A stretch of DNA of 64,000 bases, taken from NCBI GenBank assembly GCA_050249195.1, contig JBFWQY010000003.1, forward strand, positions 64,023 through 128,022, in the 5' to 3' direction. The notes under the pieces are model-generated. The model made no database searches. It saw nothing but the letters and a program-made list of their open reading frames with translations, and was not told the DNA's origin. This document shows, piece by piece, positions 1 through 64,000 of this stretch; the first letter of the stretch is position 1, and the number at the start of each line of letters is the position of its first letter. The translations under genes were made by a program, and so were the position numbers. Source of the DNA: Bdellovibrionales bacterium (GTDB lineage: Bacteria; Bdellovibrionota; Bdellovibrionia; Bdellovibrionales; UBA1609).

Positions 1-153
1 TACCCCGTCTTGATTTTAGATGATCTGGTCCCGAATGTTCAAAATGAAGACTTGATCTGTCTCAAACTGAGATGGAAGTGAACCATATTCGTCTGAAATA
101 TAAGTCGAATTCATTTCTTCCCGACGGGATTCTAACAAAAAGGGAGGTTTGTT

Positions 154-933
154 ATGGAGTCTGTAATCAAAGCTGTCACGGTCATGACTATGGCCCTGCT
201 CCTGACCAACTGTGGTCAGGACATGGAATTCGCGGCCCCCGGTGACCTTGGGGAAAAAACAAATTCGGAGTCTTCCGTCATCGGAGGTGATGAGTCATCG
301 GATTCGGGCTCTGCGAGCAGCGGCACTGCCGGATCGACGACTGGGTCCGACGCCGACGCCGACGCCGGGTCTGACTCCGTTGCTGAGTCCGAGTCCAGTG
401 GATCTGGTCTTGAAACCGGAACGGCGCTCTACGATGGAGATTTGGTCTGTGAAGTAGAAAAGGTGAGTTCAGAAATAGAAAAGGGGAGTTCCGGGCGGAA
501 AAAGTTCCGGGCGGTCACTGTTGTGGATTTAGACAACGGTATCTATGTCGCCCAAGTCCTATTCTACGCTTTTAGTGCGGAGGGAAAGGTTATCGGCGCT
601 GTTAAGTCATCTCGTTTCAAAGTTGGCTGGTATAGCGCTTTACCGACCTATGGACAAAACGCGTTTGAAGGCAGCTCGAACGACGGCGCCTTGTTGATCT
701 ATTCATTGAATAGTGAGTGTTGGGAGCTTGGCCGCCCCGAGTGTATCAATGCAAAGGTGTTCGGCCGAGCCAATCTGAAGACCGCCACAGTGCAGGGAGA
801 TATAGAAGGCATCAAGTCCGTCTTTAACATGGATCACGAAGGGGTCAGCAGCGATCTCAATTATGCCTTCTGTAGAGGCAAATTGGTGGCTGAAACGGTG
901 AGGGAAACGCTGGCTCAGGTAGGCTACCTCTGA
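154..933 (+). CDS. Putative secreted lipoprotein with Ser/Asp/Gly-rich linker (function unknown)
   Basis: ATG at 154 is preceded by GGGAGG (142-147). N-terminus MESVIKAVTVMTMALLLTNCGQ looks like a signal peptide with lipobox-like LLTNC. An acidic/Ser low-complexity linker is followed by a globular C-terminal half. No catalytic motif recognised. Confidence 0.75.
   Translation: MESVIKAVTVMTMALLLTNCGQDMEFAAPGDLGEKTNSESSVIGGDESSDSGSASSGTAGSTTGSDADADAGSDSVAESESSGSGLETGTALYDGDLVCEVEKVSSEIEKGSSGRKKFRAVTVVDLDNGIYVAQVLFYAFSAEGKVIGAVKSSRFKVGWYSALPTYGQNAFEGSSNDGALLIYSLNSECWELGRPECINAKVFGRANLKTATVQGDIEGIKSVFNMDHEGVSSDLNYAFCRGKLVAETVRETLAQVGYL
349..366. repeat. (GACGCC)x3 hexanucleotide microsatellite inside the CDS (encodes DADADA)
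   Basis: Three perfect tandem GACGCC units read directly from the sequence. Confidence 0.9.
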
Positions 934-989
934 GCTCAGCGAGTTTTAAAAGCGAGATCTGATTAAGCGAGATCAGATTGTGGATCGGC

Positions 990-3047
990 TTAGGTTTCCT
1001 GATTTTTCTGATTGGCGTAGTGCTCACGAATCCAGGTCCGGGCATATTTTAAAAATGCATCATTAATTCCGAAGTACGTCAGATAAACGAGGTAAGCGCC
1101 CTTCTCAGAGGGGTGCTCCTCGCACGCATACACGCGCGCGGCGAGGCAGTTGTTGGGGGCGTTTTCATAAATCGACTTGCGCAAGTACACCACAGTTCCC
1201 GGCTGCATGGGGTGGAAGACTTTAAGAGTCGCACCATATTCACTGAGGGCCTCGAGGTTCACGCTCTTGGAAATATGGGCCGGCAACCCGGGTTGATTCC
1301 ATCCCAGATTGTCGAATTTAAAAAGAGTGTTCTCGTTGGGGAGATGTTCCGAGAGTAAAAAAAGAAGTTGGCGCATATCGACGGGTTTGCTCAATAATCC
1401 GAGGAGATCAATACAGTTCAGCCAGGCCGGTGAAAATTGACCTCCGTTCTCCGTAACGAACACGAATTTCACGTCCTTTTGCGTTTTCGCCAGCCCTTTG
1501 TGGACGGCGCGTTCGGCGATCCCGCCCATCCAGCCGGCGGGATCTTCCGGGACGAAGCTGGTTTCGATCAGCAGCGTATCGAGCTTCTGGCTTTTTTCCT
1601 CGCTAGTCGCCTTGGCCACGATATCCGTGAGTGGCGCCGGCGAAAGCTCGACGGTGACCATACCGTCCACGCCGCCCTTGAAAATCCTAAAGTTAACCGC
1701 GCGTCGCTGGTTCTGCACATCTTGCATGGTCAGCAGCTTGCGCAACTCGCGCCCCTGATTTACGAGCTGGACGGCTTCTTCCATAATCAGACGTGAGGCT
1801 TTCTCTTGCATCAAGCCCAGCCATTTATCGGGACTGGAGAAGATCGCCAGCGCCGGATGGCCCAGAAAGAGGTCGTCGGAGCTGGGTCCGGGGTCCACGC
1901 TTAAGCAGGAAAGATTCGTGGAGGATATCGTCAGTGAAATTGTTGAACTGTAAAAATCCGACTCATCGGAGGCCTTGGGTGGCGAAGTTTTCGAAGACGT
2001 AACCGTGGCGGCGGCGTCGAGATAACGATGGAAAAACACCTGGAACGAGTTTTCCGTGACCACGCGAATGCGGTCCATCTCCTTCTGCATGGCTTGCGCT
2101 AGGGCGTTCGCCGCGGCTTCGTCGGAATCGATAATGGCGATCCCGAATTGGCGCTTGTCTTCTTCTTTCAATGACCATTTTTCAGGGTTAAAGCGCACGG
2201 CCTCGCGGTCCTCCGTCAGCAAACTCTTGTAGCTTGGCGACTTGGATAAGGCCCTTCGGATTTGACCGAGCCCTTCGCGCGATAGACCAAAATAGGTGAA
2301 GTAGACGAGAAACTGACCGTGGCGGGTGGGGTGAGGTTCCGACCGAAGGACTTTGGCGTACACCTCCAGCCGCTGTCTCTCACCAGGGAGCTGGATGTAG
2401 AGGTGCGCGGCGACACCTCGTTTGAGCGGAACAGGATTGCAAACGGCGATCGCGACGTCGGAGAGGCGCTCGATTTTGGCGATCTTCGAGATTTCAATCT
2501 GCTGTTGAACTTCCTGGGTGAAGAGCCAGCGTGGAGTCGTGCGCTTGGGCAATGCCAATAGAATCTGCACCTTCTGCAGGAAAATAAGGCGGTCAATCGG
2601 GAGATAGATCAGATCATCCAGGAAGGGATGCACCATATCGACCTTGCTTAAACCGTCTTCTTCATACTTGAGCATCACCAAACGCAGTTGACCCTCGGCC
2701 GGGAAATGCTTGAAGCGGCGCATGTTAGCCCGAAGCTTGTCGATCCACGGCCCCGGTTTCCCGGAAATGGTGTCTAGCGCGAAAATCAGCATGTGAATTT
2801 CACTGAAGAGCTTCAGTTCCGTGCCATCATGATTGCCGGAGTCCTCCGCGTTCGCGGCACCCTCAGGGGCGCGTTCTTCAGAACCCGGATTCTCCGCCGG
2901 AGCACGATCACGGAAGTAGAGATCTTGCATCTCTTCTTCGGAACGAAAGGTGGCGAAGCGGAGATCGTCGAACTCAAGCTCTTCCAGAAACTGCTCGACC
3001 TGGCGACGAACACGGTCCTCTTTCACCAAGGCAATCACATTCGGCAC
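990..3047 (-). CDS. Hypothetical cytoplasmic signalling protein built from two tandem receiver-like + PilZ-like modules (tentative c-di-GMP effector)
   Basis: 685-aa ORF with a GTG start at 3047. Both halves end in near-identical motifs: QFLVYFTYFGLSREGL (2268-2315) and AYLVYLTYFGINDAFL (1050-1097). Receiver-like KP-helix motifs are YLPIDRLIFLQKV and SKPVDMRQLLFLL. RTTPR (RxxxR-like) and ALSEYGATL (SxxG-like) resemble degenerate PilZ motifs. The domain assignment is tentative. Confidence 0.7.
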   Translation of the reverse strand: MPNVIALVKEDRVRRQVEQFLEELEFDDLRFATFRSEEEMQDLYFRDRAPAENPGSEERAPEGAANAEDSGNHDGTELKLFSEIHMLIFALDTISGKPGPWIDKLRANMRRFKHFPAEGQLRLVMLKYEEDGLSKVDMVHPFLDDLIYLPIDRLIFLQKVQILLALPKRTTPRWLFTQEVQQQIEISKIAKIERLSDVAIAVCNPVPLKRGVAAHLYIQLPGERQRLEVYAKVLRSEPHPTRHGQFLVYFTYFGLSREGLGQIRRALSKSPSYKSLLTEDREAVRFNPEKWSLKEEDKRQFGIAIIDSDEAAANALAQAMQKEMDRIRVVTENSFQVFFHRYLDAAATVTSSKTSPPKASDESDFYSSTISLTISSTNLSCLSVDPGPSSDDLFLGHPALAIFSSPDKWLGLMQEKASRLIMEEAVQLVNQGRELRKLLTMQDVQNQRRAVNFRIFKGGVDGMVTVELSPAPLTDIVAKATSEEKSQKLDTLLIETSFVPEDPAGWMGGIAERAVHKGLAKTQKDVKFVFVTENGGQFSPAWLNCIDLLGLLSKPVDMRQLLFLLSEHLPNENTLFKFDNLGWNQPGLPAHISKSVNLEALSEYGATLKVFHPMQPGTVVYLRKSIYENAPNNCLAARVYACEEHPSEKGAYLVYLTYFGINDAFLKYARTWIREHYANQKNQET

Positions 3048-3104
3048 AGTTCCAATCCCCCAAGTCTAATTACACGCTACAATTGAGAGGGGATTCAAGA
3101 TGAT

Positions 3105-3749
3105 TCAGGGATAGAGTCGGCGGAAGGTCCAGTTCGGGACACCCGGGCCCGAGGGCATCGGCAGGGTGGAGGGCGAGGCTCCCGAGCGCACGAACTCGAA
3201 TCGATCGTGCAGGCGCCCGGGGCGTCCGATCCAGAATTCCATGCGACGAGGCTTCAGAATGTATCCACCCCAGTGTTCCGGGCAGGGAACTTCGGCACCC
3301 CGAAATCGATTCTCCGCTTCCGCCCAGGCCTCCTCGAGCGCTTGCCGTGAGGCCGCGGTTTCGGACTGTCGCGAAATGCACTGGCTGATCTGACTCTCGC
3401 GCGGGCGAGTTCGCCAGTAATCCACCGAAACCTGGCGCGGAACCTTCTCGACCTGGCCCGAAATAATAACCTGGCGGAATAGGGCCTCCCAATAAAAGAC
3501 GGCCGCCGCACGCGGCGTATGAGCGAGGTGGCGTCCCTTGGTGCTGTTGTAGTTCGTGAAGAATGTGAATCCCTCCACCGACCACTCCTTGCACAAAACC
3601 ACGCGCGCATAGGGCTCACCCTCGGGCGACACCGTGGCCACAGTCATCGCCGTGGCATCCTTGGTGGCCGGGTGAGCGGCGGCCTCTTTGATCCATGAGT
3701 CAAAAATCAGGTGCGGGGGCGTCTGTTCGGTGATTTCTAGTCGTTCCAT
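3105..3749 (-). CDS. pdxH: Pyridoxamine 5'-phosphate oxidase
   Basis: Full-length similarity by eye to PdxH, including ATVSPEGEPYARVVLCK, FFTNYNSTKG, RESQISQ and the C-terminal HDRFEF...RLYP. Start is taken at the MERLE ATG (3749) behind GGAG; the ORF track extends to 3767. Confidence 0.9.
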   Translation of the reverse strand: MERLEITEQTPPHLIFDSWIKEAAAHPATKDATAMTVATVSPEGEPYARVVLCKEWSVEGFTFFTNYNSTKGRHLAHTPRAAAVFYWEALFRQVIISGQVEKVPRQVSVDYWRTRPRESQISQCISRQSETAASRQALEEAWAEAENRFRGAEVPCPEHWGGYILKPRRMEFWIGRPGRLHDRFEFVRSGASPSTLPMPSGPGVPNWTFRRLYP

Positions 3750-3965
3750 TCGGGACTCCAGCTGCAAGAGGACATCATTTCAACTTCTCTTCTCCGGTCT
3801 CCACTTGTCTGCCCTTACTGTCTACACTGGTTGCCACAGCTGACGTCAAGCCTAGGCCACCCTGCGCGGCGACTCTCCCTGCCTGGGTCCGTATCTCCGA
3901 GCTTGTCATTGCTTTTCTTGCCCGCTGAAGTTTGCTTTACTGGGAGTAAGAAAAGGAGGTCGAGC

Positions 3966-4238
3966 GTGCAAGAGCAAGAGGCGATCCGCCAGTTTATTGA
4001 TCAGGTGCGCTGGCTTTATGAGCCGGAGTTCGGTGATTTCAAACGTAAGGTGGGCTTGTATATTCAGCGGTTGGAAGAAGCCCATCCCTCATTGAGAACG
4101 GGTGCCCACCACGCGGTCTTGGACAGCATGAGAACCGCTGTCGTTTACAATCCCAACGGAGATATTGAAGCCACCCGTCGCCAAGTCTTGCAACTGGCCC
4201 ATCAGCTATTGGACACGCAAAGTGGCCCGCTCCACTGA
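3966..4238 (+). CDS. Small hypothetical protein (about 90 aa)
   Basis: GTG at 3966 lies 6 nt after a strong AGGAGG (3955-3960). The upstream part of ORF 3831-4238 is Ser/Leu/Pro-rich and not protein-like. No motif recognised. Confidence 0.55.
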   Translation: MQEQEAIRQFIDQVRWLYEPEFGDFKRKVGLYIQRLEEAHPSLRTGAHHAVLDSMRTAVVYNPNGDIEATRRQVLQLAHQLLDTQSGPLH

Positions 4239-5184
4239 GGTTTACCTCTGCTATGATCTGGGCGGCACCAAACTGCGGGCCGCCTACGTCAGTGGCGAGG
4301 GACAGATTCTCTCCCATCTCACGCGTCCCGTGCGACAGGAGGAGGGCTTTGACGGTTTGATCGCCCTCTTCCGCCAGCTGTGGCAAGAGCTGCCAGCGGA
4401 GGGCGGTATCGAAAAGCCGAAGTCGGTCGCTGTCGCTTCAGCCGGCCCACTTCACCCGGAGAAGGGTGTGCTCCTGGATCCAACAAACTTTTTTACCGGT
4501 AGCCAGTCGTGGGGCGTACTTCCGTTGGTTGAGGCCCTACAAAAAGTGTTTGAAACCCCGGTTATCTTGGAGAATGACGCCGCCGCCGCCGCGCTAGCGG
4601 AAATGTGGAAGGGCGGCCACGGCCCTGCCGCCCAGAACCTGGTCACGATGACTCTTGGAACGGGCGTGGGCATCGGCGTGATCGCGAATGGCCAACTGGT
4701 GCGAGCCGGCCGCGGCCTCCACCCGGAACTCAGTCACATGCCGTTGAACGCCTTCGATCCCAACTATCCTTGCGGGTGTGGCGCGTACGGATGTATCGAG
4801 GCCTTTCTTGCCGGTACTCACTTCGCCCGTCGGGTGAGCGCGATAAAGAGTGGAACAGGCGTGGTCCGCGAACTCACGGGACACGACGTGGTGGCTCTCG
4901 CCCGCAGTGGCGATCAGGATGTGTGTGCCGCATTCGAGCTCTATGGTGAACATCTGGCCTTTGCCATCCGCGCCCTGGCCATTAGCTTTGCGCCGGAAGT
5001 CGTGACCCTGTCCGGGGGCTTCTCGCATGCATCCGACTTGTTTCTGGGCCGCACGCGGGAGCTTTTGCCTGAGCTCCTGGCGCGCTACCGAGCCGGCATC
5101 GATCTCCTGCCGGAGATCCGGGTGTCCAAGCTTCAAGATGATGCAGGTGTGTTGGGGGCCGCGTATCTGGCGGCGACTTCTTAG
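4222..5184 (+). CDS. ROK-family sugar kinase (glucokinase-like)
   Basis: Motifs seen: N-terminal DLGGTKLR, ENDAAAAALAE, GTGVGIGVI, and the ROK zinc motif HMP...CGCGAYGCIEAF. The start is uncertain: GTG 4222 is chosen, and the TTG at 4165 of the ORF track is the alternative. Confidence 0.85.
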   Translation: MARSTEVYLCYDLGGTKLRAAYVSGEGQILSHLTRPVRQEEGFDGLIALFRQLWQELPAEGGIEKPKSVAVASAGPLHPEKGVLLDPTNFFTGSQSWGVLPLVEALQKVFETPVILENDAAAAALAEMWKGGHGPAAQNLVTMTLGTGVGIGVIANGQLVRAGRGLHPELSHMPLNAFDPNYPCGCGAYGCIEAFLAGTHFARRVSAIKSGTGVVRELTGHDVVALARSGDQDVCAAFELYGEHLAFAIRALAISFAPEVVTLSGGFSHASDLFLGRTRELLPELLARYRAGIDLLPEIRVSKLQDDAGVLGAAYLAATS

Positions 5185-5230
5185 CGAACTTTAAGGGGTT
5201 AGGCGAGGATTGGCATGCCTTTCAATGGAC

Positions 5231-5257
5231 AAAAGGACGCTCACGGAGCGTCCTTTT
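5231..5257. terminator. Bidirectional rho-independent terminator between convergent genes
   Basis: Perfect 12-bp stem AAAAGGACGCTC / GAGCGTCCTTTT with a 3-nt loop. It is A-rich on one flank and followed by TTTTGATTT on the other. It lies between the stops at 5184 (+) and 5313 (-). Confidence 0.7.
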
Positions 5258-5312
5258 GATTTATTTAGGTCAGGTCATGATGCTTGAGGATGGAACTCTT
5301 CCCAAGCCAGCT

Positions 5313-6029
5313 CTAGGCGGCCCGTCGGTTACTTCCTACGCCACAGTCCTCACCCAGTTTTTGTACGCGGAACTGAAGTTCTGACTCAGGAATAGCGTTA
5401 GGATCATAATTGTTGTCATTGGCGTAGGCCTCTTTGAGGCAAGCGGCCTTGGCATTTACATCTTTAGCGCCCGTACGAACATTACAGGCTACATATTCCA
5501 GCGCATTCTCTCGTGCTTGTGGGCCCCAGCTCACGACGTCCGTGCAATTCACCGCGAACTGTCCTGCGCTCACCATTTGAAGAGCCGACACATAATTGAA
5601 GCGGGTCCCTGCAATCAGAGCTGAAGCTTGATCTTGATTGCTGCAGGTGCCTTTATCTTGTTTAGCAGCGCCGGGCCCTGTGCCGTTATCGTTTGCCGCG
5701 ACCGGCGGCCTATAAACAACAGGAGCCGTTGTCGGGGCTGTGGCGCCTTTGGGAGCAACAGTTTTACCTTCACCCGTAGGAGCAACGGTTTTGCCTTCGC
5801 CTTTAGGAGCCTCCATACCCTTCCCTAGAGTTGAGCCTTGCTCCCAAGCTCTCACGGTCTCACCTGTGGCTCGCGCCGAGGGAGCGGCCTTCATGACCTC
5901 TGGGGCACGCACGTTGCCCAAACCTTGTCGCGGAGCCGTGCGGGCTCGAACGGCTTGTGCGTTTGCGAAATTGGCCGAAGCCATGGCGATCAACGCGACC
6001 GCAGTGACCAAATAAGTTCTGCTAGACAT
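5313..6029 (-). CDS. Secreted Cys-containing protein of unknown function
   Basis: The ATG at 6029 (MSSRTYLVTAVALIAMASANFANAQA, signal peptide) is preceded by GAGGAGG. The ORF track start at 6134 is less likely. Contains a duplicated GEGKTVAP(T/K) segment. Confidence 0.7.
   Translation of the reverse strand: MSSRTYLVTAVALIAMASANFANAQAVRARTAPRQGLGNVRAPEVMKAAPSARATGETVRAWEQGSTLGKGMEAPKGEGKTVAPTGEGKTVAPKGATAPTTAPVVYRPPVAANDNGTGPGAAKQDKGTCSNQDQASALIAGTRFNYVSALQMVSAGQFAVNCTDVVSWGPQARENALEYVACNVRTGAKDVNAKAACLKEAYANDNNYDPNAIPESELQFRVQKLGEDCGVGSNRRAA
5748..5801. repeat. Imperfect 27-nt tandem duplication inside the CDS (GEGKTVAPT / GEGKTVAPK)
   Basis: Two adjacent 27-nt units, 5748-5774 and 5775-5801, differ at a few positions. 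Confidence 0.8.
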
Positions 6030-6331
6030 CTGTAAACTCCTCCTCAAAGCAATCATCGTTACTTTTTCACCCAACCCCTTTGTCGGTTTCTGCGTCTGAT
6101 AGGTCGGCTGCTGTTCAGCCAAAAAGCTGTGCAAAGTTAATGCCCCAAGTTAGGGCTTTCTTTGCTCTTCTTGAATCCCTTCAGTTCTCCCTCGTCTCCA
6201 AATAAAGCCCATTCAGGGACCCGAGAGACAAAAACCGGCACGTCAGAAGACCTTTTCCTATAATCGAGTCGGGCTCAAACTTTCAAACGCCTTTGTAAAA
6301 AAGTTCGCCCGTATCGCGCCATTAGAAAAAA

Positions 6332-9300
6332 TTACTCGCCCTTAACGATGACTGTTCCGCCTTCGAAAGCCGTTAGCACGGTACGGAACTGTACGGCCTG
6401 AATGATCACAGTCCTCATTTGCTGCTGTAGCGTTTCCGCAATCAAAAGAATATGAGAGTTCTCGCCTCCTCCTTTGGCGGGCTTTTCTGCTGCGGGGAGA
6501 GCGGTATCGGGCGGTAAGAGGTCCAAAAGCTTGTTCTCCCAGCTGATTTTTCCGTTTCGAAGCCATCCGCGCCGGAAGCGAATTTCTCCGTGACGTCCTT
6601 CCACCTTGGCGACAACGGGCTGCAAGCCGACGGAATCCTGGGTGCCCGCATAGTATACGGGTTTACCTTCGGGAGAGGCTTGACCTTTAACTTCCGCGCC
6701 TACGGTTGTCGATGACGTTTCAGTTTTCTTCTTATCTGGATCAGCCTCACTTTTATACTGGGAAGTTTTGGCTGCTTGCTCTGGCCACACATGGGGGAGT
6801 TGGTTGAGAATCTTCTCACTAACAGTCGAGATTGCTTTGGAGACGGTAAAAAAAGCAGTCTGGATCTTTGCTAAGTCAGAACGTTTTTCGCTGTTTACAG
6901 TATGAATATGCATCCCGAGCTCCAGTAGAACCCCTTGCAAAAGTACCAATTGCTTTTGCAGTTCATCCAGCTCCGCGATCTTTTTGCCGTGAACCCGGGC
7001 GGCGGATTCTAACATATCCATAAGAAGGGCGCTGTAAAGGCGGAGCTCATCCAGGAGTGAATTGAAGATGCCGTTGGGCATCCGGTGTGTGGCTTCCGCC
7101 TGACAGTCTGAGGCTCGTCCCAGTTCCCGCAAGTGGCGGGCCAGGGAGGGGATCTTCAACTCAGCAGTTGTGGGTTCACAATAGTGATAACTTGCGTTTT
7201 CCAAAGCCGGGACGTAATTGTCCGTCAGCATTTTGGCATATTCCTTACGGAATTGCTCCTGTAGCGCTTCATGCGGGATCATCACATTTTCAAGCCACCA
7301 TTCGTCGAATTTGTTTTGACCTTTATCATCCACCACAGCCGTACGGAGATTTTCGAGGATATATTGTTCCAGTCCACGGGCCAATTGGCCGGACTTCGAA
7401 GCAAAGGGGAACTCATGGGGCTTGTATGGTCCCCCCGTCGTCAAGCCAACGTGATTAAGGAATGACAAGGGTCCGCTTTCAGTGGGTTGGCTGCAGATCA
7501 CCGAGCCACCGGGTATGGGTTCTACGATCCGGGGCGGGTAAAATGAAATGTCCCAAACGCTGTCACTCGACATCTTTTTCGGCGATCTCGCCATGAGATA
7601 GCGGTACACGGAGACAAGCCAGCCCGGCTGACTGTATCGCTCTGCTTCGGGGCCGCAGGCCATCGAGGTGATCATGAAATCATAGAAGTCCGTGATTTCC
7701 ACATTGGGCCATGCCTTTTTATAGTTGTCGCCGTACTCAGCGCCGAGTTCATTGATTCGCGCGCGAAATTCCTCCGGCGTTTCTACCTTCTCTTCCTTTT
7801 CATCTGTGTTGCCGGATTTGCCGCGTTTGGGCTTCTTGTCTGTGCCTAAGAGCTTGTCGATATGATTCTTGTAGAAGGAATAGGAGGCGGCCAACAAACC
7901 GTTGTAGTTGTGAACCTTGAGAGCCCAGGACTTAAAGGACTCGTTGGTGGCTTTCATCAGGAAGTTATTGCGGTATTCAGCATGAATCTCTCCGTAGCGA
8001 CGGATGACGCTATGAACGTCCACCTGGTCGGGCACGTCGCAATTGTACACTTTTTGATAATTGCGCGAGGAGTCCAGACAGACGCGCTCCCATTTGTAGA
8101 GATTTTTCCAATTGTTGGCTTGGAGTCGTTTCCATTCTGTGAGGATCTTCGTCTCTGAATCGTTAATGGAATTCCCGAATTCATTAATGTAGGAGGGTAT
8201 CGCGCGCGCGTCTCCGCCCTTGTACTCGCCGGTGAGACCCGCCCTGTACCAATCATATGTGGCTCGCAGAGGGTACTGGAGATCAGGGTTGTCCGCGTAA
8301 AACTTCTGCGAAACCATTTTCCCAAATGGGAGGAGGGAACTTGAAATAGCGTAGATCCCCATGAATAGCGTTGCCGCGCCAACCATGATCAGGCCGGTGA
8401 CTCCGAGGGGAGGAACCTTGGCGACCCGGATGACCGGTCCAACAACTTGACCGATCCGGGCTGCCACCGTCGGTGTGTGCAGTACGCGATAAATCGGGAA
8501 GAAGACACTGGTTGCGACCAGAATGTCAGGAATCAGGGGAGCAATCTCGTTATCGAGCTGGTAGTTGGCGTACTTGTCGTAAAGGGCGTCGCAGGCGGCG
8601 TAATCTTTGACGAACTTGCCTGTTTTCTTTTGGCTGAACCAGCCGGTACATTTAGAGAAGTTTGGATCATAGAACATCTCCATCATGAGATGGCTGACCA
8701 CGCCGCCGAAAATCATGGCGGCGGCAAAGTGGGGGAGAACAGTCCGCACGGGCCCGGTCGCCATCGCGCCGTGTCCACCCATCCCGATGTAAAAGGGCGC
8801 AGCGGCGGCGAGGAAACCTCCAAAAGATAAATAAAACACGGGGTCGGTCGCGGCATCCGCCCAGGCTTGAAGCGCGCGCGGGTCGTTGGGATACATAAGA
8901 ACCAGACCCAACGCAGTTAAGATTCCAAACGCCAGATAAAAGGAACCTCCCGTCCGCGCGATCGAAGCGGTTCCACCGATCGCTTTGCCTTTCACGGCGT
9001 TGAGTCCACTGCCTTCCATGAAGTTATGCACTGTGGTTCTTAGGCGTTCGCCCTTTACTCGATTCCACTCGAGGGTGCCGCGTAGACTCGACGGCCGGCC
9101 CGCAAGCCATTCCTTCGAGCCGGTCTGATTGGCCGCTTCGGCCGCTTCGAGTGCCGCTCGAGCCTGTTGCGCGCTTTGCGTGAACTCAGGAACGATTTCA
9201 TAGTTACGCGGTCCACTGGGAACATCGCGAGGTGCAGAGCCTTCGGGCACCGTGAGAGCTCGGTTGCTGGGGATTGGTTCTGCCGGGCGGGCTTGAGCCG

Positions 9301-10534
9301 GATAATTTGGATACTCGTTAATTCCGGGCGGGCGGGAATGGTAAGCGTTGTCCCACTGAATGCGCCCGTCGGCTTCCATTAACCCGTGACGGAATCGACC
9401 TTCTGAGCTTGGAACGTCCCTTTCCGCATACACTCGCCGGCGTCCTTCGGGATCCTTGAAGGGTGTGTAAAACACAGCACCTCCGCCAGGTGCTCTTACG
9501 TTCGGGACAGTTTCTCCATAGGTCGGCGCGTGGCGAAACTGTGACTCTTCCCAAGTGATTTTGCCATTGACCATCGTGCCCCACTGTGTGCGCACGACGC
9601 CATTCTCCAAAAATTTAGCTTCGGCATGAACCATCGGCTGGCCTCTGTGATTTTTCCAGCCCGAATAGTAAACAGCGCCACCGTTAGGAGCGTGCTCCAG
9701 GAAGATCTTGTCGCCCGGCTTCCATTTGAATCCGGGAGATTTGTCGGGCCGTACCGGAGGGCGATCCCCGGTTGGACGGACGGACTCGGCTGCCTCCGGC
9801 GCATTTCTTAGGGCAGTCTCCCGAGCTTCTTGTTGTTCCCGAGTGAACTCGGGCAGGTATTCCGTTTGACGAGAGGTGTTTCCGGGATAATCCGGACGGC
9901 CAGGTCCGGGGCCTGGTCCCTGTACAGTTAACGATTTATTGCTGGGAATGTCCCCCGCTCTTTCCACGGCTGGATAATTTGTTCCGGGGTGGACCGTCGG
10001 ACGAGAAATCCTCGGGGCCTCCCAAGCAATCTCTCCGGTCTTGTTGTCAATTGTTCCCCAATAGACTCGGGTTCGCCCATTAGGGAAAATTTCTGTACGG
10101 GATTGGACTCGGTAGCGTTGATATTTGTCTTTTAATCCCGTATGGAAAACTTCAGTCCCGGAGGGACTTTTGGCCCCTGGAATGATGTCGCCCGGGCGCC
10201 ATCTTGGCGTACCTGAACCGCCTTTGCTGGATCCAGAGCCGCCGTTGCCGCCGCCAGAGCCGCCGTCCCCTCCGATTTCACCATCAAAGTTTTTCGTCGG
10301 GGGCAGATTAGGGGGAGATTTACCACCGCCGCCAGCCGCAGTTTGAGTTTGAGGTGGCGCCCGCTCACCCTGAGCCTCTGGCGATTGAGCTCCTTGAGGA
10401 GAGACTTTCTCTCTCGTTGCAACGGGCTCAGACGGCGCCTGGGGAGGTGCCGCATGGGCTCGCACAAGAGGTGCGAAGATCAAAGTCCAAGAGATGACGA
10501 TTCGAATCCAAGGGTCAAGTATACGGTAAAGCAT
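6332..10534 (-). CDS. 1400-aa orphan envelope protein: signal peptide, Gly-rich linker, repeat modules, polytopic membrane core, large C-terminal domain
   Basis: Single uninterrupted ORF. The N-terminus WTLIFAPLVRAHA is signal-like and is followed by a GGSGGGNGGSGSS linker. Four related beta-rich modules are present. Several hydrophobic helices span about aa 531-737 (8324-8944). I recognise no known family. Confidence 0.85.
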   Translation of the reverse strand: MLYRILDPWIRIVISWTLIFAPLVRAHAAPPQAPSEPVATREKVSPQGAQSPEAQGERAPPQTQTAAGGGGKSPPNLPPTKNFDGEIGGDGGSGGGNGGSGSSKGGSGTPRWRPGDIIPGAKSPSGTEVFHTGLKDKYQRYRVQSRTEIFPNGRTRVYWGTIDNKTGEIAWEAPRISRPTVHPGTNYPAVERAGDIPSNKSLTVQGPGPGPGRPDYPGNTSRQTEYLPEFTREQQEARETALRNAPEAAESVRPTGDRPPVRPDKSPGFKWKPGDKIFLEHAPNGGAVYYSGWKNHRGQPMVHAEAKFLENGVVRTQWGTMVNGKITWEESQFRHAPTYGETVPNVRAPGGGAVFYTPFKDPEGRRRVYAERDVPSSEGRFRHGLMEADGRIQWDNAYHSRPPGINEYPNYPAQARPAEPIPSNRALTVPEGSAPRDVPSGPRNYEIVPEFTQSAQQARAALEAAEAANQTGSKEWLAGRPSSLRGTLEWNRVKGERLRTTVHNFMEGSGLNAVKGKAIGGTASIARTGGSFYLAFGILTALGLVLMYPNDPRALQAWADAATDPVFYLSFGGFLAAAAPFYIGMGGHGAMATGPVRTVLPHFAAAMIFGGVVSHLMMEMFYDPNFSKCTGWFSQKKTGKFVKDYAACDALYDKYANYQLDNEIAPLIPDILVATSVFFPIYRVLHTPTVAARIGQVVGPVIRVAKVPPLGVTGLIMVGAATLFMGIYAISSSLLPFGKMVSQKFYADNPDLQYPLRATYDWYRAGLTGEYKGGDARAIPSYINEFGNSINDSETKILTEWKRLQANNWKNLYKWERVCLDSSRNYQKVYNCDVPDQVDVHSVIRRYGEIHAEYRNNFLMKATNESFKSWALKVHNYNGLLAASYSFYKNHIDKLLGTDKKPKRGKSGNTDEKEEKVETPEEFRARINELGAEYGDNYKKAWPNVEITDFYDFMITSMACGPEAERYSQPGWLVSVYRYLMARSPKKMSSDSVWDISFYPPRIVEPIPGGSVICSQPTESGPLSFLNHVGLTTGGPYKPHEFPFASKSGQLARGLEQYILENLRTAVVDDKGQNKFDEWWLENVMIPHEALQEQFRKEYAKMLTDNYVPALENASYHYCEPTTAELKIPSLARHLRELGRASDCQAEATHRMPNGIFNSLLDELRLYSALLMDMLESAARVHGKKIAELDELQKQLVLLQGVLLELGMHIHTVNSEKRSDLAKIQTAFFTVSKAISTVSEKILNQLPHVWPEQAAKTSQYKSEADPDKKKTETSSTTVGAEVKGQASPEGKPVYYAGTQDSVGLQPVVAKVEGRHGEIRFRRGWLRNGKISWENKLLDLLPPDTALPAAEKPAKGGGENSHILLIAETLQQQMRTVIIQAVQFRTVLTAFEGGTVIVKGE

Positions 10535-10724
10535 ATCGACAGGTTCAGCAATATGCGTGCCTTGTCAGGTGCTTGAAATCGCTGAAAATTTCAGATCTGC
10601 CCGGATTGCGAGGGTCAGATCAGTGTCTAAGCGGGTACTAACTATAGAGACTTACATAGAAATTACAGCTACACCCCGCGCCCTCTTTTGTCACAGCACG
10701 TGTTCACGCCGGCGCTTCAAGCAC

Positions 10725-11066
10725 TTAACCTGGCGGCCACTCCAGCGCGCGGCCGCCGAGCAAATGCACGTGAATATGAGGTACGGTCTGTCCGGCGTCG
10801 GCGCCATGGTTGATCACGAGCCGGTAGCCGCTGCCAGCGACGCCCTGGTCCCGAGCGACCCGGGCGGCGACGACGAGGAGGTGGCCGAGGAGCTGTTCAT
10901 CCTCGGGCAGGGCAGTCGCGACCGATGAGATTTCTTTCTTTGGAACCACAAGGATGTGGGTTGGTGCCACCGGGGTGATATCCAGGAGAGCCGCGCACTG
11001 ATCGTCCTCGTAGACAATGGTGCCCGGGATCTCGCGTTTGAGGATTTTTGTAAACAAAGTCGCCAT
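10725..11066 (-). CDS. HIT-family (histidine triad) nucleotide hydrolase
   Basis: The ATG at 11066 (MATLFTKILKREIP) follows GAGGAGG. The HIT motif HIHVHLLGG lies near the C-terminus. The upstream part of ORF 10725-11216 is not protein-like. Confidence 0.9.
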   Translation of the reverse strand: MATLFTKILKREIPGTIVYEDDQCAALLDITPVAPTHILVVPKKEISSVATALPEDEQLLGHLLVVAARVARDQGVAGSGYRLVINHGADAGQTVPHIHVHLLGGRALEWPPG

Positions 11067-11118
11067 AAATGAACCTCCTCTGAATCGCGGCCGAAAGCCT
11101 TTTCTCTCGAGCCGGCGG

Positions 11119-12780
11119 TTACATCTCCTTATAGTCGGGCCCGCTGCCGCCTTCGCGCGGGCTCCAGCGGGGGCCGAGTACGTCGGTGGCTTTGCAGTCA
11201 ACGCAATTGGGAGCATTGACGATCAGCTTATCGCCCTGGCGTTCGTAGACGCCGGCCGGGCACATGCTTTGATAAAAGTCGGCGAGCTCGGGCGGGATGT
11301 CTTGGCCGACGATCAGATGAGAGGGGATATCATCGCGGGTCTTGTTGCTGGACATGTAAACGGCGTCGACTTTGCTCAGGCCCACTTTCTCGGTGGGAAA
11401 GTCGGGGGCTTGGAACTGTTTCCACTCTTCGGAATCTTCAGCTGCGTGCCTGGAATCGCCGGGGAATGCCCCGCCCGTCAAGGTCATCAGGGTCGCCTTG
11501 ACGCCTCCGAGGTAAAACCCATCCTTAAAGGCGTGGCGCATGTTGCGCACGGCTTTTAGATCCTTCCATACGAAACTCTCTTTGAGGTCGGCCTCGAAGG
11601 TGGCTAAGCCCTCTTTACTGGTATCGCCGGCTTTCAGGGCTTTGAAAATCGTGCGGGCCGCGAGAATTCCCGACATCATGGCGTAGTGAATACCCTTGAG
11701 AGCGGGCACGTTCACCAAGCCAACCGTATCGCCCACCATCACCAGACCATCTCCGGAGAGACGTTCGGGGATGGCGTGATATCCGCCCTCGGGAATCGTT
11801 TTTGCGCCCCACTCAATGCACGTTCCGCCATCAAGGATCGCGCTGAAGAACGGGTGCTGCTTGAGGTGTTGCAGAAGCAGGTGCACATCCAATTTCGGGT
11901 TGCGGTAATCCAACCCGGCGACCAACCCGAGCGCGACCTGATCCTCGGCCATAGGATATAAAAAGCTTCCGCCAAATGCATCTTTGGGAAGAGGCCATCC
12001 AAGAGTGTGCGCGATAAAGTCGGGTGCCTTTTTCACCTTCCAGATCTCCTTTACGCCGAGGGCGAAGACCTGAGGGAAGGCGGACTGGATGTTTTGCCAT
12101 TGCAGGTAGCTCTGCGCGAGTGGGCTACGCGTGCCGTCGGCGAGCACGACCACTTGCGCGCTCACGTCAGTGGCGGGCATGCCGCTCGCATCCACCGAAC
12201 CATCACGTTTTAACCCCGCGGGCGTCGTGCGCACGCCCAACACGCGCGTGCCTTCGACCAAAAGAGAATCCACCGGAAAACCCGCCATGATATTCACGCC
12301 CGCCTCTTCGGCCTTTCGTCCGAGCCAGCGCACGACTTCGCAGAGCGAGGCGATGTAATAGCCGTGATTCTTCATGGTCGGTGGCGTGGGAATGGGAACG
12401 GCGTTGGTCTTGGTCAGAAGCATCACGCGTTCGCCCGTCACGGGCCTGCGGAAGGGGAAGTCGGAATCTTTCAGCTGGGGAAAAAGCATACGCATGGCGA
12501 CGGGGTTGATCACCGCACCTGACAGGGAGTGGCCGCCCAGAGCTCCGGCCTTTTCGAGAACTCCGATTTCAACGCTCAGCTGGCCGTCTTCTTTCACCAG
12601 GCGTGCGAGCTCAATGGCCCCGGAGAGTCCCGCCGGGCCGGCGCCGACAAACACGACGTCAAAAGGGACAACATCGTCGCCCTCGGGTCGGTGAGAAATG
12701 ATAAACTTTTCCTGCGGAAGTTCGGGCTGGTATTGGCGTGGAACAAAGCGACCGCTGGATTGATTTTCATGAGGGGCCAT
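11119..12780 (-). CDS. Electron-transfer flavoprotein:ubiquinone oxidoreductase
   Basis: N-terminal FAD motif VVFVGAGPAGLSGA, and a C-terminal ferredoxin-like CPAGVYE...NCVDCKATD...PREGGSGPDYKEM typical of ETF-QO. Confidence 0.92.
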   Translation of the reverse strand: MAPHENQSSGRFVPRQYQPELPQEKFIISHRPEGDDVVPFDVVFVGAGPAGLSGAIELARLVKEDGQLSVEIGVLEKAGALGGHSLSGAVINPVAMRMLFPQLKDSDFPFRRPVTGERVMLLTKTNAVPIPTPPTMKNHGYYIASLCEVVRWLGRKAEEAGVNIMAGFPVDSLLVEGTRVLGVRTTPAGLKRDGSVDASGMPATDVSAQVVVLADGTRSPLAQSYLQWQNIQSAFPQVFALGVKEIWKVKKAPDFIAHTLGWPLPKDAFGGSFLYPMAEDQVALGLVAGLDYRNPKLDVHLLLQHLKQHPFFSAILDGGTCIEWGAKTIPEGGYHAIPERLSGDGLVMVGDTVGLVNVPALKGIHYAMMSGILAARTIFKALKAGDTSKEGLATFEADLKESFVWKDLKAVRNMRHAFKDGFYLGGVKATLMTLTGGAFPGDSRHAAEDSEEWKQFQAPDFPTEKVGLSKVDAVYMSSNKTRDDIPSHLIVGQDIPPELADFYQSMCPAGVYERQGDKLIVNAPNCVDCKATDVLGPRWSPREGGSGPDYKEM

Positions 12781-12923
12781 TGGGATAAAGCTCCTTACCG
12801 CTTAAATTTTAAGCTTGAGAGGTTAGGGGCTGTTTTTTGATTTAGCAAGCCTTTGTCCGCCGCGGATTGACGGCTGCGTGGGGTTGGGGGAAGCTAGGGA
12901 AAGAGTGATGAGGTGCCTGCGAT

Positions 12924-13328
12924 ATGGCTGTTTTTCAGCGCAATGGCCGAGTGATGACCTACTCCATTGAGCCTGCTCCCGTGGACTTTGACTTGGTCCT
13001 TGTGCAGGGCGCCCGATTTGCGCCGGAGTACTGGGCGACCGTGCGCGCGGAATTGGCTGGACGGGGACGGCGAGACGGGCGCATCGTCCTTGCGGAATGG
13101 TTTGATTCGAAGCGGAGTGAGCGCGAACTGGCCGAGGACTTCGTTCACTTGATCAAGTCGCTGGGACTCGTCTCTGTTCATGTGGTGGCGGTGGACGAAG
13201 GCGTCGATCTGGTGCGGGACGTGCAGCGGCTGGAGCCACAGCTGATTGAGAAATCCCTTCTTTTTGCCAACGGCGGGTCCAAGCGCGAGGATATGGCGCG
13301 TTCTATTTCCGAATTTTGCGGGTTGTAG
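12924..13328 (+). CDS. Hypothetical protein resembling a truncated, nucleophile-less alpha/beta-hydrolase N-terminal half
   Basis: 134-aa ORF. LVLVQGARFAPEYW...SLGLVSVHVVAVDEGVDLV aligns by eye with the HG...GHSMGG region of alpha/beta hydrolases, but AVDEG replaces G-x-S-x-G. It overlaps the 3' end of ppx by 26 nt in convergent orientation. Confidence 0.5.
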   Translation: MAVFQRNGRVMTYSIEPAPVDFDLVLVQGARFAPEYWATVRAELAGRGRRDGRIVLAEWFDSKRSERELAEDFVHLIKSLGLVSVHVVAVDEGVDLVRDVQRLEPQLIEKSLLFANGGSKREDMARSISEFCGL

Positions 13329-14328
13329 CTCGCCGGAGCGGGCCAAAAGGGGAAATGCCGCTCTTGATAAGCGTTGCATCCACAGTTTCCCAGAACAGGC
13401 CGTTCTTGAGACCCACATCAGGGACCGTGATCTCGTCGATTTCAAAAATCCGCATCAGTTCCAATGTCACCACGGCCGCCGGCAGAATCACATCCGCGCG
13501 ATCTTTTTTCAGTTGAAACCGTTTGATGCGCTCATTGAGATTGAGAGCAAAGAGGGAAATCGTGAGTTCTTGTAAATGATCGCGATGAAAGCGTTTGAAG
13601 GTCCGACTCAGTTTCTGTCTGTAACAAAGCCGTCCCAGGGCGCGAAGATTCCCGCCCGTGCCGATCAGCATCTCGATCGGGTGGGGCTTAACGCCGAGGA
13701 GCTGGATCCGTAAACGGTACAGTGGGGAGCGCACCTCAGCCGCAAAGTCTTCGTATTGAGGACGGCCTTTCGTTTTGGAAAGGAGACGGACCGCTCCCAA
13801 GGGCAGGCTCTTAATGTCTAGGACCTGGCCGCGCCGACTCAAAACAGTCTCAAGACTACCGCCTCCAAGGTCCATTAAAAGAGCTGTGCAGCGCCTCAGA
13901 TCGATGGCGTGGCTTATCGCTTTGTGAAGAAGAGCGGCTTCGCGCCGGCCGCTGATGAGCTGGACCTGAATGCCGGTTTGATCTTTCAGATGTGCGATCA
14001 CTTTGCGTGAGTTGGAGGAGTCGCGCAGAGCCGATGTGCCAATCGCCCGAATCCGGTTTACCTTCAAGCGATCGCAAATTTCGCGAAATTCGGACAGCGC
14101 ACGCGCCAATTCGGCTTGAGTGGCTGGGCGGATGTACCCGGAAGAAAAAGCATCGGCTCCGAGGCGCACGCTCGCGCGCTGGTCCTCCAACACTCTCACC
14201 CGGCCCGACGGGGACCGCTGTCCAACAAAAAGACGGATGGCGTTGGACCCGATATCAATTGAGGCCACCCGCAATGGGTTCGCACGGACCATAGAGTTAT
14301 TTTCGCTGGGGCCAAAGGAACGAGTCAA
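13303..14328 (-). CDS. ppx: Ppx/GppA-family exopolyphosphatase
   Basis: The N-terminal ASIDIGSNAIRLFV and DLGGGSLE motifs belong to the Ppx/GppA ASKHA fold. The gene lies in the same locus as ppk1. Confidence 0.88.
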   Translation of the reverse strand: MTRSFGPSENNSMVRANPLRVASIDIGSNAIRLFVGQRSPSGRVRVLEDQRASVRLGADAFSSGYIRPATQAELARALSEFREICDRLKVNRIRAIGTSALRDSSNSRKVIAHLKDQTGIQVQLISGRREAALLHKAISHAIDLRRCTALLMDLGGGSLETVLSRRGQVLDIKSLPLGAVRLLSKTKGRPQYEDFAAEVRSPLYRLRIQLLGVKPHPIEMLIGTGGNLRALGRLCYRQKLSRTFKRFHRDHLQELTISLFALNLNERIKRFQLKKDRADVILPAAVVTLELMRIFEIDEITVPDVGLKNGLFWETVDATLIKSGISPFGPLRRATTRKIRK

Positions 14329-14345
14329 ACTCTTATTGCTTTCGA

Positions 14346-14801
14346 CTATTGAGGATTTCTAACGCTCTTAAAGCCGGGGTGATCTTTGTCAACGGAGCGG
14401 GAGAACATCTGCTCGGTCATAAAGTTCTTCTCGATTTCCACGACTCGGTTATCTTTCATGCCGACGTTCATCACCAATCCGCGCTGGCGGCCGCGACCGA
14501 GCGAAAAGAAGAAGGGAATGCCCACGGTGAGGACATTGACATCTTTGTACTGAAACACCTTTATGCCATCGGAATGTTTGTGGACAATTCCTTCTGGCAT
14601 TCCCAGCATGTGGATGAGGTCCTGCTCGGTCGTGACTCCAACTTGTATCTTGTTCACTTTCTCAAGGTCTAGATCATGGCCCTGCCAGATCAAGGCACAC
14701 CCGGGCAGGAGGAGGGCCATTGAGATAAGGAGTGCGATGATGCGAAGCAAGTGATGAGATCTCATATTCCGAGCGTAAGAGTGTTCCATCGAGGGTGTCA
14801 A
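14346..14801 (-). CDS. Lipoprotein with SmpA/OmlA (BamE-like) domain
   Basis: Signal/lipobox LLLPGC. KIQVGVTTEQDLIHMLGMPEG resembles the BamE/SmpA_OmlA core. The start is uncertain, somewhere in 14801-14765. Confidence 0.6.
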   Translation of the reverse strand: MTPSMEHSYARNMRSHHLLRIIALLISMALLLPGCALIWQGHDLDLEKVNKIQVGVTTEQDLIHMLGMPEGIVHKHSDGIKVFQYKDVNVLTVGIPFFFSLGRGRQRGLVMNVGMKDNRVVEIEKNFMTEQMFSRSVDKDHPGFKSVRNPQ

Positions 14802-15666
14802 TCTCGTCCCTTATGCAGCTTGTTCAGTAGGGAGAGAGCCTGGTCCAGGACAGCAAGGGCTTCGCTGACCTTTCCTTCTTTGAGCAGGGGTTCAAAACGC
14901 TGCATGGTTATGGCGACCTCAGACACATCAAGTCCCTTGGCTTGGGCGTCTCGAACTTGGGCTAAGACGGTTTCGATTTTCTTGCGCGCTTCGGCCTCGG
15001 GCGCCAGTGAGTTGCCGCGGTAGGGTGTGGTGCCTTCAATAAGCTTTCCGGTATTTAGGAATTTTCTATAGGCGGCTAAAGCCTCTGGTTTCTCCGCCTC
15101 CCATATTCGTGCCTTCGCAAGAAGCCCAAGGGCGTTCTCCTCGCGCCCGAAATTCAGCGTAGAGATCTTCGAAGAGACCCTCCTGGGGATAGGTGCTGAA
15201 ACCGGGTCGGAACTCCTCGCTGAAGGAGACGGGCGGTGGCGCATACCCATTCAAGGCCGAGTAGGACTGATCCGATATGAATCGCGACGGCCAAGTCGAC
15301 TTCAACAGCCACGGCGAACGCATTTCGAATCAGAGCTCGGATCTCCTCATCGCTCATATCAAAGACTATGGGACCCACGGTAAATCCGAGCTTTCGTCCG
15401 CCTTTACCTTTGGTACCAATCTTTGCCAGTACGCCTTTCGCGAACCGGCCGATTTCGTTTTTAGATGTGGCCTCAGGTCTGGTGTAAAAGGCCTCTCCGC
15501 CACACTTATCTTTAGGGACACAGGACACGAAAGTCCCGCGATTTGTAAACATTTGAAAGAGCAAATACCGCGACTCCAGGTCTTTAGCGGACGTGAATGG
15601 AGACGTCGCGAGGATTGAGCAAACAAGGAATGTGTTAAAGAAGGTGCGGACGATTTTTAGTTTCAT
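14798..15666 (-). pseudogene. Secreted protein gene readable only across two +1 frameshifts (pseudogene or sequencing indels)
   Basis: ORFs 15666-15154, 15323-15066 and 15250-14798 lie in three different frames. They join into one protein-like sequence at about 15268-15276 and about 15140-15160. The N-terminus MKLKIVRTFFNTFLVCSILATSPFTSA is signal-like. Confidence 0.5.
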
Positions 15667-15714
15667 TGAGACATTTCAGCATGAGAAGCCGGGTGCTCGC
15701 AAACGGAGATACCG

Positions 15715-17838
15715 TCAGCCCAACTCATCCAATTTGAAAACAAGCGACTTCAGGCGTGCTTTCTCCGCCAAAATCTCGTGGCAGGAGACCTCGTCACCGG
15801 CTTGAGATGGTTTGCGGAGCCGGTAAGACCCATCAGCATCCATATCCCAAGCCAGACGGCGGTCATTAAGCAGAATTTGCAAGGACTCCCAAATCTTCTC
15901 GCGCGCGGACCTGTCCTCCACCGGCACGACCACCTCAACTCGTCCCAAGAGATTGCGCGACATCCAGTCGGCGGAGCCAATAAAGAAGCGCCCCTCAATC
16001 TCGTGTGCGGCCGCTGACCGGAAATAAAAGACGCGGGAGTGCTCAAGAAACGGACCCACGATGGAGATCACTTGGATATTTTCACTCAATGAGGTCACAC
16101 CGGGACGAAGACAGCAAAAACCGCGCACGATCAAGCGCACGGAAACGCCCGCTTGTGAAGCCGCGTACAAGGCCTCGATCATATTTCTGTCCTCAAGGCT
16201 GTTGCATTTAATGAAAATACCGCTGGGACGGCCGTTGCGCGCATTTTCAGCCTCTTGCTGGATCATCTCCAAAAACCGCGATTTCATATTGATCGGCGCC
16301 ACAAGAAGGTGATTGTAATCCGTTTTGAGCGAGCGGCCGGTCAGATAATGGAAGACCTGGACCACTTCATTGGTGAGTTCGGCTCGTGAGGTGAGCAGGC
16401 CCATGTCGGTGTAAACCTTGGCGGTCTGCGAGTGGTAATTGCCTGTGCCGATATGGACATAGGAGCGGAATTCATCGCGCTCGCGCCGCACCACGAGAGC
16501 CAGTTTCGCATGGGTCTTCAGTCCTACGATCCCGTACACCACATGGACGCCTGCTTTTTCCATGGCCTGCGCCCAGTGAATGTTGCGTTCCTCATCGAAG
16601 CGGGCCTTGAGTTCCACCAGGCACACGACCTGCTTGCCAGCTTCCGCCGCGCGAATCAAGGCATTGACGATCGGGCTTTCTTCATTTGTCCGATAGAGAG
16701 TCATTTTGATGGCGACGACGGCCGGGTCATTCGCGGCTGAAACGATAAAGCGCTCCACACTGGTGGTGAAACTCTCGTAAGGCAGGTGAACAAGAATATC
16801 AGTTCCTCGGAGGATACTGAAGATGCTGGCGCTTTCATCCGCCAGCGGACTTATGGTGACGGGATTCCATGGTCTAAACTTCAGGTGAGGAAAATTGAGA
16901 TTGGCGACCGGCGACAGATTCTTGTACTCCATTGCCACTGGATACTCATAGACATCGTCGGCCGTCAGATCGAGTTCGTCCATCAGGAAATCCAACAGCC
17001 AAGGGTCGGGTGACGGGCCGTGTTCGAGGCGTACAACTTCGGCGAAACGCCGCTGTTTCACTTCCTCCTCGATGAGTTCCAGAAGATCCTCGGCATCCTC
17101 GTCATCGGTTTCAATATCGGCGTTGCGGGTCACGCGAAAGGCCATGACGTTGTTGATCTGCATCCGTGGAAAAAGCTGGTCGAGATGATGCTTCACGATT
17201 TCAAGAATGCTGACGATACGCTCAACACCTGGCTCTGTATCCGGAATGCGAATCCACGCGGGAAAGATATCGGGCACCTTAATGCGCGCGAAGAGAAGTT
17301 CCTCTTCATTGGGAGCTTTTAAGGAAACCGCGAGCGAGATTGAAAGATTAGAAATGAGCGGGAACGGATGACCGGGATCAACAGCCATCGGGGTTAGGAC
17401 GCTGAACACGCGGTCACGAAAGAAGGCGTGCGCCCACTCCTTTTCTTTGGGCTCCAGATCCTTCCACGTCAGTAAAAAAACCTTTTGTTCTTTAAGTTGG
17501 GGAAGGAGATCCTCCACAAGTAAGCGGCGGATATCATCACCAAGAGCCAACACCTCGCGCCGCAGGAACTTAAGCTGGTCCTCTGGCGTGAGCCCGTCCG
17601 CCGAAACCGTGGAGATGCTGGCGTAGTGTTGGCGCTGCAGTCCCCCCACGCGCTTCATGAAGAATTCATCCAGATTGGAGTGGAATATGTTTAGAAAACG
17701 GACGCGTTCGAGGAGCGGATTGCGTTCGTCCTGCGCCTGGAAGAGCACACGCTGGTTGAATTTGATCCAACTCATCTCTCGATTTAAAAACAGTTGGGGA
17801 GAGGCCGCGGGGGCGCTGGTGCTCATAGGCGCCAGCAT
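15715..17838 (-). CDS. ppk: Polyphosphate kinase 1
   Basis: FLNREMSWIKFNQRVL...NLDEFFMKRV is the canonical PPK1 N-terminus. The 707-aa length and two PLD-like C-terminal domains also fit. Confidence 0.95.
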   Translation of the reverse strand: MLAPMSTSAPAASPQLFLNREMSWIKFNQRVLFQAQDERNPLLERVRFLNIFHSNLDEFFMKRVGGLQRQHYASISTVSADGLTPEDQLKFLRREVLALGDDIRRLLVEDLLPQLKEQKVFLLTWKDLEPKEKEWAHAFFRDRVFSVLTPMAVDPGHPFPLISNLSISLAVSLKAPNEEELLFARIKVPDIFPAWIRIPDTEPGVERIVSILEIVKHHLDQLFPRMQINNVMAFRVTRNADIETDDEDAEDLLELIEEEVKQRRFAEVVRLEHGPSPDPWLLDFLMDELDLTADDVYEYPVAMEYKNLSPVANLNFPHLKFRPWNPVTISPLADESASIFSILRGTDILVHLPYESFTTSVERFIVSAANDPAVVAIKMTLYRTNEESPIVNALIRAAEAGKQVVCLVELKARFDEERNIHWAQAMEKAGVHVVYGIVGLKTHAKLALVVRRERDEFRSYVHIGTGNYHSQTAKVYTDMGLLTSRAELTNEVVQVFHYLTGRSLKTDYNHLLVAPINMKSRFLEMIQQEAENARNGRPSGIFIKCNSLEDRNMIEALYAASQAGVSVRLIVRGFCCLRPGVTSLSENIQVISIVGPFLEHSRVFYFRSAAAHEIEGRFFIGSADWMSRNLLGRVEVVVPVEDRSAREKIWESLQILLNDRRLAWDMDADGSYRLRKPSQAGDEVSCHEILAEKARLKSLVFKLDELG

Positions 17839-17842
17839 ACCC

Positions 17843-18967
17843 TCAAACGCTCAAGAACTGAATCAGGATTTCTTTTTGTTTCATCAGGTCGTAGTAACCC
17901 AAGTCAACGAGTTCGTTTAGATATACAGGATCAAACGTGAGATAGGACAGGATCTCCGCAGACTCGCGCGGGCTTCCCAGGCTGGACATCAGGAACCGCA
18001 ACATCGGAGGCAGCGCTTCCGCCCGCACTTCCGCCAGATCCGCGGGGGCTTGTGAGGGCTGGAAATGAACAATGTGGATCTTGCGAAAATTTTCGACCTT
18101 GGAGGCGATTTGAAGGTTTTCATTAATGATCCGAACACGTTCGATATCGACTTCAATCGCGTCCATAAAAAGCGCGTTCAAGACTACGCTGAGCACCCGA
18201 CCCAGTGTGGGGTTCACAATATTGGCTTCACTCAGACTTTCATCCTTTTGCTTACGTACGCCGATCACGATGATTTTGGAGGCGCCCACTTTGCGTGCGG
18301 GACTGAGCGGGGTATTGTTGCGCAAGCAGCCATCTCCGAAGTGGCGTTTACCCACGGGCCAGGGAGGAAAGAAGACGGGAATAGAGGCCGACGCCATAAC
18401 ATGATCAATGCCGATGGCTTCGCGGATCCCGATACGATGAACCCGTTTCCATTCTTTGAGTTGAGGTGCCCCCATAAAGAAGGTGACACCGATCGCGGTT
18501 GAATAATCTGTCGCCGTAACAGAAAGGCTATTCAGCCGGTTTTCCTCGATATGGCTATGAATTCGCGGAAACTCAATATGGGTGGCCAGAAGATCGCGCA
18601 AAGGTTCGACATTGAGGAGGCCGAGTTTCGAAGGTCGGAGAGATCCGGCGACCCCTCCAAGGGAAACTGCGCGCAGGACCCGCAAAGCGGTACGGCTCAC
18701 CGTCACATAGTCGGTCCGGAAGACGTCCTTGGTTGTGAGTTCGCGCCACATCCGGCACATGCGTTCAGTGGCACGGTTGAGATCGTCGGCTTCAGCTGCC
18801 AGGTAGGTCGCATTGATCGCGCCCGCACTCACGCCAACGAGATTGCGAAACGGCGCGAAGTTGCCCGCTTCCGCGCACACTTCGTAAATAGCGCGAAGGG
18901 CGCCCGCCTGATAGGCGCCTCGCGCACCCCCACCCGAAAGCACGATCGCAAAGTCGTTGTTATACAT
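17843..18967 (-). CDS. Patatin-like phospholipase
   Basis: Oxyanion motif LSGGGARG, nucleophile motif GVSAGA and a downstream DG dyad motif (FGDG). The stop lies 4 nt before the ppk start. Confidence 0.9.
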   Translation of the reverse strand: MYNNDFAIVLSGGGARGAYQAGALRAIYEVCAEAGNFAPFRNLVGVSAGAINATYLAAEADDLNRATERMCRMWRELTTKDVFRTDYVTVSRTALRVLRAVSLGGVAGSLRPSKLGLLNVEPLRDLLATHIEFPRIHSHIEENRLNSLSVTATDYSTAIGVTFFMGAPQLKEWKRVHRIGIREAIGIDHVMASASIPVFFPPWPVGKRHFGDGCLRNNTPLSPARKVGASKIIVIGVRKQKDESLSEANIVNPTLGRVLSVVLNALFMDAIEVDIERVRIINENLQIASKVENFRKIHIVHFQPSQAPADLAEVRAEALPPMLRFLMSSLGSPRESAEILSYLTFDPVYLNELVDLGYYDLMKQKEILIQFLSV

Positions 18968-19057
18968 AGATCTATTCTGTACTGATCGCGCGCAAAATCA
19001 AAGACGCAAAATCAGCACTGCGGATCTGATTTCGAACGTGTTTAGGCGACACATCTT

Positions 19058-19921
19058 TTAGAAGTCCGCGATAAGCTCGACCAGCTCGGGGTGATCGATA
19101 AACGGATTACGATCCCTCTGCTTTTCAAAAATGGCTTCGTTCCGTTCCTGCTCCAGCTCGTCGACGGGATCCGTTCGATGCCAGGCCTTAAGGCTGTCTT
19201 CTTCAATCTTGGACACGGCGAGCTTGTAGCGGACGGAAAAATAAAACACGGCGCGGGCGGCATTGCCCTTATGTTCGGTTGGGACCTCAAAGTACTGTTC
19301 ATGGCTGCCTGAGTTGACGTAGCCCCTACGGGACTCCGTACAGGGGGCTGAGGTCACACTGACGACGTCGCCGAACTCCAAATTGCCACGGGAGGAATTT
19401 GCTTTGGAAAGCACGGGGTAAAGGATGTGCAGATCCGAACGCTGCATGCCTCGGTCGAACTTGGAAGTGAAGCGGCTCTGGGGCCATGTGTGTTCCGCGT
19501 TAAGAACACTGTGATCGGGAATTTGGCCAGGTCCTGGGGGTGTTCCCGAGAACTCGTCCTCACCCGTAGTGTGATTGCAATACACGTCCTTGATCGCATA
19601 CCCTCGACGCGTTTCCAGAAGGTGAAGTTCACCAAAGAGGATCTGCCGGGCCCGGGTGTAGCCGAGACTCAGGTGGTGGTAGCAGCCGCGCGAACCTTTA
19701 TCGCAACTGGACAAAATCTGGTCGTGGGACTCAGTCGGAATGTGCGCGGAACTGAGGATTGTGAAGAGGAGATTTTTGAGCGGCCGGTCGCGGGTTCCAT
19801 TCTCAATATCTTGATAAAAATCTTCGGGATAATAGGCGCGACGGTCATTCAGACGACTGGCATTTGCTGCTGCCGCAAAGATCCCAAGAAATATCACCGC
19901 GACCGTCGATACTCGGCTCAC
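19058..19921 (-). CDS. Secreted endonuclease I family DNase/RNase
   Basis: Signal peptide, then NAEHTWPQS, DLHILYP...NSSRGN, GNAARAVFYF and RNPFIDHPEL, which match EndA/Vvn-type endonuclease I. Confidence 0.85.
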   Translation of the reverse strand: MSRVSTVAVIFLGIFAAAANASRLNDRRAYYPEDFYQDIENGTRDRPLKNLLFTILSSAHIPTESHDQILSSCDKGSRGCYHHLSLGYTRARQILFGELHLLETRRGYAIKDVYCNHTTGEDEFSGTPPGPGQIPDHSVLNAEHTWPQSRFTSKFDRGMQRSDLHILYPVLSKANSSRGNLEFGDVVSVTSAPCTESRRGYVNSGSHEQYFEVPTEHKGNAARAVFYFSVRYKLAVSKIEEDSLKAWHRTDPVDELEQERNEAIFEKQRDRNPFIDHPELVELIADF

Positions 19922-20040
19922 TTGCCCTCCCCCTTTTTAGCTTTATGTACAAGCCTATTGCGGGAGAGGGGCAACGTGGAAAGGTGTATTGCAGGACTAA
20001 CAGAAAACAAACACCAACCTGGACCATAGTCCAGGTCTTA

Positions 20041-20433
20041 TCACTTACATGTGAATCCAGCCTCTTCGAGACGGCCTTTGATCTTCTCCTGGGTGCTTTC
20101 ACAATGGCTGGTGCCATTCACACTGGACGCGACAACAGCCTCCTGTCCATTCTTGGTGTAAGCCAGTTCACAACCCGAGTCGGTCTTGCGAATTTCCAAA
20201 AAGCGCTCATCGCCCTTAACGGAACATTCCATCCTTTCGCCAGTGGCTTCGCTTTTGGTCTTGGCCTCGGGAGTGGCCTTTCCCGCCTCCGCGGATTTGG
20301 ATTCCGCCGGTGCTTGGCTCTGCTCGGTTGCTTTTTCCGGTGCTGTGGCCGCCGTGTCTTCACTCTTGTCCTTTGACGAGCATCCAGCTGCTGCAAACAG
20401 ACCGATTGCGGCGATGATGACCCACGTACGCAT
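20041..20433 (-). CDS. Small lipoprotein with 4 Cys (unknown function)
   Basis: MRTWVIIAAIGLFAAAGCSS is a signal peptide with a lipobox. A Lys/Glu/Ala-rich linker precedes a roughly 65-aa Cys-containing domain. Confidence 0.75.
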   Translation of the reverse strand: MRTWVIIAAIGLFAAAGCSSKDKSEDTAATAPEKATEQSQAPAESKSAEAGKATPEAKTKSEATGERMECSVKGDERFLEIRKTDSGCELAYTKNGQEAVVASSVNGTSHCESTQEKIKGRLEEAGFTCK

Positions 20434-20553
20434 TGTTACCCTCCTTGGTTGTGACTGCCGAACCCCAGTCTATAGACACCGGTTTGCAACTGTCAAAACA
20501 CCCACCAACCAAAGTCTCGTGGAAGATTCGTCTCATTCTGCCGATCTCATACA

Positions 20554-22164
20554 TTGATGTCCGGTGGAAGTTTGAAAGTAAAAATATTTGATGCGAATGG
20601 AACTCAGGTCCATCCCGTTGCGAAGTCCACGCTGACCGTGGGATCCGCCGCGCATTGTGACATCGTGCTGGATCATCCGTCTATGGACGGTGAACACGTG
20701 CGTGCGTGGCTTGAGGGCGGCCGGATCTGGGTACAGGATCTGGGCACCGGAACGGGCACCTTTTTAAATGGAATTCGACTACCGCCGCTCAAACCCATGT
20801 TGGTGCGCGATCTTGATATTTTGAAGATGGGCGAATGTCCCGCCACTCTCGGTCTTGAAGTTAATCTGGTGCGCGCACCCGTGGTGAAGACGCGAATCGC
20901 GATGGATGAAATCACGTTAACCGACATCAAGCCCCTGGTTCCGAAAGATTCGGAATTGGAAAGTAAGCGCGAGGAACTTGCCGCCGTCAGCCGAGAACTG
21001 GCGGAATTGAAACTCCAGCTCCAGATGGGGCGGATGGAAAAAGAAACCGATGATCAGAGTCAGCAAATCAAAGAGTTGCGCGCCGACAATGAAAAATTGG
21101 TCGAGCATGTTCACCAGTTGGAGCGTGAGAAGTCGAGTCACCGGAAGGTCCTGGAGACGGAAATCGCCGAGTTGAAGCTCAAGGCCTTGCGCGACCTTAA
21201 AGACTTAAAGGATGAAGAAGCACGAAAGTTTGCGACGTGGAAAGTGAATCTCGTTTCCGACCTCACGCGGAACTTGCGCGACCTCAGTCTGCGCAAGGGC
21301 AAGGCGTGGGACGGCCGCGCGGTCGACCGGGACTTGATGATGGAATGGGAAGCCGAAATGAATCATTTCTTCCGAAGGTGGATCTTGGATGAGCACGAGC
21401 CGCAGCCGGTTCATCAGCCCCTTCAGTCGGACATTCCGACCCAACAGATCCCGGTCGCCACATCCGAGCGGCCGCTTCTGGACCGGCGGTCGGGCCGGCC
21501 TCGTCGGCGCCAACGATCCTCCGCTTTAGCGATGCCCGCCGCGGTGACGGCGGCGGCTCTCACGGCTGTCATGGGAATTTGGTTTGTGGTGCGCTCGTTC
21601 CGCAGCCCGGCTCGCCCACCCGCGGGTGTTGTCGCCCTTGCGCCGGCGCCAGCGTCAGCGCGCGCACCCGCTCAGCTTCCGCCGGCGTCAACACCCGCGC
21701 GCGCAGTACCCCATGGGTCTGGATCAAAACCGGCTGCGACACGGCCATCGAATGTCTATCAGCCCGCGCAAACGTCGAGCTACAAAACGAGCTACACGGA
21801 CAATACCCTTTACACGTTGGGATTCCTTGAGTCCGAAATGAAGCCGGATTTTCGCAAAGGTTGGCTCGCGGAATTGAATCGCACCGCCCAGAAGGACTGG
21901 AAGCTAAAAGGTCCGACGGTGACCGCGATCGCGACGCAAGAAATGGCCCTTCTTCGAGACCTTCAGAAGCTACAATCGGCCATTCGCGCCAACGATGTGA
22001 GAGAGGGAATCAAGAGAATGCGCCAGCGTGAAGACCGCTTTGAACAGGATCTGGAACGATTGCTCGGAAATAAAGCATTGCTCGCCAAGTTCCTACGATT
22101 GAAACGCGATTTTTATTCACGTCACGTGGCTCGCCTGAGTCAACCCGCGCGTGGACGCCGCTAA
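20554..22164 (+). CDS. FHA-domain protein with coiled coil, one TM helix and a Pro/Ala-rich C-terminal part
   Basis: N-terminal FHA signature (TVGSAAHCDIVLDHPSMDGEHVRAW...GTGTFLNG). A heptad-like charged region follows, then the TM segment AAVTAAALTAVMGIWFVV. The start is TTG 20554 or ATG 20557. Confidence 0.85.
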   Translation: MMSGGSLKVKIFDANGTQVHPVAKSTLTVGSAAHCDIVLDHPSMDGEHVRAWLEGGRIWVQDLGTGTGTFLNGIRLPPLKPMLVRDLDILKMGECPATLGLEVNLVRAPVVKTRIAMDEITLTDIKPLVPKDSELESKREELAAVSRELAELKLQLQMGRMEKETDDQSQQIKELRADNEKLVEHVHQLEREKSSHRKVLETEIAELKLKALRDLKDLKDEEARKFATWKVNLVSDLTRNLRDLSLRKGKAWDGRAVDRDLMMEWEAEMNHFFRRWILDEHEPQPVHQPLQSDIPTQQIPVATSERPLLDRRSGRPRRRQRSSALAMPAAVTAAALTAVMGIWFVVRSFRSPARPPAGVVALAPAPASARAPAQLPPASTPARAVPHGSGSKPAATRPSNVYQPAQTSSYKTSYTDNTLYTLGFLESEMKPDFRKGWLAELNRTAQKDWKLKGPTVTAIATQEMALLRDLQKLQSAIRANDVREGIKRMRQREDRFEQDLERLLGNKALLAKFLRLKRDFYSRHVARLSQPARGRR

Positions 22165-22216
22165 ACCCACTTACTGATTGACTTCATTCCCTTCACCGGA
22201 GATGACCTAAGAATCC

Positions 22217-23257
22217 ATGAAGATTCTTATCATGCGCTTCTCGAGCTTTGGCGACGTCCTTCAGACGTTGAGCGTGGCGGGGCGGTTGGGGCAAACGTTT
22301 CCACAAGCGGAGATCCATTGGGTGACGCGTGAGGAATTCGTGCCTTTGATTTCCACTCATCCACGCGTGACGAAAGTATGGAGCCTGCGTAAAGGAGCGG
22401 ACTTCACTGATCTGCTCAAGCTCGGACATCAGTTGCGACGGGAGCATTTCACGCATGTTTATGATGCTCATAATAATTTGCGCTCGCACCTTCTCGGCCT
22501 GCAGCTGAAGGGATTTCTCTCGTGGCGGGTATGGACAGGCCGCGTGCGGTTCTTACGACGCTCGATCTTTCGTTGGCGCCGTTTCCTTTTGTTCCAGTTC
22601 CGTTGGAATTTGTTTCCAAAGCCCTTTTCCGGCCAGAAGGCTCTGCTGGCACCGTTAGCGGCGTGGGGCGTACCGGATCAAGCTCCGGATGTGCCTCAGC
22701 TCTTTTTGTCAGGCACAGATTCCTCGCGGATTCCGCGCGAATGGACGCGGTATGTGGCATTGGCTCCCTCCGCAGCATTTGAGCTCAAACGTTGGCCGCT
22801 TGAGTACTGGAAGGAGCTCATCCGGATGTCGACGGAGCTGCATTTCGTTGTATTGGGCGGTCCCGAGGATCAGTTCCTTAAAGAACTCGAACCGATTGCG
22901 CCCGATCGTGTGATCTGTCTGGCCGGGCAAATGGATTTACTTGAGAGCGCGCGAGTGGTGGCCTCAAGCCAGGCTCTGGTGGCGAACGACACGGGACTGA
23001 TGCATGTGGCGGAGCAAATCGGGAAGCCGTGCGTGGCGCTGATGGGACCCGCTCCATTCGGCTTTCCCTGTCGCGAACGGACGATTGTGATGGAATTGGA
23101 TCTGGCGTGTCGCCCGTGCAGCAAACATGGACAAGGGCCGTGCGTGAATCCGGAGTATCAAAAATGTCTGCGCGGGATTCCTCCCCAGGACGTGGTGAAA
23201 CAGTTGAGGAGGGTGCTGCATGCCAAACTGGATGCGCCGATATCTGCGGAGCCGTGA
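22217..23257 (+). CDS. Glycosyltransferase family 9 (LPS heptosyltransferase-like)
   Basis: MKILIMRFSSFGDVLQT N-terminus, and ANDTGLMHVA...G in the C-terminal half, as in RfaC/RfaF-type enzymes. Confidence 0.85.
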   Translation: MKILIMRFSSFGDVLQTLSVAGRLGQTFPQAEIHWVTREEFVPLISTHPRVTKVWSLRKGADFTDLLKLGHQLRREHFTHVYDAHNNLRSHLLGLQLKGFLSWRVWTGRVRFLRRSIFRWRRFLLFQFRWNLFPKPFSGQKALLAPLAAWGVPDQAPDVPQLFLSGTDSSRIPREWTRYVALAPSAAFELKRWPLEYWKELIRMSTELHFVVLGGPEDQFLKELEPIAPDRVICLAGQMDLLESARVVASSQALVANDTGLMHVAEQIGKPCVALMGPAPFGFPCRERTIVMELDLACRPCSKHGQGPCVNPEYQKCLRGIPPQDVVKQLRRVLHAKLDAPISAEP

Positions 23258-24731
23258 CCTCCGCGCTCATTTCTGGACGGCCTTAGCCTTAGGAGCTCTG
23301 TTCCGTTTTTTTTCTGCCTACTTCGTATATGGCCCGCAGGCTTTGGATGACTACAAACACGGGGTATGGCCGGCATGGCAATTTTGGGCGGGGATCCCAC
23401 TGGATTTGCCGGAGTATCGAAGTCATCTCTTGGTTTGGTTGTTGAGTGTTTTTATTGAGATAGGATCCTGGTTTGGAGTGAGTTCGGCGTTGGGACAAGT
23501 GCGCGCCATGTATATGGGATTGGGCGCTCTCAGCCTTCTTGGGATCTATGGCACCTATTTGTATGTGCGCCGTGATCGCGATCCGCGCTTCGGGCTCTTT
23601 GCGCCCCTTGCTCTTTATCTGATCGCGCTCTTTCCCCTGATGCCGTTTGTGGGGACCCGCGCCTTCGGTGAGGCGGTGGCGCTGTCACTGGTTGTGTTAT
23701 CCTTCGGAATTCTGGAGGAGACGCGGCGTACGCGTTCGCGTCAGTTTCTTTGTTGGATGGTGGGCTTTGTGATTTTGGGAATCGCGACACTGTTCCGTTT
23801 CCACGTGGGCCTCTTGTTCTTTAGCTATGTTGGCGTTTTGCTGGTGCTGCACCAGTGGCGGGGGATTGCGGGTGCCGCCGTCGCGGGGGGCCTGACCTTG
23901 GCTGCCCAGGCCGCGGTGGACATCGGCAGTGGAAAACAGGCGTTTGAAACGCTGAGGGTGTACCTGGCTGAGAACGCGGGGGGCGGAGCCAAGTACGGCG
24001 TGAGCCCTTGGTACAATCCCTGGCTCTTTGTCCTCGGGATTGCGTTGGCTCCATTTGCTTTTGTGCTGTTCGGCCATCTAAGGGGATTGTGGCGCCGACG
24101 CTGGCCCGTGTTGGTCCCCTTTCTTGTTTTTGTTGCGGCTCACAGTGTGGCCGCGCACAAAGAGGAGCGGTTTCTATATCCCATCATCGGACTGGAACTC
24201 TGGGCGGTCGCGGATCTGTGGGCCTGTGCGGCCCTGAGCCGATGGGCGCGCCGGATCTATGCGCCCGTGGCCCTTTTCGTCGGAGTTCTGGGATTGGTGG
24301 TCGTGTCTTTTGTAAACACGCAAGAAGGGGAGATCGAGCCACCCGCCTACGTGGAGTCCACATACGACAGTGTCGTGTATCTGGATTATGAATCCCTTTT
24401 TGGTCGATCACGTTTTCAGTTTTACTTTTTGCGCCCTCCGAGCGTGCTTGAGAAAATGGACGACCCGGGAGATTTTCAGGCTCACCGAGTGGATGAGGCC
24501 CTACTGTCTCATCCAGATCACCATGCCGCCGTGCTTTTGACCTCGGACCCCACAGCTTACGTGGAGCTGCGAGCCTTGGAAGGAGTTCAGACTCTAGCCG
24601 GACGTTGTCTGCGGGTGCGCGAAGCCGGCTCCTTAATTGACCGGCTCCTTTACAAGATGAATCCCAAGCACAATCAGCGGCGGCGTCCAACCTGGTATCT
24701 GGTTTGTGAAAGGAACAGTCATGCTCCTTGA
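23220..24731 (+). CDS. Polytopic GT-C glycosyltransferase, GT22/Alg9-PIG-B-like (putative polyprenyl-P-mannose dependent mannosyltransferase)
   Basis: More than 10 hydrophobic helices. First-loop acidic motif DDYKH (23346-23360) and HKEERF (24156-24173), which matches the HKExRF signature of GT22. Overlaps the GT9 gene by 38 nt. Confidence 0.7.
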   Translation: MPNWMRRYLRSRDLRAHFWTALALGALFRFFSAYFVYGPQALDDYKHGVWPAWQFWAGIPLDLPEYRSHLLVWLLSVFIEIGSWFGVSSALGQVRAMYMGLGALSLLGIYGTYLYVRRDRDPRFGLFAPLALYLIALFPLMPFVGTRAFGEAVALSLVVLSFGILEETRRTRSRQFLCWMVGFVILGIATLFRFHVGLLFFSYVGVLLVLHQWRGIAGAAVAGGLTLAAQAAVDIGSGKQAFETLRVYLAENAGGGAKYGVSPWYNPWLFVLGIALAPFAFVLFGHLRGLWRRRWPVLVPFLVFVAAHSVAAHKEERFLYPIIGLELWAVADLWACAALSRWARRIYAPVALFVGVLGLVVVSFVNTQEGEIEPPAYVESTYDSVVYLDYESLFGRSRFQFYFLRPPSVLEKMDDPGDFQAHRVDEALLSHPDHHAAVLLTSDPTAYVELRALEGVQTLAGRCLRVREAGSLIDRLLYKMNPKHNQRRRPTWYLVCERNSHAP

Positions 24732-25362
24732 GTTTCTTCTCCGGCTTGATTATCGGCTTTTATTTCTCTTGAACGTGCGCTGGGCGAATCCCGGTTTGGA
24801 TCCATTGTGGCTGACGGTGACACAGCTTCATAAGCAGGCCTGGTTTGTTACGATTGTGTTTCCTCTTCTCCTGTTCGCACTGTTTTATACATATAGGATG
24901 CAGGCTCTCAAAATCCTCATGGTTACGGGTTTGGCCGCAGGCATCAGCGACACTCTGGCGTATCGGGGAGTGAAATCGCAGGTGAAGCGTCAACGACCTT
25001 TTCAAAATCAGGAGATCTCAGCGCAAGTGCGCAAAGTGGGAGAGGCGCATGGGCCAAGTTTTCCCTCCAATCATGCGGCGAATGTGTTCGCGGGTGCCGT
25101 TATCTTGGCGTGGTACATCCCGCGACTTTGGATTATCTTTTACAGTTTTGCTCTTCTTGCCGCGGTGAGTCGAGTCGTCCTGGGCGTTCATTATCCTTCG
25201 GATGTGATCGCGGGCGCGATCCTGGGCATCCTCGTCGCGCTCCTTATTCGCGTCACATTGCTAAATCGATGGAAATGGCTCTGGCTCGACCAAGATGTTC
25301 CGGAATCCGACACGCAAAGCGCGGGTTGGAGAGCAAGAATTCGACGCCTCAATGAACATTGA
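24721..25362 (+). CDS. PAP2-family lipid phosphatase (LpxE/LpxF- or PgpB-like)
   Basis: All three PAP2 motifs are present: KSQVKRQRP, PSNH and SRVVLGVHYPSD. The ATG at 24721 follows AAGGA. Overlaps the upstream gene by 11 nt. Confidence 0.88.
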   Translation: MLLEFLLRLDYRLLFLLNVRWANPGLDPLWLTVTQLHKQAWFVTIVFPLLLFALFYTYRMQALKILMVTGLAAGISDTLAYRGVKSQVKRQRPFQNQEISAQVRKVGEAHGPSFPSNHAANVFAGAVILAWYIPRLWIIFYSFALLAAVSRVVLGVHYPSDVIAGAILGILVALLIRVTLLNRWKWLWLDQDVPESDTQSAGWRARIRRLNEH

Positions 25363-25462
25363 CAGTTTATCCTAGAAAAACGCCGCCTCCGTCGAGCTCT
25401 CGACCTGAGGCCAGGTATATCGGTTGCACAAACCTTCTCACTGGGAAGAGGGGGGCAGTCCT

Positions 25463-26149
25463 ATGGAAACCATTCGCGTCTTGGAGCGGGTCACCGGAAG
25501 TCTATTAATTATGTTTATGTTCAGCGTCGTCGGTTGCGGCCAGGGGTTCCGCGGGCAGGCGGAGTTCGCTCAGATTGAGACGAAATCGATCGATGATCAG
25601 TTGGCGAAAGCGGAAGAAGCCAAACTTCTCGCCGAAAAGGCCATCGATGAGGCTCATGCGGCCGTGAGTGAGATTACCGACGAAAATGGCAATATAAAGG
25701 TGGGTCTGTTCTCATCGGGATCGGGTTCGTCCTCGACGACGCGTTCGAAGCTCTTTTTTAATGGCCTGATCGAAAAGCTACGAAGTGTGTTTGATACGGT
25801 CTTTGCTCGTGCCGAAGAGGTGAAGGAACATTTTGAGCTCGCACGCGACAAGCTGGAGGAGGCGATGGACCTCCTCGATAAAAACGATCCTGAGCAGGCG
25901 GAGCGGATTGAGCAAATAAAGGACAAACTGGCCTACATTGATGAACTCGAACTGGAATTCTCCGAATCTATGCACAAGCTCTCCGACAAACTGGGAGTCG
26001 CGGTCAGCGGCCTTGAAAAAATCATTTCCGGCGTCACAAGTTTTATTCCCGGATGGGGATGGCTGGTGAATTTGGCTCTGGATTATCTTGTTATGAACGA
26101 GGTGAAAGATCTTGTTCTTGATCTGAGAGTCAAGCTCTTAAGTCTGTAG
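25463..26149 (+). CDS. Secreted or membrane-anchored coiled-coil protein (unknown function)
   Basis: ATG 25463 follows a G-rich SD. Hydrophobic N-terminus LLIMFMFSVVGCG, a long charged helical region, and a C-terminal hydrophobic segment FIPGWGWLVNLAL. Confidence 0.65.
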   Translation: METIRVLERVTGSLLIMFMFSVVGCGQGFRGQAEFAQIETKSIDDQLAKAEEAKLLAEKAIDEAHAAVSEITDENGNIKVGLFSSGSGSSSTTRSKLFFNGLIEKLRSVFDTVFARAEEVKEHFELARDKLEEAMDLLDKNDPEQAERIEQIKDKLAYIDELELEFSESMHKLSDKLGVAVSGLEKIISGVTSFIPGWGWLVNLALDYLVMNEVKDLVLDLRVKLLSL

Positions 26150-26161
26150 AACTGGCCGTTT

Positions 26162-26539
26162 TTACTTTTTGAGATCCTCGCCACGAAGAAACTTCTTGTA
26201 GGCCTCGATCGCCTGCACATTCTCCGTGGCGTATCGAAACTCCATATTAGGATCTTGCCCAAGGCCCCAGCCGAAAAGAGTTGTGAGCACGGCCCCGTGA
26301 TTGTAAAGCTCGGCTAGATAAGTTTCCATGGACTTGGAATTGCCAATGTTGGCTCCTTCCGCCAGTGCCCAGCGTTTGACTTTTTCTGATTTCAAAGTCG
26401 TAAAAAGGTCTTCCATTCCACCAGCTGAGATCCATGCGGAGTAAATGCTGAAGCCCGGGTTCAGGGTTGGCTGGATCTTTGTGTCACCAAACGGATCAAG
26501 ATATGACATGTTCCATTGTGAGACGGACGCGAGACTCAT
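26162..26539 (-). CDS. Hypothetical 125-aa protein
   Basis: ORF with protein-like composition and no signal peptide. Divergent from the HNH gene. No motif recognised. Confidence 0.5.
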   Translation of the reverse strand: MSLASVSQWNMSYLDPFGDTKIQPTLNPGFSIYSAWISAGGMEDLFTTLKSEKVKRWALAEGANIGNSKSMETYLAELYNHGAVLTTLFGWGLGQDPNMEFRYATENVQAIEAYKKFLRGEDLKK

Positions 26540-26627
26540 GCGAGATCCATCGTGCGAGATACCAGATCTTGAGGTCCAGTGCGGACTTGATTTACGTAAG
26601 CTCTTGATTCAAGATTAAAATTAGGGG

Positions 26628-27179
26628 GTGGGAGTCGCCCTAAGGAGGCTAGCCTTCAATAGGAGCTTATCCGGTGCCTTGGTACTCAACTCGGGGTACG
26701 AGCCGATCAAGGTTGTGAGCTGGCGCAAGGCCATGATCCTTTGGTTTCAGGATAAAGTGGAAGTTCTAGAATATCATTCCACGACCGTTTCCTCTCCCAG
26801 TCAAACCTTTCAATTACCCGCCGTCATGCGATTGAAAGTGTACATTCGGCCTTATCTCTCGTTGTCGGTGCGCTTATCGCGTCAAAATATTTTCCTGCGC
26901 GATGGCCATATCTGCCAGTACTGCTGCCAGAAGTTTTCGGAAAAGAAACTCACTGTCGATCATGTGATTCCCCTGAGCAAGGGTGGGCGCCATGAGTGGA
27001 CCAATGTGGTAACAGCTTGCTCGGAATGTAATAATCGCAAAGGTGACAAAACTTTGGAGCGGGCCAATCTGAGGCTGCTCACGCGCCCACAGAAACCAAG
27101 CTGGCTGCCCAATCGCGATCTCGAAGTCGAGGACAATCGACTGCCGCAGTCCTGGCGGCCCTATCTAGCTTCACGATAA
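26628..27179 (+). CDS. Stand-alone HNH endonuclease
   Basis: CQYC...DHVIPLSKGGRHEWTNVVTACSECNNRKG gives the HNH core with two CxxC pairs. The N-terminal LVLNSGYEPIKVVSWRKA is typical of a widespread solo HNH family. The start (GTG 26628) is uncertain. Confidence 0.88.
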   Translation: MGVALRRLAFNRSLSGALVLNSGYEPIKVVSWRKAMILWFQDKVEVLEYHSTTVSSPSQTFQLPAVMRLKVYIRPYLSLSVRLSRQNIFLRDGHICQYCCQKFSEKKLTVDHVIPLSKGGRHEWTNVVTACSECNNRKGDKTLERANLRLLTRPQKPSWLPNRDLEVEDNRLPQSWRPYLASR

Positions 27180-27306
27180 ACTCGGATCCAAAGGGACTTT
27201 GGGTGCACATTCATGAAACCGCGCGATCAAGAAATCGCGCAAATACTGTTGGCCGGCGATTGCGAAACCACCGGCGATCTTCTCAAGGCTAACTCAGAGA
27301 CTAAGA

Positions 27307-27807
27307 CTAGAGGTCCGAAATTGCGGACCTAAGCTCTGAGGGAAACGTGTTACCGTCAATGCCCATCTTCCTCATCCATTCGCCGTTGGCAATAAGCGCT
27401 GTGGCCTCTTTCTCGGGCTTGGCCACAATGTCGGTTACATTCTTACGGACTATAAGCATGGCGCTTGGGTTTTGCGCGTCAATAACAAACAGGGCACGAT
27501 CCCCGCCTCCGCAATTATGCGCTTCACATCCTGTGGCAATCAGAAAGCGATTATGCGCCACCGTTGCGGGGCTTGCAACGGCCAGACTTTGCTCCAAATC
27601 TGCCAACAATTTTGCGCGCAATTCCGCATCGCCATTATTCCCCACAGAGGATGTCAATGTATCCCCAACAAGTTCCGCTACGCGCTCGTCTTTGAGAATA
27701 TCAAAGGTGTACTTGTCCTTGAGCATAAGGACGTCCAGCCCGGTAAGTTCAGCGTGCACGTGAAGCCCAATGGCTGAAACCGCCAGCAACATAAGAGTGC
27801 GTCTCAT
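27307..27807 (-). CDS. Periplasmic protein, possible Ivy-like (inhibitor of vertebrate-type lysozyme) family member
   Basis: Signal peptide MRRTLMLLAVSAIGLHVHA. The CEAHNC loop (27511-27528) resembles the CKPHDC hallmark of Ivy in a protein of the right size. The CDS itself is solid; the family call is tentative. Confidence 0.5.
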   Translation of the reverse strand: MRRTLMLLAVSAIGLHVHAELTGLDVLMLKDKYTFDILKDERVAELVGDTLTSSVGNNGDAELRAKLLADLEQSLAVASPATVAHNRFLIATGCEAHNCGGGDRALFVIDAQNPSAMLIVRKNVTDIVAKPEKEATALIANGEWMRKMGIDGNTFPSELRSAISDL

Positions 27808-28109
27808 TTTTTTTCTCCCTCAAAAAGTTTATCGTCAACTTAGGTTCGCATGGACTAGCGAGAGTTGAGATTTCGCATCAATTACAATCTCCTGCTCCGG
27901 TCGTAAAGAACTCTTACGGAATTTGCAGGAATGTCGAACAACTGTAATTTTTGGAGTGAAAATTAAAGTCATTCGTTGTCGGATTTCAGATCCACAAGAC
28001 CCGCATTCCGGCACCGAGCACGGCCGTTATGCGGGTGGCGTTTTGACAGGTGCTGTCAATAGCTGAGGCTTTCATCGCCGCGGCGGGCCCCACTTCGGGG
28101 GCCCATTCA

Positions 28110-31100
28110 TTAATGAACCTCGTCAAGGATCTCGGACTGGGCATCCCCATCCGCACCGCTACGCATAAGCGGGTTGAACGGATAATAAAGAACCAATTTT
28201 CCTTCGCCTGTGCCTTTTTCAAAATTGAGAGATGCGCCCTGGGCGGACACTACTGGGGCTTCGGGCATTCCGAAATACGGCTGCTCGGTTAGCGTTCCGG
28301 GAATGAAGGTCCATTCACCCAATCCCTCACCCAGATAGTCGTCAGATTCAATCATGTTTTCGTTGCCTCCGACGGACGCCAATTTGATTCGGATACGGCC
28401 GTCCTCCGCTCTCAATAATTTCTCCACAGGGGTTTCGATCAGGGCAATTGTGGACTGGGTGAAAGGAGCCATCCCACCCTGGTGGATGAGCGCTGTTTCG
28501 TAATTCAAGCTGCCTTCACGTCCCTCATTGATTTCCTTTTCATATGCCAACCGGATTTCGCGCGCCTTCTTCGCATCCAGAAGGACTGAGGCGAAGACAG
28601 CGGATTCGGGAGTTTCCGCGCTGAGGCCGGCCACTCCCGCAAGCTCTTGGTCAGCAACGTCGTCCCCATCACCATCAATCAGCACGGAAACTTCGCACAG
28701 ATGCCATGTGGTGACGGGCGTAAAGAGCTTAAACGCAAACTGAATCACTTCTTTCGGACCTTGCGAATCGCCTTGGTTCTGTTTGCGCAGAATACGGTAA
28801 CCCGCGGACTGGAGATCACAGCTCCGGCTCCTCCACTGCTGAGTGGGACGCGCTTCTGGTTTGCGCGCGTCTTCGCCGATAAGATTGAAGGCCAGCGCGA
28901 GCCCATTAACCGCGCTCGCGTTCGTGAGCTGGATAGAACCAGCCCTTGTGGAAGCCTCCACACTCCGGATTTCTGAAGACTGGGTGCGAATGGCCAATGC
29001 GGGAATTTGCGCAACGATGCGCTCGCCCTGCATAAAGAGAATTCGTCCGTTCAGTTCGGTCTGAAACTGGTCGCGCTCTTCGAGAGCGTAAGAAATCCGA
29101 ATGGAAACTTCCACTTCCTCTCCCGCCGCGAGATGGATGCTTGCGGGGACGCCTAAGCGCAGGCCAGGCGTGGTTTGCGTGTTCGTCGTCAAAGCGAGGG
29201 GCTCATCCGAGATGTTGCGCAATCTGACTGTTCGCGATGTGCGCTGCTGACCACGCAGCTGCACGCGTCCCAGACTCAGTCCTTGAGGAGAAACAACGAG
29301 CGGAGCGTCGAGAGCCTCGGCAATCCGCACACGTCCGGCGCCTTGGAGCGAGATTGGAATCTGTCCCTGCGGCGTGGATAAAACTTTAGCCGTGTTCATG
29401 ACTAAAGATTTGAAATCCTCAGGTCCAAGTTTGGGGTGGCGCTGTTTGAGCAGCGCCACCACACCGGTCAGATGGGGCGCGGCCATGCTTGTTCCATTGA
29501 GGGCCACCGAATCATCACCTTCACCCATGGCGGCGGAGATCACTTGCTGACCGGGCGCCGCGACTTCCGGCTTCAGGAGGTTGTCTTCGGACCGCGGCCC
29601 CTTTGACGAGAACTCCGTGATCGTATCAATCAATTCAGGCTCTTCGATGACTTCGCCCGTTTTGAATTGGATGTGAACCGGACCTTGTGTCAACTCGCTC
29701 TTCAATTTCAGTCCCAGGGCCTGGCTGATCATAATCGCGGGGATATCGACTTTGCCGTCTCCACCCATGGGAATGGGCTTGCCCGGCTCGCTGTTATACA
29801 CGACGGCTCCTACCGCACCCGCTTCGCTGGCCCGCTTGAGCTTGTCAAGGAAAGGGACCTTCCCTCGCACAATCAGCGCAACCTTACCCTGAAGCCGAGC
29901 CTTGACAGGGTCGGGGAGGTCCGCGTCTGCAAGTCCGATATCCACCAACTCGCCCTCGGCCGAGTCAACTTCCTTAATGGGTTTGGAGATCGCGCCTTCA
30001 ATCGCTTTTGCGATCCAATTGGATCCGTCCGGACTGGTGAAGCGCACGGCTGCGAATTGCCAATTGTGAGGAGAACCATCGATGCTCGCCGCCACGGAGA
30101 TCGCCTCATTGGAAGTGGATGGGGCTCCGACAATGTAATCCACGGGACCTGAGTTGCCAGCAGAGGCCACGATCACGGTACCGGCATGCGCGAGATTCTT
30201 AACCGCTTCCGTATACAAGATTTGAGGCTGGCCAAACCCGCCACCCAAGGACAAATTGATGGCGTCGAGTTGATCCGTGGGATCCAAATCTCCGTTGGGA
30301 TCGGCCACATATTCGAAACCCGCAATCACAACGGCGTCCGAGGTGGAGCCCGCCTTACCAAAGACTTTGACAGCGTAGATTTGCGCATCCGGGGCCACGC
30401 CCGTGTAGGTGTTGCGCCCGTCTCCTATACCTGCGATAGTTCCCGCGACGTGTGTCCCATGTCCCGCCTCATCAATTGGGTTGGCATCGGGATGGGGCAA
30501 ATGTTCGGCTGCGAATGGCGATGCGGCATTGAAGTCGCTGCCTGCGAGGTCAACTCCGCCCACGACCTTCGCGTTCGGGAAATGGGCCGAGGGTCGGGCG
30601 GGATCAATGGCGGTGAAATCCTCTTTTTTTCCTGAACCTCCCAACATCAAGTGAGTGTAATCCACTCCGGTATCCAACACGCCCACACGCACACCGCGTC
30701 CGCTGATTCCGCGATCGCGGGCAGCTTGAGCGCCAATGAACGTGACGGAGTTCACCAGTTCCGGTTGAGCGCGACCTTCGGTTTCAGCCGCGAAGGTTTG
30801 AGGGCGCGCAAACGGACGGGCGGGGCTGACTCCTTTCACTCCCGGCAAGCGCTCCAGAGCGGGTTGCATATCACCGGTTGCAAACACGGCCAGGCCATTG
30901 ATCACCATGCGGTAGCGGAAAACAATTTGAGTTTCCGGCGCCAGCTGCTTGAGGCGGCTTTCGAACTCGGCCTGCTCGGCAAGCAGTTTCTGTTTGGCTT
31001 CGGCGGGGACTTCCCATCCATTTTCTGTCTTTCGCGCACTGACAAGGAGTGGTGGTGATTCGAGCGTGACCACCATAAGCTCGGCGGTGGCCGCGATGGG

Positions 31101-31289
31101 GCGGTTGCTAAAAATATCTTCCGACGGCGAGTCCAGTTCAACAACCGGTTTACTTTGAGTGCAGGCACTCACACTCAATATGAGAACAACGAAAAGCACT
31201 CTGAAGTTCAATTTCAAGCTGAAGCTCTTGATTGACGCTGAAACCCCCAGTAGCGACTGAAAGTTCTTGCGTCGTCGGTACGCCGCCAT
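28110..31289 (-). CDS. Subtilisin-like serine protease (peptidase S8) with inserted PA domain and long C-terminal extension; probable lipoprotein
   Basis: Catalytic triad motifs VGVLDTGVD, HGTHVAG and GTSMAAPH. PA-domain-like LQGKVALIVRG...AGAVGAVVYN lies between His and Ser. N-terminal VLILSVSAC is a lipobox. Confidence 0.93.
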   Translation of the reverse strand: MAAYRRRKNFQSLLGVSASIKSFSLKLNFRVLFVVLILSVSACTQSKPVVELDSPSEDIFSNRPIAATAELMVVTLESPPLLVSARKTENGWEVPAEAKQKLLAEQAEFESRLKQLAPETQIVFRYRMVINGLAVFATGDMQPALERLPGVKGVSPARPFARPQTFAAETEGRAQPELVNSVTFIGAQAARDRGISGRGVRVGVLDTGVDYTHLMLGGSGKKEDFTAIDPARPSAHFPNAKVVGGVDLAGSDFNAASPFAAEHLPHPDANPIDEAGHGTHVAGTIAGIGDGRNTYTGVAPDAQIYAVKVFGKAGSTSDAVVIAGFEYVADPNGDLDPTDQLDAINLSLGGGFGQPQILYTEAVKNLAHAGTVIVASAGNSGPVDYIVGAPSTSNEAISVAASIDGSPHNWQFAAVRFTSPDGSNWIAKAIEGAISKPIKEVDSAEGELVDIGLADADLPDPVKARLQGKVALIVRGKVPFLDKLKRASEAGAVGAVVYNSEPGKPIPMGGDGKVDIPAIMISQALGLKLKSELTQGPVHIQFKTGEVIEEPELIDTITEFSSKGPRSEDNLLKPEVAAPGQQVISAAMGEGDDSVALNGTSMAAPHLTGVVALLKQRHPKLGPEDFKSLVMNTAKVLSTPQGQIPISLQGAGRVRIAEALDAPLVVSPQGLSLGRVQLRGQQRTSRTVRLRNISDEPLALTTNTQTTPGLRLGVPASIHLAAGEEVEVSIRISYALEERDQFQTELNGRILFMQGERIVAQIPALAIRTQSSEIRSVEASTRAGSIQLTNASAVNGLALAFNLIGEDARKPEARPTQQWRSRSCDLQSAGYRILRKQNQGDSQGPKEVIQFAFKLFTPVTTWHLCEVSVLIDGDGDDVADQELAGVAGLSAETPESAVFASVLLDAKKAREIRLAYEKEINEGREGSLNYETALIHQGGMAPFTQSTIALIETPVEKLLRAEDGRIRIKLASVGGNENMIESDDYLGEGLGEWTFIPGTLTEQPYFGMPEAPVVSAQGASLNFEKGTGEGKLVLYYPFNPLMRSGADGDAQSEILDEVH

Positions 31290-31292
31290 TCT

Positions 31293-31302
31293 CCCCCCCC
31301 CC
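31293..31302. repeat. C10/G10 homopolymer abutting the S8 protease start codon
   Basis: Ten consecutive C on the + strand. On the coding (minus) strand this reads GGGGGGGGGGAGAATG. Confidence 0.95.
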
Positions 31303-31487
31303 TAATTTTTGTCCTTAATCTTTTCTTTTCCCCGCGAACCAAACTAATTCTTGAGTTGGGAGTTGTAAAATTTTTTGCGTGAATGGAAAACATAGAAGAA
31401 ATTACAGGACATTATGCGTTAACTATGCAGATTGATTCGTAGGGCGGTTATGGCAACAATAAGATTTTTTCACGCAGGAGGGGTGTC

Positions 31488-32294
31488 GTGAAGGTTTCTA
31501 TACATCGAGCACTTATTCTGATCGCGACCCTAATCGCGTCGTCAGCCGGGGCTCAGGATTTGAAGTTTCAAAATCTAAACAGAGAAGACTTCGAGAAAGT
31601 TGTGCGAGAGCTTTCGGCCAATTTTATGCACACTTCAGTCTCGGGCGCGGGCACGTTGGGCAGTATATTTGGATTTGAACTGGGGGTCTTAGGCGGCGTG
31701 ACTCGCTCGTCCGAAGTGGAAAAGTTGGCGCGGGAAGTGGATCCAGAGGCGGAGGCCGCGCATGTGCCACACGGGGCCCTGTTCGGCGTGCTGACCGTTC
31801 CGGCCGGCCTCACGGTAGAAACGGCCTTGATCCCAAAGGTGGGTTCCAAAGAATTTAAGTTTAATCTGCTTTCGCTCGCGGTGAAATGGACGCCGACGGA
31901 ACTCTTGTTTGACTGGCCGTTAAGTCTGGCTATTGAAGGTTCCGTCAGCAAGGCCAATTTGGAGTTCGAACAAACTCTAAGTGGCGTCGCAACCAATTTT
32001 GATTATGGCAGCACGGTGACGGCGTTTACCGTCTTTGTGAGCAAGAACTTTGCGATCATTGAACCCTATGCGGGACTGGGAATTGTGAGCGGCAAAGGAA
32101 ACCTGGATGTGGAGGGGTCGACGACCGTGTTCGATGCCACATACACGCAAGCCCAGTCCGCTTCGGAAAAGCGTTCCAGTGCGGTGTGGATGCTGGGAAC
32201 AGAGGTCAAGCTTTTGGTTTTAAAGCTGGGTTTAGAATATGCTCGACTTATGGACACGAGCCGCTACACGGGTAAGGTTGCGTTTTATTTTTGA
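31488..32294 (+). CDS. Putative outer-membrane beta-barrel protein
   Basis: GTG 31488 follows GGAGGGG. Signal peptide LIATLIASSAGAQ, alternating hydrophobic pattern, and a C-terminal ...GKVAFYF ending in Phe. Confidence 0.65.
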   Translation: MKVSIHRALILIATLIASSAGAQDLKFQNLNREDFEKVVRELSANFMHTSVSGAGTLGSIFGFELGVLGGVTRSSEVEKLAREVDPEAEAAHVPHGALFGVLTVPAGLTVETALIPKVGSKEFKFNLLSLAVKWTPTELLFDWPLSLAIEGSVSKANLEFEQTLSGVATNFDYGSTVTAFTVFVSKNFAIIEPYAGLGIVSGKGNLDVEGSTTVFDATYTQAQSASEKRSSAVWMLGTEVKLLVLKLGLEYARLMDTSRYTGKVAFYF

Positions 32295-32382
32295 GTGTCG
32301 TTGGCCGGAACCTGTTCGCGTGCGTAATGCTGGATGCCAGAGATTGCTTGTCGTTCAGGGTCCATCTACCTTCTGCGCGCAG

Positions 32383-32883
32383 ATGAAGAGTCTATCAATA
32401 TTCCTAAAATGGTTCCTGGGCATGCTCGTTTTTGGCGGGGTGATCACTCTGATCATTCTGAACTATCCCTGGGTGTTTTCCAAAAGAGTGGAGGGGCGGA
32501 TTCTGGCCGTGGAGCGCGTGACCACGCCTGAAGCGATTGTCTCCGGCAGCGTGAAACCGTACCAAATCTACTCCTTTTCCGTTTTGATTCAGGGCAAAGA
32601 TGGTCGGCTCTACACCGCGAGTTCGGAGGACCGCCAGTGGCAAGTCGCAAAGAAGGGCTACTGCGTGGAGGCCCTATTGTACCGCTATCCACCGTGGGAA
32701 CTGGAGAAAGCCAATACCTTTTTCAATGCGCGTGTGAAGGAATTAAGAGTGTGCGAAGGTGAGTCGCCTCCGGATGAGACACCCACGGCCCCGGATCCCC
32801 TGCCCACACCTGTTCCATCGGGAGACACTCTTAACTCGGACCCGGAACTCTCCGATAAGATAAACGACGGATTGGGCGAGTAA
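32383..32883 (+). CDS. Membrane-anchored hypothetical protein
   Basis: The internal ATG at 32383 gives MKSLSIFLKWFLGMLVFGGVITLIIL (a TM anchor). The part of ORF 32239-32883 upstream of it is Arg/Cys-rich and unlikely to be coding. Confidence 0.6.
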   Translation: MKSLSIFLKWFLGMLVFGGVITLIILNYPWVFSKRVEGRILAVERVTTPEAIVSGSVKPYQIYSFSVLIQGKDGRLYTASSEDRQWQVAKKGYCVEALLYRYPPWELEKANTFFNARVKELRVCEGESPPDETPTAPDPLPTPVPSGDTLNSDPELSDKINDGLGE

Positions 32884-32925
32884 ATCGTCAAATCCGCGCA
32901 ATCCAGAGATCTTGGGAGAGAACGT

Positions 32926-33207
32926 ATGTGGACCATTAAATCCAAGGCTCTCCTGGTGGGAGCACTGATTGGCCTCTCCGCCTGTAGCAAGGGGGGGCAA
33001 CTCACGCTGGAGCCAGGAGCTAAAAAGAGTTCAAAAGGCTCGCCCTATGTGATGGTGAACCAGGGCGGGAAGGCCCTGGTTGTGCAGCAGGGGCAAACCC
33101 CTAGCACCGGAGTGCATGGCTGGATTTCGATCCAGTCAGTCTCGTCGGACCGGATGGTGAGCGGGCAGGGCCATCAGATGTTTATGAACAAACCGGGAAC
33201 CAACTAG
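32926..33207 (+). CDS. Small lipoprotein (93 aa)
   Basis: MWTIKSKALLVGALIGLSACSKGG is a signal peptide plus lipobox. Confidence 0.65.
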   Translation: MWTIKSKALLVGALIGLSACSKGGQLTLEPGAKKSSKGSPYVMVNQGGKALVVQQGQTPSTGVHGWISIQSVSSDRMVSGQGHQMFMNKPGTN

Positions 33208-33238
33208 GGCGCTCCCTCATTTCACATCGCGCTCATTC

Positions 33239-33258
33239 AAGGGGCGTCACCGCCCCTT
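33239..33258. terminator. GC-rich hairpin between convergent genes (possible terminator)
   Basis: AAGGGGCG-TCAC-CGCCCCTT forms an 8-bp stem between the stops at 33207 (+) and 33274 (-). There is no clear U-tract. Confidence 0.4.
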
Positions 33259-33273
33259 AGGATCGGCTTGTCA

Positions 33274-35136
33274 CTAGAGAGTCGGGGTTTCCGCAGGACT
33301 GAACGCCGCATTCGCAGCGTCCTCGCGCACCTGGCGCGAAAGCCGTTCGTGGTAGGCCATCAGCTGCGATGGGAGATGTTCACCAAACCGCGAAAGAAAA
33401 TCGCGATGATCTTCAAGCTCCTGAGTCCACGCTCCCCCATAGATTTGATTGATCTCATCAAACTGCGTTTCTGGATAACTCTCCAGGCCCTTCCAATCCA
33501 GATCACCGTAACGGGGACTTAGTCCGAGAGCGTGTTGGACACCGCCTGTGCGAAGACCTGTGACGCGTTCGAATATCCATTTTAATACGCGCATGTTGTG
33601 CGAGTAGCCGGGCCACATAAACTCGTTGTTTTGATTGCGGCGGAACCAGTTCACACCGAAGATCGCGGGAAGTGGGGTTCTCGCACTGGCGAAGCTGAGC
33701 CAATGGGCGAAGTAATCTCCCATATTATATCCACAGAACGGGAGCATGGCCATCGGGTCCCGGCGCACAACACCCGTTCTGCCGGCCGCAGCGGCTGTCG
33801 TCTCGGAAGCCAGCGTTGCACCGAAGTACACACCGGCGGTCCAGTCCTCGAGCTGTGTGACCAACGGGATCAGCCGGGCCCGACGTCCACCGAAGATGAG
33901 TGCGGAAAGGGGAACCCCCTCGGGAGCATCCCACTGAGGATCGCGCGACGGGCACTGGGACAAGCTCACGGTGAAGCGGGCATTAGGATGGGCCGCCGGA
34001 CGACCGCAGTCGGGCGTCCATTCTTTCCCTTGCCAGTCCACCAGGCGCTCGGGCGGAGTTTCTGTTAGACCCTCCCACCATACGTCGTCCTCGGGAGTGA
34101 GCGCCACATTGGTGAAGATCGTGTTGGCGCGCAGAGTTTGCATGCACATCGGATTTGTCTTGGTCGAAGTTCCCGGAGCCACACCGAAGAAACCGGACTC
34201 GGGATTGATGGCGTGAAAGCGTCCTTCTTTTCCCACATGAATCCACGCGATATCATCACCCACGGTGGTGATCTTCCAGCCGGAGAGTTCCGGAGGAGGT
34301 TCCATCATCGCAAAATTGGTTTTACCGCAGGCGCTCGGAAATGCGGCGCTCACATAAATTTTTTCACCTTGGGGTGACTCCACTCCCATGATCAGCATGT
34401 GCTCTGCCAGCCAGCCCTCTTGTCGCCCCATGAAAGAGGCCAAGCGCAGTGCGAGTCCCTTCTTGCCAAGGAGAGCATTACCGCCATAACCGCTGCCAAA
34501 AGACCATATTTCGCGCGCCAGAGGATCGTGAACGATATATTTTTCGGGATTGCAGGGCCACGCCACGTCCGGCTGGCCCGGTTCCAAAGGTTTTCCCACG
34601 GAGTGAATGCAACGCACGAATTCATCGGAATCCGCCAATTTACTCCATACGGCGGAACCCATTCGGGTCATCCGCTTCATATTAACAACGACGTAAGGGG
34701 AGTCCGTCAGTTCAATTCCCACGACCGAAAAACGTGAGCCCAGCGGACCCATACAAAACGGAATCACGTAAAGCGTGCGGCCGCGCATGCTTCCCCGGAA
34801 CAACGGTTTCACTTGGTGATTGAGATCTTTAGGATCCATCCAGTTGTTGTTGGGACCCGCCTGCTCGGCGCGCGGCAGGCACACGAAGGTCCGATTCTCC
34901 ACCCTCGCCACATCTTGTGGATCCGACCAGGCGAGATAACTGTTCGGGCGCTTGGCCGGATTCAGCCGGCGCAATGTCCCTTGCTGAACCATAAGATCAA
35001 GAAGCCGCTGATCTTCATCCTCACTTCCATCGCAGACATGTATCTGCTGAGGTTGGCACAGATTCGCAATCTCCTCGACAAAGCCTCTTACCGCCGGGTT
35101 GGTTAAAGTCCCAATGGAATTCCGATCCCCACTCAT
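33274..35136 (-). CDS. pckG: Phosphoenolpyruvate carboxykinase (GTP)
   Basis: Full-length GTP-PEPCK features, including FPSACGKTN (P-loop) and WFR...FMWPG. ATG 35136 follows GGAGGGGG; the ORF track start at 35163 is a GTG upstream. Confidence 0.95.
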
Positions 35137-35303
35137 TCTCACCCCCTCCAGGTTAAAGCGCACTTATAGACCTGAGGACGTACAAAGATCGTCAAAAAAC
35201 GCTCGGTGTCACGAGATCGGATGATGTCTCACGAGAGAAATGAAGTGGCTCTCACTACCCGCGAAACATTTATTTTTCGCAACGTTCACGTTATAGTCCG
35301 CTC

Positions 35304-36584
35304 ATGTCAGACATACCTATTGAAAGTTGGGCGGCGACTCTCTGTTTTGTGCTCGCGATTATCCACACCTTTTCCGTCCGGCGTCTTCAGCATCTGGCGC
35401 ACTCTTATCCGCCTGGATCCGTGGGAGAAAATTTCTTCCACCTCGTGGGTGAAGTGGAAGTCGTGTTTGGTTTATGGGCGGGGATTTGGATTTCCATACT
35501 GACGGCTATACGCGGGGTAGAAGCGGGTGTGAACTATCTCGAACAACTGAATTTCACTGAGCCTGCGTTCGTATTTGTGATTATGACGGTGTGTTCGACC
35601 CGACCGATTCTCAAGCTGGCTTCTGATGGGATCATGTCGGTGGCGCGCCTGATCCCTCTTTCTCGCGCCGTGGCCTTCTATGGAGTTGTCATGGTTTTGG
35701 GGCCGCTGTTGGGAAGTTTTATTACGGAGCCTGCGGCCATGACCGTATCCGCTCTGATACTCTACTCGCGCTACCTTTCCCGTGATATCCCGAGCCGACT
35801 GAAATACGCAACGCTGGGTCTGCTCTTCGTGAATGTCTCAATTGGCGGGACTTTGACACCTTTTGCCGCGCCTCCGGTGCTTATGGTTTCAGGAATTTGG
35901 AATTGGGATCTCACGTTTATGCTAGCCAATTTTGGCTGGAAGGCGGCCCTGGCCACCATGATCTCTACGGCTGGCACCCTACTTTGTTTTCGTAAAGACC
36001 TTGATGCGATGGAGTGGAAGGACGACGAAGGGGAGGAGGGGGGGGCGATGTCCATCCCGTTATGGGCATCCGCCCTGCACTTCATCTTTCTGGTGGCGAT
36101 TGTCTCTTTGCATCGCTATGCGGCCGTGTTTATGGGGATATTTCTGTTCTTCCTGGGACTCGTGACCGTGACCCAGGAATACCAGCGCGAGCTCAAACTA
36201 CGCGAAGGGCTACTCGTGGGTTTTTTTCTCGGCGGACTCGTCGTGCTCGGTGGCCCGCAACGTTGGTGGCTAGAGCCCCTGCTCGCACAACTGGATGCCG
36301 GCGCTCTCTTTGTGGGCACCACAGCTTTGACCGCAATTGCGGACAACGCGGCGCTAACCTATTTGGGAGCGCAAGTGCCCTCGATTACGGACGCCAGCAA
36401 ATACTCTTTGGTCGCGGGGGCGGTGGTGGGAGGCGGGCTCACCGTGATTGCAAACGCACCGAACCCGGCGGGATACGGAATCTTGAATCCGGCTTTTGGC
36501 GAGGACGGGATCAGTCCGATCGGGTTGTTCTTAAGTGCCCTTCCTCCGACGCTCGTCGCGGGGATCTGTTTCTGGTTCCTGTAG
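35304..36584 (+). CDS. Polytopic membrane transporter, possibly Na+/H+ antiporter-like or ion-transporter superfamily
   Basis: 426 aa with at least 10 hydrophobic helices. An N-terminal ...AIIHTFSV...LAH...GEVEVVFGLWA pattern recalls putative cation antiporters. The family call is tentative. Confidence 0.65.
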   Translation: MSDIPIESWAATLCFVLAIIHTFSVRRLQHLAHSYPPGSVGENFFHLVGEVEVVFGLWAGIWISILTAIRGVEAGVNYLEQLNFTEPAFVFVIMTVCSTRPILKLASDGIMSVARLIPLSRAVAFYGVVMVLGPLLGSFITEPAAMTVSALILYSRYLSRDIPSRLKYATLGLLFVNVSIGGTLTPFAAPPVLMVSGIWNWDLTFMLANFGWKAALATMISTAGTLLCFRKDLDAMEWKDDEGEEGGAMSIPLWASALHFIFLVAIVSLHRYAAVFMGIFLFFLGLVTVTQEYQRELKLREGLLVGFFLGGLVVLGGPQRWWLEPLLAQLDAGALFVGTTALTAIADNAALTYLGAQVPSITDASKYSLVAGAVVGGGLTVIANAPNPAGYGILNPAFGEDGISPIGLFLSALPPTLVAGICFWFL

Positions 36585-36741
36585 GACGCTGACTCGCTCG
36601 GACTCGGCTCGGACTTGATCGGGCTTTTGGTCGGGCTCAAGAGCGTCTCCAGACTCGCTTTAGGTCGCTAATCCGTGGCATGGAATGGACGCGGGACTTC
36701 GGACCTCGTTAAATTAAGGAGAGACATCTTGAGAGGCCATC

Positions 36742-37599
36742 ATGAAAGTGTTTCTCCTTTGCTGCAGTTTGGTCACCGGACTTCTATTTTCCGCGGTATT
36801 CGCCGCAGAGTCTGGCAGTGCCGATAAAACTGACAAGGCCCCTAAATCTGACAAGGACAAAAGAGAAAAAAAGGCGGACAAAGCAAATCCGGCTGACAAG
36901 GAAGAGGACGACGACGAAAAGAGTGAGATCTCGCAAATTCTCGACGGTCTTGGTTACCCGGAGCTACAGGTTGTTCCGCGCGCCAGTGAGCGCCTCCGCA
37001 TGGAAGCGCGCATTGAAGCCGGTACCTGGTTTGTAAGCCATTGGCCGGTCGAGGTGTCGGGTCTGGTCACGATGTACGTGGGTCTATCAAACAAAAATAG
37101 TAATAAAGAGGATTTATCCGCGAGCGAGAAGGATGCCGCGTCTACGATCAACTCCGTGGCGACGGCTGTCGGTGCCGGATGGCTTATCGGGGGCCTGGTA
37201 TTAGGTCTGCAGCGTCCGTATCGCGAGGGGATTCGTACAATCATTCGCTACAAGGGTGAGGATGAACGGACCGTCCTGACCCGCGAGCGACTCGCTGAAG
37301 AAGCGCTCGAAAAACCCGCGCGCACCATGCGCGTGCTGCAAACGTTATCCGTGATTACGAACTTGACGGTAAATGTGTTGTCAGCGGTTCATGCCGACGA
37401 CAAGGGAAAGATCACGGCCGGAGTCGGGGCGTTACTGGCCTTCCTTCCCGTCATGTTCGAAGATCCCACAATCACCGTCTATGATAAACATATTGAATAT
37501 AAAAAGAAAATCTATGCGCCCTTGAAGAGCGCCTCCTTGCACTACGATTCCGAAACAAACTCTGTCACGCCGATGACCTACCTGGTATGGCAATTCTGA
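36742..37599 (+). CDS. Exported protein with Lys/Asp/Glu-rich linker and hydrophobic segments (unknown function)
   Basis: Signal peptide MKVFLLCCSLVTGLLFSAVFA. The KTDKAPKSDKDKREKKADK low-complexity stretch is followed by predicted TM segments. Confidence 0.7.
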   Translation: MKVFLLCCSLVTGLLFSAVFAAESGSADKTDKAPKSDKDKREKKADKANPADKEEDDDEKSEISQILDGLGYPELQVVPRASERLRMEARIEAGTWFVSHWPVEVSGLVTMYVGLSNKNSNKEDLSASEKDAASTINSVATAVGAGWLIGGLVLGLQRPYREGIRTIIRYKGEDERTVLTRERLAEEALEKPARTMRVLQTLSVITNLTVNVLSAVHADDKGKITAGVGALLAFLPVMFEDPTITVYDKHIEYKKKIYAPLKSASLHYDSETNSVTPMTYLVWQF

Positions 37600-38516
37600 C
37601 CGTATATATAACATATTTGACGCCACTCGCAGTCGGCCTCCTGATCGCGTTAACAGGATCAATGGCGCACGCCGTTTCGGATGACCAGATTCATCCGGAC
37701 CGCCTGCGCGCTATAACCGAGCAGGCGAAATCCCTATGCAATTCCACCGGCGAATATGTAGAAGCACTGAAGTTCATGCGTGAGACGCGCATCCTTGTGG
37801 TGACAGAAGAGGCGGCAAGAAAGATCGCGGATAAGGTATCCAAGGGGTGCGACGGGGCGGCCCGGCGTTATTCACAAATGTTAACCCTGCTGAAGACCGT
37901 GGGTCTGAGTGATCGCCGCGCTCTTGAAATCGCGCTCGAGTTTTCATCTTACCCAACGGATGTGCAAGTGAACTTCGCCGAGATCTTCAACCGCGCGTTC
38001 TTGTCCGAGTTCTTCGATTACGACTACCGTATGGCCGTGGAACTCGCTTATGAACTTTCGAAGAACTACAAAGGGGAGCCGGCCTTGGTTCGCGAGGACT
38101 TCATCGAACTCGCACGCTTTTGCCGCGACACTAAGGACCTGGATCTGCCTCGCCAACTCTGCGCGGAACTGGCGATTCGACTTGCGCGTCTCAGCCAGTT
38201 TTTCCCGCAAGGCGTGAAGGCGCCATTCTATCGCCTCTTCAATGAGTTGCGCAACAAACGCGAGTTTTCTCTTGATGTGAAAACCGCCCTCGAGATCACG
38301 TACAATGTGCTCAAAGGAGGACCCAAGGCGCCAGAGAACTTCTTCGCGGCATACGCATTCGCGACTCGCAAGGAGGGGCTGGACTATGACCATAGCGCGG
38401 CTCTCTCCTTCGCTGTCAAGATGGCGAAACGATCCCATGTCGGAGAAGAGCCTCCTCCCATTCCCGCTGTGGTAAATCCGCGGAGTTCGGTCGATGTCCC
38501 TTCCGAAGCGCTTTAG
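37587..38516 (+). CDS. Exported alpha-helical protein (unknown function)
   Basis: Overlaps the upstream gene by 13 nt. The N-terminus LTPLAVGLLIALTGSMAHA is signal-like. No motif recognised. Confidence 0.65.
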   Translation: MAILTVYITYLTPLAVGLLIALTGSMAHAVSDDQIHPDRLRAITEQAKSLCNSTGEYVEALKFMRETRILVVTEEAARKIADKVSKGCDGAARRYSQMLTLLKTVGLSDRRALEIALEFSSYPTDVQVNFAEIFNRAFLSEFFDYDYRMAVELAYELSKNYKGEPALVREDFIELARFCRDTKDLDLPRQLCAELAIRLARLSQFFPQGVKAPFYRLFNELRNKREFSLDVKTALEITYNVLKGGPKAPENFFAAYAFATRKEGLDYDHSAALSFAVKMAKRSHVGEEPPPIPAVVNPRSSVDVPSEAL

Positions 38517-39579
38517 ATTCGCAATAGGGACTTGCGCGCTGCTGGTACTGACTTTCCCGTTCGGCTCCCGCGCTCAGGAACCACAATCTCCGGCCCCAGT
38601 TTCGGTAGCCCCTCGTTCAGCGCCCACGCCCGCACCTGCGCCTGGACCGCCACCTGGGTCGACCTCGCATTCCGAGAATCCGTCCGCCGTTCCAGCTCAA
38701 GCGCCTTCAGGCACCAAAAGCATTGAATTGGAGTGGGAGCCCATAGAGAAGGCTGGTGGTTATGAGGTTCGTCTCACCCCCGCGCAAGGAGGCGAACCTC
38801 TCATCTTTCCCACGACAGAAAGTAAGTTGATACGAGACGTACCCATGGGCGTGTACAAGGTTCAGATTCGCTCGCGCGCCCGCGATGTCGATTACTTCAG
38901 TCCTTGGAGCGGCGTCATTGAGGTGGAGGTTGTGGCCAAAGAGCCCGAGCCCCTAAAACCGGAGCAAGGAGCGGTTATTCCAGGACATGGGCGAAAGAAA
39001 GTGACAGTTGATTTTGAATGGACGCCTGTGGAAAAAGCCAAGCGGTATACGCTACGCGTGTGGAGCCAAGCGCGCAAAGACAAGCCTTGGATCTTCCGCA
39101 CCGAGGGGACCCGTAAAAGCCTCGAGGTGCCACCGGGGGAAGTTTATTTCTGGCAGGTGTTTTTCACTTCCAGTACAGGTATCGCCTACCAGCAGGAACC
39201 GCTGGCATTCAGCTTCAGTGTGCTTGGCGCAAAGCTGATCACGCCGAATCCGCAGGCGCCGGAGAAACCGCGCGAGGCAAAAACGCTGGCTTGGAAACCC
39301 TCCCCGGAGGCAGAACGCTACAAGACAAAGCTCCTGTACCGTCACCTCGATGAGACCGAGTGGACTGCGGTGAAGGAAATCGCGGTCATTATTCCCGAAG
39401 TGTCATTGAGTGATCTTAAGCCGGGCCAGTATCGGATCGAACTGATCGCACAGGCACGTCGGCGCATGGACTCCGATGTGGGAGCCGCAGAATTCGTTGT
39501 CAAGCCGACTGAAGCCGAGGTGATAACGGCTCTAGCGGGAAGCCAGCTCCAGAAGCCGCGCGACCCGCAGAGCCGTTGA
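38494..39579 (+). CDS. Secreted protein with three fibronectin-III-like repeats
   Basis: Overlaps the upstream gene by 23 nt. Signal peptide, then a Pro/Ala-rich linker. Three modules begin LEWEPIEKAGGYEVRL, FEWTPVEKAKRYTLRVW and LAWKPSPEAERYKTKLLY. Confidence 0.7.
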   Translation: MSLPKRFRFAIGTCALLVLTFPFGSRAQEPQSPAPVSVAPRSAPTPAPAPGPPPGSTSHSENPSAVPAQAPSGTKSIELEWEPIEKAGGYEVRLTPAQGGEPLIFPTTESKLIRDVPMGVYKVQIRSRARDVDYFSPWSGVIEVEVVAKEPEPLKPEQGAVIPGHGRKKVTVDFEWTPVEKAKRYTLRVWSQARKDKPWIFRTEGTRKSLEVPPGEVYFWQVFFTSSTGIAYQQEPLAFSFSVLGAKLITPNPQAPEKPREAKTLAWKPSPEAERYKTKLLYRHLDETEWTAVKEIAVIIPEVSLSDLKPGQYRIELIAQARRRMDSDVGAAEFVVKPTEAEVITALAGSQLQKPRDPQSR

Positions 39580-39592
39580 GCAGACTCTGGTA

Positions 39593-40825
39593 CTAGCGAC
39601 TCACCAGCTCTAGATAGAGCTTCGAGATTTCGGCTTCAGCAATCACTTTGTTTACAGCATCTACAATTTCTTGGTGCCCTTGTGTGACCGCGACACCGTA
39701 CTCGTCCGTATTCGTCAGCAGCGACTGTCCGTTGTTGATTCGGAGGATATAAGCATCCGACCAGGCATTGGCGATAACTTCGTCGGTGATAAAGACATTG
39801 CCGTTAGCTACGGGCTTGTCTGGGCTCTCCTTCTCCACGAGTTTTCCAAGTGCGGAGGAGTTGTTGACAGTCTGAATCTTCACATTCGCCAGGCCCTGAA
39901 GATTCTGCCGCGCCCAAGTTTCGGCCGTGGTCCCCTTGCCCACATACACCGTGACCGGCACTTCGCTCGTTTCCAAGTCCTTAATGACCTGAGGATTCTT
40001 TTCTAGCATCGGATAATTGAACGTTCCCATCACGAGACCCGTTTTGAAATAAGGGTTGGAAAAACTCACCTGCTTTTTACGGTCTTCGGTGATTGTAATC
40101 AGAGAAATAGACATGTCGACAACTCCCGCACGAGTGAGGCTAATTCGCTCGTCGGCATTTTTTAGCGGGTAGAACTCGACACGGCGGTTGAGTTTGGCGC
40201 CGACGGCTTCGGCAAAGTTGATATCGGCTCCAAACCAAGCCGCCCCATGCTGCTCTGCTAGAAGGCGATAACCATCGCGCACGCCCACTCGGAGAACGGG
40301 CCCCGTCGGACCGGCTTGGGATTGCTTGGGATTGGCATCAACGACCCTGTAGGTTGCGCTCCCAATTGTGCAACGATTTTGTTTTTCCGCGTTGCGATCA
40401 AGGTCGAACATTTGAGCAAAAATGCCGCTATCGGCGGTCAATTGCGAGTTGAATGTAACGGTTTGAACCATCACGGTTCGGCCTTCTTTTTCCTGTATTT
40501 CGCGTCTAAAGGTTTCAGTCCGTTCGCGCAGTTCCTGCTTGATCATCTGGATCATTTTGTCGCCGCCGGCATTGGCGCCAAAGAATAAGGGAGGGCATGC
40601 GCGAGCCGTGGCCTCGATTTCCTGAGTTTGCGGGAAAAACTCGAATTTCTCGATGTCGGCTTCACTCCAGAGAGCCGCACTGTGCGCACGCAGACTCAGC
40701 CCAAGGCCTAATCCTAAAACCATAAGCACCACTCCCGTTCGCCACAAATGCGCGCCGAGCGCAAACGACCATAGCGACCGTAGGAGTGTGCGACCAACTT
40801 TTTCCAACCAACCGGATTGCTTCAT
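39593..40825 (-). CDS. Periplasmic solute-binding protein family 3 domain protein with about 190-aa N-terminal extension
   Basis: ATG 40825 follows AAGGAAGGA. The C-terminal half (FGADINFAEAVGAKL...VDMSISLITITEDRKKQVSFSNPYF) matches SBP_bac_3. Confidence 0.72.
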   Translation of the reverse strand: MKQSGWLEKVGRTLLRSLWSFALGAHLWRTGVVLMVLGLGLGLSLRAHSAALWSEADIEKFEFFPQTQEIEATARACPPLFFGANAGGDKMIQMIKQELRERTETFRREIQEKEGRTVMVQTVTFNSQLTADSGIFAQMFDLDRNAEKQNRCTIGSATYRVVDANPKQSQAGPTGPVLRVGVRDGYRLLAEQHGAAWFGADINFAEAVGAKLNRRVEFYPLKNADERISLTRAGVVDMSISLITITEDRKKQVSFSNPYFKTGLVMGTFNYPMLEKNPQVIKDLETSEVPVTVYVGKGTTAETWARQNLQGLANVKIQTVNNSSALGKLVEKESPDKPVANGNVFITDEVIANAWSDAYILRINNGQSLLTNTDEYGVAVTQGHQEIVDAVNKVIAEAEISKLYLELVSR

Positions 40826-40994
40826 AGGTCCTTCCTTATTTACTGGTTTAGGCGCGCATTTTTCCCGTCCGGATGTCAGGTTGCGCCTCAAAGGAGGGAG
40901 GGGAAGCTGAGCGTGAGTTATACAATGCGCCGCTTATTACACCGCGTCATCTGGCGGGTCAATGAGAAATCAAAGACGGTCTTCAAAAAGGTAT

Positions 40995-42374
40995 TTAAAA
41001 GGTGGAGTAAACAAAGGGTTGAAGCTCGCCCCTCTTAAAGTAAAGGATCAAAACCAATAGAAGGAAAGGCACGGGAATCATACGCCAGTACCACCGGGAT
41101 CGCGCCAGCCGCTCAAGCCAGGAGGTTCGGGTCAGGCTCCACTGAATACACTCGTTGGCCGCCATTAGGGCCAGGAGCATCGGCAAAGAGAATTCCCCTG
41201 CTTTTATAAAGAAATCCCAGTTCGCCGTGCTCCAGCCGATATGGGACCAAATCGTCCAAGCTTCGGTCAACGTTCGCGCCCGAAACAGGATTCCGGGCAA
41301 ACTGATGAGAACGACATAATTAAAAATTAGCGCCAACGGAAGCGTCCAGGCCCGTTTGAACAAGGAGCTATAAAGCCGTTCCGGCCGCACCCAGATCAAG
41401 ACGGCTTGGAGAACGCCATAGAGCGCGAAGGTCCAGCGAATATCATGCCAGAGTCCAAAGATAATAAAGCTAACCAGAATCAGAGGGAAGGCTCCCCAAG
41501 TCGCCAAGCGCGTCGACAGCAGGGGATAAAAAACATAGTCACGGATCCAGGCCTGCAGCGAGATATGCCAGCGGGTCCAAAATTCACGGAGCGAGCGGGC
41601 CGCAAATGGACGATCAAAGTTAAGCGTGAGATCAAGGCCAAAAAGCCCGGCAGCGCCCAGCGCGAGCAGGGACGCGCCTGAAAAGTCACAGAAGATTTGG
41701 TACTTGCTTAGAAGAATCGCGCAGAGAACGGGAAGTCCTTGGTATTCCGTCGCGTTTTGCAAGATCGGACTTATAAAGGGCGCGAGGTTTTCGGCGATCA
41801 CCCCTTTTTGAAAGTATCCCAGCCAAATCAAAAAAAGTGACCGGTAGAGTTTTTCATTAGGAGGGAGATAAATCGTGCGAAACTGGTCGATCAGCGAAGG
41901 GCGTTCGATCGGGCCCGCAACCTTGTTGAAGACCAAAAGGCCATAAAGGAAGAACGGAAGAGGTTGTCGCTGGACAGGTTGGCGCCCCCAATACACCTCG
42001 ATCAGATACGAAACCATTTGAAATGTGTAATACGAAAGGCCCAACGGCAGTCCCCAAAGCTCGGGCTGACGGCCTAAAACTGCGACCCCGCCCAGTTTGT
42101 AAAACACCATCGGTGCGAGCTGTAGAAGTACGCAAGACCAGAGGCGAACCCATGTGGGGCAAGCGCCAATCCAGAGCCCCATGATAAAGGCGGCAGCCAC
42201 CTGGATGAGTGTGATCGAAAATCCAGACCATCCCAGGTGGCTCAATATTCCCACGCTGAGCGCGAGTAGGAAAATGTAGCGCCACCGGGGCGGGGTAAAG
42301 ACGTAAGCGATAAACGCCACCATCAGCAGTAAAGCGGTATCGAGATTATATAAGATCACGGAATCCTCCCGCAT
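40995..42374 (-). CDS. MBOAT-family membrane O-acyltransferase (AlgI/DltB/PatA-like)
   Basis: FWTRWHISLQAWIRDYVFYPL signature and the downstream conserved His (GLWHD). Polytopic. Confidence 0.9.
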   Translation of the reverse strand: MREDSVILYNLDTALLLMVAFIAYVFTPPRWRYIFLLALSVGILSHLGWSGFSITLIQVAAAFIMGLWIGACPTWVRLWSCVLLQLAPMVFYKLGGVAVLGRQPELWGLPLGLSYYTFQMVSYLIEVYWGRQPVQRQPLPFFLYGLLVFNKVAGPIERPSLIDQFRTIYLPPNEKLYRSLFLIWLGYFQKGVIAENLAPFISPILQNATEYQGLPVLCAILLSKYQIFCDFSGASLLALGAAGLFGLDLTLNFDRPFAARSLREFWTRWHISLQAWIRDYVFYPLLSTRLATWGAFPLILVSFIIFGLWHDIRWTFALYGVLQAVLIWVRPERLYSSLFKRAWTLPLALIFNYVVLISLPGILFRARTLTEAWTIWSHIGWSTANWDFFIKAGEFSLPMLLALMAANECIQWSLTRTSWLERLARSRWYWRMIPVPFLLLVLILYFKRGELQPFVYSTF

Positions 42375-43408
42375 GGGCCAGCCATGGCTTGATGGAGTGC
42401 CTTAGTCATTCTCCTGGCACCGCGCGTGTTCAGGTGGGTGAAATCCCGGAATTCCGCCCACGGCCACGTTTCAGGCACGGGAATAAATTGGATGTCGGCA
42501 TTGTTTTGCGCGAGCTGGGTCAGATGTTGTCGTCGCGCCTTTATATGAGGTGCAACAAGCTTCAATTGGTCGGAGTCGGCGACAGGGAGAAGAGCCAAAA
42601 AGAACCGGATTCCATTAGCCCGCGCGAGCCGGGCCAGTTCGTAAATGTAGAAATCTTCGGAGGGCGAGGGGCGGAAAGGGGAAAGAAACGCAGCGTGAAG
42701 CTCCTCGCGAAAAAAACTGGATTCAGGAAGTATGCTGTCTCGAGAAAAATGTTGAAACCCACGGCGACTTTCCAGGCGCGCTTCAAAGCGATCTTCCCTT
42801 TCCAACAATTTCGCGCCACGCTCGTTAAACAGATTGTCTAAATTGGCAAGGGGGATTTCATCGAGTCGAAGCCAAGCGCGCGCACTGGCGATGGTGAAAC
42901 TCAGCCAGCTCATCTGGTTGGCTGGAAAAACGTCATGCGCGCGGCTAAAAAACCACATCCGCTGCAGTTCCAACGGCCCGAACACCTGATAACGAACCAA
43001 GCCTCTGAAGAACTCTTGATAATTGCGCCGGTAATTGTACTGAGTTGCAAAGAGAACACAATTCGGGGCTGGCCGCCTCGCTAAAAAGGCCTGCAGTCCA
43101 ACGTACGCGGTCTGGGCCGTGCCATTATTCAAGGCGAGATTTACGCCAAAGAGGTCTTTCATCTTCTTGGGAGCCAACACACTCCGCGCCGTGGAATCGC
43201 CAAACACGACAAACTGAATGCGAGGAGAGGAGACATTCCCGCCTTCCGCCATAAAATGCGTGTAATACTCGCCCTGGAAGTCGTGTCCCTCAGAAAGCAC
43301 CAGATGGTAACGCTTGAGAACGGCGAAGTAAGGCAGCCATAAGAGGACGAACGGGAGCAGTACTCCCATAAAAACGAGATTGATCTTCGATCTTAAACCG
43401 GGTTCCAC
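42356..43408 (-). CDS. Membrane-anchored partner of the MBOAT, SGNH/GDSL-like (tentative)
   Basis: An N-terminal TM helix is followed by FVVFGDSTA (GDS block at 43193-43201). Overlaps the MBOAT gene by 19 nt. Confidence 0.55.
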   Translation of the reverse strand: MEPGLRSKINLVFMGVLLPFVLLWLPYFAVLKRYHLVLSEGHDFQGEYYTHFMAEGGNVSSPRIQFVVFGDSTARSVLAPKKMKDLFGVNLALNNGTAQTAYVGLQAFLARRPAPNCVLFATQYNYRRNYQEFFRGLVRYQVFGPLELQRMWFFSRAHDVFPANQMSWLSFTIASARAWLRLDEIPLANLDNLFNERGAKLLEREDRFEARLESRRGFQHFSRDSILPESSFFREELHAAFLSPFRPSPSEDFYIYELARLARANGIRFFLALLPVADSDQLKLVAPHIKARRQHLTQLAQNNADIQFIPVPETWPWAEFRDFTHLNTRGARRMTKALHQAMAGPCGRIP

Positions 43409-43420
43409 TTAATAAAAAAT

Positions 43421-44248
43421 TTACTTTGAATTTGGTTTTGAGACCACAACGGAATGGCGAAAAACAAGTGAGGCCATCACAGCTGCGAAGAACCCGACCG
43501 TGAGTACGGTCACGATTCCCGCTCCTGCCGGCAGGTCATAGAGGTAACTGAGACCAAACGCTCCCAGGACCCCCACTAGTCCAACGGACCAAGCGACGAG
43601 TAAGCGCACGGTTAGGGTTTGAAAGAACCGAGTCGCGAGTGCGGCGGGCGCCACGAGGATTGTGAACACGACGAGGACACCGGCGTGATGGGTAGAAAAT
43701 GTGATGACCACCCCGAACAGGACGTAGAAAAAGAAATCCCAAACAAAGGAAGAGGATTCCCCGCGTGAAGAGGCCCAGAACTGCCTTCGGAAAATCCAGT
43801 GAAGCGCACCCACTGTGGCATAGACGATGAGAGTTTCCAAAACCTGGTCCCAGGTTACAAACAGAATATTTCCAATAAGGGCATGCTTCAGGTGTTCGGT
43901 TCCGTGAGGCAGTTTGTCGGCGACCAAAATGAGTAGCCCGCTCGCCAGAGCGTAGCTCATCCCAATCAAAACCTCCTGTGAAAGCGTCTTTTCAAACCGG
44001 CGCAATAAAGCCAGAAACAAAGCTGTGAACAAACAGAGTCCGAGCGAGAACAGGAGGGCAAGCTTACCTTCGCCTTCCGGCACGAAAAACATGCTGAGGG
44101 CCGCGCCCAACGCCGCCACCTGCGACAAGCCAATATCGACGAACACGACGTCTCTTGCGAGCACATGCAAGCCCAAATAGGCATGAATCGCGACCAGAAG
44201 AAGAGCCAGCGCGGCCGGAGCCGCCAGAAAAAGAATCACCGGCATCAC
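43421..44248 (-). CDS. Metal ABC transporter permease (ABC-3 / ZnuB-MntB-like)
   Basis: 275 aa with 8-9 hydrophobic helices. Sequence pattern typical of ABC-3 permeases. 4-nt overlap with the upstream binding-protein gene. Confidence 0.82.
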   Translation of the reverse strand: MMPVILFLAAPAALALLLVAIHAYLGLHVLARDVVFVDIGLSQVAALGAALSMFFVPEGEGKLALLFSLGLCLFTALFLALLRRFEKTLSQEVLIGMSYALASGLLILVADKLPHGTEHLKHALIGNILFVTWDQVLETLIVYATVGALHWIFRRQFWASSRGESSSFVWDFFFYVLFGVVITFSTHHAGVLVVFTILVAPAALATRFFQTLTVRLLVAWSVGLVGVLGAFGLSYLYDLPAGAGIVTVLTVGFFAAVMASLVFRHSVVVSKPNSK

Positions 44249-45177
44249 TTGGAGGCCTCCTCGAACGTGCGTACAAGGCGCTCAATCAGTTCCTCATTGG
44301 TGGTGACGCCGTCTTCACCACCCACATACACGGGAACCTTGAGGACTTTGACGCCCGACGCGGCCTGCTGGAACTTGCCACGCACGGAGTCATCAAAAAA
44401 ATTCTCTATCAGAATCAGCTTCACGTTTCGGGCTTTCATCGATTCGATGAGATCGAGAACGTGACTGGGGGATGGCGGAATGCCGGGTTTGGGTTCCAAA
44501 TGAAGCGTGTTCTTTAGTCCAAATCTGTCGGCGAAATAGGAAAAGGTCTTGTGGTAGGAAACGAACTCCTTGATTCCGGTCTTACGGATCCGAGCCGTCC
44601 AGTCCTTGGTTTTTTCCTCAAGACGCTTCTGGAGGTTCCGGGCCCGCACGCGAAATGGCTCTTTTTTCTTTGGGGCCAGATCGCCCATGCGAACGGCCAC
44701 GATCACCGCGGCCTGTCCGAGCCGAACAGGATCCAGATGGAAGTGCGGATTTCCGTCTGGATGAATATCGCCTTCTGCGCGGGAAACGGGGCCGCTTTTC
44801 ACTTCGATCGGCTTCAGCAGAGGTCCGAGCTCCAAAAAGCCTGGGGTTCCTCTGGCAATGCGTGGATTTCGCGAGCCCTCGGTCATCGGGTCCAGCCAGG
44901 CGCTTTCTAAGTCGAGTCCATGGGACACGATCAGGTCGGCCCCCCGGAACTTCACCATAAAGGACGGTTTGGCTTCGATCTGGTGCGGATCCTGAGTTCC
45001 GCGGACAACGGAAAACGTGCTCACATCCTCACCACCCACAGCCTTCACCAGCGCTTCCAAATCCGGAGTGGTCGTGCCCACCATCAGCTGGGCCTGGGCA
45101 CGGCCTGATGTCAGCCCCATTCCCATTCCAAAAACAAAGAAGATAAAAAAGAAGATAAAAGTGAGAACCCGTCCCAT
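44245..45177 (-). CDS. Metal ABC transporter substrate-binding protein (ZnuA/TroA-like)
   Basis: Signal peptide, then DPHQIEAKPS, HPDGNPHFHLDP and SYHKTFSYFADRFGL motifs of cluster A-I metal-binding proteins. Confidence 0.88.
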   Translation of the reverse strand: MGRVLTFIFFFIFFVFGMGMGLTSGRAQAQLMVGTTTPDLEALVKAVGGEDVSTFSVVRGTQDPHQIEAKPSFMVKFRGADLIVSHGLDLESAWLDPMTEGSRNPRIARGTPGFLELGPLLKPIEVKSGPVSRAEGDIHPDGNPHFHLDPVRLGQAAVIVAVRMGDLAPKKKEPFRVRARNLQKRLEEKTKDWTARIRKTGIKEFVSYHKTFSYFADRFGLKNTLHLEPKPGIPPSPSHVLDLIESMKARNVKLILIENFFDDSVRGKFQQAASGVKVLKVPVYVGGEDGVTTNEELIERLVRTFEEASK

Positions 45178-45201
45178 GACAAACTCCTTGCGAGAATGAC
45201 G

Positions 45202-46401
45202 TCAATACGTGTGCGGAGGATGAGAGCCAATGACGAAGCCCGCCTGAAGATAGATCTTGTTTTCAACAGTCTCGCCATGCGCGGAGGCTGGCCCTTCCGC
45301 CTGGTTGTATTCGATTCGGAACATCGAGAACTCGGAGGGTTTGAACGTGACTCCCGCTGAATACTTCCGCGTGGTTCCATTTTCTAAACCGTTCGGATTG
45401 AGCACCTCATCAGCGGAAGAGCCGTCGACTCTCAGATAGTCATAGCGAACCGCAGCGGACCAGCGCTCGGCGAATTGATAAGAACCCCACACATTCCAAC
45501 CGTCCCCGGTCTCCTCAGCCGTTCCTGGCTGTTCCAATTCTCTCCGCAGATACTCCCCCGCCAGGATCCACGAGCGGTATTTACCCCCGATTACAGGTCT
45601 CCACTTGAAGGTGAGATCCGAACCGTAGAGAGCGGTGTGACCGCCAAGGGCATTTTTGCCGTGGGCAAAAGAGGCCCCCACTTCCATGGTTAAGGCATCC
45701 GACAAATCCCACAAGTTTTTCCAGTGGCCAACACCGACGCCATCACTTGGCGATGGCGAATTGAACTCGGCGTTTTCGCCTTCACCGCGTAGATATTGGC
45801 CGATCAATTCGCTGTACCAGTTAACCGGCAACAGAACCGCTGCCGAACCCCCGACATCATTTAAGCCCTCGTCTCCGAGAAGCACGGCGTGCGCCACGGG
45901 TGGGTCCACAAGCGGAAACGTATCCGTATGGAGCTGATTGTGTTTCCCAAAAGCGGCTTTGAACTTGCCCAGTCGAAGCGCCGTGTAAGGCAGTGCCAAC
46001 GATTCGGCGTAGAGTTCCTCGGGCTCAATGAGCCAAGATTGTTCGGTTTGGCGAGTGGATTCATCATGCTCGTATTCGGGATGAATGGAGAGCAGGAGAT
46101 TCAGCTTGCTGTAAGGATCGACTTCGGAGGAGAAAGAGATCTCGGCTTCTTGAATGTGCAGTCCGTTCCTCTCCGTCTCTGTATCGGCGGCCGTGAAATC
46201 TTCTTTCGCAAAATTGGATTGACGGTACAGAAAGAGGGCGCTCGCGCCCACCTTGAGCGAGGAGGGCCAATTCGGCGTTTGAGATAGACCTGACGGCTGA
46301 GATTGAGCCTGATTCTGACTTTGGGTCTGGGCGTTTAGGCTCAGACTCCAGCTGAAGAGGGCGGCGCAGGGGAACGCAATCGCAACGGCCCAAATACGCA
46401 T
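45202..46401 (-). CDS. Putative porin-like outer-membrane beta-barrel protein
   Basis: Signal peptide and a Gln/Ser-rich linker, then an alternating beta-strand pattern along the whole length. Aromatic C-terminus (..HTY). Lies 24 nt upstream of the ZnuA-like gene. Confidence 0.62.
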   Translation of the reverse strand: MRIWAVAIAFPCAALFSWSLSLNAQTQSQNQAQSQPSGLSQTPNWPSSLKVGASALFLYRQSNFAKEDFTAADTETERNGLHIQEAEISFSSEVDPYSKLNLLLSIHPEYEHDESTRQTEQSWLIEPEELYAESLALPYTALRLGKFKAAFGKHNQLHTDTFPLVDPPVAHAVLLGDEGLNDVGGSAAVLLPVNWYSELIGQYLRGEGENAEFNSPSPSDGVGVGHWKNLWDLSDALTMEVGASFAHGKNALGGHTALYGSDLTFKWRPVIGGKYRSWILAGEYLRRELEQPGTAEETGDGWNVWGSYQFAERWSAAVRYDYLRVDGSSADEVLNPNGLENGTTRKYSAGVTFKPSEFSMFRIEYNQAEGPASAHGETVENKIYLQAGFVIGSHPPHTY

Positions 46402-46540
46402 ATCTAAACTCCATGACGACTAATATATCTGGGGCCACCATACCGAGGTCGCCGGAACCTGTCATTTGCCCATAACGACGCTTCTTGACAGTGTCCGCAA
46501 CGACGGCCTACATCAAGGCCGGATCATTTAGGGGGCTCAA

Positions 46541-47005
46541 GTGAGGCATAATTCCTTTCACGCCCGGCACCTTGTCATAATGATTAGAATTTTGATGATG
46601 GTGACTGCGGGATTCGGCATGGGACCTTGGGCTCAAGCTCGCGCCTTACGGGCGGTGCGTCTTGGGGTGCTTCCTTCCCCGCCCGAGTACCGGGTGGCTG
46701 TGGATCCGGCCCGTATGGACATTCCTTGTGATCAAATCGTGGATCGACTGATGGCCTATAACCAAATGGCACGCGAGCATGATCTCAGTGTGAAGTCGTT
46801 CCTTGCTGAAGTGTCACAGAAAGTGGGTGAGTGGCACGCGGTGCTGAAACCTCTGGAGAACTCAGCTAAGCGCATTCCTAAAGGAACCTTTGAACCTTTG
46901 GCAAAGGGCGTTGAGCAGATAGATCTCATCACGAATTTGGCATGGGACAATACGGGTCTGCTTGCGATTGAGCTAGACAATATCATTCTGGCGATGCGGG
47001 CCTGA
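46541..47005 (+). CDS. Hypothetical exported protein
   Basis: GTG start after TAGGGGG. Hydrophobic N-terminus ILMMVTAGFGMGPWAQA. No motif recognised. Confidence 0.55.
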   Translation: MRHNSFHARHLVIMIRILMMVTAGFGMGPWAQARALRAVRLGVLPSPPEYRVAVDPARMDIPCDQIVDRLMAYNQMAREHDLSVKSFLAEVSQKVGEWHAVLKPLENSAKRIPKGTFEPLAKGVEQIDLITNLAWDNTGLLAIELDNIILAMRA

Positions 47006-47137
47006 TGCCGGAAGGCCAACCTTAAAGCTCAAGCCTGTCTGTGCCACGGGAGATTGCCTCGGAGAGTGTCTTAGAGCTTGCTGAGAGGGACCTGGGCTTC
47101 TACAATGAGCCCTCTCGTCCATAGGGAGAATTGAGTT

Positions 47138-47566
47138 ATGGCAGCTGCATCGACCACTGAAGTCTTCCCGTGCTCACCAGAGCAGCTTTTCGCTCTGGTT
47201 TCGGATTACGAAAAGTATCCTGAGTTTCTAAGCGAAGTGAAACAGTGCAAGGTCTTAGATACCCGGAACAACAAGAAGCTGGTCGAATTCCATGTCTCTG
47301 TGATCAAAACCTTCAGTTACCGTTTGTGGATAACTGAGGAGCCCCCGGGAAAAATCCATTGGGCTTTGGAATCAGGTGACCTGTTTAAAACCTCCACAGG
47401 ATCCTGGGAGTTAAGCGACGTGGGAGGAAAGACACAAGCCAAGTACACCGTGGATGCCAGCTTTAAGGTATTTGTTCCAGGCCCAGTGGCTAAGGCTCTG
47501 GTGAATGTGAATCTTCCCAATATGATGAGGGCCTATCATCAACGGGTGAAGAGCAAGTACGGCTAG
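47138..47566 (+). CDS. SRPBCC/START-fold protein (polyketide cyclase-dehydrase / RatA-COQ10-like)
   Basis: 142 aa. SDYEKYPEFLSEVKQCKVL...F.V pattern typical of the family. ATG follows GGGAGA. Confidence 0.72.
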   Translation: MAAASTTEVFPCSPEQLFALVSDYEKYPEFLSEVKQCKVLDTRNNKKLVEFHVSVIKTFSYRLWITEEPPGKIHWALESGDLFKTSTGSWELSDVGGKTQAKYTVDASFKVFVPGPVAKALVNVNLPNMMRAYHQRVKSKYG

Positions 47567-47608
47567 ATAGTTAGACAGAATATTAAGATACGGATAAAAT
47601 ATAGTATA

Positions 47609-48025
47609 ATGGATAATAAAAAAGACCCGCGCGATCGAGACGATCAGAGCGATGCGTTTGAAGATATGGATGCGACAGGAGAGGCTCCCCCCAAATGGAG
47701 CGATATGATCCGTAAGGTGATGAGCGTTGGGCTGGGGGCTGCTTTTATGACCGAGGAGTCCGTGCGCAGCGCTCTCGGAGGGCTCAACCTTCCAAAGGAT
47801 GTGCTTGCCAGCATTCTCCAGGGCGCAAATCGATCCAAGGAAGAGTTTTTGAACCGCATCGGCAATGAGACGATTCGCCTGATCTCGAAGATCGACTTTG
47901 TCAAAGAGGCCTCACGTTTTGTCGAGGAGCATAAATTCCGCATTCAGGCCGAGATCGAGGTGGTCAAAAAGGAACCTCATGATTCTGCATTGAGTCTTAA
48001 GTCCAAGGTGAAAATTCGTGATTAA
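47609..48025 (+). CDS. Hypothetical 138-aa protein
   Basis: ORF with protein-like composition. Acidic N-terminus and helical remainder. No motif recognised. Confidence 0.5.
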   Translation: MDNKKDPRDRDDQSDAFEDMDATGEAPPKWSDMIRKVMSVGLGAAFMTEESVRSALGGLNLPKDVLASILQGANRSKEEFLNRIGNETIRLISKIDFVKEASRFVEEHKFRIQAEIEVVKKEPHDSALSLKSKVKIRD

Positions 48026-48774
48026 CGTGTCCGCGAAGAGTTGACCACCGGTGCAGCCTCGCGACCCTGGTTCATTTCGTTCAAGCGGCGGTCGGCAATT
48101 GCGCCCACTTCTTCCCGGCTCAAGGGGGATGCGGCTTCGCTTTCCGCTCCATTCGTGTAGTTGCGGGAGGAAATGTATTCCTCGGGACGTATGGGATTGG
48201 ATACGGAGCGGTTCATATATCCTTCGAGGTAAGACAAGATATTTTCCTTCTGCTCCGGAAGGGCGCGGATCGCATCGCGTGCATAGCGTAAGAACTTCCA
48301 CAATCCGGAGTCGGCAGACGCATCTACTTTAGAGACCTCCACCTTTGCCATATCGGTCAGGGCGCCCTCTAAAAAGGCCCGTAAATCCCCGCCACCGAAA
48401 TTCTTACTGATCTGATGAATGAGACGATTCACGACCTCGAGACGCAATAGATGCTCGCGCTTGGCGGCCTGTAGGCTCTGTACCTCTTTATCGAGGGGGA
48501 TTGACTTGCCTGACGCATCTCGGGTCTCAACATCCATTTTTTTACTGAGGGCGGCATCAATCGTTCGTAACTGCCTCACGTTTTCATTTCGAAGCTCTTG
48601 CAAATGGTTGAGTGCATCGGATTTCACCTGGTAGGCTGGCTTCTCGGCGGCAAGAGCCACGGGAGCCGCAAGGACGAGGCTAAAAATAAACGCGAGAATA
48701 GACGCGAGAAAGAGGAGCAGGATTTTCGATTTATCTGCTGATGGCTTGCGAAAGCCCATAGGTTCCTCCTCCAC
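48022..48774 (-). CDS. Membrane-anchored hypothetical protein
   Basis: N-terminal anchor ILLLFLASILAFIFSLVLAAPVALA followed by a helical domain. Convergent 4-nt overlap with the previous gene. Confidence 0.6.
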   Translation of the reverse strand: MEEEPMGFRKPSADKSKILLLFLASILAFIFSLVLAAPVALAAEKPAYQVKSDALNHLQELRNENVRQLRTIDAALSKKMDVETRDASGKSIPLDKEVQSLQAAKREHLLRLEVVNRLIHQISKNFGGGDLRAFLEGALTDMAKVEVSKVDASADSGLWKFLRYARDAIRALPEQKENILSYLEGYMNRSVSNPIRPEEYISSRNYTNGAESEAASPLSREEVGAIADRRLNEMNQGREAAPVVNSSRTR

Positions 48775-48946
48775 CCCTTTAGGAGAAGCAATTCTAGGGC
48801 CAGGAAAGGCAAACCGAGAGTCCAGTTTTTTCAGGTATTTGGATTAAGCCGACGTCCGAATATGAGACAGAAAATGTCGAGGTTTTTGACACCATATGCT
48901 GCGCCGCCAAATTACACCGTACACAACGCGTATTAAATCACATTTT

Positions 48947-49912
48947 ATGTCCCGTTCCGATTTGGCGGCTGAACATAAAGTCTTAAAATTCCTCAGGTCT
49001 GGAGTGCACCTGCCAAAATCGTTGCTGCTGGCGGTTTCGGGGGGAATAGACTCCATGGCAATGGTGGAAATTTTATCGCGCTGGCAACGGCATCTAAAGA
49101 TCGACTTGGCCCTGGCCCACGTGCATCATGGCCTCACGGATGATACGGGACAATCTCGGTTTCGGACACAAGCCCTGGCCCATGTGCGCGAGTTGGCCTG
49201 CAGGCGGGGCCTGGCCTTCTATTCAAACCCCGCGGTTAGGTCGGACCTCCGCTCGGAGGAGGAGCTGCGGGATTTCCGGCGGGAATGGCTGTGCCGTTGG
49301 CAGCGGGAATCGGGCGCGGATGCCATCGGTCTTGCCCACCATCGCAATGATCTTTTGGAGACGAGGGTATTCCGCCTGATTCGGGGAACAGGACCTGAGG
49401 GACTAAGAGCCATGTCTCTTTTTCGAGATGGGATGTTTCGACCTTTGCTTTGTTTGTCTCGGGGTGAGATTGAGGCCTACGCGCGTACACGCCGCCTGAA
49501 TTGGCTGGATGATCCGTCCAATATCAAAGTCGATGCCTTTCGGAACTGGATCCGGAAGCAATGGCTTCCTCAATTGGAACAAAGACAGGCCGGCGCGGTG
49601 GAAGCCTTGGCTCGTTCTCTCGAAGTCGTAGCTGCGGCTGGCTCCTGTGAAGCAAAGGAGTTTGAGTCGGAGTCGCCGATTGAGAGCCCAGATGTTGGGT
49701 TGCGGCGCAAACCGATACAGAGGCTTCCTCAACTCCAGCGCGAAGCTCACGTCGCCCGCTACTTTAAGGCTTTACGCCTAAAGGGATATTCTCAGGCGCA
49801 TGTTCGGGAACTTCTTAAGCGACTTGACACCGACCGCAAAAACTTTGAGTTCGAGATGCTCGGTTTGAGATTTATAGTGACGCCGGACCTTGTGTCAGTG
49901 AGTCGAGTTTGA
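48947..49912 (+). CDS. tilS: tRNA(Ile)-lysidine synthetase
   Basis: PP-loop SGGIDSMA and HHRNDLLET. The position directly upstream of ftsH is conserved in many bacteria. The start is taken at the ATG at 48947. Confidence 0.88.
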
Positions 49913-49967
49913 GCTCAAGCCTACGACGTGCTATTCTAATCATGACTCTAGACGTAAAGGACGCCGG

Positions 49968-51944
49968 ATGCGCTCTCCTACTAAGACAATGACCCTTTGG
50001 GCTCTCCTGATTGTGCTCGCGGTACTGTTCTTCCAAATGTACGAGCGGCAGGCCAGCCAAGTTGTTCGTGACTTTAACTACCCAAAGTTCTTGCAGGCTG
50101 TGGAGCAGGATCAGGTGGTCAAAGACACCATCGTGTTTCACCGCGAATCCGGGGAGATCGAAGGTCAGCTGAACGAGGCCGGTCAGAAGACCTTCGGTGG
50201 CAAGCATTTCAAGATTGTCGGTAACACCACGGATAAGGGCTTTGAGATCGTGCGTGAAAAGGGAATCACTCCCGCTTATGCCGGCTCGGATAGCTCTTTC
50301 CTTGCGAGCGTGCTTCTGAATTGGCTTCCTCTAATTATTATTATCGCCATGTTTATGTTCTTTATGCGCCAAATTCAGGTCGGTGGCGGTAAGGCGATGG
50401 CGTTTGGGAAAAGCCGGGCGCGCCTTCTGACCGAAAACAAAAATCGAGTCACCTTCAAGGATGTGGCTGGGGTCGAGGAGGCCAAGCAGGAGCTGCGTGA
50501 GATTGTGGATTTCCTAAAAGATCCGAAAAAGTTCACCAAGCTGGGCGGTCGTATTCCGAAGGGCGTTTTGCTCGTGGGCCACCCGGGAACAGGAAAAACG
50601 TTGTTGGCGCGGGCGGTGGCGGGCGAAGCCAATGTGCCGTTCTTCACCATTTCCGGTTCGGATTTTGTGGAGATGTTCGTAGGCGTCGGCGCCAGCCGCG
50701 TGCGGGATCTTTTTGAACAAGGGAAAAAGAACGCCCCATGTTTGATTTTTATTGATGAGATTGATGCCGTCGGCCGCCACCGTGGCGCCGGTATGGGGGG
50801 AGGGCACGACGAGCGCGAGCAGACCCTCAACCAATTGCTTGTGGAAATGGACGGATTTGAGAGCAATGATGGCGTGATTCTGATTGCCGCTACAAATCGT
50901 CCCGATGTGCTCGATCCTGCGTTGTTGCGGCCCGGCCGCTTTGACCGGCGCGTAGTGGTGAACAAGCCCGACCTCAAGGGTCGCGAAGAGATTCTGCGGG
51001 TGCACACCCGTCGCACGCCGCTGGCCAATGATGTGGATTTGGAAAAGATCGCACGTGGCACGCCGGGGTTTTCTGGAGCGGACTTGGAGAATCTGGTAAA
51101 TGAGGCCGCCCTTCAAGCCGCTCGTGATAACAAGGCGCGCTTGGAGATGGAGGACTTCGAAAAGGCGAAGGACAAGGTGATCATGGGTTCGGAGCGCAAG
51201 TCCATGGTCATCAGTGAGAAGGATAAACGGATCACGGCTTATCACGAGGCGGGCCACGCCATTGTGGGGCGTTCGCTTCCCGGCTTGGATCCCATTCACA
51301 AAGTGACGATTATTCCGCGCGGAATGGCGCTGGGGCTCACGCAGACCTTGCCCGAAGAGGATCAATTGAATCTCTCCAAAAGCAAGGCGACGAATATGAT
51401 CGCGTTTCTTTTCGGAGGGCGAGCGGCGGAGGAGCTGGTATTTGAGGATTACACGACGGGTGCGGGAAATGACATTGAGCGCGCCACGGAGCTGGCCCGG
51501 CGTATGGTGTGCGAGTGGGGGATGAGCGATAAGCTCGGTCCGCTCGCCTATGAAAAGCGAGAGGGGCCGGTTTTTCTGGGCATGCAGCAGACTCAAAATC
51601 GTGAATATTCCGATTCAAAAGCTCAGGAGATTGATGCCGAGGTTTTCGAACTGGTGAAGAGCGGCCATGACAGCGCCGTTCACATCCTGCGTGAGAACCT
51701 TCAGGCCTTACACAATATGGCCGGGGCCTTACTTGAATACGAGACCATCGATTCCGATGAGGTGAATCTGTTGGTCAATGGTGGCTCTCTTGAAGAACTT
51801 AAGAAATTGCGGGAAACCAAGAAGGAACAGCTGGAACGGGATCGCAAACAGGTTCAGGAGAGTGAACGGGTGGAAAAAGAGGTCCGCAAAAAAGCCCCCG
51901 GCGGGAGTGATCCGGTCGGGCAACCCGGCCCTGTGACCGCCTAA
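49968..51944 (+). CDS. ftsH: ATP-dependent zinc metalloprotease FtsH
   Basis: Two N-terminal TM helices, Walker [14 protein letters not shown], the SRH region and the zinc site HEAGHA. Confidence 0.97.
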
Positions 51945-52041
51945 AACCTGTACCTGTAGCTTTAAGGCGCCTGTGTGAGTCACAGGCTTTAGAATCCCCA
52001 ACTTCAACGGCTCCGACGGGAAGCCGCGATAGGAAGCCGCT

Positions 52042-52845
52042 ATGTTGACTGGCCTCTGGAACAATTGGGGAGCTTTGTTCGCGCAGCTGCGCGTGCAGGA
52101 CTTCGTTGATCTGTTCCTGGTGTGGGTTGTTGTCTATCGTGTTCTACTTCTCATCAAAAAATCCGGCGCCGTGCAGATTCTCTCGGGTCTGGGAATCTTA
52201 GCCATTGCATATATGCTTTCGATTTACTTGGAACTCATTACGTTCAACTATATTCTTGAAAAATTCTTTTCTAACCTTTTTCTCATTGTGGTGATCTTGT
52301 TTCAGGGTGAAATCCGGCGGGCTTTGGCGCAGATTGGAAGCAGCCCTTTTCTTTCGGGCCAAAGACGGGTTGAGGAAACTCATATGATCGAAGAGCTGGC
52401 CAAAGGGGTTACGGCCTGCGCGCAACGGGGTTTTGGCGCTCTCATTGTGCTGGAGAGGGAAATCACGCTGGACTATTTCATTGAAGAGGGACGACCAGTC
52501 AATGCGGATGTCACGAGCGAGTTGATCCTTTCCATTTTTCATCCATCGAGTCCGCTGCATGATGGGGCGGTCTTGATCCGCGGAGGACGCTTGATCTCGG
52601 CCGGCTGCTTTCTCCCTCTGAGTAAGAACTCCGCTCTGGATAAAAACCTCGGCACGCGCCATCGTGCCGCGATCGGCTTGACCGAAGAAACCGATGCTTA
52701 TGTGTTTGTCGTGAGTGAAGAGAACCGTTCGGTGGGCATGGCTCACTCCGGAATCTTGGAAATGGGAGTGGACTATCACACTGTGCGCAAAACTCTTTAT
52801 GAGCTCTATGGACTTTCGAAAAGCTTTGAGAGGCTTCACGCATGA
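52042..52845 (+). CDS. cdaA: Diadenylate cyclase CdaA (membrane-bound DAC domain)
   Basis: Three N-terminal TM helices, then DGAVLIRGGRLISAG and GTRHRAAIGLTEETDA, the DisA_N motifs. Confidence 0.92.
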   Translation: MLTGLWNNWGALFAQLRVQDFVDLFLVWVVVYRVLLLIKKSGAVQILSGLGILAIAYMLSIYLELITFNYILEKFFSNLFLIVVILFQGEIRRALAQIGSSPFLSGQRRVEETHMIEELAKGVTACAQRGFGALIVLEREITLDYFIEEGRPVNADVTSELILSIFHPSSPLHDGAVLIRGGRLISAGCFLPLSKNSALDKNLGTRHRAAIGLTEETDAYVFVVSEENRSVGMAHSGILEMGVDYHTVRKTLYELYGLSKSFERLHA

Positions 52846-53246
52846 AGTCTCGGATTTCACCGTGGGGTGAGAATCTCACTTACAAATTTGTCGCCCTCGG
52901 CGTGGCGGTTGTGCTGTGGCTGTCCATGCTCGGCCGCCGCGACTCCACAGTGGTGAAGGATTTCGAACTCCAAGTCCTGCTGTCGCCCCAGCTGGAAATG
53001 GTGACTCCCATTCCTGAACTTGTGCGTGTGGAGGTCGCCGGCCCGCGCGTGGCGCTAAAAAAGATCAATCAGATGAGCCCGGTTTTCACTGTCGACCTTA
53101 CGGGGGCGCAGCCGGGGCGTCAGGTGATCCACCTGAGTCCGGAGGGGCTGAATCTTCCCATCGGCGCTCGAGTTCTGGACATTCAACCGCAAGAGTTTAT
53201 GGCTGTACTGCGCCGGGTGAGTTCCACAGGAGAAGAAGAGAGATGA
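52842..53246 (+). CDS. Short CdaR-like regulator (single YbbR-like domain)
   Basis: ATGA overlap with cdaA. TM anchor plus one YbbR-like beta-rich module. Conserved position between cdaA and glmM. Confidence 0.68.
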   Translation: MKSRISPWGENLTYKFVALGVAVVLWLSMLGRRDSTVVKDFELQVLLSPQLEMVTPIPELVRVEVAGPRVALKKINQMSPVFTVDLTGAQPGRQVIHLSPEGLNLPIGARVLDIQPQEFMAVLRRVSSTGEEER

Positions 53247-54607
53247 CGCGTCGACTTTTTGGCACGGATGGCATTCGCGGAGCCGCAAACAAGTTCCCCA
53301 TGACCCCTGATGTGGTTCTGAAGGTGGGCCAGGCCATGGGACATCTGCTCAAACAGATGCCCGGGCGCCAGGGATCCAAGCGTATGGTTCTTATTGGGAA
53401 GGACACGCGTCTGTCGGGCTACATGGTGGAGCAGGCACTGGCGAGCGGGCTAAATTCCATGGGCGTGCATGTCCAGCTCACGGGGCCGCTGCCCACACCT
53501 GGCGTGGGATTTTTAGCGCGCAATATGCGCGTGGACGCAGGCATTATCATCTCCGCCTCTCACAATCCGTACTCGGATAATGGAATCAAGATTTTCGGTG
53601 CTGACGGTTTTAAAATACCTGATGGCATGGAGCGTGAGATTGAACGCCTCGTGGGGGAAGAAGACCTCACCCCGTATTTGGCCCCCAGTGAATCCATTGG
53701 ACGCACGCGACGGATTGACGATGCTGCTGGCCGTTACATTGTCTATGCGAAGAACGCCTTTCCATTAAATCTGTCGCTTGAGGGCTTGCGCATTGTTTTG
53801 GATTGCGCCAATGGGGCGGCCTACAAGGTCGCGCCGGCCGTGTTTTCCGAATTGGGCGCGGATTTGGTGGTGATTGGCGATGGTCCCGATGGTTACAACA
53901 TTAATGATAAGACGGGTGCCTTGTACCCGGCGCGCGTGGCCGAGGCTGTGGGCACCTACCGTGCAGATGTCGGCATCAGCCTGGATGGCGACGGCGACCG
54001 CGTGATCATGGTTGATGAAAAAGGCGAGATCGTGAACGGAGATCATATTCTCGCAATCTGCGCCTTACATCTGGCGCGCGGGAAAGCGCTGCCGCAGAAC
54101 ACAGTGGTCGCCACGCAGATGAGCAATGTGGGTCTGGATCTGGCCATGAAGAAACACGGGATCAAAGTTGTGCGTACGGATGTGGGCGATAAAAATGTGG
54201 TCGAGGCCATGCGACAGCACGGCTACACTTTAGGTGGCGAGCAGAGCGGGCACATCATTCATTTGGATCACTCCACCACGGGTGATGGTTGCGTAGCGGC
54301 GTTGAACGTGCTCGCGGTGATGCGGAGCCAGGAGAAACGTTTGTCGGAACTCAAGAACATCATGGAGGATATTCCTCAGATTTTGATCAATACGCGCGTA
54401 AAGCAGCGGAAAGACTTGGGTGAAATTCGCGGCTACCAGGACATGATCCAGGCCGCGGAAGAGAAACTAAAGGGCAAAGGGCGCCTGTTTGTGCGCTTCT
54501 CGGGGACGGAGCCTGTGATCCGAGTTCTCGTTGAAGGCCCGGATCGGGCGCAAATCACGGAACTTGCCGAACAGATGGCCAAGTTTCTCCAGTCCGAACT
54601 CAGCTAG
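53243..54607 (+). CDS. glmM: Phosphoglucosamine mutase
   Basis: GTDGIRG, the active-site SASHNP, DGDGDR and GGEQSGH motifs. Confidence 0.96.
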   Translation: MTRRLFGTDGIRGAANKFPMTPDVVLKVGQAMGHLLKQMPGRQGSKRMVLIGKDTRLSGYMVEQALASGLNSMGVHVQLTGPLPTPGVGFLARNMRVDAGIIISASHNPYSDNGIKIFGADGFKIPDGMEREIERLVGEEDLTPYLAPSESIGRTRRIDDAAGRYIVYAKNAFPLNLSLEGLRIVLDCANGAAYKVAPAVFSELGADLVVIGDGPDGYNINDKTGALYPARVAEAVGTYRADVGISLDGDGDRVIMVDEKGEIVNGDHILAICALHLARGKALPQNTVVATQMSNVGLDLAMKKHGIKVVRTDVGDKNVVEAMRQHGYTLGGEQSGHIIHLDHSTTGDGCVAALNVLAVMRSQEKRLSELKNIMEDIPQILINTRVKQRKDLGEIRGYQDMIQAAEEKLKGKGRLFVRFSGTEPVIRVLVEGPDRAQITELAEQMAKFLQSELS

Positions 54608-54622
54608 ATTAAGGAATGAGCG

Positions 54623-56137
54623 ATGCGACTCGCAACAGTGGATCAGGCGCGGCAGATCGATGAGATGTCGCAAACCGTTTACGGACTGCCCGGCGAAATC
54701 CTGATGGAAGCGGCCGGAGCTTTGGCGGCCCGGGAGATTGATCTGAGTTATTTGCCCGAACTCACCCGTGGCAGCGTGGCGGTGGTGGCGGGCCCTGGCA
54801 ACAACGGCGGTGATGCGCTAGTGGTCGCCCGCCATCTCCATTCTTCGGGGTACAGGGATCTTCAGGTGTTTACCGTGGCCCCGCGCGATTCACAGAGCCC
54901 GCTCTTTCGTCTGCAACGTCAGCGCGCCGAGCTGCAGGGCTTGCGCCTGGTTGATCTTGTGGAAATTCCGGAACGGGCCGAGCAAATCAAATCGGCGGAG
55001 CTGGTGATTGATGGTGTCTTTGGCATTGGCTTTCGGGATCGGGTCAAAGAGCCTTACGCCAAGATCATTGAAGTGATCAATGCGGCTTCTGCACCCAAGG
55101 TGAGTTTAGATGCGCCCTCCGGACTGAACTGCGGAACAGGACGTGTGGAGGGTGCGGCCGTTCGCGCGTCCATGACAATTACGTTTGGACTGGCCAAGCC
55201 GGGATTTTTTGTCGGTGAAGGGCCGTCACATGTCGGGAAGCTGCGAGTCCTGCCCATAGGCTTTCCTTATGAGGCCTTGCGCGGGATCGCAACCTCTCAT
55301 TTCTTGTTTACCGAGCGTTTGGCTCGCCGCTACTTGCCCACCCGCAAGGAGACCAGCAACAAGTCCGATTTTGGTCGCCTGTTAGTTATAGCGGGGCGCC
55401 CTGGTTTTTGGGGCGCGGGCATTTTGGCCTCGACGAGCGCCTTTCGCATGGGTGCAGGTTATGTGATATGGGCGAGCTTTGAGGCTCCGTACGAAGTTTT
55501 AAAGGAAGTGCCCGAAGTGCTCACCGCACGTGTGGATGAGCCCGGGATCTGGGATTCACGCATCTCTGCCGTGGCAGTCGGGCCGGGACTGGGAACCGGG
55601 GTGGAGACCGCCCGAGTCATCGAAAGGCTCAAAGAGCTGAAAGAGATTCCCGTGGTTGTGGACGCCGATGCGATCACGGCCTGCGTGGAACACTCGTTAT
55701 TCCCCTTGCCCTCAAATTGGGTGATCACGCCTCACGCGGGTGAGCTGGCGCGAGTTTTAAAGGTGCAGGCTCAAGATGTGGAGAAGGATCGCTTTCAGGC
55801 GGCCTTTGCCGGTCACGCCAAAACAGGCTGCCATGTTCTGTTGAAAGGCTATCGGAGCTTGATCGCTCACGGGCAACGCTGCCTGATCGTTCATGCCGGC
55901 AATGCGGCTCTCGCAAAAGCCGGAACGGGCGATGTGCTGACGGGAATGGTGGGAGCCCTGCTGGCTCAAGGTTTGGATACGCCTCAAGCGGCGGCGACCG
56001 CGGCTTATGTCCATGGACGACTCGCCGATGAGTGGATTCGCTCCGGTCAGGATCAGCTGGCGCTCACGGCTTCCGATCTCAATCGCTTGCTGCCTCAAGT
56101 GGCCTCGCGTTTGCGCCTCGGCGGAGGCTTTTTGTAG
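54623..56137 (+). CDS. nnr: Bifunctional NAD(P)H-hydrate repair enzyme (epimerase/dehydratase)
   Basis: YjeF_N motif GPGNNGGDALV and C-terminal kinase-like GPGLG...AKAGTGDVLTG. Confidence 0.92.
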   Translation: MRLATVDQARQIDEMSQTVYGLPGEILMEAAGALAAREIDLSYLPELTRGSVAVVAGPGNNGGDALVVARHLHSSGYRDLQVFTVAPRDSQSPLFRLQRQRAELQGLRLVDLVEIPERAEQIKSAELVIDGVFGIGFRDRVKEPYAKIIEVINAASAPKVSLDAPSGLNCGTGRVEGAAVRASMTITFGLAKPGFFVGEGPSHVGKLRVLPIGFPYEALRGIATSHFLFTERLARRYLPTRKETSNKSDFGRLLVIAGRPGFWGAGILASTSAFRMGAGYVIWASFEAPYEVLKEVPEVLTARVDEPGIWDSRISAVAVGPGLGTGVETARVIERLKELKEIPVVVDADAITACVEHSLFPLPSNWVITPHAGELARVLKVQAQDVEKDRFQAAFAGHAKTGCHVLLKGYRSLIAHGQRCLIVHAGNAALAKAGTGDVLTGMVGALLAQGLDTPQAAATAAYVHGRLADEWIRSGQDQLALTASDLNRLLPQVASRLRLGGGFL

Positions 56138-56644
56138 ATGAAACAGCGGCCGCAATCAGAGCGGAAGTTCCATCGCACTCCAGTGACGACGCGTCTGACG
56201 TTCCCCTCGCGTGAGGCGACACAGGCCTGGGCGCAAACCTATCTTTCCCGCCTTCGCCGACCCTGCGTCGTTTGTCTTGAGGGCGAAATGGGCGCCGGCA
56301 AGACGCAGCTGGTGCGCTGGTTTTTAGAAGCCTTAGGGGCCCATGATGCCACATCTCCCACATTCGCGATCCATCACGAGTATCCGACGCCGACCGGTCC
56401 GATTGACCATGTGGACCTATATCGCGTGGAATCGGACGCGGATCTGGAAAGCACGGGTTTTTGGGATCTTTTTTTACAGCCCCAAGGGCTTGTGTTTGTA
56501 GAATGGGCGAATCGGCTTCCTGAGACGGTTTGGCCGGCGTTGTGGTCACGGATTCGAATTGGGATTCAGCGCGGGACGGGCGAGGCGCGGACCCTCGAGG
56601 TTGACGAATTCGCAGTCAACCCTCAGGATAAAGATCAGACATGA
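56138..56644 (+). CDS. tsaE: tRNA t6A biosynthesis ATPase TsaE
   Basis: Walker A LEGEMGAGKTQLVR, plus SPTFAI.HEY and DLYR motifs. Confidence 0.85.
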   Translation: MKQRPQSERKFHRTPVTTRLTFPSREATQAWAQTYLSRLRRPCVVCLEGEMGAGKTQLVRWFLEALGAHDATSPTFAIHHEYPTPTGPIDHVDLYRVESDADLESTGFWDLFLQPQGLVFVEWANRLPETVWPALWSRIRIGIQRGTGEARTLEVDEFAVNPQDKDQT

Positions 56645-57153
56645 AGAACATCTTTAAAAAAATAAAGTCCTGGTTGCACGAAGAGGGCGAAATGGGGCAA
56701 GAACCTGCACCCGTCCCGTCGCCGGCGGATGCTGACCCCGCTCACCCGCCCGGCGGACGCGGTCCGCAGACCTCGTTGCCGCATTCGAACGCCGCAACAT
56801 CCACGCCGACTCCGACGCCCGCTGCGTCCCGCTCAATTCCTGGCGCAGAAGCTCCTTCATTCAAGAAGCCTCGCTCCGCTTCGCAGCCGGAACCCGAACC
56901 TCTGCCTGAACTCACCCGACCTCCCGAAGTCGTGTTTGACCAGGGCACGCCTGGCGAGTTGGTCTCTCGTGGAACAGAACTCTACGTGAGCTGCCCGAGC
57001 TGCCAAGCCACTTGGAACCTGCGTCTGCGTTTCGCGCGTCTCCTTCTGCGCGCCTCCGCAGAACGCAAAGCCCAAATTCCTCTATCCTGTCCAACGTGCA
57101 ATCAAAATGTCGGACTCGCGGCCGACGATCCACGCCTTAAGAATATCGGATAA
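56641..57153 (+). CDS. Pro-rich protein with C-terminal zinc ribbon (CPSC...CPTC)
   Basis: ATGA overlap with tsaE. A Pro/Ala/Ser-rich middle is followed by CPSCQATW...CPTCNQ. Confidence 0.6.
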   Translation: MKNIFKKIKSWLHEEGEMGQEPAPVPSPADADPAHPPGGRGPQTSLPHSNAATSTPTPTPAASRSIPGAEAPSFKKPRSASQPEPEPLPELTRPPEVVFDQGTPGELVSRGTELYVSCPSCQATWNLRLRFARLLLRASAERKAQIPLSCPTCNQNVGLAADDPRLKNIG

Positions 57154-57323
57154 GAAACGGTGCGCACGGCGCGCTAGGTCCGCAATTTTGATTTAGCGCA
57201 TAAAGATTGCACCTGTTTATATCGTCTATTCAGAATCGGGTGTACTGCCGAGATCTTTGGCCGCACAGGTTGCTTTTCAGTCGGGCATAGATTGTGCATT
57301 TGTTCTCCAATTTTGGAGGATCT

Positions 57324-57779
57324 ATGAAGTTTTCCGGTGCTGTGATTGCATTTACCATTATGTTGATGGGAGCTTGCCCGCTGGCCTCTGGGGCCCTCTT
57401 GGGTGTTTTGGGGAATTCCCGGGCCTTTGGTTTTCTTCAGGGAGTGAGACGAACTGTGTGTGTGCCTGTGACTCATGAGAACGCCAGTATAAGGATTTTG
57501 GAAATGCAATATTTTGCTCCGATAGATTCGGAAGAAGAAGAGGGCTTTCTTTATTTGAACCTCCCCGGATCATCACCTTATTTAGTCAAATCGAAAGTCT
57601 CATTTGATAACGGAAAATTTTCGATAAAATCTGCAGAAGGCATTCCCACCGCTATGACCAATGGCTTTGCAGAAGTGATAGTGACTCTGGATAAACTTAA
57701 TGAATTTAACGAAGGAACTGTTTGGCTGATCCCCAAGGATAGGAGTAAGGCGAAAGCGACTTCCTTTACGTGCCGGTAA
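57324..57779 (+). CDS. Putative small lipoprotein or secreted protein
   Basis: ATG 57324 follows GGAGGA. MKFSGAVIAFTIMLMGAC is signal/lipobox-like. The ORF track start (57294, GTG) is less likely. Confidence 0.58.
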   Translation: MKFSGAVIAFTIMLMGACPLASGALLGVLGNSRAFGFLQGVRRTVCVPVTHENASIRILEMQYFAPIDSEEEEGFLYLNLPGSSPYLVKSKVSFDNGKFSIKSAEGIPTAMTNGFAEVIVTLDKLNEFNEGTVWLIPKDRSKAKATSFTCR

Positions 57780-57898
57780 ACTCTCGCTCGTTTTCTACGG
57801 AGCCGCCATCCTTCGCGAGCGCTCGGCGGTCATGACGACATACCGAGCTTACGTTGTTGAGGAGCCTCAAGTACCCGTTTCGTCGTGTTCCGCTGTTT

Positions 57899-58780
57899 TT
57901 ATAAACTCAGGGCTCGTAACTGATCCAGGTAGGTTTTGGCGACCAAGGAAAGATCGCGGCCGCGGCGCAGAGCCAGGAGAAGGTGGACATTGAGAGGTTT
58001 TCTTGTGGAGAGTTCAATAAGAGAGCCCTCCTGGAGTTCCTTTTCGACCATGAAGCGCGCGAGAAAGGCGATTCCACCCCCGAGGAGGCAAAAGCGCTTC
58101 TGCGCTTCCTGGCTGTTGGATTCAAAAGCGGTGGCGAGGTCTTGATCGATCAGCTTGGTTAAAGCCGTTGAAGGATGATGTTGATATTGAGATTTGATTG
58201 ATCCAATGAAGCCGGCCTCTTTGAGCGCGGTTTTAAGATGACGCCGCTGGCTTTTGGCCAGGAGCTCCGGATGGCAGACCACGGCCATTTTGGCGGAAAA
58301 CAGTTCTTCGTAGCGGATTTGCGGAATATTCACGCGGGTGAAGAACAAACCGAACTCGAGCTCGTTACGAAGCATGAGGTCAATGATGTCATTAGGAGTG
58401 CCTGCGAAGACGCTGCCCACGACTTTGGGATACCTCTTCTGGAAATCGCGCAGGTGATTTACTAAGTAATAGTTGAGGAGATGATCTGAGGCTCCGAACC
58501 GCAAATACCCTTCGCAAACTTCCTTTGTTCCACGGCAGGTGTTTTCGATTTCAACGAGCGTTCTAAAGATGCATTCGGCCTTGATATAGACATTTTGTCC
58601 CACAGCCGTAAGTGTCACCCCTTTCTTGGAGCGTTTGAGCAACTGGACGCCTTCGGCGTCTTCGAGCAGCTTCACCGCTTTGCTGATGGCCGACTGCGAG
58701 ACGTGCAGGCGCCGCGCAGCTTCGGTAAAGCTACCGAATTTAGCGACTTCATAGAAATAGCGCAGGTGATTGAGCTCCAT
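57899..58780 (-). CDS. LysR-family transcriptional regulator
   Basis: N-terminal HTH MELNHLRYFYEVAKFGSFTEAARRLHVSQSAISKAVKLLE plus a LysR substrate-binding domain of the expected length. Confidence 0.92.
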   Translation of the reverse strand: MELNHLRYFYEVAKFGSFTEAARRLHVSQSAISKAVKLLEDAEGVQLLKRSKKGVTLTAVGQNVYIKAECIFRTLVEIENTCRGTKEVCEGYLRFGASDHLLNYYLVNHLRDFQKRYPKVVGSVFAGTPNDIIDLMLRNELEFGLFFTRVNIPQIRYEELFSAKMAVVCHPELLAKSQRRHLKTALKEAGFIGSIKSQYQHHPSTALTKLIDQDLATAFESNSQEAQKRFCLLGGGIAFLARFMVEKELQEGSLIELSTRKPLNVHLLLALRRGRDLSLVAKTYLDQLRALSL

Positions 58781-58913
58781 AGTTTCAACAGTTTAGCACA
58801 TGTATTCCTAAAAGAGATGGATATAGTACTAAACATGTATTTTTAAGATGAATCTGCTGGTGCTAAATTCCTCCTCGAAGCTAGTGTCCAAAAACGAAAC
58901 AAATAGAGGATTT

Positions 58914-59384
58914 ATGAAAAAATATGTCTTATCGGCCGCAGTGGTTCTTGCTGCTTCTCAACAAGCACTCGCCGGCGCAACGAATACCCAGCTGAAATGC
59001 CAGAGTGGCAATGGCAAGGTGGAGCTGAGCGGTCATGTTCCCGGCGACTTCGCGGAATTTCATCTGACTGCGACAGTTAAAGGGAATAACGGAACGGAAA
59101 AGATTGAACTTCTGTCAGAAGTGGATCAGGAAAGTAGGCAGTTAGTCCGAAACGCACGCCTTACAATCATAGAGGACCTCGAAAATCGCGTCTACGCTCT
59201 GCAAGCAGAGGATCTTCACGAGGAAAACATTGGATTGATCCGCCTGTATGCCATTCCCAAAACGGTGAAGGTCACTAAGAGCGGACTGACAACACGATCT
59301 TCGTTTCAGGCGAAGCTTTCGGTGAGTAGTGAAAATGGGGGCGCGGAAGAGGTTGTATCCTGCACAACGATTTACGAACTCTGA
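58914..59384 (+). CDS. Secreted hypothetical protein
   Basis: ATG 58914 follows AGAGGA. Signal peptide MKKYVLSAAVVLAASQQALA. Divergent from the LysR gene. Confidence 0.62.
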   Translation: MKKYVLSAAVVLAASQQALAGATNTQLKCQSGNGKVELSGHVPGDFAEFHLTATVKGNNGTEKIELLSEVDQESRQLVRNARLTIIEDLENRVYALQAEDLHEENIGLIRLYAIPKTVKVTKSGLTTRSSFQAKLSVSSENGGAEEVVSCTTIYEL

Positions 59385-59497
59385 GAACTCTGAGATAGGG
59401 GCGGGCGTGCTTAAAAGGCGCCCGGACTGGGGCGTGATCGCTGGCATGGGCAAAGGCACACATTTTCAATGCTGTCGGGGTGTGGTAGTTTAAGCTC

Positions 59498-59959
59498 ATG
59501 ATTCGAATCTCATCTTCCGCCCAACTCTTAGAAAGCTTCAGGGATCTGGATCGCGAGGAGGTGCAAATTCCGCCCACGTTCCGATTTCCTCTTGCGATCA
59601 AAGATTACATTTCCTGGATTGAGGCCTCCGGACATCGTGTGTATCTGGTGGTGGAAGATCCGGAGAATCGCATGCCGCTGGGAGTGGTTTTTCAGCGCAC
59701 CCATGGCTCGTCTGATACGGCAGCGGCCATGTGCCAGTGGTGCCACGCCGTTCGAACGGGTCGCGCGGTCAGCTTGTTAACCGCCGCTGCCGGTCGCAAC
59801 CGCCGGATTGGACTGCATCTCTGTTCCGATTTGAACTGCAAAGAAAACGCCCTTTCACCTCCCGGTATCCATGATTTTCAGGAAGCGGTGACCGGTCGAG
59901 CCCGTGTCCAGAGCGTCGTTCAACGCATGGTGGAGTTCACAAAGCGCCATTTGTTTTAA
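59498..59959 (+). CDS. FBP-domain (treble-clef zinc finger) protein
   Basis: The C-terminal CQWCH...LHLCSDLNC arrangement and the approximately 150-aa size recall FBP C-terminal domain proteins. Tentative. Confidence 0.6.
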   Translation: MIRISSSAQLLESFRDLDREEVQIPPTFRFPLAIKDYISWIEASGHRVYLVVEDPENRMPLGVVFQRTHGSSDTAAAMCQWCHAVRTGRAVSLLTAAAGRNRRIGLHLCSDLNCKENALSPPGIHDFQEAVTGRARVQSVVQRMVEFTKRHLF

Positions 59960-59967
59960 GAAAGATT

Positions 59968-61542
59968 TTAATATTTCTCGTGCAGAAGCTGTTCAATAAT
60001 CCGCCGCCTTTCAGGCGTCGTTTTTGAAGCCGGGCTCAGATAATTGCGCAGTCGATCTTCTACTGAGTCAAGACTAAAGGGCAGATAGGTTTTGATTCCC
60101 TTCTGCAAATGGGGAATGAGGGACATCAGATACTTCAGTGGATCTCCAAAATCACCTGTATTGCAGCCTCCAACAACAATTTCTTTATTGAACTTTGATG
60201 ATTGCGCATCGGTGCAAAACAGAATGTCGTCAGTTATCGATACATCTTTATAAATGAAATTGATGAGTTGGATGTCCAACTTGCCGATCTGCGCCGTTCG
60301 CGGTTCAAATTGAAGGAGCACGAACGAAGGTTGGTCCATGATGCTGGCGAACGGGTTGGCGCCTGGAGCATTATGGCCGAGTTGATTGTGGTCCAGGTTT
60401 ATATAATGTCCAATTTCATGGGTGAAAAAAGCCTTCAGCAAGAGATCTTTGCGGAGAGGTCTGTAGTTTGCGAATGATTCGCTATTCTCAATATACTTGG
60501 CATGAATCCAGTGTGTCACTTCATATCCTCTGCCTTCTAGGATGGGACGGGTAAACTCTGAAGGCGCTTCGACAAGAGGAACTGGATCGCGGTGATTTAC
60601 AAAATCCATCCATCCGCCGCCGATAAGACCGTTCATTGGATTAAAGCTATACGACACGCCTCCAGACATGGCCGTCCATGAAATCTCTTTCGGCCCCCGC
60701 CAGGCGACACATAATTGAGAGGAAGAAAAGCATTCCGCGGGATCGAGCTTTGACTTTCTCTGATCCAAAACGAGGATTTCTGTACCGAGAGCTAAGTTCC
60801 ATTGTTCCAACGAATTCCTTAACAGATCCAAATGTTCGTCTGGAAATCCTGCATCTACACGGACTATCTTTGTGTCCGTCAAATTATGTTTAAGATAAAA
60901 TCTGGGGAATAAGTCCAGGAGGTTGGGGGTGCCATAGGTTTTCATGTTGGCGTTCCCCCATGCCAATGGCGTCGAATAGATGGGCAGGGGAGTTGACACT
61001 ACCGGGACTCCGGGTTCCGACGCGTGTTGGGTCGGAAACAAGACCACGTGTGAGGGATTGCCCTCGTCAGGAGCTGAAAATGAGAAGACAGCGTACTTAT
61101 CAGTAACGACGGAGACGGACTGTAACTTTCGTTTGTTATAGCCAATCGGAAAGGGCGACGAATGAAAAACTATGGGATTTTCCAATTCATTGAGTTTAAA
61201 CTGGGCCTTTGTCGGCCTCACCTTTCCCGCGGGATTGGGGTCGTTCAACAGATCCTCGAAAGACATGGTGCTTTGTTCATAAAAAGTGAGGCTTGAGCCT
61301 TCCCGCTTCCAAGACCAGATCTTGTTCTCTGGTCGTGCGAAGACTCCCTCATTGGTTTCCGTATATTGCACACTGTGCCACAGAGGGTGCTGCTGAATGA
61401 GCTGTCGGAGGCGGACTAGGGATTCCGAAGTCCATTGAAACTCCGCCGCTCTTGAAACGGAGCCGGTGCCGTAGAAAGTAAGACAGGTGAAAACAAAAAT
61501 AACTCTCTTGAGTATCACAAGACACCTCATTTCGATAATCAT
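59968..61542 (-). CDS. Secreted zinc metalloprotease, metzincin-like
   Basis: Signal-like N-terminus. HEIGHYINLDH (60388-60420) fits HExxHxxxxxH. The gene is visibly AT-richer than its surroundings. Confidence 0.68.
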   Translation of the reverse strand: MIIEMRCLVILKRVIFVFTCLTFYGTGSVSRAAEFQWTSESLVRLRQLIQQHPLWHSVQYTETNEGVFARPENKIWSWKREGSSLTFYEQSTMSFEDLLNDPNPAGKVRPTKAQFKLNELENPIVFHSSPFPIGYNKRKLQSVSVVTDKYAVFSFSAPDEGNPSHVVLFPTQHASEPGVPVVSTPLPIYSTPLAWGNANMKTYGTPNLLDLFPRFYLKHNLTDTKIVRVDAGFPDEHLDLLRNSLEQWNLALGTEILVLDQRKSKLDPAECFSSSQLCVAWRGPKEISWTAMSGGVSYSFNPMNGLIGGGWMDFVNHRDPVPLVEAPSEFTRPILEGRGYEVTHWIHAKYIENSESFANYRPLRKDLLLKAFFTHEIGHYINLDHNQLGHNAPGANPFASIMDQPSFVLLQFEPRTAQIGKLDIQLINFIYKDVSITDDILFCTDAQSSKFNKEIVVGGCNTGDFGDPLKYLMSLIPHLQKGIKTYLPFSLDSVEDRLRNYLSPASKTTPERRRIIEQLLHEKY

Positions 61543-61828
61543 CGCTGGGATGTATCCTGTTCAAACTGCATGCCTCGGTGGGATGTTCTCGCTCGGAAGG
61601 CGAAGGAAAGCGCTGGTCCCTAGGTAAGGATCGCTACTCCCACAGCCGACATGCCGCCGGCTGAAAGTTCGACACTATTCTCAATATCTCCGCTCAAATG
61701 ATTTTCGCTGTTCATACCTTCGACAGTTTTTGACAGTTATCTCCGCTTTATCACTTGTAAGGGATGTCTCAAAAGGGGCGCATGGATTGCATCTCAAGTT
61801 GGGTAGCAGGATTGAAGGGGAGTCACAA

Positions 61829-63673
61829 ATGGGGGATCTTGTCTTCACTACTAACACTACTAACACTACTAACACTATTAACATTGTTAACCGATTTCAC
61901 GTCTTTAACCCCACTCATCGAATTAAAAGAACCGAACGAACCGAACGAATTGATCGAACTGACGGAGTTAACCCAGTTAACGGAACCCTCCAACCTCGCC
62001 GACTCCCGATTTCAACCCCGATCGCGCGATTCATCCTTCGCGGTTTCATCCTCACTTTTCTCTGCACCTTCTCCTGTAAGACATTCGCGGACAGCTGTTG
62101 GGTTTACATTCACCTTAGCTGTAATCAGAGCGCTCCCATCCAGCAATGGTTTGCGGACGATTACAACGGCGCCTCGTCGAACCAGTTGCAATGCATGCAG
62201 AGAGCCTCAGACTACCAAGCTTGGTGTGGAGGGTCGGCCGTGTTCGCGTCCTATTGGAGCGATGCGGGCGTCAATTCGTGGGTGTACAACAATTATGGAA
62301 CCTATCAAGCTTTCTGGTTACCGGCCGGCACGGGGCTTCCCATGGACAATTACTATTCCAATCCCTACGGCGCTTTGTACATGCAGACCGATGGTAACCT
62401 TGTGCTTTATCAAAACGGAGCTCCGCTTTGGGGAGCCAATTGGTCCCCATCCAACGGCTATGTACCTATACAAAACTGCCCCGGTTGCGTCGCCACCATG
62501 CAGTGGGACGGCAATCTTGTCTTGTACAATCCTGGGGGAGCGTACTGGGCGAGCAATACCTATGGGTATGCGGGAAACCGTCTTCTCCTCTACAAAACGA
62601 CTCCGGTGATCATGGTTTCGACATATTACGGAGCGGAGCTATGGTCGAGTCTTTCGGAGCCTGTGGGATACGTGCGGACGCTTAACGACCAGATTCGCGG
62701 CGGTGGCAACCTCCTGGATTTCCTGATTTCAGATGTGTGCGTGGACGCCTTCGATCATCCCATTGACGGCGACCCGGCTTATTGTTCCAGACGTCGAAAC
62801 CTTCGTATCGGCGAAAAGATTCCTTACTTGGTTACGGACTTCGATACGAGAAACAACTACATCACCTACTCGGCGATGGCGAGTATGCCCGTCCCAGGAG
62901 CGGATGGGAGACTTAAGGTCATGGCGGTAAAGAACCTGCAGACAAACTTCAATTCCAGTTTTGCGTTTAGTTTTGTACCCTCCCGCGATGGTTTTGACCT
63001 GGTGGATGTTTTCAGCTCCTCGTATGTTTCATTTATTCGCACCTCGGACGGGGGATGCTACGACCAAGCCTGGTCATCGGACGGAAGTTTTCAGAACCGC
63101 TCCGGCGGATGGATTCTTTTTCCTGCCTACGATCCTTTCGCATTCCCCGGCTCGACCAGTGTCAACATGACGACACATAATATTTCGCTCTCCGGAGTTT
63201 GTTCGGGCGGTCATAGTCAGGGTACCACATATTGGAATTATCCTTATTACTACACGTTTGAAACCGGAAAAACCCTTGCGGCGGTTAAAAGTTATCACTT
63301 TGCTTCTTCTAACTTGAGTTCTTCGGGCAACGCTTTGGAGATGTACTATTTCACCCGTGAGTACGGGTTTACCCGGTGGGAAGCGTGGGTTCCACAAAGC
63401 CGGTGTTACAGCGCTTATGGAAGTGGGGATCCGCGCTGCAATCCCACCTCGTCCAACAACTTTCTTTCCGGCCGTTGCTGGTCTTTGAACGTCAGCGCCA
63501 CGGGCAACCCGGCAATGGACACTTGGGGCGGTCAGACCTGGGTGCGGGTGGATTGCCGTGATCATACAAACTATATAAGTTTATATACGCCGTCACCCAT
63601 GCTGGATACCGCAATGGCTCAAAACAATGGAGTCGTCGATATCACGACGGAATGGCTTTACAGGCTCTGGTGA
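61829..63673 (+). CDS. Secreted or membrane-anchored protein with bulb-type (mannose-binding) lectin domain and unknown Cys-rich N- and C-terminal regions
   Basis: ATG 61829 follows GGGGAG. Hydrophobic segment FILRGFILTFLCTF. Two perfect QxDxNxVxY motifs, QTDGNLVLY (62384-62410) and QWDGNLVLY (62501-62527), plus a degenerate third. Confidence 0.75.
   Translation: MGDLVFTTNTTNTTNTINIVNRFHVFNPTHRIKRTERTERIDRTDGVNPVNGTLQPRRLPISTPIARFILRGFILTFLCTFSCKTFADSCWVYIHLSCNQSAPIQQWFADDYNGASSNQLQCMQRASDYQAWCGGSAVFASYWSDAGVNSWVYNNYGTYQAFWLPAGTGLPMDNYYSNPYGALYMQTDGNLVLYQNGAPLWGANWSPSNGYVPIQNCPGCVATMQWDGNLVLYNPGGAYWASNTYGYAGNRLLLYKTTPVIMVSTYYGAELWSSLSEPVGYVRTLNDQIRGGGNLLDFLISDVCVDAFDHPIDGDPAYCSRRRNLRIGEKIPYLVTDFDTRNNYITYSAMASMPVPGADGRLKVMAVKNLQTNFNSSFAFSFVPSRDGFDLVDVFSSSYVSFIRTSDGGCYDQAWSSDGSFQNRSGGWILFPAYDPFAFPGSTSVNMTTHNISLSGVCSGGHSQGTTYWNYPYYYTFETGKTLAAVKSYHFASSNLSSSGNALEMYYFTREYGFTRWEAWVPQSRCYSAYGSGDPRCNPTSSNNFLSGRCWSLNVSATGNPAMDTWGGQTWVRVDCRDHTNYISLYTPSPMLDTAMAQNNGVVDITTEWLYRLW
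61847..61990. repeat. Degenerate tandem array with 9-nt period (16 units) in the 5' coding region
   Basis: ACTACTAAC x3 is perfect (61847-61873). It is followed by diverged units, including AGAACCGAA CGAACCGAA (61928-61945). In frame this reads TTN TTN TTN TIN IVN ... RTE RTE RID RTD GVN PVN. Confidence 0.85.
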
Positions 63674-63674
63674 G

Positions 63675-64000
63675 GTGATTGTGTTGAGGCCAACGCGCAG
63701 GCGCCTTGGCGCCAAACGGATTTTTGGATATGTCTCATTGATAACAGCCCTGTTGACTTTGATCTTGTTACCGCTTGGGAAAGAAGGACCGCTATCAATC
63801 GGTAAGACCACCAATCTAACTGATGATAGAACGCGAGAGGCTTCTTCGGCACAAGGGCCGCGCGGCAGTTTGAGCCCCGCCATGCACGCGAGCAAACCGC
63901 CTCCGGAAGGTCAGGCCATTGACCAGCTCAACCACATCATGCGGGATTTGAGATCCGCGCTAATCTCAGAAAAAATGGCCACTCGAGCGCTGGACTCATT
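63675..64000 (+). CDS. 5' part of a membrane-anchored hypothetical protein (runs off the window)
   Basis: Open frame from GTG 63675 (or GTG 63681) to the window end, with no stop. Basic N-terminus, then hydrophobic IFGYVSLITALLTLILLPL. Not in the ORF track, presumably because it has no stop. Confidence 0.45.
   Translation, partial: MIVLRPTRRRLGAKRIFGYVSLITALLTLILLPLGKEGPLSIGKTTNLTDDRTREASSAQGPRGSLSPAMHASKPPPEGQAIDQLNHIMRDLRSALISEKMATRALDS

Follow-up and report, generated by a model that had tools for sequence, protein, structure and literature searches.

The 1400-aa protein encoded at 6332..10534 (minus strand) of the window, by which we mean the whole 64,000-nucleotide stretch of Bdellovibrionales DNA analyzed, belongs to a Bdellovibrionales-wide family whose member in Bdellovibrio bacteriovorus HD100 is Bd0173. 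Judging from conserved gene order, this gene and a small gene downstream are a two-gene unit of the order that has so far been uncharacterized. The best reading is an exported, membrane-associated prey-attack module that would be non-enzymatic and might sit in either the predator or the prey membrane. In its specific form we favor, tentatively and a little short of an even chance, a non-enzymatic, Sec-exported envelope protein that with the product of the gene at 5313-6029 would make up a two-gene module of the predatory order, located in the predator inner membrane.

The family, its partner gene and the HD100 pair

The open reading frame starts with ATG, is uninterrupted and at 1400 aa is the longest in the window, the runner-up having 1059 aa; all the parts that the first-pass annotation had listed for it were found. 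The host is an uncultured bacterium related to the predator Bdellovibrio. The first 28 residues (10451..10534, minus strand, as are all features below unless stated otherwise) form a Sec signal peptide, as is typical of the Bd0173-type family, with cleavage predicted between AHA and A. Similar signal peptides are present in nearly all of 85 family representatives, which bears out the proposal that the protein is exported. A Pro/Gln-rich and Gly/Ser linker follows (aa 29-111; 10202..10450), with a GGSGGGNGGSGSS stretch and the motif GGGGKSPPNLPPT, the latter common to the long family members.

The protein had been taken for an orphan, which turned out to be wrong. A phmmer search against 1.84 billion representatives returned 85 related clusters, 35 of them at E<1e-30 and each containing helix block plus C-terminal domain. 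The family profile matched 86 of the 102 sampled Bdellovibrionales genomes but, elsewhere in the phylum, only 6 of 299, and by this count the family is order-wide in Bdellovibrionales. Three syntenic homologues from metagenome assemblies, P0002 (1145 aa), P0005 (1316 aa) and P0008 (1474 aa), are 31 to 45% identical to the window protein, share its multi-module N-domain (the GGGG..PP..PP motif being found in P0005 too) and lie in loci of identical gene order: patatin, ppk1, ppx, ETF-QO, HIT, big gene, small secreted gene, ROK. They have two or three N-terminal modules and no C-terminal one, versus three plus one in the window protein.

The small gene (5313..6029), a conserved partner missed in the first reading, encodes a 238-aa protein with a signal peptide, a disordered stretch of about 125 residues and, at the C-terminus, a helical domain. 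Its Cys are odd in number (five), and the last is 10 residues from the end. A same-strand ORF of 177 to 343 aa was located 3' of the big gene in 29 of 32 loci. Among these 29 partners, 26 had a Cys within the last 12 residues, against 12.6% for the remaining ORFs of these loci (p~1e-20); the mature Cys count was odd in 27, and 19 had exactly one Cys. The unpaired C-terminal Cys is found at the window locus 5313-6029 as well. The partner proteins are about 200 aa long and fast-evolving. A hairpin with a 13-bp stem (5230..5258, not assigned to a strand) separates the partner gene from the convergent ROK gene, has T runs on both strands and probably serves both genes as a bidirectional terminator; between the big gene and its partner, nothing comparable was found. 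The gene pair is also carried by an epibiotic-type 2.66-Mb genome (G063, locus L048).

Alignment of the family profile with HD100 CAE77841.1 by hhalign gave a probability of 99.9% (E=9e-35, 629 columns). This protein, Bd0173 (Q6MRB7), has 921 aa, the length also given in a published table. It shares with the window protein the signal peptide, the helix block, the Cys pair in the H3-H4 loop, the ICGPD/SMACGPE motif, FxPP, WW and the C-terminal helices. It differs in its short N-domain with no detectable beta modules, in having only the two invariant Cys pairs and in lacking a C-terminal module. A small signal-peptide protein ending in ...KKLKECV comes after Bd0173, as the partner does in the window, and Bd0172 (Q6MRB8) was assigned as the partner by this gene order. 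Both HD100 proteins are annotated as 'uncharacterized protein', and neither has an experimentally defined function. No confident profile hit of the core or C-terminal region to a characterized family was obtained.

What is known of the function of the HD100 pair comes from expression and proteome data only (PMC12546842, PMC11003981), and the comparison of attack and growth phases suggested earlier yielded just these published data, with their peak at prey entry. Both proteins fall into the 'EntryPeak' cluster of the quantitative proteome, Bd0172 rising about 100-fold and Bd0173 about 10-fold between 15 and 60 min and both falling later (PMC12546842 supplement); Bd0173 is also listed in the 30-min 'predatosome' (PMC11003981 Supplementary Table 6), and both studies highlighted it among possible secreted proteins of prey entry. 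Two Bd0173 peptides were recovered from uninvaded dead prey (empty bdelloplasts) 300 min after attack, in a sample that also had contaminating attack-phase proteins. The log10 abundance of Bd0172 was about 2 units above that of Bd0173, an excess of some 80-fold, provided that the scales are comparable, that speaks against a simple 1:1 complex. Identity to Bd0173 is about 20% and the neighborhoods differ (thioredoxin and GlnE in HD100; ETF-QO, HIT and ROK in the window); the HD100 expression data are transferred to the window protein by inference.

Helix block, cysteine pairs and membrane location

Residues 521-741 (8312..8974) form a block of five marginally hydrophobic helices, H1 to H5, in agreement with the hydrophobic cluster earlier placed at 8324-8944; its conserved residues are F532, G537, P552, F574, G610, P666 and F724. 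A helical loop between H3 and H4 (aa 622-663; 8546..8671) bears the invariant pair C629/C648. A crude biological-scale sum gave insertion energies of 0.8 kcal/mol for H1, 0.2 for H5 and 3.8 to 7.7 for H2 to H4, by which only H1 and H5 are near spontaneous insertion and the block as a whole is marginally hydrophobic. On this point the polytopic core proposed at first needs correction. Depending on the helix, 9 to 58% of family members exceed KD 1.6, the usual transmembrane threshold, and any 19-aa segment above it was present in only one of seven out-of-order homologues. The net charge over 65 sequences was -1.7 for the H1-H2 loop, +1.3 for H2-H3 and +3.5 for H4-H5, a bias that suggests that the second and fourth loops are cytoplasmic and that fits a C-terminal domain outside.

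The alpha/beta C-terminal domain (aa 742-1262; 6749..8311), for which a confident AF2 model was obtained (pLDDT mostly 85 to 96), carries the pairs 819/832, 960/1014 and 1119/1144. Together with 629/648 these account for all Cys of the 1400-aa protein. Pairs 629/648 and 960/1014 are invariant in the family alignment, while both members of 819/832 are present in 42 sequences, neither in 23 and a single one in none, and for 1119/1144 the corresponding numbers are 55, 8 and 2. The Cys number is even in 94% of family sequences, and the N-domain has none. By this pattern of joint retention and loss, the four local pairs are a disulfide signature. By their covariation, the H3-H4 loop would lie with the C-terminal domain and the exported N-terminal repeats on one side, in an oxidizing compartment, which contradicts the envelope-spanning arrangement with repeats on both sides of the membrane core that had been suggested. 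A Cys4 metal site was also considered and rejected, the spacings being 18, 12, 53 and 24 residues with no CxxC and the pairs being lost independently.

In the inner-membrane arrangement that we favor, the N-terminal arm (the flexible Pro/Gly linker and the beta modules), the H3-H4 loop and the disulfide-stapled C-terminal domain would be periplasmic after signal peptide cleavage, and the helix block would hold the protein in the predator inner membrane, crossing it an even number of times. Most likely there would be four passes, H2 to H5, which would leave H1 at the interface and the K/R-rich loops H2-H3 and H4-H5 in the cytoplasm. The domains in the periplasm might be a scaffold or a receptor to which the co-expressed partner becomes linked through its unpaired C-terminal Cys, by an intermolecular disulfide or some other covalent bond. 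If the analogy with Bd0173/Bd0172 holds, the module would be switched on at prey attack and entry and would act at the predator-prey interface. Several observations speak against this arrangement: H2 to H4 are too weakly hydrophobic to insert alone, H1, which it leaves outside the membrane, is among the two most hydrophobic helices, and the out-of-order homologues have almost no segments of transmembrane grade (one of seven). The two Bd0173 peptides in uninvaded dead prey fit delivery into the prey better.

The most probable of the alternatives, though still doubtful, is a prey-directed protein whose soluble, disulfide-stabilized form would cross the predator envelope and whose marginally hydrophobic helix bundle would insert into a prey membrane at attack or entry as a pore, an anchor or a translocon-like structure, with the abundant partner co-secreted as a cofactor or coat. 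The signal peptide, entry peak and empty-bdelloplast peptides of Bd0173, and its selection in both papers, are in line with such a role, as are the 9 to 58% of members above the transmembrane threshold for each helix, the resemblance of the out-of-order homologues to soluble exported proteins and a disulfide-rich domain suited to extracellular life. The presence of the pair in the epibiotic-type genome likewise fits prey attack rather than periplasmic residence. However, H1 and H5 of the window protein would be expected to stop transfer in SecYEG, the consistent positive-inside loop charges across the 65 sequences resemble a co-translational topogenic signal, the dead-prey evidence amounts to just 2 peptides in a contaminated sample, and Foldseek searches of PDB and BFVD revealed no structural likeness to any pore-former or translocator. 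We consider it improbable that the pair is, more specifically, a previously unrecognized prey-attack device in which the partner, made in large excess at entry, is covalently captured or polymerized through its lone C-terminal Cys, the capture site being the invariant periplasmic pair C629/C648 or a component of the prey envelope, the bundle inserting into the prey membrane as a seal, pore or anchor; were this so, that structure would serve attachment, killing or entry by the predator.

By simple count, a signal peptide and five predicted helices would give a classical inner-membrane protein with five transmembrane segments, a periplasmic N-domain and a cytoplasmic C-domain, in which the H3-H4 loop and the C-domain would both be cytoplasmic, so that the four invariant Cys could make one site binding Zn or Fe-S and the protein might signal or transport across the membrane. 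This N-out/C-in topology is unlikely, the helices being weakly hydrophobic, the loop charge bias the reverse of that required and the Cys pairs implying an exported C-domain. The complete proposal is very unlikely indeed, as the Cys are gained and lost as local pairs rather than as a four-ligand set, with even counts and no CxxC, an exported-type beta module is present at the C-terminus, and no cytoplasmic-domain family was matched.

Conservation of the C-terminal domain and the question of an enzyme

The window protein has every conserved core position of the family, and its five-helix block is contiguous with the C-domain. Across 65 sequences, P552, F574, P666, R855, W870, C960-G961, F998-x-P-P and W1079-W1080 are either invariant or conserved to 90% or more. 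The conserved residues are Cys, Pro, Gly and aromatics plus R855, the sole invariant polar one. By its composition this pattern is structural rather than catalytic, which upholds the earlier view that an enzyme is unlikely.

The family signature S-M-A-C-G-P-E-A-E (aa 957-965; 7640..7666), its most conserved motif, with C960 and G961 invariant, could nevertheless be imagined to supply a Cys nucleophile for an enzyme such as a transpeptidase, acyltransferase or peptidase, whose target would be the envelope or the partner C-terminus. The conserved C-terminal feature of the partner could then be the substrate, and the large excess of the partner over the big protein in HD100 is what one would expect of a substrate. 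We regard this as highly improbable, since C960 has no invariant His, Asp, Glu, Ser or Lys to go with it, the His, Asp, Asn, Ser and Lys columns all stay below 90% conservation in the 65 sequences, and the invariant local counterpart of C960, C1014, fits a disulfide. The cysteine hydrolase/transpeptidase class was rejected for want of the conserved His partner, with or without Asp/Asn. No enzyme family or fold was matched either. In accordance with the original statement that no known family motif was recognizable, Pfam, NCBIfam and PDB-sequence searches matched no part of the protein, and Foldseek of the AF2 model against PDB and BFVD gave nothing at E<=0.001 (best E, 1.1 and 0.16).

Repeat modules, gene integrity and likeness to known systems

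A beta module of about 55 to 65 aa is present in three N-terminal copies (copy 1, aa 112-178, 10001..10201; copy 2, aa 274-336, 9527..9715; copy 3, aa 340-402, 9329..9517), also delimited more narrowly as aa 115-172, 274-329 and 340-396; copy 2 has beta strands in the AF2 model and copy 3 a pLDDT of about 88. A fourth copy (aa 1279-1338, or more narrowly 1279-1334; 6521..6700), preceded by a Lys/Thr-rich linker, is inserted ahead of the last helix, and a helical tail (aa 1339-1400; 6335..6520), whose final helix is conserved, follows it. The three N-terminal copies aligned with one another at z = 8 to 18 (pairwise local alignment, 300 shuffles, none reaching the observed score), and the match of copy 4 to the N-terminal module positions of the family profile (E = 1.6e-7) provided independent support. 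Among 85 family representatives only the 1400-aa protein has the C-terminal copy, the module elsewhere always lying in the exported N-domain; by this comparison the copy was inserted in one lineage and does not belong to the general plan of the family. The linker is also duplicated: copy 1 (aa 183-262, NYP..IPSNKSLTV..YLPEFT..; 9749..9988) aligned at z = 12.8 with copy 2 (aa 405-480; 9095..9322), the counterpart of the sole linker in the short (~950 aa) members. The repeats are ancient and, with no DNA repeat >21 nt found inside the gene, are not an assembly artifact.

It is hardly credible that the gene is an assembly chimera or a mis-joined ORF, as its GC content (about 0.58, dropping to about 0.49-0.52 in the 3' third) and the C-terminal module copy found in this sequence alone might suggest, given that colinear homologues of 1145 to 1474 aa with equal architecture and synteny occur in independent ENA, JGI and Logan assemblies, that P0002 aligns over 84% of residues 500-1400 at 45% identity, that an identical record of the 1400-aa protein exists on two contigs and that internal DNA repeats able to cause a mis-join are lacking.

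With regard to known systems, the module presumably resembles the MORN/YwqK-type beta-hairpin repeats, having Y-x-G-x-W-x-N-x-x-G-like hairpin motifs and an all-beta prediction; however, its unit is about 60 aa versus 23 aa in MORN repeats, and MORN and MORN_2 (PF02493, PF07661) gave no match in Pfam searches of the whole protein (E<=1) or of seven homologues (E<=0.1). Known pore-forming and translocator folds were likewise rejected, the helix block and C-domain model having no Foldseek match among them in PDB and BFVD. The likeness to colicin pore domains and type III secretion system (T3SS) translocators, with their sheltered hydrophobic helices, is a functional analogy only, with no similarity in sequence or fold (Foldseek best E > 0.1, PDB and BFVD): here too a large exported protein holds marginally hydrophobic helices between soluble domains, and its HD100 homologue is made when the target cell is attacked. 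Unlike those proteins, the window protein has a Sec signal peptide and positive-inside loops.

Architecture and phyletic distribution of the protein family

The big gene (window 6332..10534, minus strand) is an uninterrupted ORF encoding 1400 aa, and no longer ORF is present in the window. All the parts of the protein named in the first-pass annotation were found: a signal peptide (aa 1-28) followed by a Pro/Gln-rich and Gly/Ser linker, repeats, five hydrophobic helices (H1-H5, aa 521-741), and a large Cys-containing C-terminal domain (C-domain, aa 742-1262). Pairwise alignments gave three N-terminal copies of a 55- to 65-aa beta repeat and a fourth near the C terminus, with scores 8 to 18 SD above those of shuffles. 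The fourth copy was independently matched by the N-terminal repeat columns of the family profile (E = 1.6e-7), and a linker of ~75 aa is also present twice (z = 12.8). Shortly past the signal peptide (window 10290-10340, aa 66-82) lies the motif (Q)T..GGGG..PP..PP(V/T).(Y/F)..G, found also in the long multirepeat homologues P0005, P0011, P0014, P0015, P0019, P0022, and P0029; the motif may serve as a site of recognition or modification. The start codon is overlapped by GTCGATATG, the region ahead of the ATG (window 10534-10600) lacks a Shine-Dalgarno-like sequence, and the 190-nt gap between the big gene and the HIT gene holds no convincing sigma-28 or sigma-70 promoter.

The protein had been called an orphan, a view which a word-indexed search alone would wrongly have supported, as it returned one relative only (P0002, 45% identity). 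An exhaustive phmmer search of 1.84 billion representatives put this right, giving 85 related clusters, 35 of them with E<1e-30. Full-length members are mostly 800 to 1470 aa long, signal peptides occur in nearly all clusters, and the helix block is joined to the C-terminal domain in every member. Of the 85 representatives, 34 have one to three repeats ahead of this core, and a copy following it was found in the window protein only, which is the most elaborate version of the family seen, with four repeats, a duplicated linker, and the unique C-terminal repeat.

We then determined the distribution of the family across 401 genomes of the phylum with a profile built from 28 sequences; a first contig scan with the single window protein as the query had given no match. 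The profile matched 17 of the 28 genomes of the window's own family and 69 of the 74 from the rest of the order, and only 6 of the 299 from other classes of the phylum. With these few exceptions the family is restricted to one order, and the two-gene module formed by the big gene and its partner is near-universal in this predatory order and almost missing beyond it. The distant homologues from the other classes (loci L031-L037, 608 to 856 aa) have a CX8C pair conserved in their H1-H2 loop. Scarcely any segment of transmembrane grade was found past the signal peptide in these seven proteins, and no cysteine-tailed partner lies downstream of the out-of-order homologues. The helix block may have originated as a soluble exported bundle.

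The partner gene and other neighbours

The partner of the big gene went unnoticed in the first-pass annotation. When the ORFs around 32 family members were clustered, the next gene after the big gene turned out to be a same-strand ORF of 177 to 343 aa in 29 of the loci (window 5313-6029). The partners were too divergent for BLAST clustering, and that of the window matched nothing but itself among 5.8 billion clusters. A signal-peptide-like N terminus was nevertheless present in 26 of the 29, and 26 also had a Cys within the final 12 residues, versus 12.6% of 429 other ORFs from the same loci (binomial p~1e-20). The mature Cys count was odd in 27 partners, and in 19 the C-terminal Cys was the sole one. 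The AF2 model of the window partner was poor (pLDDT 52, with meaningless Foldseek matches); it comprises ~125 disordered residues and then a helical domain of weak confidence, the last helix of which ends beside the C-terminal Cys229. A strong terminator hairpin lies beyond the partner gene, with none between the two genes.

Several other neighbours were observed. A ClpB-like double-AAA+ ATPase of 806 to 896 aa is encoded directly ahead of the big gene, in the same orientation, in five loci belonging to the window's taxonomic family (L026:5623-9764, L011:10815-15115, L038:3342-7555, L030:9515-13829, and L053:9694-12114), and in four of these a 564- to 590-aa protein without a Pfam match is encoded between the two. 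No match to the 569-aa protein was found in the window's own genome (97% complete), and both genes were rejected as core parts of the module. The 685-aa ORF at window 990-3047 (minus strand; 665 to 677 aa in relatives) is syntenic in every related locus; neither it nor the 174-aa ORF at 3070-3594 (minus strand) had a Pfam match at E<=1e-5.

The Bd0172-Bd0173 pair of strain HD100 during predation

A 921-aa family member in a Bdellovibrio bacteriovorus genome (locus L056) shares a 90%-identity cluster with CAE77841.1 of strain HD100, and hhalign aligned the family profile to the 921-aa member of this cluster with 99.9% probability (E=9e-35). Its gene is flanked by the partner on one side and by a WCAPC thioredoxin on the other. 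In the HD100 proteome tables, consecutive accessions denote Bd0172 (Q6MRB8, uncharacterised, no eggNOG match), Bd0173 (Q6MRB7, uncharacterised, 921 aa), and the thioredoxin Bd0175 (Q6MRB6). The same length and the cluster membership identify Bd0173 as the family member, and from gene order only we infer that Bd0172 is its partner.

The thioredoxin, of the cytoplasmic type (116 aa), divergently adjoins the big gene at L056:7961-8311 (minus strand; Bd0175 in HD100) and in three other Bdellovibrio loci, and the opposite strand immediately downstream of the big gene carries motA/motB in eight other Bdellovibrionaceae loci; both adjacencies are probably synteny only. The motAB synteny gave rise to a lead to Bd0149, an uncharacterised protein of attack phase that has a FliA promoter and is altered (G256V) in host-independent strains that form biofilms. 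This candidate was dropped, as the HD100 member is Bd0173 and no evidence ties Bd0149 to the family. Bd0148 is TadG-like, and a 741-aa TadE/G-like protein precedes the big gene in Bdellovibrio sp. HCB2-146 (L029:11009-13234).

According to the literature, the HD100 pair is expressed at the entry stage. Both proteins belong to the "EntryPeak" cluster of a quantitative predation proteome (PMC12546842), in which the log10 abundance of Bd0172 rose from 6.07 in attack phase to 7.8-8.1 at 15 to 60 min and then fell to 4.6, and that of Bd0173 went from 5.15 to ~6.15 and then to 3.65. The large apparent excess of Bd0172 over Bd0173 argues against a simple 1:1 complex and leaves room for the big protein to serve the partner as an anchor, nucleator, or platform for processing. 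The authors of the predation proteome highlight two entry proteins with a signal peptide, Bd0173 being one, that recur in the "empty bdelloplast" proteome reported by Tyson et al. (PMC11003981), where Bd0173 is listed with 2 peptides and is among the proteins whose genes are upregulated at 30 min of predation and not in host-independent growth.

Cysteine pairs, topology, and possible role

Among 65 family members, Cys residues fall in eight columns forming four local pairs, and the N-domain has none. Pairs 629/648 and 960/1014 are invariant, with both residues present in all 65 sequences. For pair 819/832, both residues are present in 42 sequences and neither in 23, with no case of one alone; for pair 1119/1144 the corresponding numbers are 55, 8, and 2. 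The total Cys count is even in 94% of the sequences. Such pairwise gain and loss reads as the signature of disulfides and not of a metal site, and on this basis an oxidising compartment is the expected location of both the C-domain and the H3-H4 loop. The net charges of the short loops, whose pattern is consistent across the family (H1-H2, -1.7, acidic; H2-H3, +1.3, basic; H4-H5, +3.5, strongly basic), likewise predict an external C-domain. The helices themselves are weak: depending on the helix, the Kyte-Doolittle threshold was exceeded in 9 to 58% of family members, and a dG of ~0 was approached in the window protein by H1 and H5 alone. We conclude, from sequence features, that all three soluble parts are probably exported, and that the helix block would make an even number of crossings of the predator inner membrane or form a conditionally inserting bundle.

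Our preferred reading, tentatively held, is that the big protein is a predator-anchored periplasmic scaffold acting with its partner at attack or entry, as suggested by the Sec signal, the topogenic charge pattern, and the insertable H1 and H5. Delivery into the prey, with insertion into a membrane there, seems somewhat unlikely; it draws on the detection of Bd0173 in empty bdelloplasts, the only marginal hydrophobicity of the helix block, and the soluble appearance of the distant relatives. A five-transmembrane protein with a cytoplasmic metal-binding domain appears improbable: a simple count of the signal peptide plus five helices would place the C-domain in the cytoplasm, but the Cys pairs, the loop charges, and the additional C-terminal copy of a repeat elsewhere confined to the exported N-domain argue against this location, and equally against the earlier proposal that repeats flank the membrane on both sides.

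An enzymatic role found little in its favour. No match came from Pfam, NCBIfam, or PDB sequences, whether the query was the whole protein, the family profile, or one of seven homologues. The AF2 model of aa 201-1400 (1200 residues, built with 65 sequences) reached a pTM of 0.67, with pLDDT mostly 85 to 96 in the C-domain, and Foldseek found nothing in PDB and BFVD at E<=0.001, only noise at E>1, e.g., bacteriorhodopsin and OspA. The conserved columns hold Cys, Pro, Gly, and aromatic residues, together with a single invariant Arg (R855). Conservation of the His, Asp, Ser, and Lys columns is too low for any of them to form a catalytic site, and the initial impression of a nonenzyme holds. A Cys-nucleophile enzyme working on the abundant partner is given a low probability.

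The least probable explanation, that the ORF is an assembly chimera, deserves next to no weight, since syntenic homologues of 1145 to 1474 aa occur in independent assemblies with the same gene order (patatin, ppk1, ppx, ETF-QO, HIT, big gene, small gene, ROK). The big gene contains no DNA-level repeat longer than 21 nt, so its duplications are ancient rather than artefacts of assembly. A GC dip was seen over window 6001-8000 (the 3' third of the gene plus the intergenic region; 0.49-0.52 versus 0.57-0.60 in the flanking genes); it may stem from the Lys/Asn/Glu-rich C-domain, and the colinear homologues argue against reading it as a sign of a chimera.

The genes by which Bdellovibrio-like predators breach and kill prey are still largely unassigned. 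The HD100 copy is among the proteins peaking at prey entry and is one of a few also found in prey killed without invasion. The main yield of the analysis is bd0172-bd0173, a defined, testable gene pair for prey-entry biology in a genetically tractable strain. The handles for experiments also include the revised topology hypothesis and the partner with its conserved lone C-terminal cysteine, and specialists are offered a family signature, the SMACGPE motif plus the four putative disulfide pairs. At the sensitivity available, no characterised family, fold, or system resembles the module, its named relatives all being "uncharacterized protein"; as structural housekeeping of the predator envelope it would be of modest interest, and should it act on prey membranes, it would represent an antibacterial effector of a new kind.

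Follow-up and report, generated by a model that had tools for sequence, protein, structure and literature searches.

Neutral sugars in place of the lipid A phosphates alter outer-membrane charge, cationic peptide resistance and innate immune recognition, and the low inflammation caused by predatory bacteria is often put down in part to Bdellovibrio's neutral mannosyl lipid A. Going by the title of Schwudke 2003, Bdellovibrio lipid A reportedly carries alpha-mannose. We found no enzyme in the literature assigned to this mannosyl lipid A, in keeping with an earlier note on the present DNA that knew of none for such chemistry; beyond Bdellovibrio that statement does not hold, as FlmF1, FlmK and LpxF account for lipid A mannose in Francisella (PMC2233673). 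The known GT-C transferases of bacterial lipid A use GalA, Ara4N and GalN as well as Man (PMC7795004, PMC2233673). In Mesorhizobium loti, lpxE adjoins rgtF (PMC7795004), and in Aquifex pyrophilus, the sister species of A. aeolicus, sugars replace both lipid A phosphates (PMC6581854).

GT22 enzymes invert beta-linked Dol-P-Man to give alpha-mannosides, and the eukaryotic members act on lipid-linked glycans and GPI, not on lipid A (PMC13503287). In the ALG9/ALG12 signature, the His contacts the donor mannose (axial C2-OH) and the Arg the donor phosphate; in GT-C_A enzymes, the first helix of loop 1 carries the catalytic base, and ALG9 and ALG12 also have a C-terminal luminal domain, with acceptor contacts coming from a variable module (PMC13503287). 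Our literature search found no biochemical or genetic data on any bacterial GT22.

Here we describe a locus within a 64-kb window (the whole stretch of DNA that was analysed) in which genes for a GT9-like glycosyltransferase, a PAP2 phosphatase and, between them, a GT22-like GT-C transferase of the type with which eukaryotes assemble N-glycans overlap. We propose, with a probability of about 0.5, that this operon is an LPS lipid A/inner-core tailoring module following a periplasmic ‘dephosphorylate, then glycosylate’ scheme; judged from the sequences, it would most likely exchange a lipid A phosphate for a sugar.

Three overlapping genes form a probable operon

Positions 22217-25362 hold three plus-strand genes with overlapping ends, directly downstream of a gene for an FHA-domain protein:

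20554..22164, + strand: FHA-domain membrane protein (PF00498, 1.5e-12), directly upstream with a 52-nt gap
22217..23257, + strand: GT9 glycosyltransferase, heptosyltransferase II-like, 346 aa (PF01075, 6.7e-24)
23220..24731, + strand: GT22-like (ALG9/ALG12/PIG-B type) GT-C_A polyprenyl-phosphate-sugar transferase, 503 aa (PF03901, 1.1e-12)
24706..25362, + strand: PAP2 integral-membrane lipid phosphatase, LpxE-like (PF01569, 2.4e-25, 89 bits)

All three proteins of the operon score above the Pfam gathering thresholds, well beyond chance, and fall into the families that the earlier note had forecast. Its reading of the genes as a probable operon also stands, with the order conserved elsewhere, its coordinates for DDYKH and HKEERF were correct, and the PAP2 motifs KSQVKRQRP, PSNH and SRVVLGVHYPSD are present as it described. 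The GT9 and GT22 genes overlap by 38 nt; the GT22 and PAP2 genes overlap by 26 nt if PAP2 starts at the GTG at 24706 (218 aa) or by 11 nt if it starts at the ATG at 24721. The GT22 start at 23220 is backed by an N-terminus, MPxxLxRYL, that is conserved among homologs, and tight gene coupling was seen again at related loci. The FHA gene, syntenic in nearly all clade loci, is a conserved neighbour of uncertain membership in the module. No lpx or kds gene was found within the 64-kb window, no polyprenyl-phosphate-sugar synthase either there or flanking related loci, and no mannose-pathway gene near the operon.

The GT9 and PAP2 proteins

The GT9 protein scored 85 bits against PF01075 (cut-off 22), matched E. 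coli HepII (1psw) over its full length (1e-18) and keeps the motifs SSFGD (D13) and NDTGLMH. Its best NCBIfam model was HepII (TIGR02195), at 104.7 bits below the cut-off of 134.6, and HepI (89.3 bits, cut-off 185.3) and HepIII (59 bits, cut-off 170.2) were below theirs. No TM segment was predicted, so this soluble protein should act at the cytoplasmic face. Assigned to family level, it points to the LPS inner core.

The PAP2 protein carries a tripartite active site:

24973..25203, + strand: PAP2 active site, made up of KSQVKRQRP (24973-24999), PSNH (25063-25074) and SRVVLGVHYPSD (25168-25203)

The PAP2 consensus is KX6RP - PSGH - SRX5HX3D (PMC6581854), and the second motif here has N for the G of PSGH. 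Among syntenic PAP2 orthologs, KX6RP and SRX5HX3D were each found in 16/16 and PSNH in 15/16. The best match of solved structure was Aquifex aeolicus LpxE (6ebu; 2.6e-8, residues 28-180, 37 bits). Among NCBIfam models, undecaprenyl-diphosphatases (SepP, PRK11837) matched best, at 57 bits and all below cut-off; the LpxE model PRK09597 reached 17.5 bits (cut-off 177), and the LpxF model gave no match. LpxEs share 13-17% identity among themselves (PMC6581854), a divergence at which sequence cannot assign the PAP2 substrate and a missed LpxE/LpxF equivalog cut-off is weak evidence against lipid A phosphatase activity.

One alternative, which we consider rather unlikely, is that the operon does serve LPS, with the GT22-like enzyme decorating the core (Kdo/heptose) or another periplasmic LPS position and the PAP2 acting as a general undecaprenyl-diphosphate or PGP phosphatase. 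A model for it would be Rhizobium, where RgtA/B/C add GalA to the core. The inner-core indication from GT9, the undecaprenyl-diphosphatase matches, the multifunctionality of LpxE-type enzymes, which act on C55-PP too (PMC6581854), and the presence of just one GT-C and one PAP2 all suit this arrangement, but a GT-C fed by an Und-P-sugar would, from known chemistry, release Und-P and not Und-PP, so that a dedicated pyrophosphatase would be needless. Carrier recycling is also hard to square with locus L015, in an unrelated proteobacterial MAG, where a 48% identical GT22 adjoins a non-orthologous 407-aa PAP2 amid otherwise unrelated genes; the best NCBIfam match of that PAP2 is the lipid A 4'-phosphatase LpxF (86 bits, 2.5e-24).

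The middle protein is a GT22-like GT-C transferase

By family and by fold, the 503-aa protein is a GT22-like GT-C_A enzyme. It scored 48.4 bits against PF03901 (cut-off 23.8), a family matched by 21/21 diverse members (best 3.6e-23). PMT_2 was matched weakly by 6 of 21 relatives (best 2.4e-4), and the Pfam profile search gave no PMT_2 match for the window protein at E<=0.1. An AF2 model (pLDDT 90.2, pTM 0.89) had ALG9 (two entries) and ALG12 (9s6t) as its top three Foldseek matches (E 2.5e-8 to 8.7e-8, TM 0.52-0.60), the best being ALG9 9s6u (2.5e-8, TM 0.56-0.60). ArnT (5f15) came next at 1.8e-5, and PimE was weak (0.12).

ArnT/PMT_2 or O-antigen ligase as the best family, the competing assignment raised by the earlier note, does not hold, with PF03901 matched by 21/21 members and PMT_2 only weakly by 6; nor does HKEERF fall in a non-conserved column. 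The conserved features of the protein are:

23346..23360, + strand: DDYKH, whose acidic pair D43/D44, invariant in A1 and A2, stands at the head of the first periplasmic-loop helix
23640..23672, + strand: MPFVGTRAFGE motif with invariant F143 and R147, aligning with chicken ALG12 F143/R147
23961..24017, + strand: periplasmic loop 4 segment YLAEN...GVSPWYN, with Y248, N252, P263 and W264 invariant
24156..24173, + strand: HKEERF signature, H313-F318 (invariant in alignments of 20 and 21 sequences)
24372..24731, + strand: alpha/beta domain at the C-terminus (about residues 385-503), in which C463/C496 are invariant and NPKHNQRRRP forms a basic cluster

HKEERF, recognised beforehand as a GT22 signature, aligns column for column with donor-site residues of human ALG9 (HKEERF, native H366/R370) and chicken ALG12 (HKELRF, H308/R312). 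H313 and R317 are candidates for contacting the C2-OH of the donor sugar and the donor phosphate, respectively. In the AF2 model, a helix (41-56) with D43/D44 at its start lies directly after TM1, making this pair a candidate catalytic base; its equivalence to ALG9 D82 or ALG12 E35 is a positional match only, as profile alignments to ALG9/ALG12 stop short of DDYKH. The human counterparts of chicken ALG12 F143/R147, F142/R146, are disease residues. Charge/hydropathy topology predicts the HKEERF loop and the C-terminal domain to be periplasmic, on the same side as a PAP2 active site, and the C-terminal domain is a candidate acceptor-binding module.

In the alignment with ALG9, Y248 falls on Y287, a residue lining the donor-mannose site, and GVSPWY on GTEPWY. 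N288 of ALG9, one of the two residues that select mannose, falls on a non-conserved Leu, so mannose is likely but not secured. A donor carrying Glc, GalA, GalN or Ara4N, with only the fold and the phosphate-binding residues common to ALG9/ALG12, would agree with that column, with the use of sugars other than Man by known bacterial lipid A GT-Cs and with the lack of mannose-pathway genes nearby. The His of HKEERF is nevertheless invariant, as is the Tyr matching ALG9 Y287, and all characterised GT22 enzymes are, to our knowledge, mannosyltransferases; we regard a non-mannose donor as fairly improbable. This alternative concerns the sugar alone and overlaps the other readings, and its likelihood is not to be added to theirs.

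Relatives and genomic contexts

An exhaustive profile search placed 286 clusters (50% identity) in the GT22-like family at E<=1e-30. The family spreads across Bdellovibrionota, Myxococcota and Chitinophagaceae, and every member whose source was checked came from a bacterial MAG or metagenome. The description of GT22 as mainly eukaryotic is true only of its characterised members. The closest named proteins and loci belong to Bdellovibrionales/Pseudobdellovibrionaceae MAGs, which bears out, at order level, the guess of a Bdellovibrio-like host. The DNA comes from an uncultured relative of the predator Bdellovibrio, a Bdellovibrionales MAG of Pseudobdellovibrionaceae type.

Where the sequence of a clade locus extended far enough, GT9 stood upstream of GT22 in 20/20 cases and PAP2 downstream of it in 19/19. 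The GT9-GT22-PAP2 order is kept down to ~42% GT22 identity, also at a locus with changed flanks (L016), and translational coupling of GT22 and PAP2 is conserved over the same range. In a sister clade labelled ‘Bdellovibrio sp.’/Oligoflexia, GT22 occurs alone, without GT9 or PAP2. A link to the mannosyl lipid A published for B. bacteriovorus HD100 is missing: a peptide-pattern scan of GTDB species representatives and protein searches found no ortholog in cultured Bdellovibrio/Pseudobdellovibrio (B. bacteriovorus, P. exovorus).

At L079, a HAD - PMT_2 (best match ArnT) - GT22 cluster is divergent from lpxK-kdsB. L015 and L079 are horizontally transferred copies and lend independent support to the lipid A link. 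Several other homologs have GT22 beside unrelated neighbours, and those of Myxococcota and Chitinophagaceae sit among housekeeping genes. That the GT22-like enzyme acts on a non-LPS acceptor (such as a periplasmic or outer-membrane protein, a lipoglycan, a glycosphingolipid or an inositol lipid) and is joined to GT9 and PAP2 through a clade-specific operon accident would fit these many solitary or housekeeping-flanked homologs, the non-lipid A acceptors of eukaryotic GT22 enzymes and the overlap of the family's spread with known bacterial sphingolipid producers, but is quite unlikely given that LPS or lipid A genes form the context in three independent cases (clade loci, L015 and L079), PAP2 coupling kept to ~42% identity and no recurrent non-LPS partner among the loci examined.

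Discussion

If the operon tailors lipid A as we propose, the soluble GT9 enzyme would add a heptose-type sugar to Kdo-lipid A at the cytoplasmic face, and the LPS precursor would be flipped to the periplasmic face. There the PAP2, its active site periplasmic as in LpxE, would remove the 1- or 4'-phosphate of lipid A, and the GT22-like enzyme would move a hexose, with inversion, from a polyprenyl-phosphate donor to the exposed hydroxyl. D43/D44 would be the base, the leaving phosphate would be held by R317 (with R67/R147), and H313/Y248 would set the position of the sugar. That sugar would most likely be mannose, donated by undecaprenyl-phosphate-beta-mannose, and the resulting alpha-mannoside would match the alpha-mannose that Bdellovibrio lipid A reportedly carries. 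We infer lipid A rather than core as the acceptor, mannose as the sugar, and the order of these steps.

The lipid A dephosphorylation/mannosylation module suggested by the earlier note is strengthened by the LpxF-like PAP2 at L015 and the ArnT-like and lpxK-kdsB context at L079. It is weakened by the absence of a synthase from the window and by the operon's count of one phosphatase and one GT-C, against the two modifications that positions 1 and 4' would need.

A more specific claim is tentative, and we hold it to be somewhat doubtful: the Bdellovibrionota GT22-like proteins may be the first bacterial ALG9/ALG12/PIG-B members with an assignable job, as lipid A alpha-mannosyltransferases that, with a co-transcribed PAP2, make the lipid A of uncultured predatory bacteria poor in phosphate and low in charge, and that reached Proteobacteria by HGT. 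If the operon does exchange lipid A phosphate for a neutral sugar, it would be a candidate gene set for this chemistry, GT22 would be a second GT-C family, besides the ArnT type, recruited to lipid A, and bacterial GT22 proteins would gain a first lead to their function. The bacterial GT22 branch may also shed light on how the eukaryotic mannosyltransferases of the ER lumen, ALG9/ALG12/PIG-B, arose.

Comparison with known systems

The window protein belongs to the same Pfam family as ALG9 and ALG12 (and PIG-B/PIG-Z) and, like them, joins a C-terminal extracytoplasmic domain to a GT-C_A core; it keeps HKExRF, the F143/R147 motif and the donor-site Tyr, and inverting transfer from a polyprenyl-phosphate sugar is predicted for it, as for them. 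Unlike them, the window protein is bacterial, and its genomic context ties it to LPS genes; identity to them is only ~15%. Neither Dol-PP-GlcNAc2Man(n) nor GPI can be its acceptor, and C463/C496 and NPKHNQRRRP are its own family's invariants in the C-terminal domain/variable module.

Aquifex aeolicus LpxE, the best solved relative of the window PAP2, likewise has the complete PAP2 catalytic motif, but with PSGH where the window protein has PSNH. ArnT (GT83, PMT_2) is also a lipid A-modifying GT-C and the second-best structural match, but adds Ara4N to the phosphate rather than in its place. We know of no HKExRF counterpart in ArnT.

In LpxE-RgtF of Mesorhizobium loti and LpxF-RgtD of Rhizobium leguminosarum, as proposed here, a PAP2 lipid A phosphatase is encoded beside a GT-C that places a sugar at the phosphate site, both facing the periplasm (PMC7795004). 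RgtD and RgtF, however, are ArnT-type (GT83-like) and use dodecaprenyl-P-GalA from RgtE, whereas the window enzyme is GT22-like, probably transfers mannose and has no donor synthase close by. LpxF/FlmK/FlmF1 of Francisella novicida provide a genetically supported route by which a phosphatase, an Und-P-Man synthase and a GT-C place phosphate-free mannose on lipid A (PMC2233673), but FlmK is a PmrK/ArnT homolog, not a GT22, and the genes do not form a GT9-GT-C-PAP2 operon. By analogy, the operon described here would follow the logic of LpxE-RgtF or LpxF-FlmK with a GT-C of a different family.

Overlapping GT9, GT22 and PAP2 genes

Three genes on the + strand encode, in order, a heptosyltransferase-like protein, an ALG9/ALG12-like GT-C glycosyltransferase and a lipid phosphatase, referred to below as GT9, GT22 and PAP2.

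Reading frames of the trio
22217-23257, +, GT9, 346 aa
23220-24731, +, GT22, 503 aa
24706-25362, +, PAP2, 218 aa (GTG start; alternative ATG at 24721)

These positions are those reported in the earlier note, the motifs it named translate where it placed them, and its forecast of Pfam families was borne out, each match exceeding the gathering score: PF01075 for GT9 (6.7e-24), PF03901 for GT22 (1.1e-12, residues 67-364) and PF01569 for PAP2 (2.4e-25). GT9 and GT22 overlap by 38 nt, and GT22 and PAP2 by 26 nt with the GTG start or 11 nt with the ATG. A promoter and terminator consensus scan of 20000-27300 gave counts no higher than in shuffled sequence and was uninformative on operon boundaries, so the evidence for co-transcription lies in the overlaps and their conservation. 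The gene before GT9 on that strand, separated from it by 52 nt, encodes an FHA-domain protein (20554-22164, +, 536 aa) with a coiled coil and a predicted transmembrane segment. Its synteny extends to nearly all loci of the clade, and it may be regulatory or co-transcribed with the trio.

Within the window clade, GT9 was upstream of GT22 at 20 of 20 loci and PAP2 downstream at all 19 with sequence there. The gene order is kept down to about 42% GT22 identity, and at one locus (L016) despite different flanks. A sister clade labelled ‘Bdellovibrio sp.’/Oligoflexia (30-38% identity) carries GT22 alone among unrelated neighbours. Around homologues of 25-30% identity in Myxococcota and Chitinophagaceae, where ORF calls were noisy in high-GC DNA, the only recurrent neighbours were housekeeping genes (tadA, serS and dnaX), and the gene contexts of four further homologues (P0140, P0142, P0116 and P0128) were uninformative.

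GT22 resembles ALG9 and ALG12

Two alignments of the GT22 family, of 20 and 21 sequences (33-68% identity), share the invariant residues H313-K-E-E-R-F318 and D43/D44, along with R67, R147, Y248, N252, P263/W264, C463 and C496; F143 is invariant in the first and conserved in at least 90% of the second. NCBIfam has no model for the family. A confident AlphaFold2 model built from the alignment (mean pLDDT 90.2, pTM 0.89) found its best PDB fold matches in human ALG9 and chicken ALG12 (E 2.5e-8 to 8.7e-8; TM 0.52-0.60), both 2026 cryo-EM structures (PMC13503287). A profile search of PDB sequences returned ALG9 (2e-6) and ALG12 (1.9e-5) only, aligning HKEERF with HKEERF of ALG9 and HKELRF of ALG12. 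The profile was needed: the single GT22 sequence gave one spurious match (0.37).

All 21 family members match PF03901; 6 of them also give weak matches to PMT_2, the ArnT family. In fold, ArnT (1.8e-5) comes after ALG9 and ALG12 and ahead of the oligosaccharyltransferases. A PimE-like GT87 enzyme was rejected, with no Pfam match and PimE a weak fold match, as was an O-antigen ligase, with no Pfam match to Wzy_C. The GT22 assignment survived this comparison, with the HKEERF column invariant, and by sequence and modelled fold the middle protein belongs to the GT22-type GT-Cs.

Several conserved residues coincide with functional positions in these structures. ALG9 contacts its donor through H366, which hydrogen bonds to the axial C2-OH of the mannose, and through R370, which coordinates the phosphate, with ALG12 H308/R312 as counterparts (PMC13503287); ALG9 PDB chain numbering is native plus 6, so H366 and R370 are the H and R of HKEERF. 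GT22 F143/R147 align with ALG12 F143/R147, the counterparts of human disease residues, and the invariant Y248 aligns with ALG9 Y287, which lines the mannose site (PMC13503287). The column of ALG9 N288 holds a non-conserved Leu in the GT22 family, with the invariant N252 one helical turn off. The catalytic base of GT-C_A enzymes lies in the first helix of loop 1 (PMC13503287), and in the model D43/D44 open helix 41-56, straight after TM1; they are a candidate catalytic base, equivalent by position rather than by alignment. Both the loop carrying HKEERF and the C-terminal alpha/beta domain of 140 residues are predicted to be periplasmic, judged by hydropathy and the positive-inside rule; ALG9 and ALG12 likewise have a luminal C-terminal domain.

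When 1.84 billion representatives were searched exhaustively with an HMM, the number of matching clusters fell from 4050 at E<=1e-3 through 1952 at <=1e-10 to 286 at <=1e-30. About 58 clusters form a core with scores above 318 bits, after which scores fall to 260 bits. Members whose source was checked were metagenomic or MAG singletons, and a literature search yielded no published characterisation of a bacterial PF03901 protein.

GT9 and PAP2

GT9 aligns over its full length with E. coli heptosyltransferase II (1psw, 1e-18), keeps the N-terminal GD (D13) and NDTGLMH motifs and has no predicted transmembrane segment; it scores below every NCBIfam heptosyltransferase equivalog cut-off. Residues 298-317 (window 23108-23167) contain a four-cysteine cluster (CRPCSKHGQGPC...C), conserved in 17/17 orthologues and aligned to a cysteine-free stretch of the E. 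coli enzyme, which may be a metal-binding insert.

The PAP2 active site is complete (KX6RP, PSxH and SRX5HX3D), each motif being conserved in 15-16 of 16 orthologues. Its C2 motif (25063-25074) reads PSNH against the canonical PSGH; the Asn is kept in 15 of 16 orthologues, the other having PSSH. Among solved structures, its best relative is LpxE of Aquifex aeolicus (6ebu, 2.6e-8), and the best NCBIfam matches are undecaprenyl-diphosphatase models, with the LpxE model at 17.5 bits. LpxE enzymes share 13-17% mutual identity and also act on C55-PP (PMC6581854), so the protein sequence is insufficient by itself to settle the PAP2 substrate.

GT22 near LPS and lipid A genes in other genomes

In an unbootstrapped neighbour-joining tree, two GT22 copies (loci L015 and L079) fall beside the window clade, yet lie in proteobacterial genomes. 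In L015 (UBA3588, GC 64%), where ergothioneine and c-di-GMP genes make up the flanks, the gene after GT22 (48% identity) runs convergently to it and encodes a PAP2 of 407 aa, non-orthologous to the PAP2 of the window (BLASTP 24 bits). In NCBIfam this protein best matches the lipid A 4'-phosphatase LpxF (86 bits, 2.5e-24) and ‘PAP2 family lipid A phosphatase’, in each case short of the cut-off. In L079, a Burkholderiales MAG, 3605-7449 encodes a HAD-IB phosphatase, a 553-aa PMT_2 protein (best match ArnT) and then GT22, divergent from lpxK-trm112-kdsB and with yhdP nearby. The pairing of two distinct GT-Cs suggests a cluster that modifies lipid A or core with two sugars. Counting the window clade, GT22 is independently associated with LPS or lipid A genes three times, which is the chief support for the acceptor assignment.

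The host and Bdellovibrio lipid A

The earlier note had guessed at a Bdellovibrio-like host, which holds at order level: the closest protein, a partial entry with 100% identity, belongs to a ‘Bdellovibrionales bacterium’ MAG, and related loci come from MAGs titled Bdellovibrionales or Pseudobdellovibrionaceae. The organism is, however, uncultured and not B. bacteriovorus. The proposed bridge to the published mannosyl lipid A of Bdellovibrio could not be made. A peptide-pattern scan of GTDB species representatives, requiring exact HKEERF[LM]Y or YGPQALDD, detected no orthologue in cultured Bdellovibrio or Pseudobdellovibrio, and a k-mer-limited homologue search seeded from a ‘Bdellovibrio sp.’ MAG and cluster look-ups of second-tier representatives likewise returned MAGs only; these are non-detections rather than proof of absence. 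As no cultured genome was detected, the family is not yet tied to B. bacteriovorus HD100, to our knowledge the sole organism of the group with a known lipid A. HD100 lipid A is reportedly modified at two positions, against the one phosphatase and one GT-C of the trio. The 64-kb window holds no polyprenyl-phosphate-sugar synthase, second PAP2 or lpx/kds genes, and we found no paper assigning enzymes to Bdellovibrio lipid A mannosylation.

Other genes in and around the window

Upstream of the operon lie ppx (13303-14328, -) and ppk1 (15715-17838, -), the latter kept in position in two related loci (L081 and L082). In a Thiohalomonadaceae locus (L014, 2302-7804), GT22 abuts a putative phoU-pstBACS cluster, judged by gene size and order. 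Genes of phosphate metabolism are found near GT22 in more than one lineage, and phosphate limitation might conceivably be connected with phosphate-free lipid A.

Hydrolase genes flank the operon (17843-19921, -, and 28110-31289, -) and keep their synteny in related loci: a patatin-like phospholipase, a secreted endonuclease I and a PA-domain subtilase of 1059 aa. As a set they are in keeping with a predatory lifestyle. A stand-alone HNH endonuclease (26628-27179, +, 183 aa) is 76-83% identical across loci, against 35-70% for its neighbours, and stays near the operon despite rearranged order (L004, L006 and L017). Two overlapping genes at 40995-43408 (-), one for a 459-aa membrane O-acyltransferase of the MBOAT family and the other for a 350-aa protein lacking a Pfam match, may form a polysaccharide or envelope O-acylation pair; beside them lie a ZnuA/ABC-3 cluster for metal uptake and a gene resembling beta-barrel porins. 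Large ORFs within 6332-10534 (-), 36742-39579 (+) and 59968-63673 had no Pfam match at E<=1e-5: a 1400-aa protein, a + strand three-gene cluster with overlapping ends (285, 309 and 361 aa) and proteins of 524 and 647 aa.

Proposed function and precedents

The earlier note had proposed that the trio could replace lipid A phosphates with mannose or decorate the core, a reading that our results support in part. We put the probability that it tailors LPS lipid A or core, in the broad sense, at about 0.75, and consider the odds roughly even that it does so by lipid A dephosphorylation followed by glycosylation. Our inference as to acceptor, sugar and sequence of steps is as follows. GT9 would act on Kdo-lipid A at the cytoplasmic face; after the precursor is flipped, PAP2 would take off one lipid A phosphate, and GT22 would transfer a hexose, with inversion, from a polyprenyl-phosphate donor. 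In this scheme D43/D44 would serve as base, the phosphate would be held by R317 together with R67/R147, and the sugar would be placed by H313/Y248. Because the mannose-contacting His and Tyr are invariant, this sugar is probably mannose, in which case the product would be an alpha-mannoside. The comparative evidence on the trio is coherent, and the lipid A hypothesis is directly testable.

Two known systems follow the same logic with GT-Cs of a different family: lpxE and rgtF are adjacent in M. loti (PMC7795004), and LpxF, FlmK and FlmF1 put mannose on Francisella lipid A (PMC2233673). The ‘phosphatase plus GT-C’ logic of lipid A tailoring is therefore known; an ALG9/ALG12-type enzyme in that role would be the new part.
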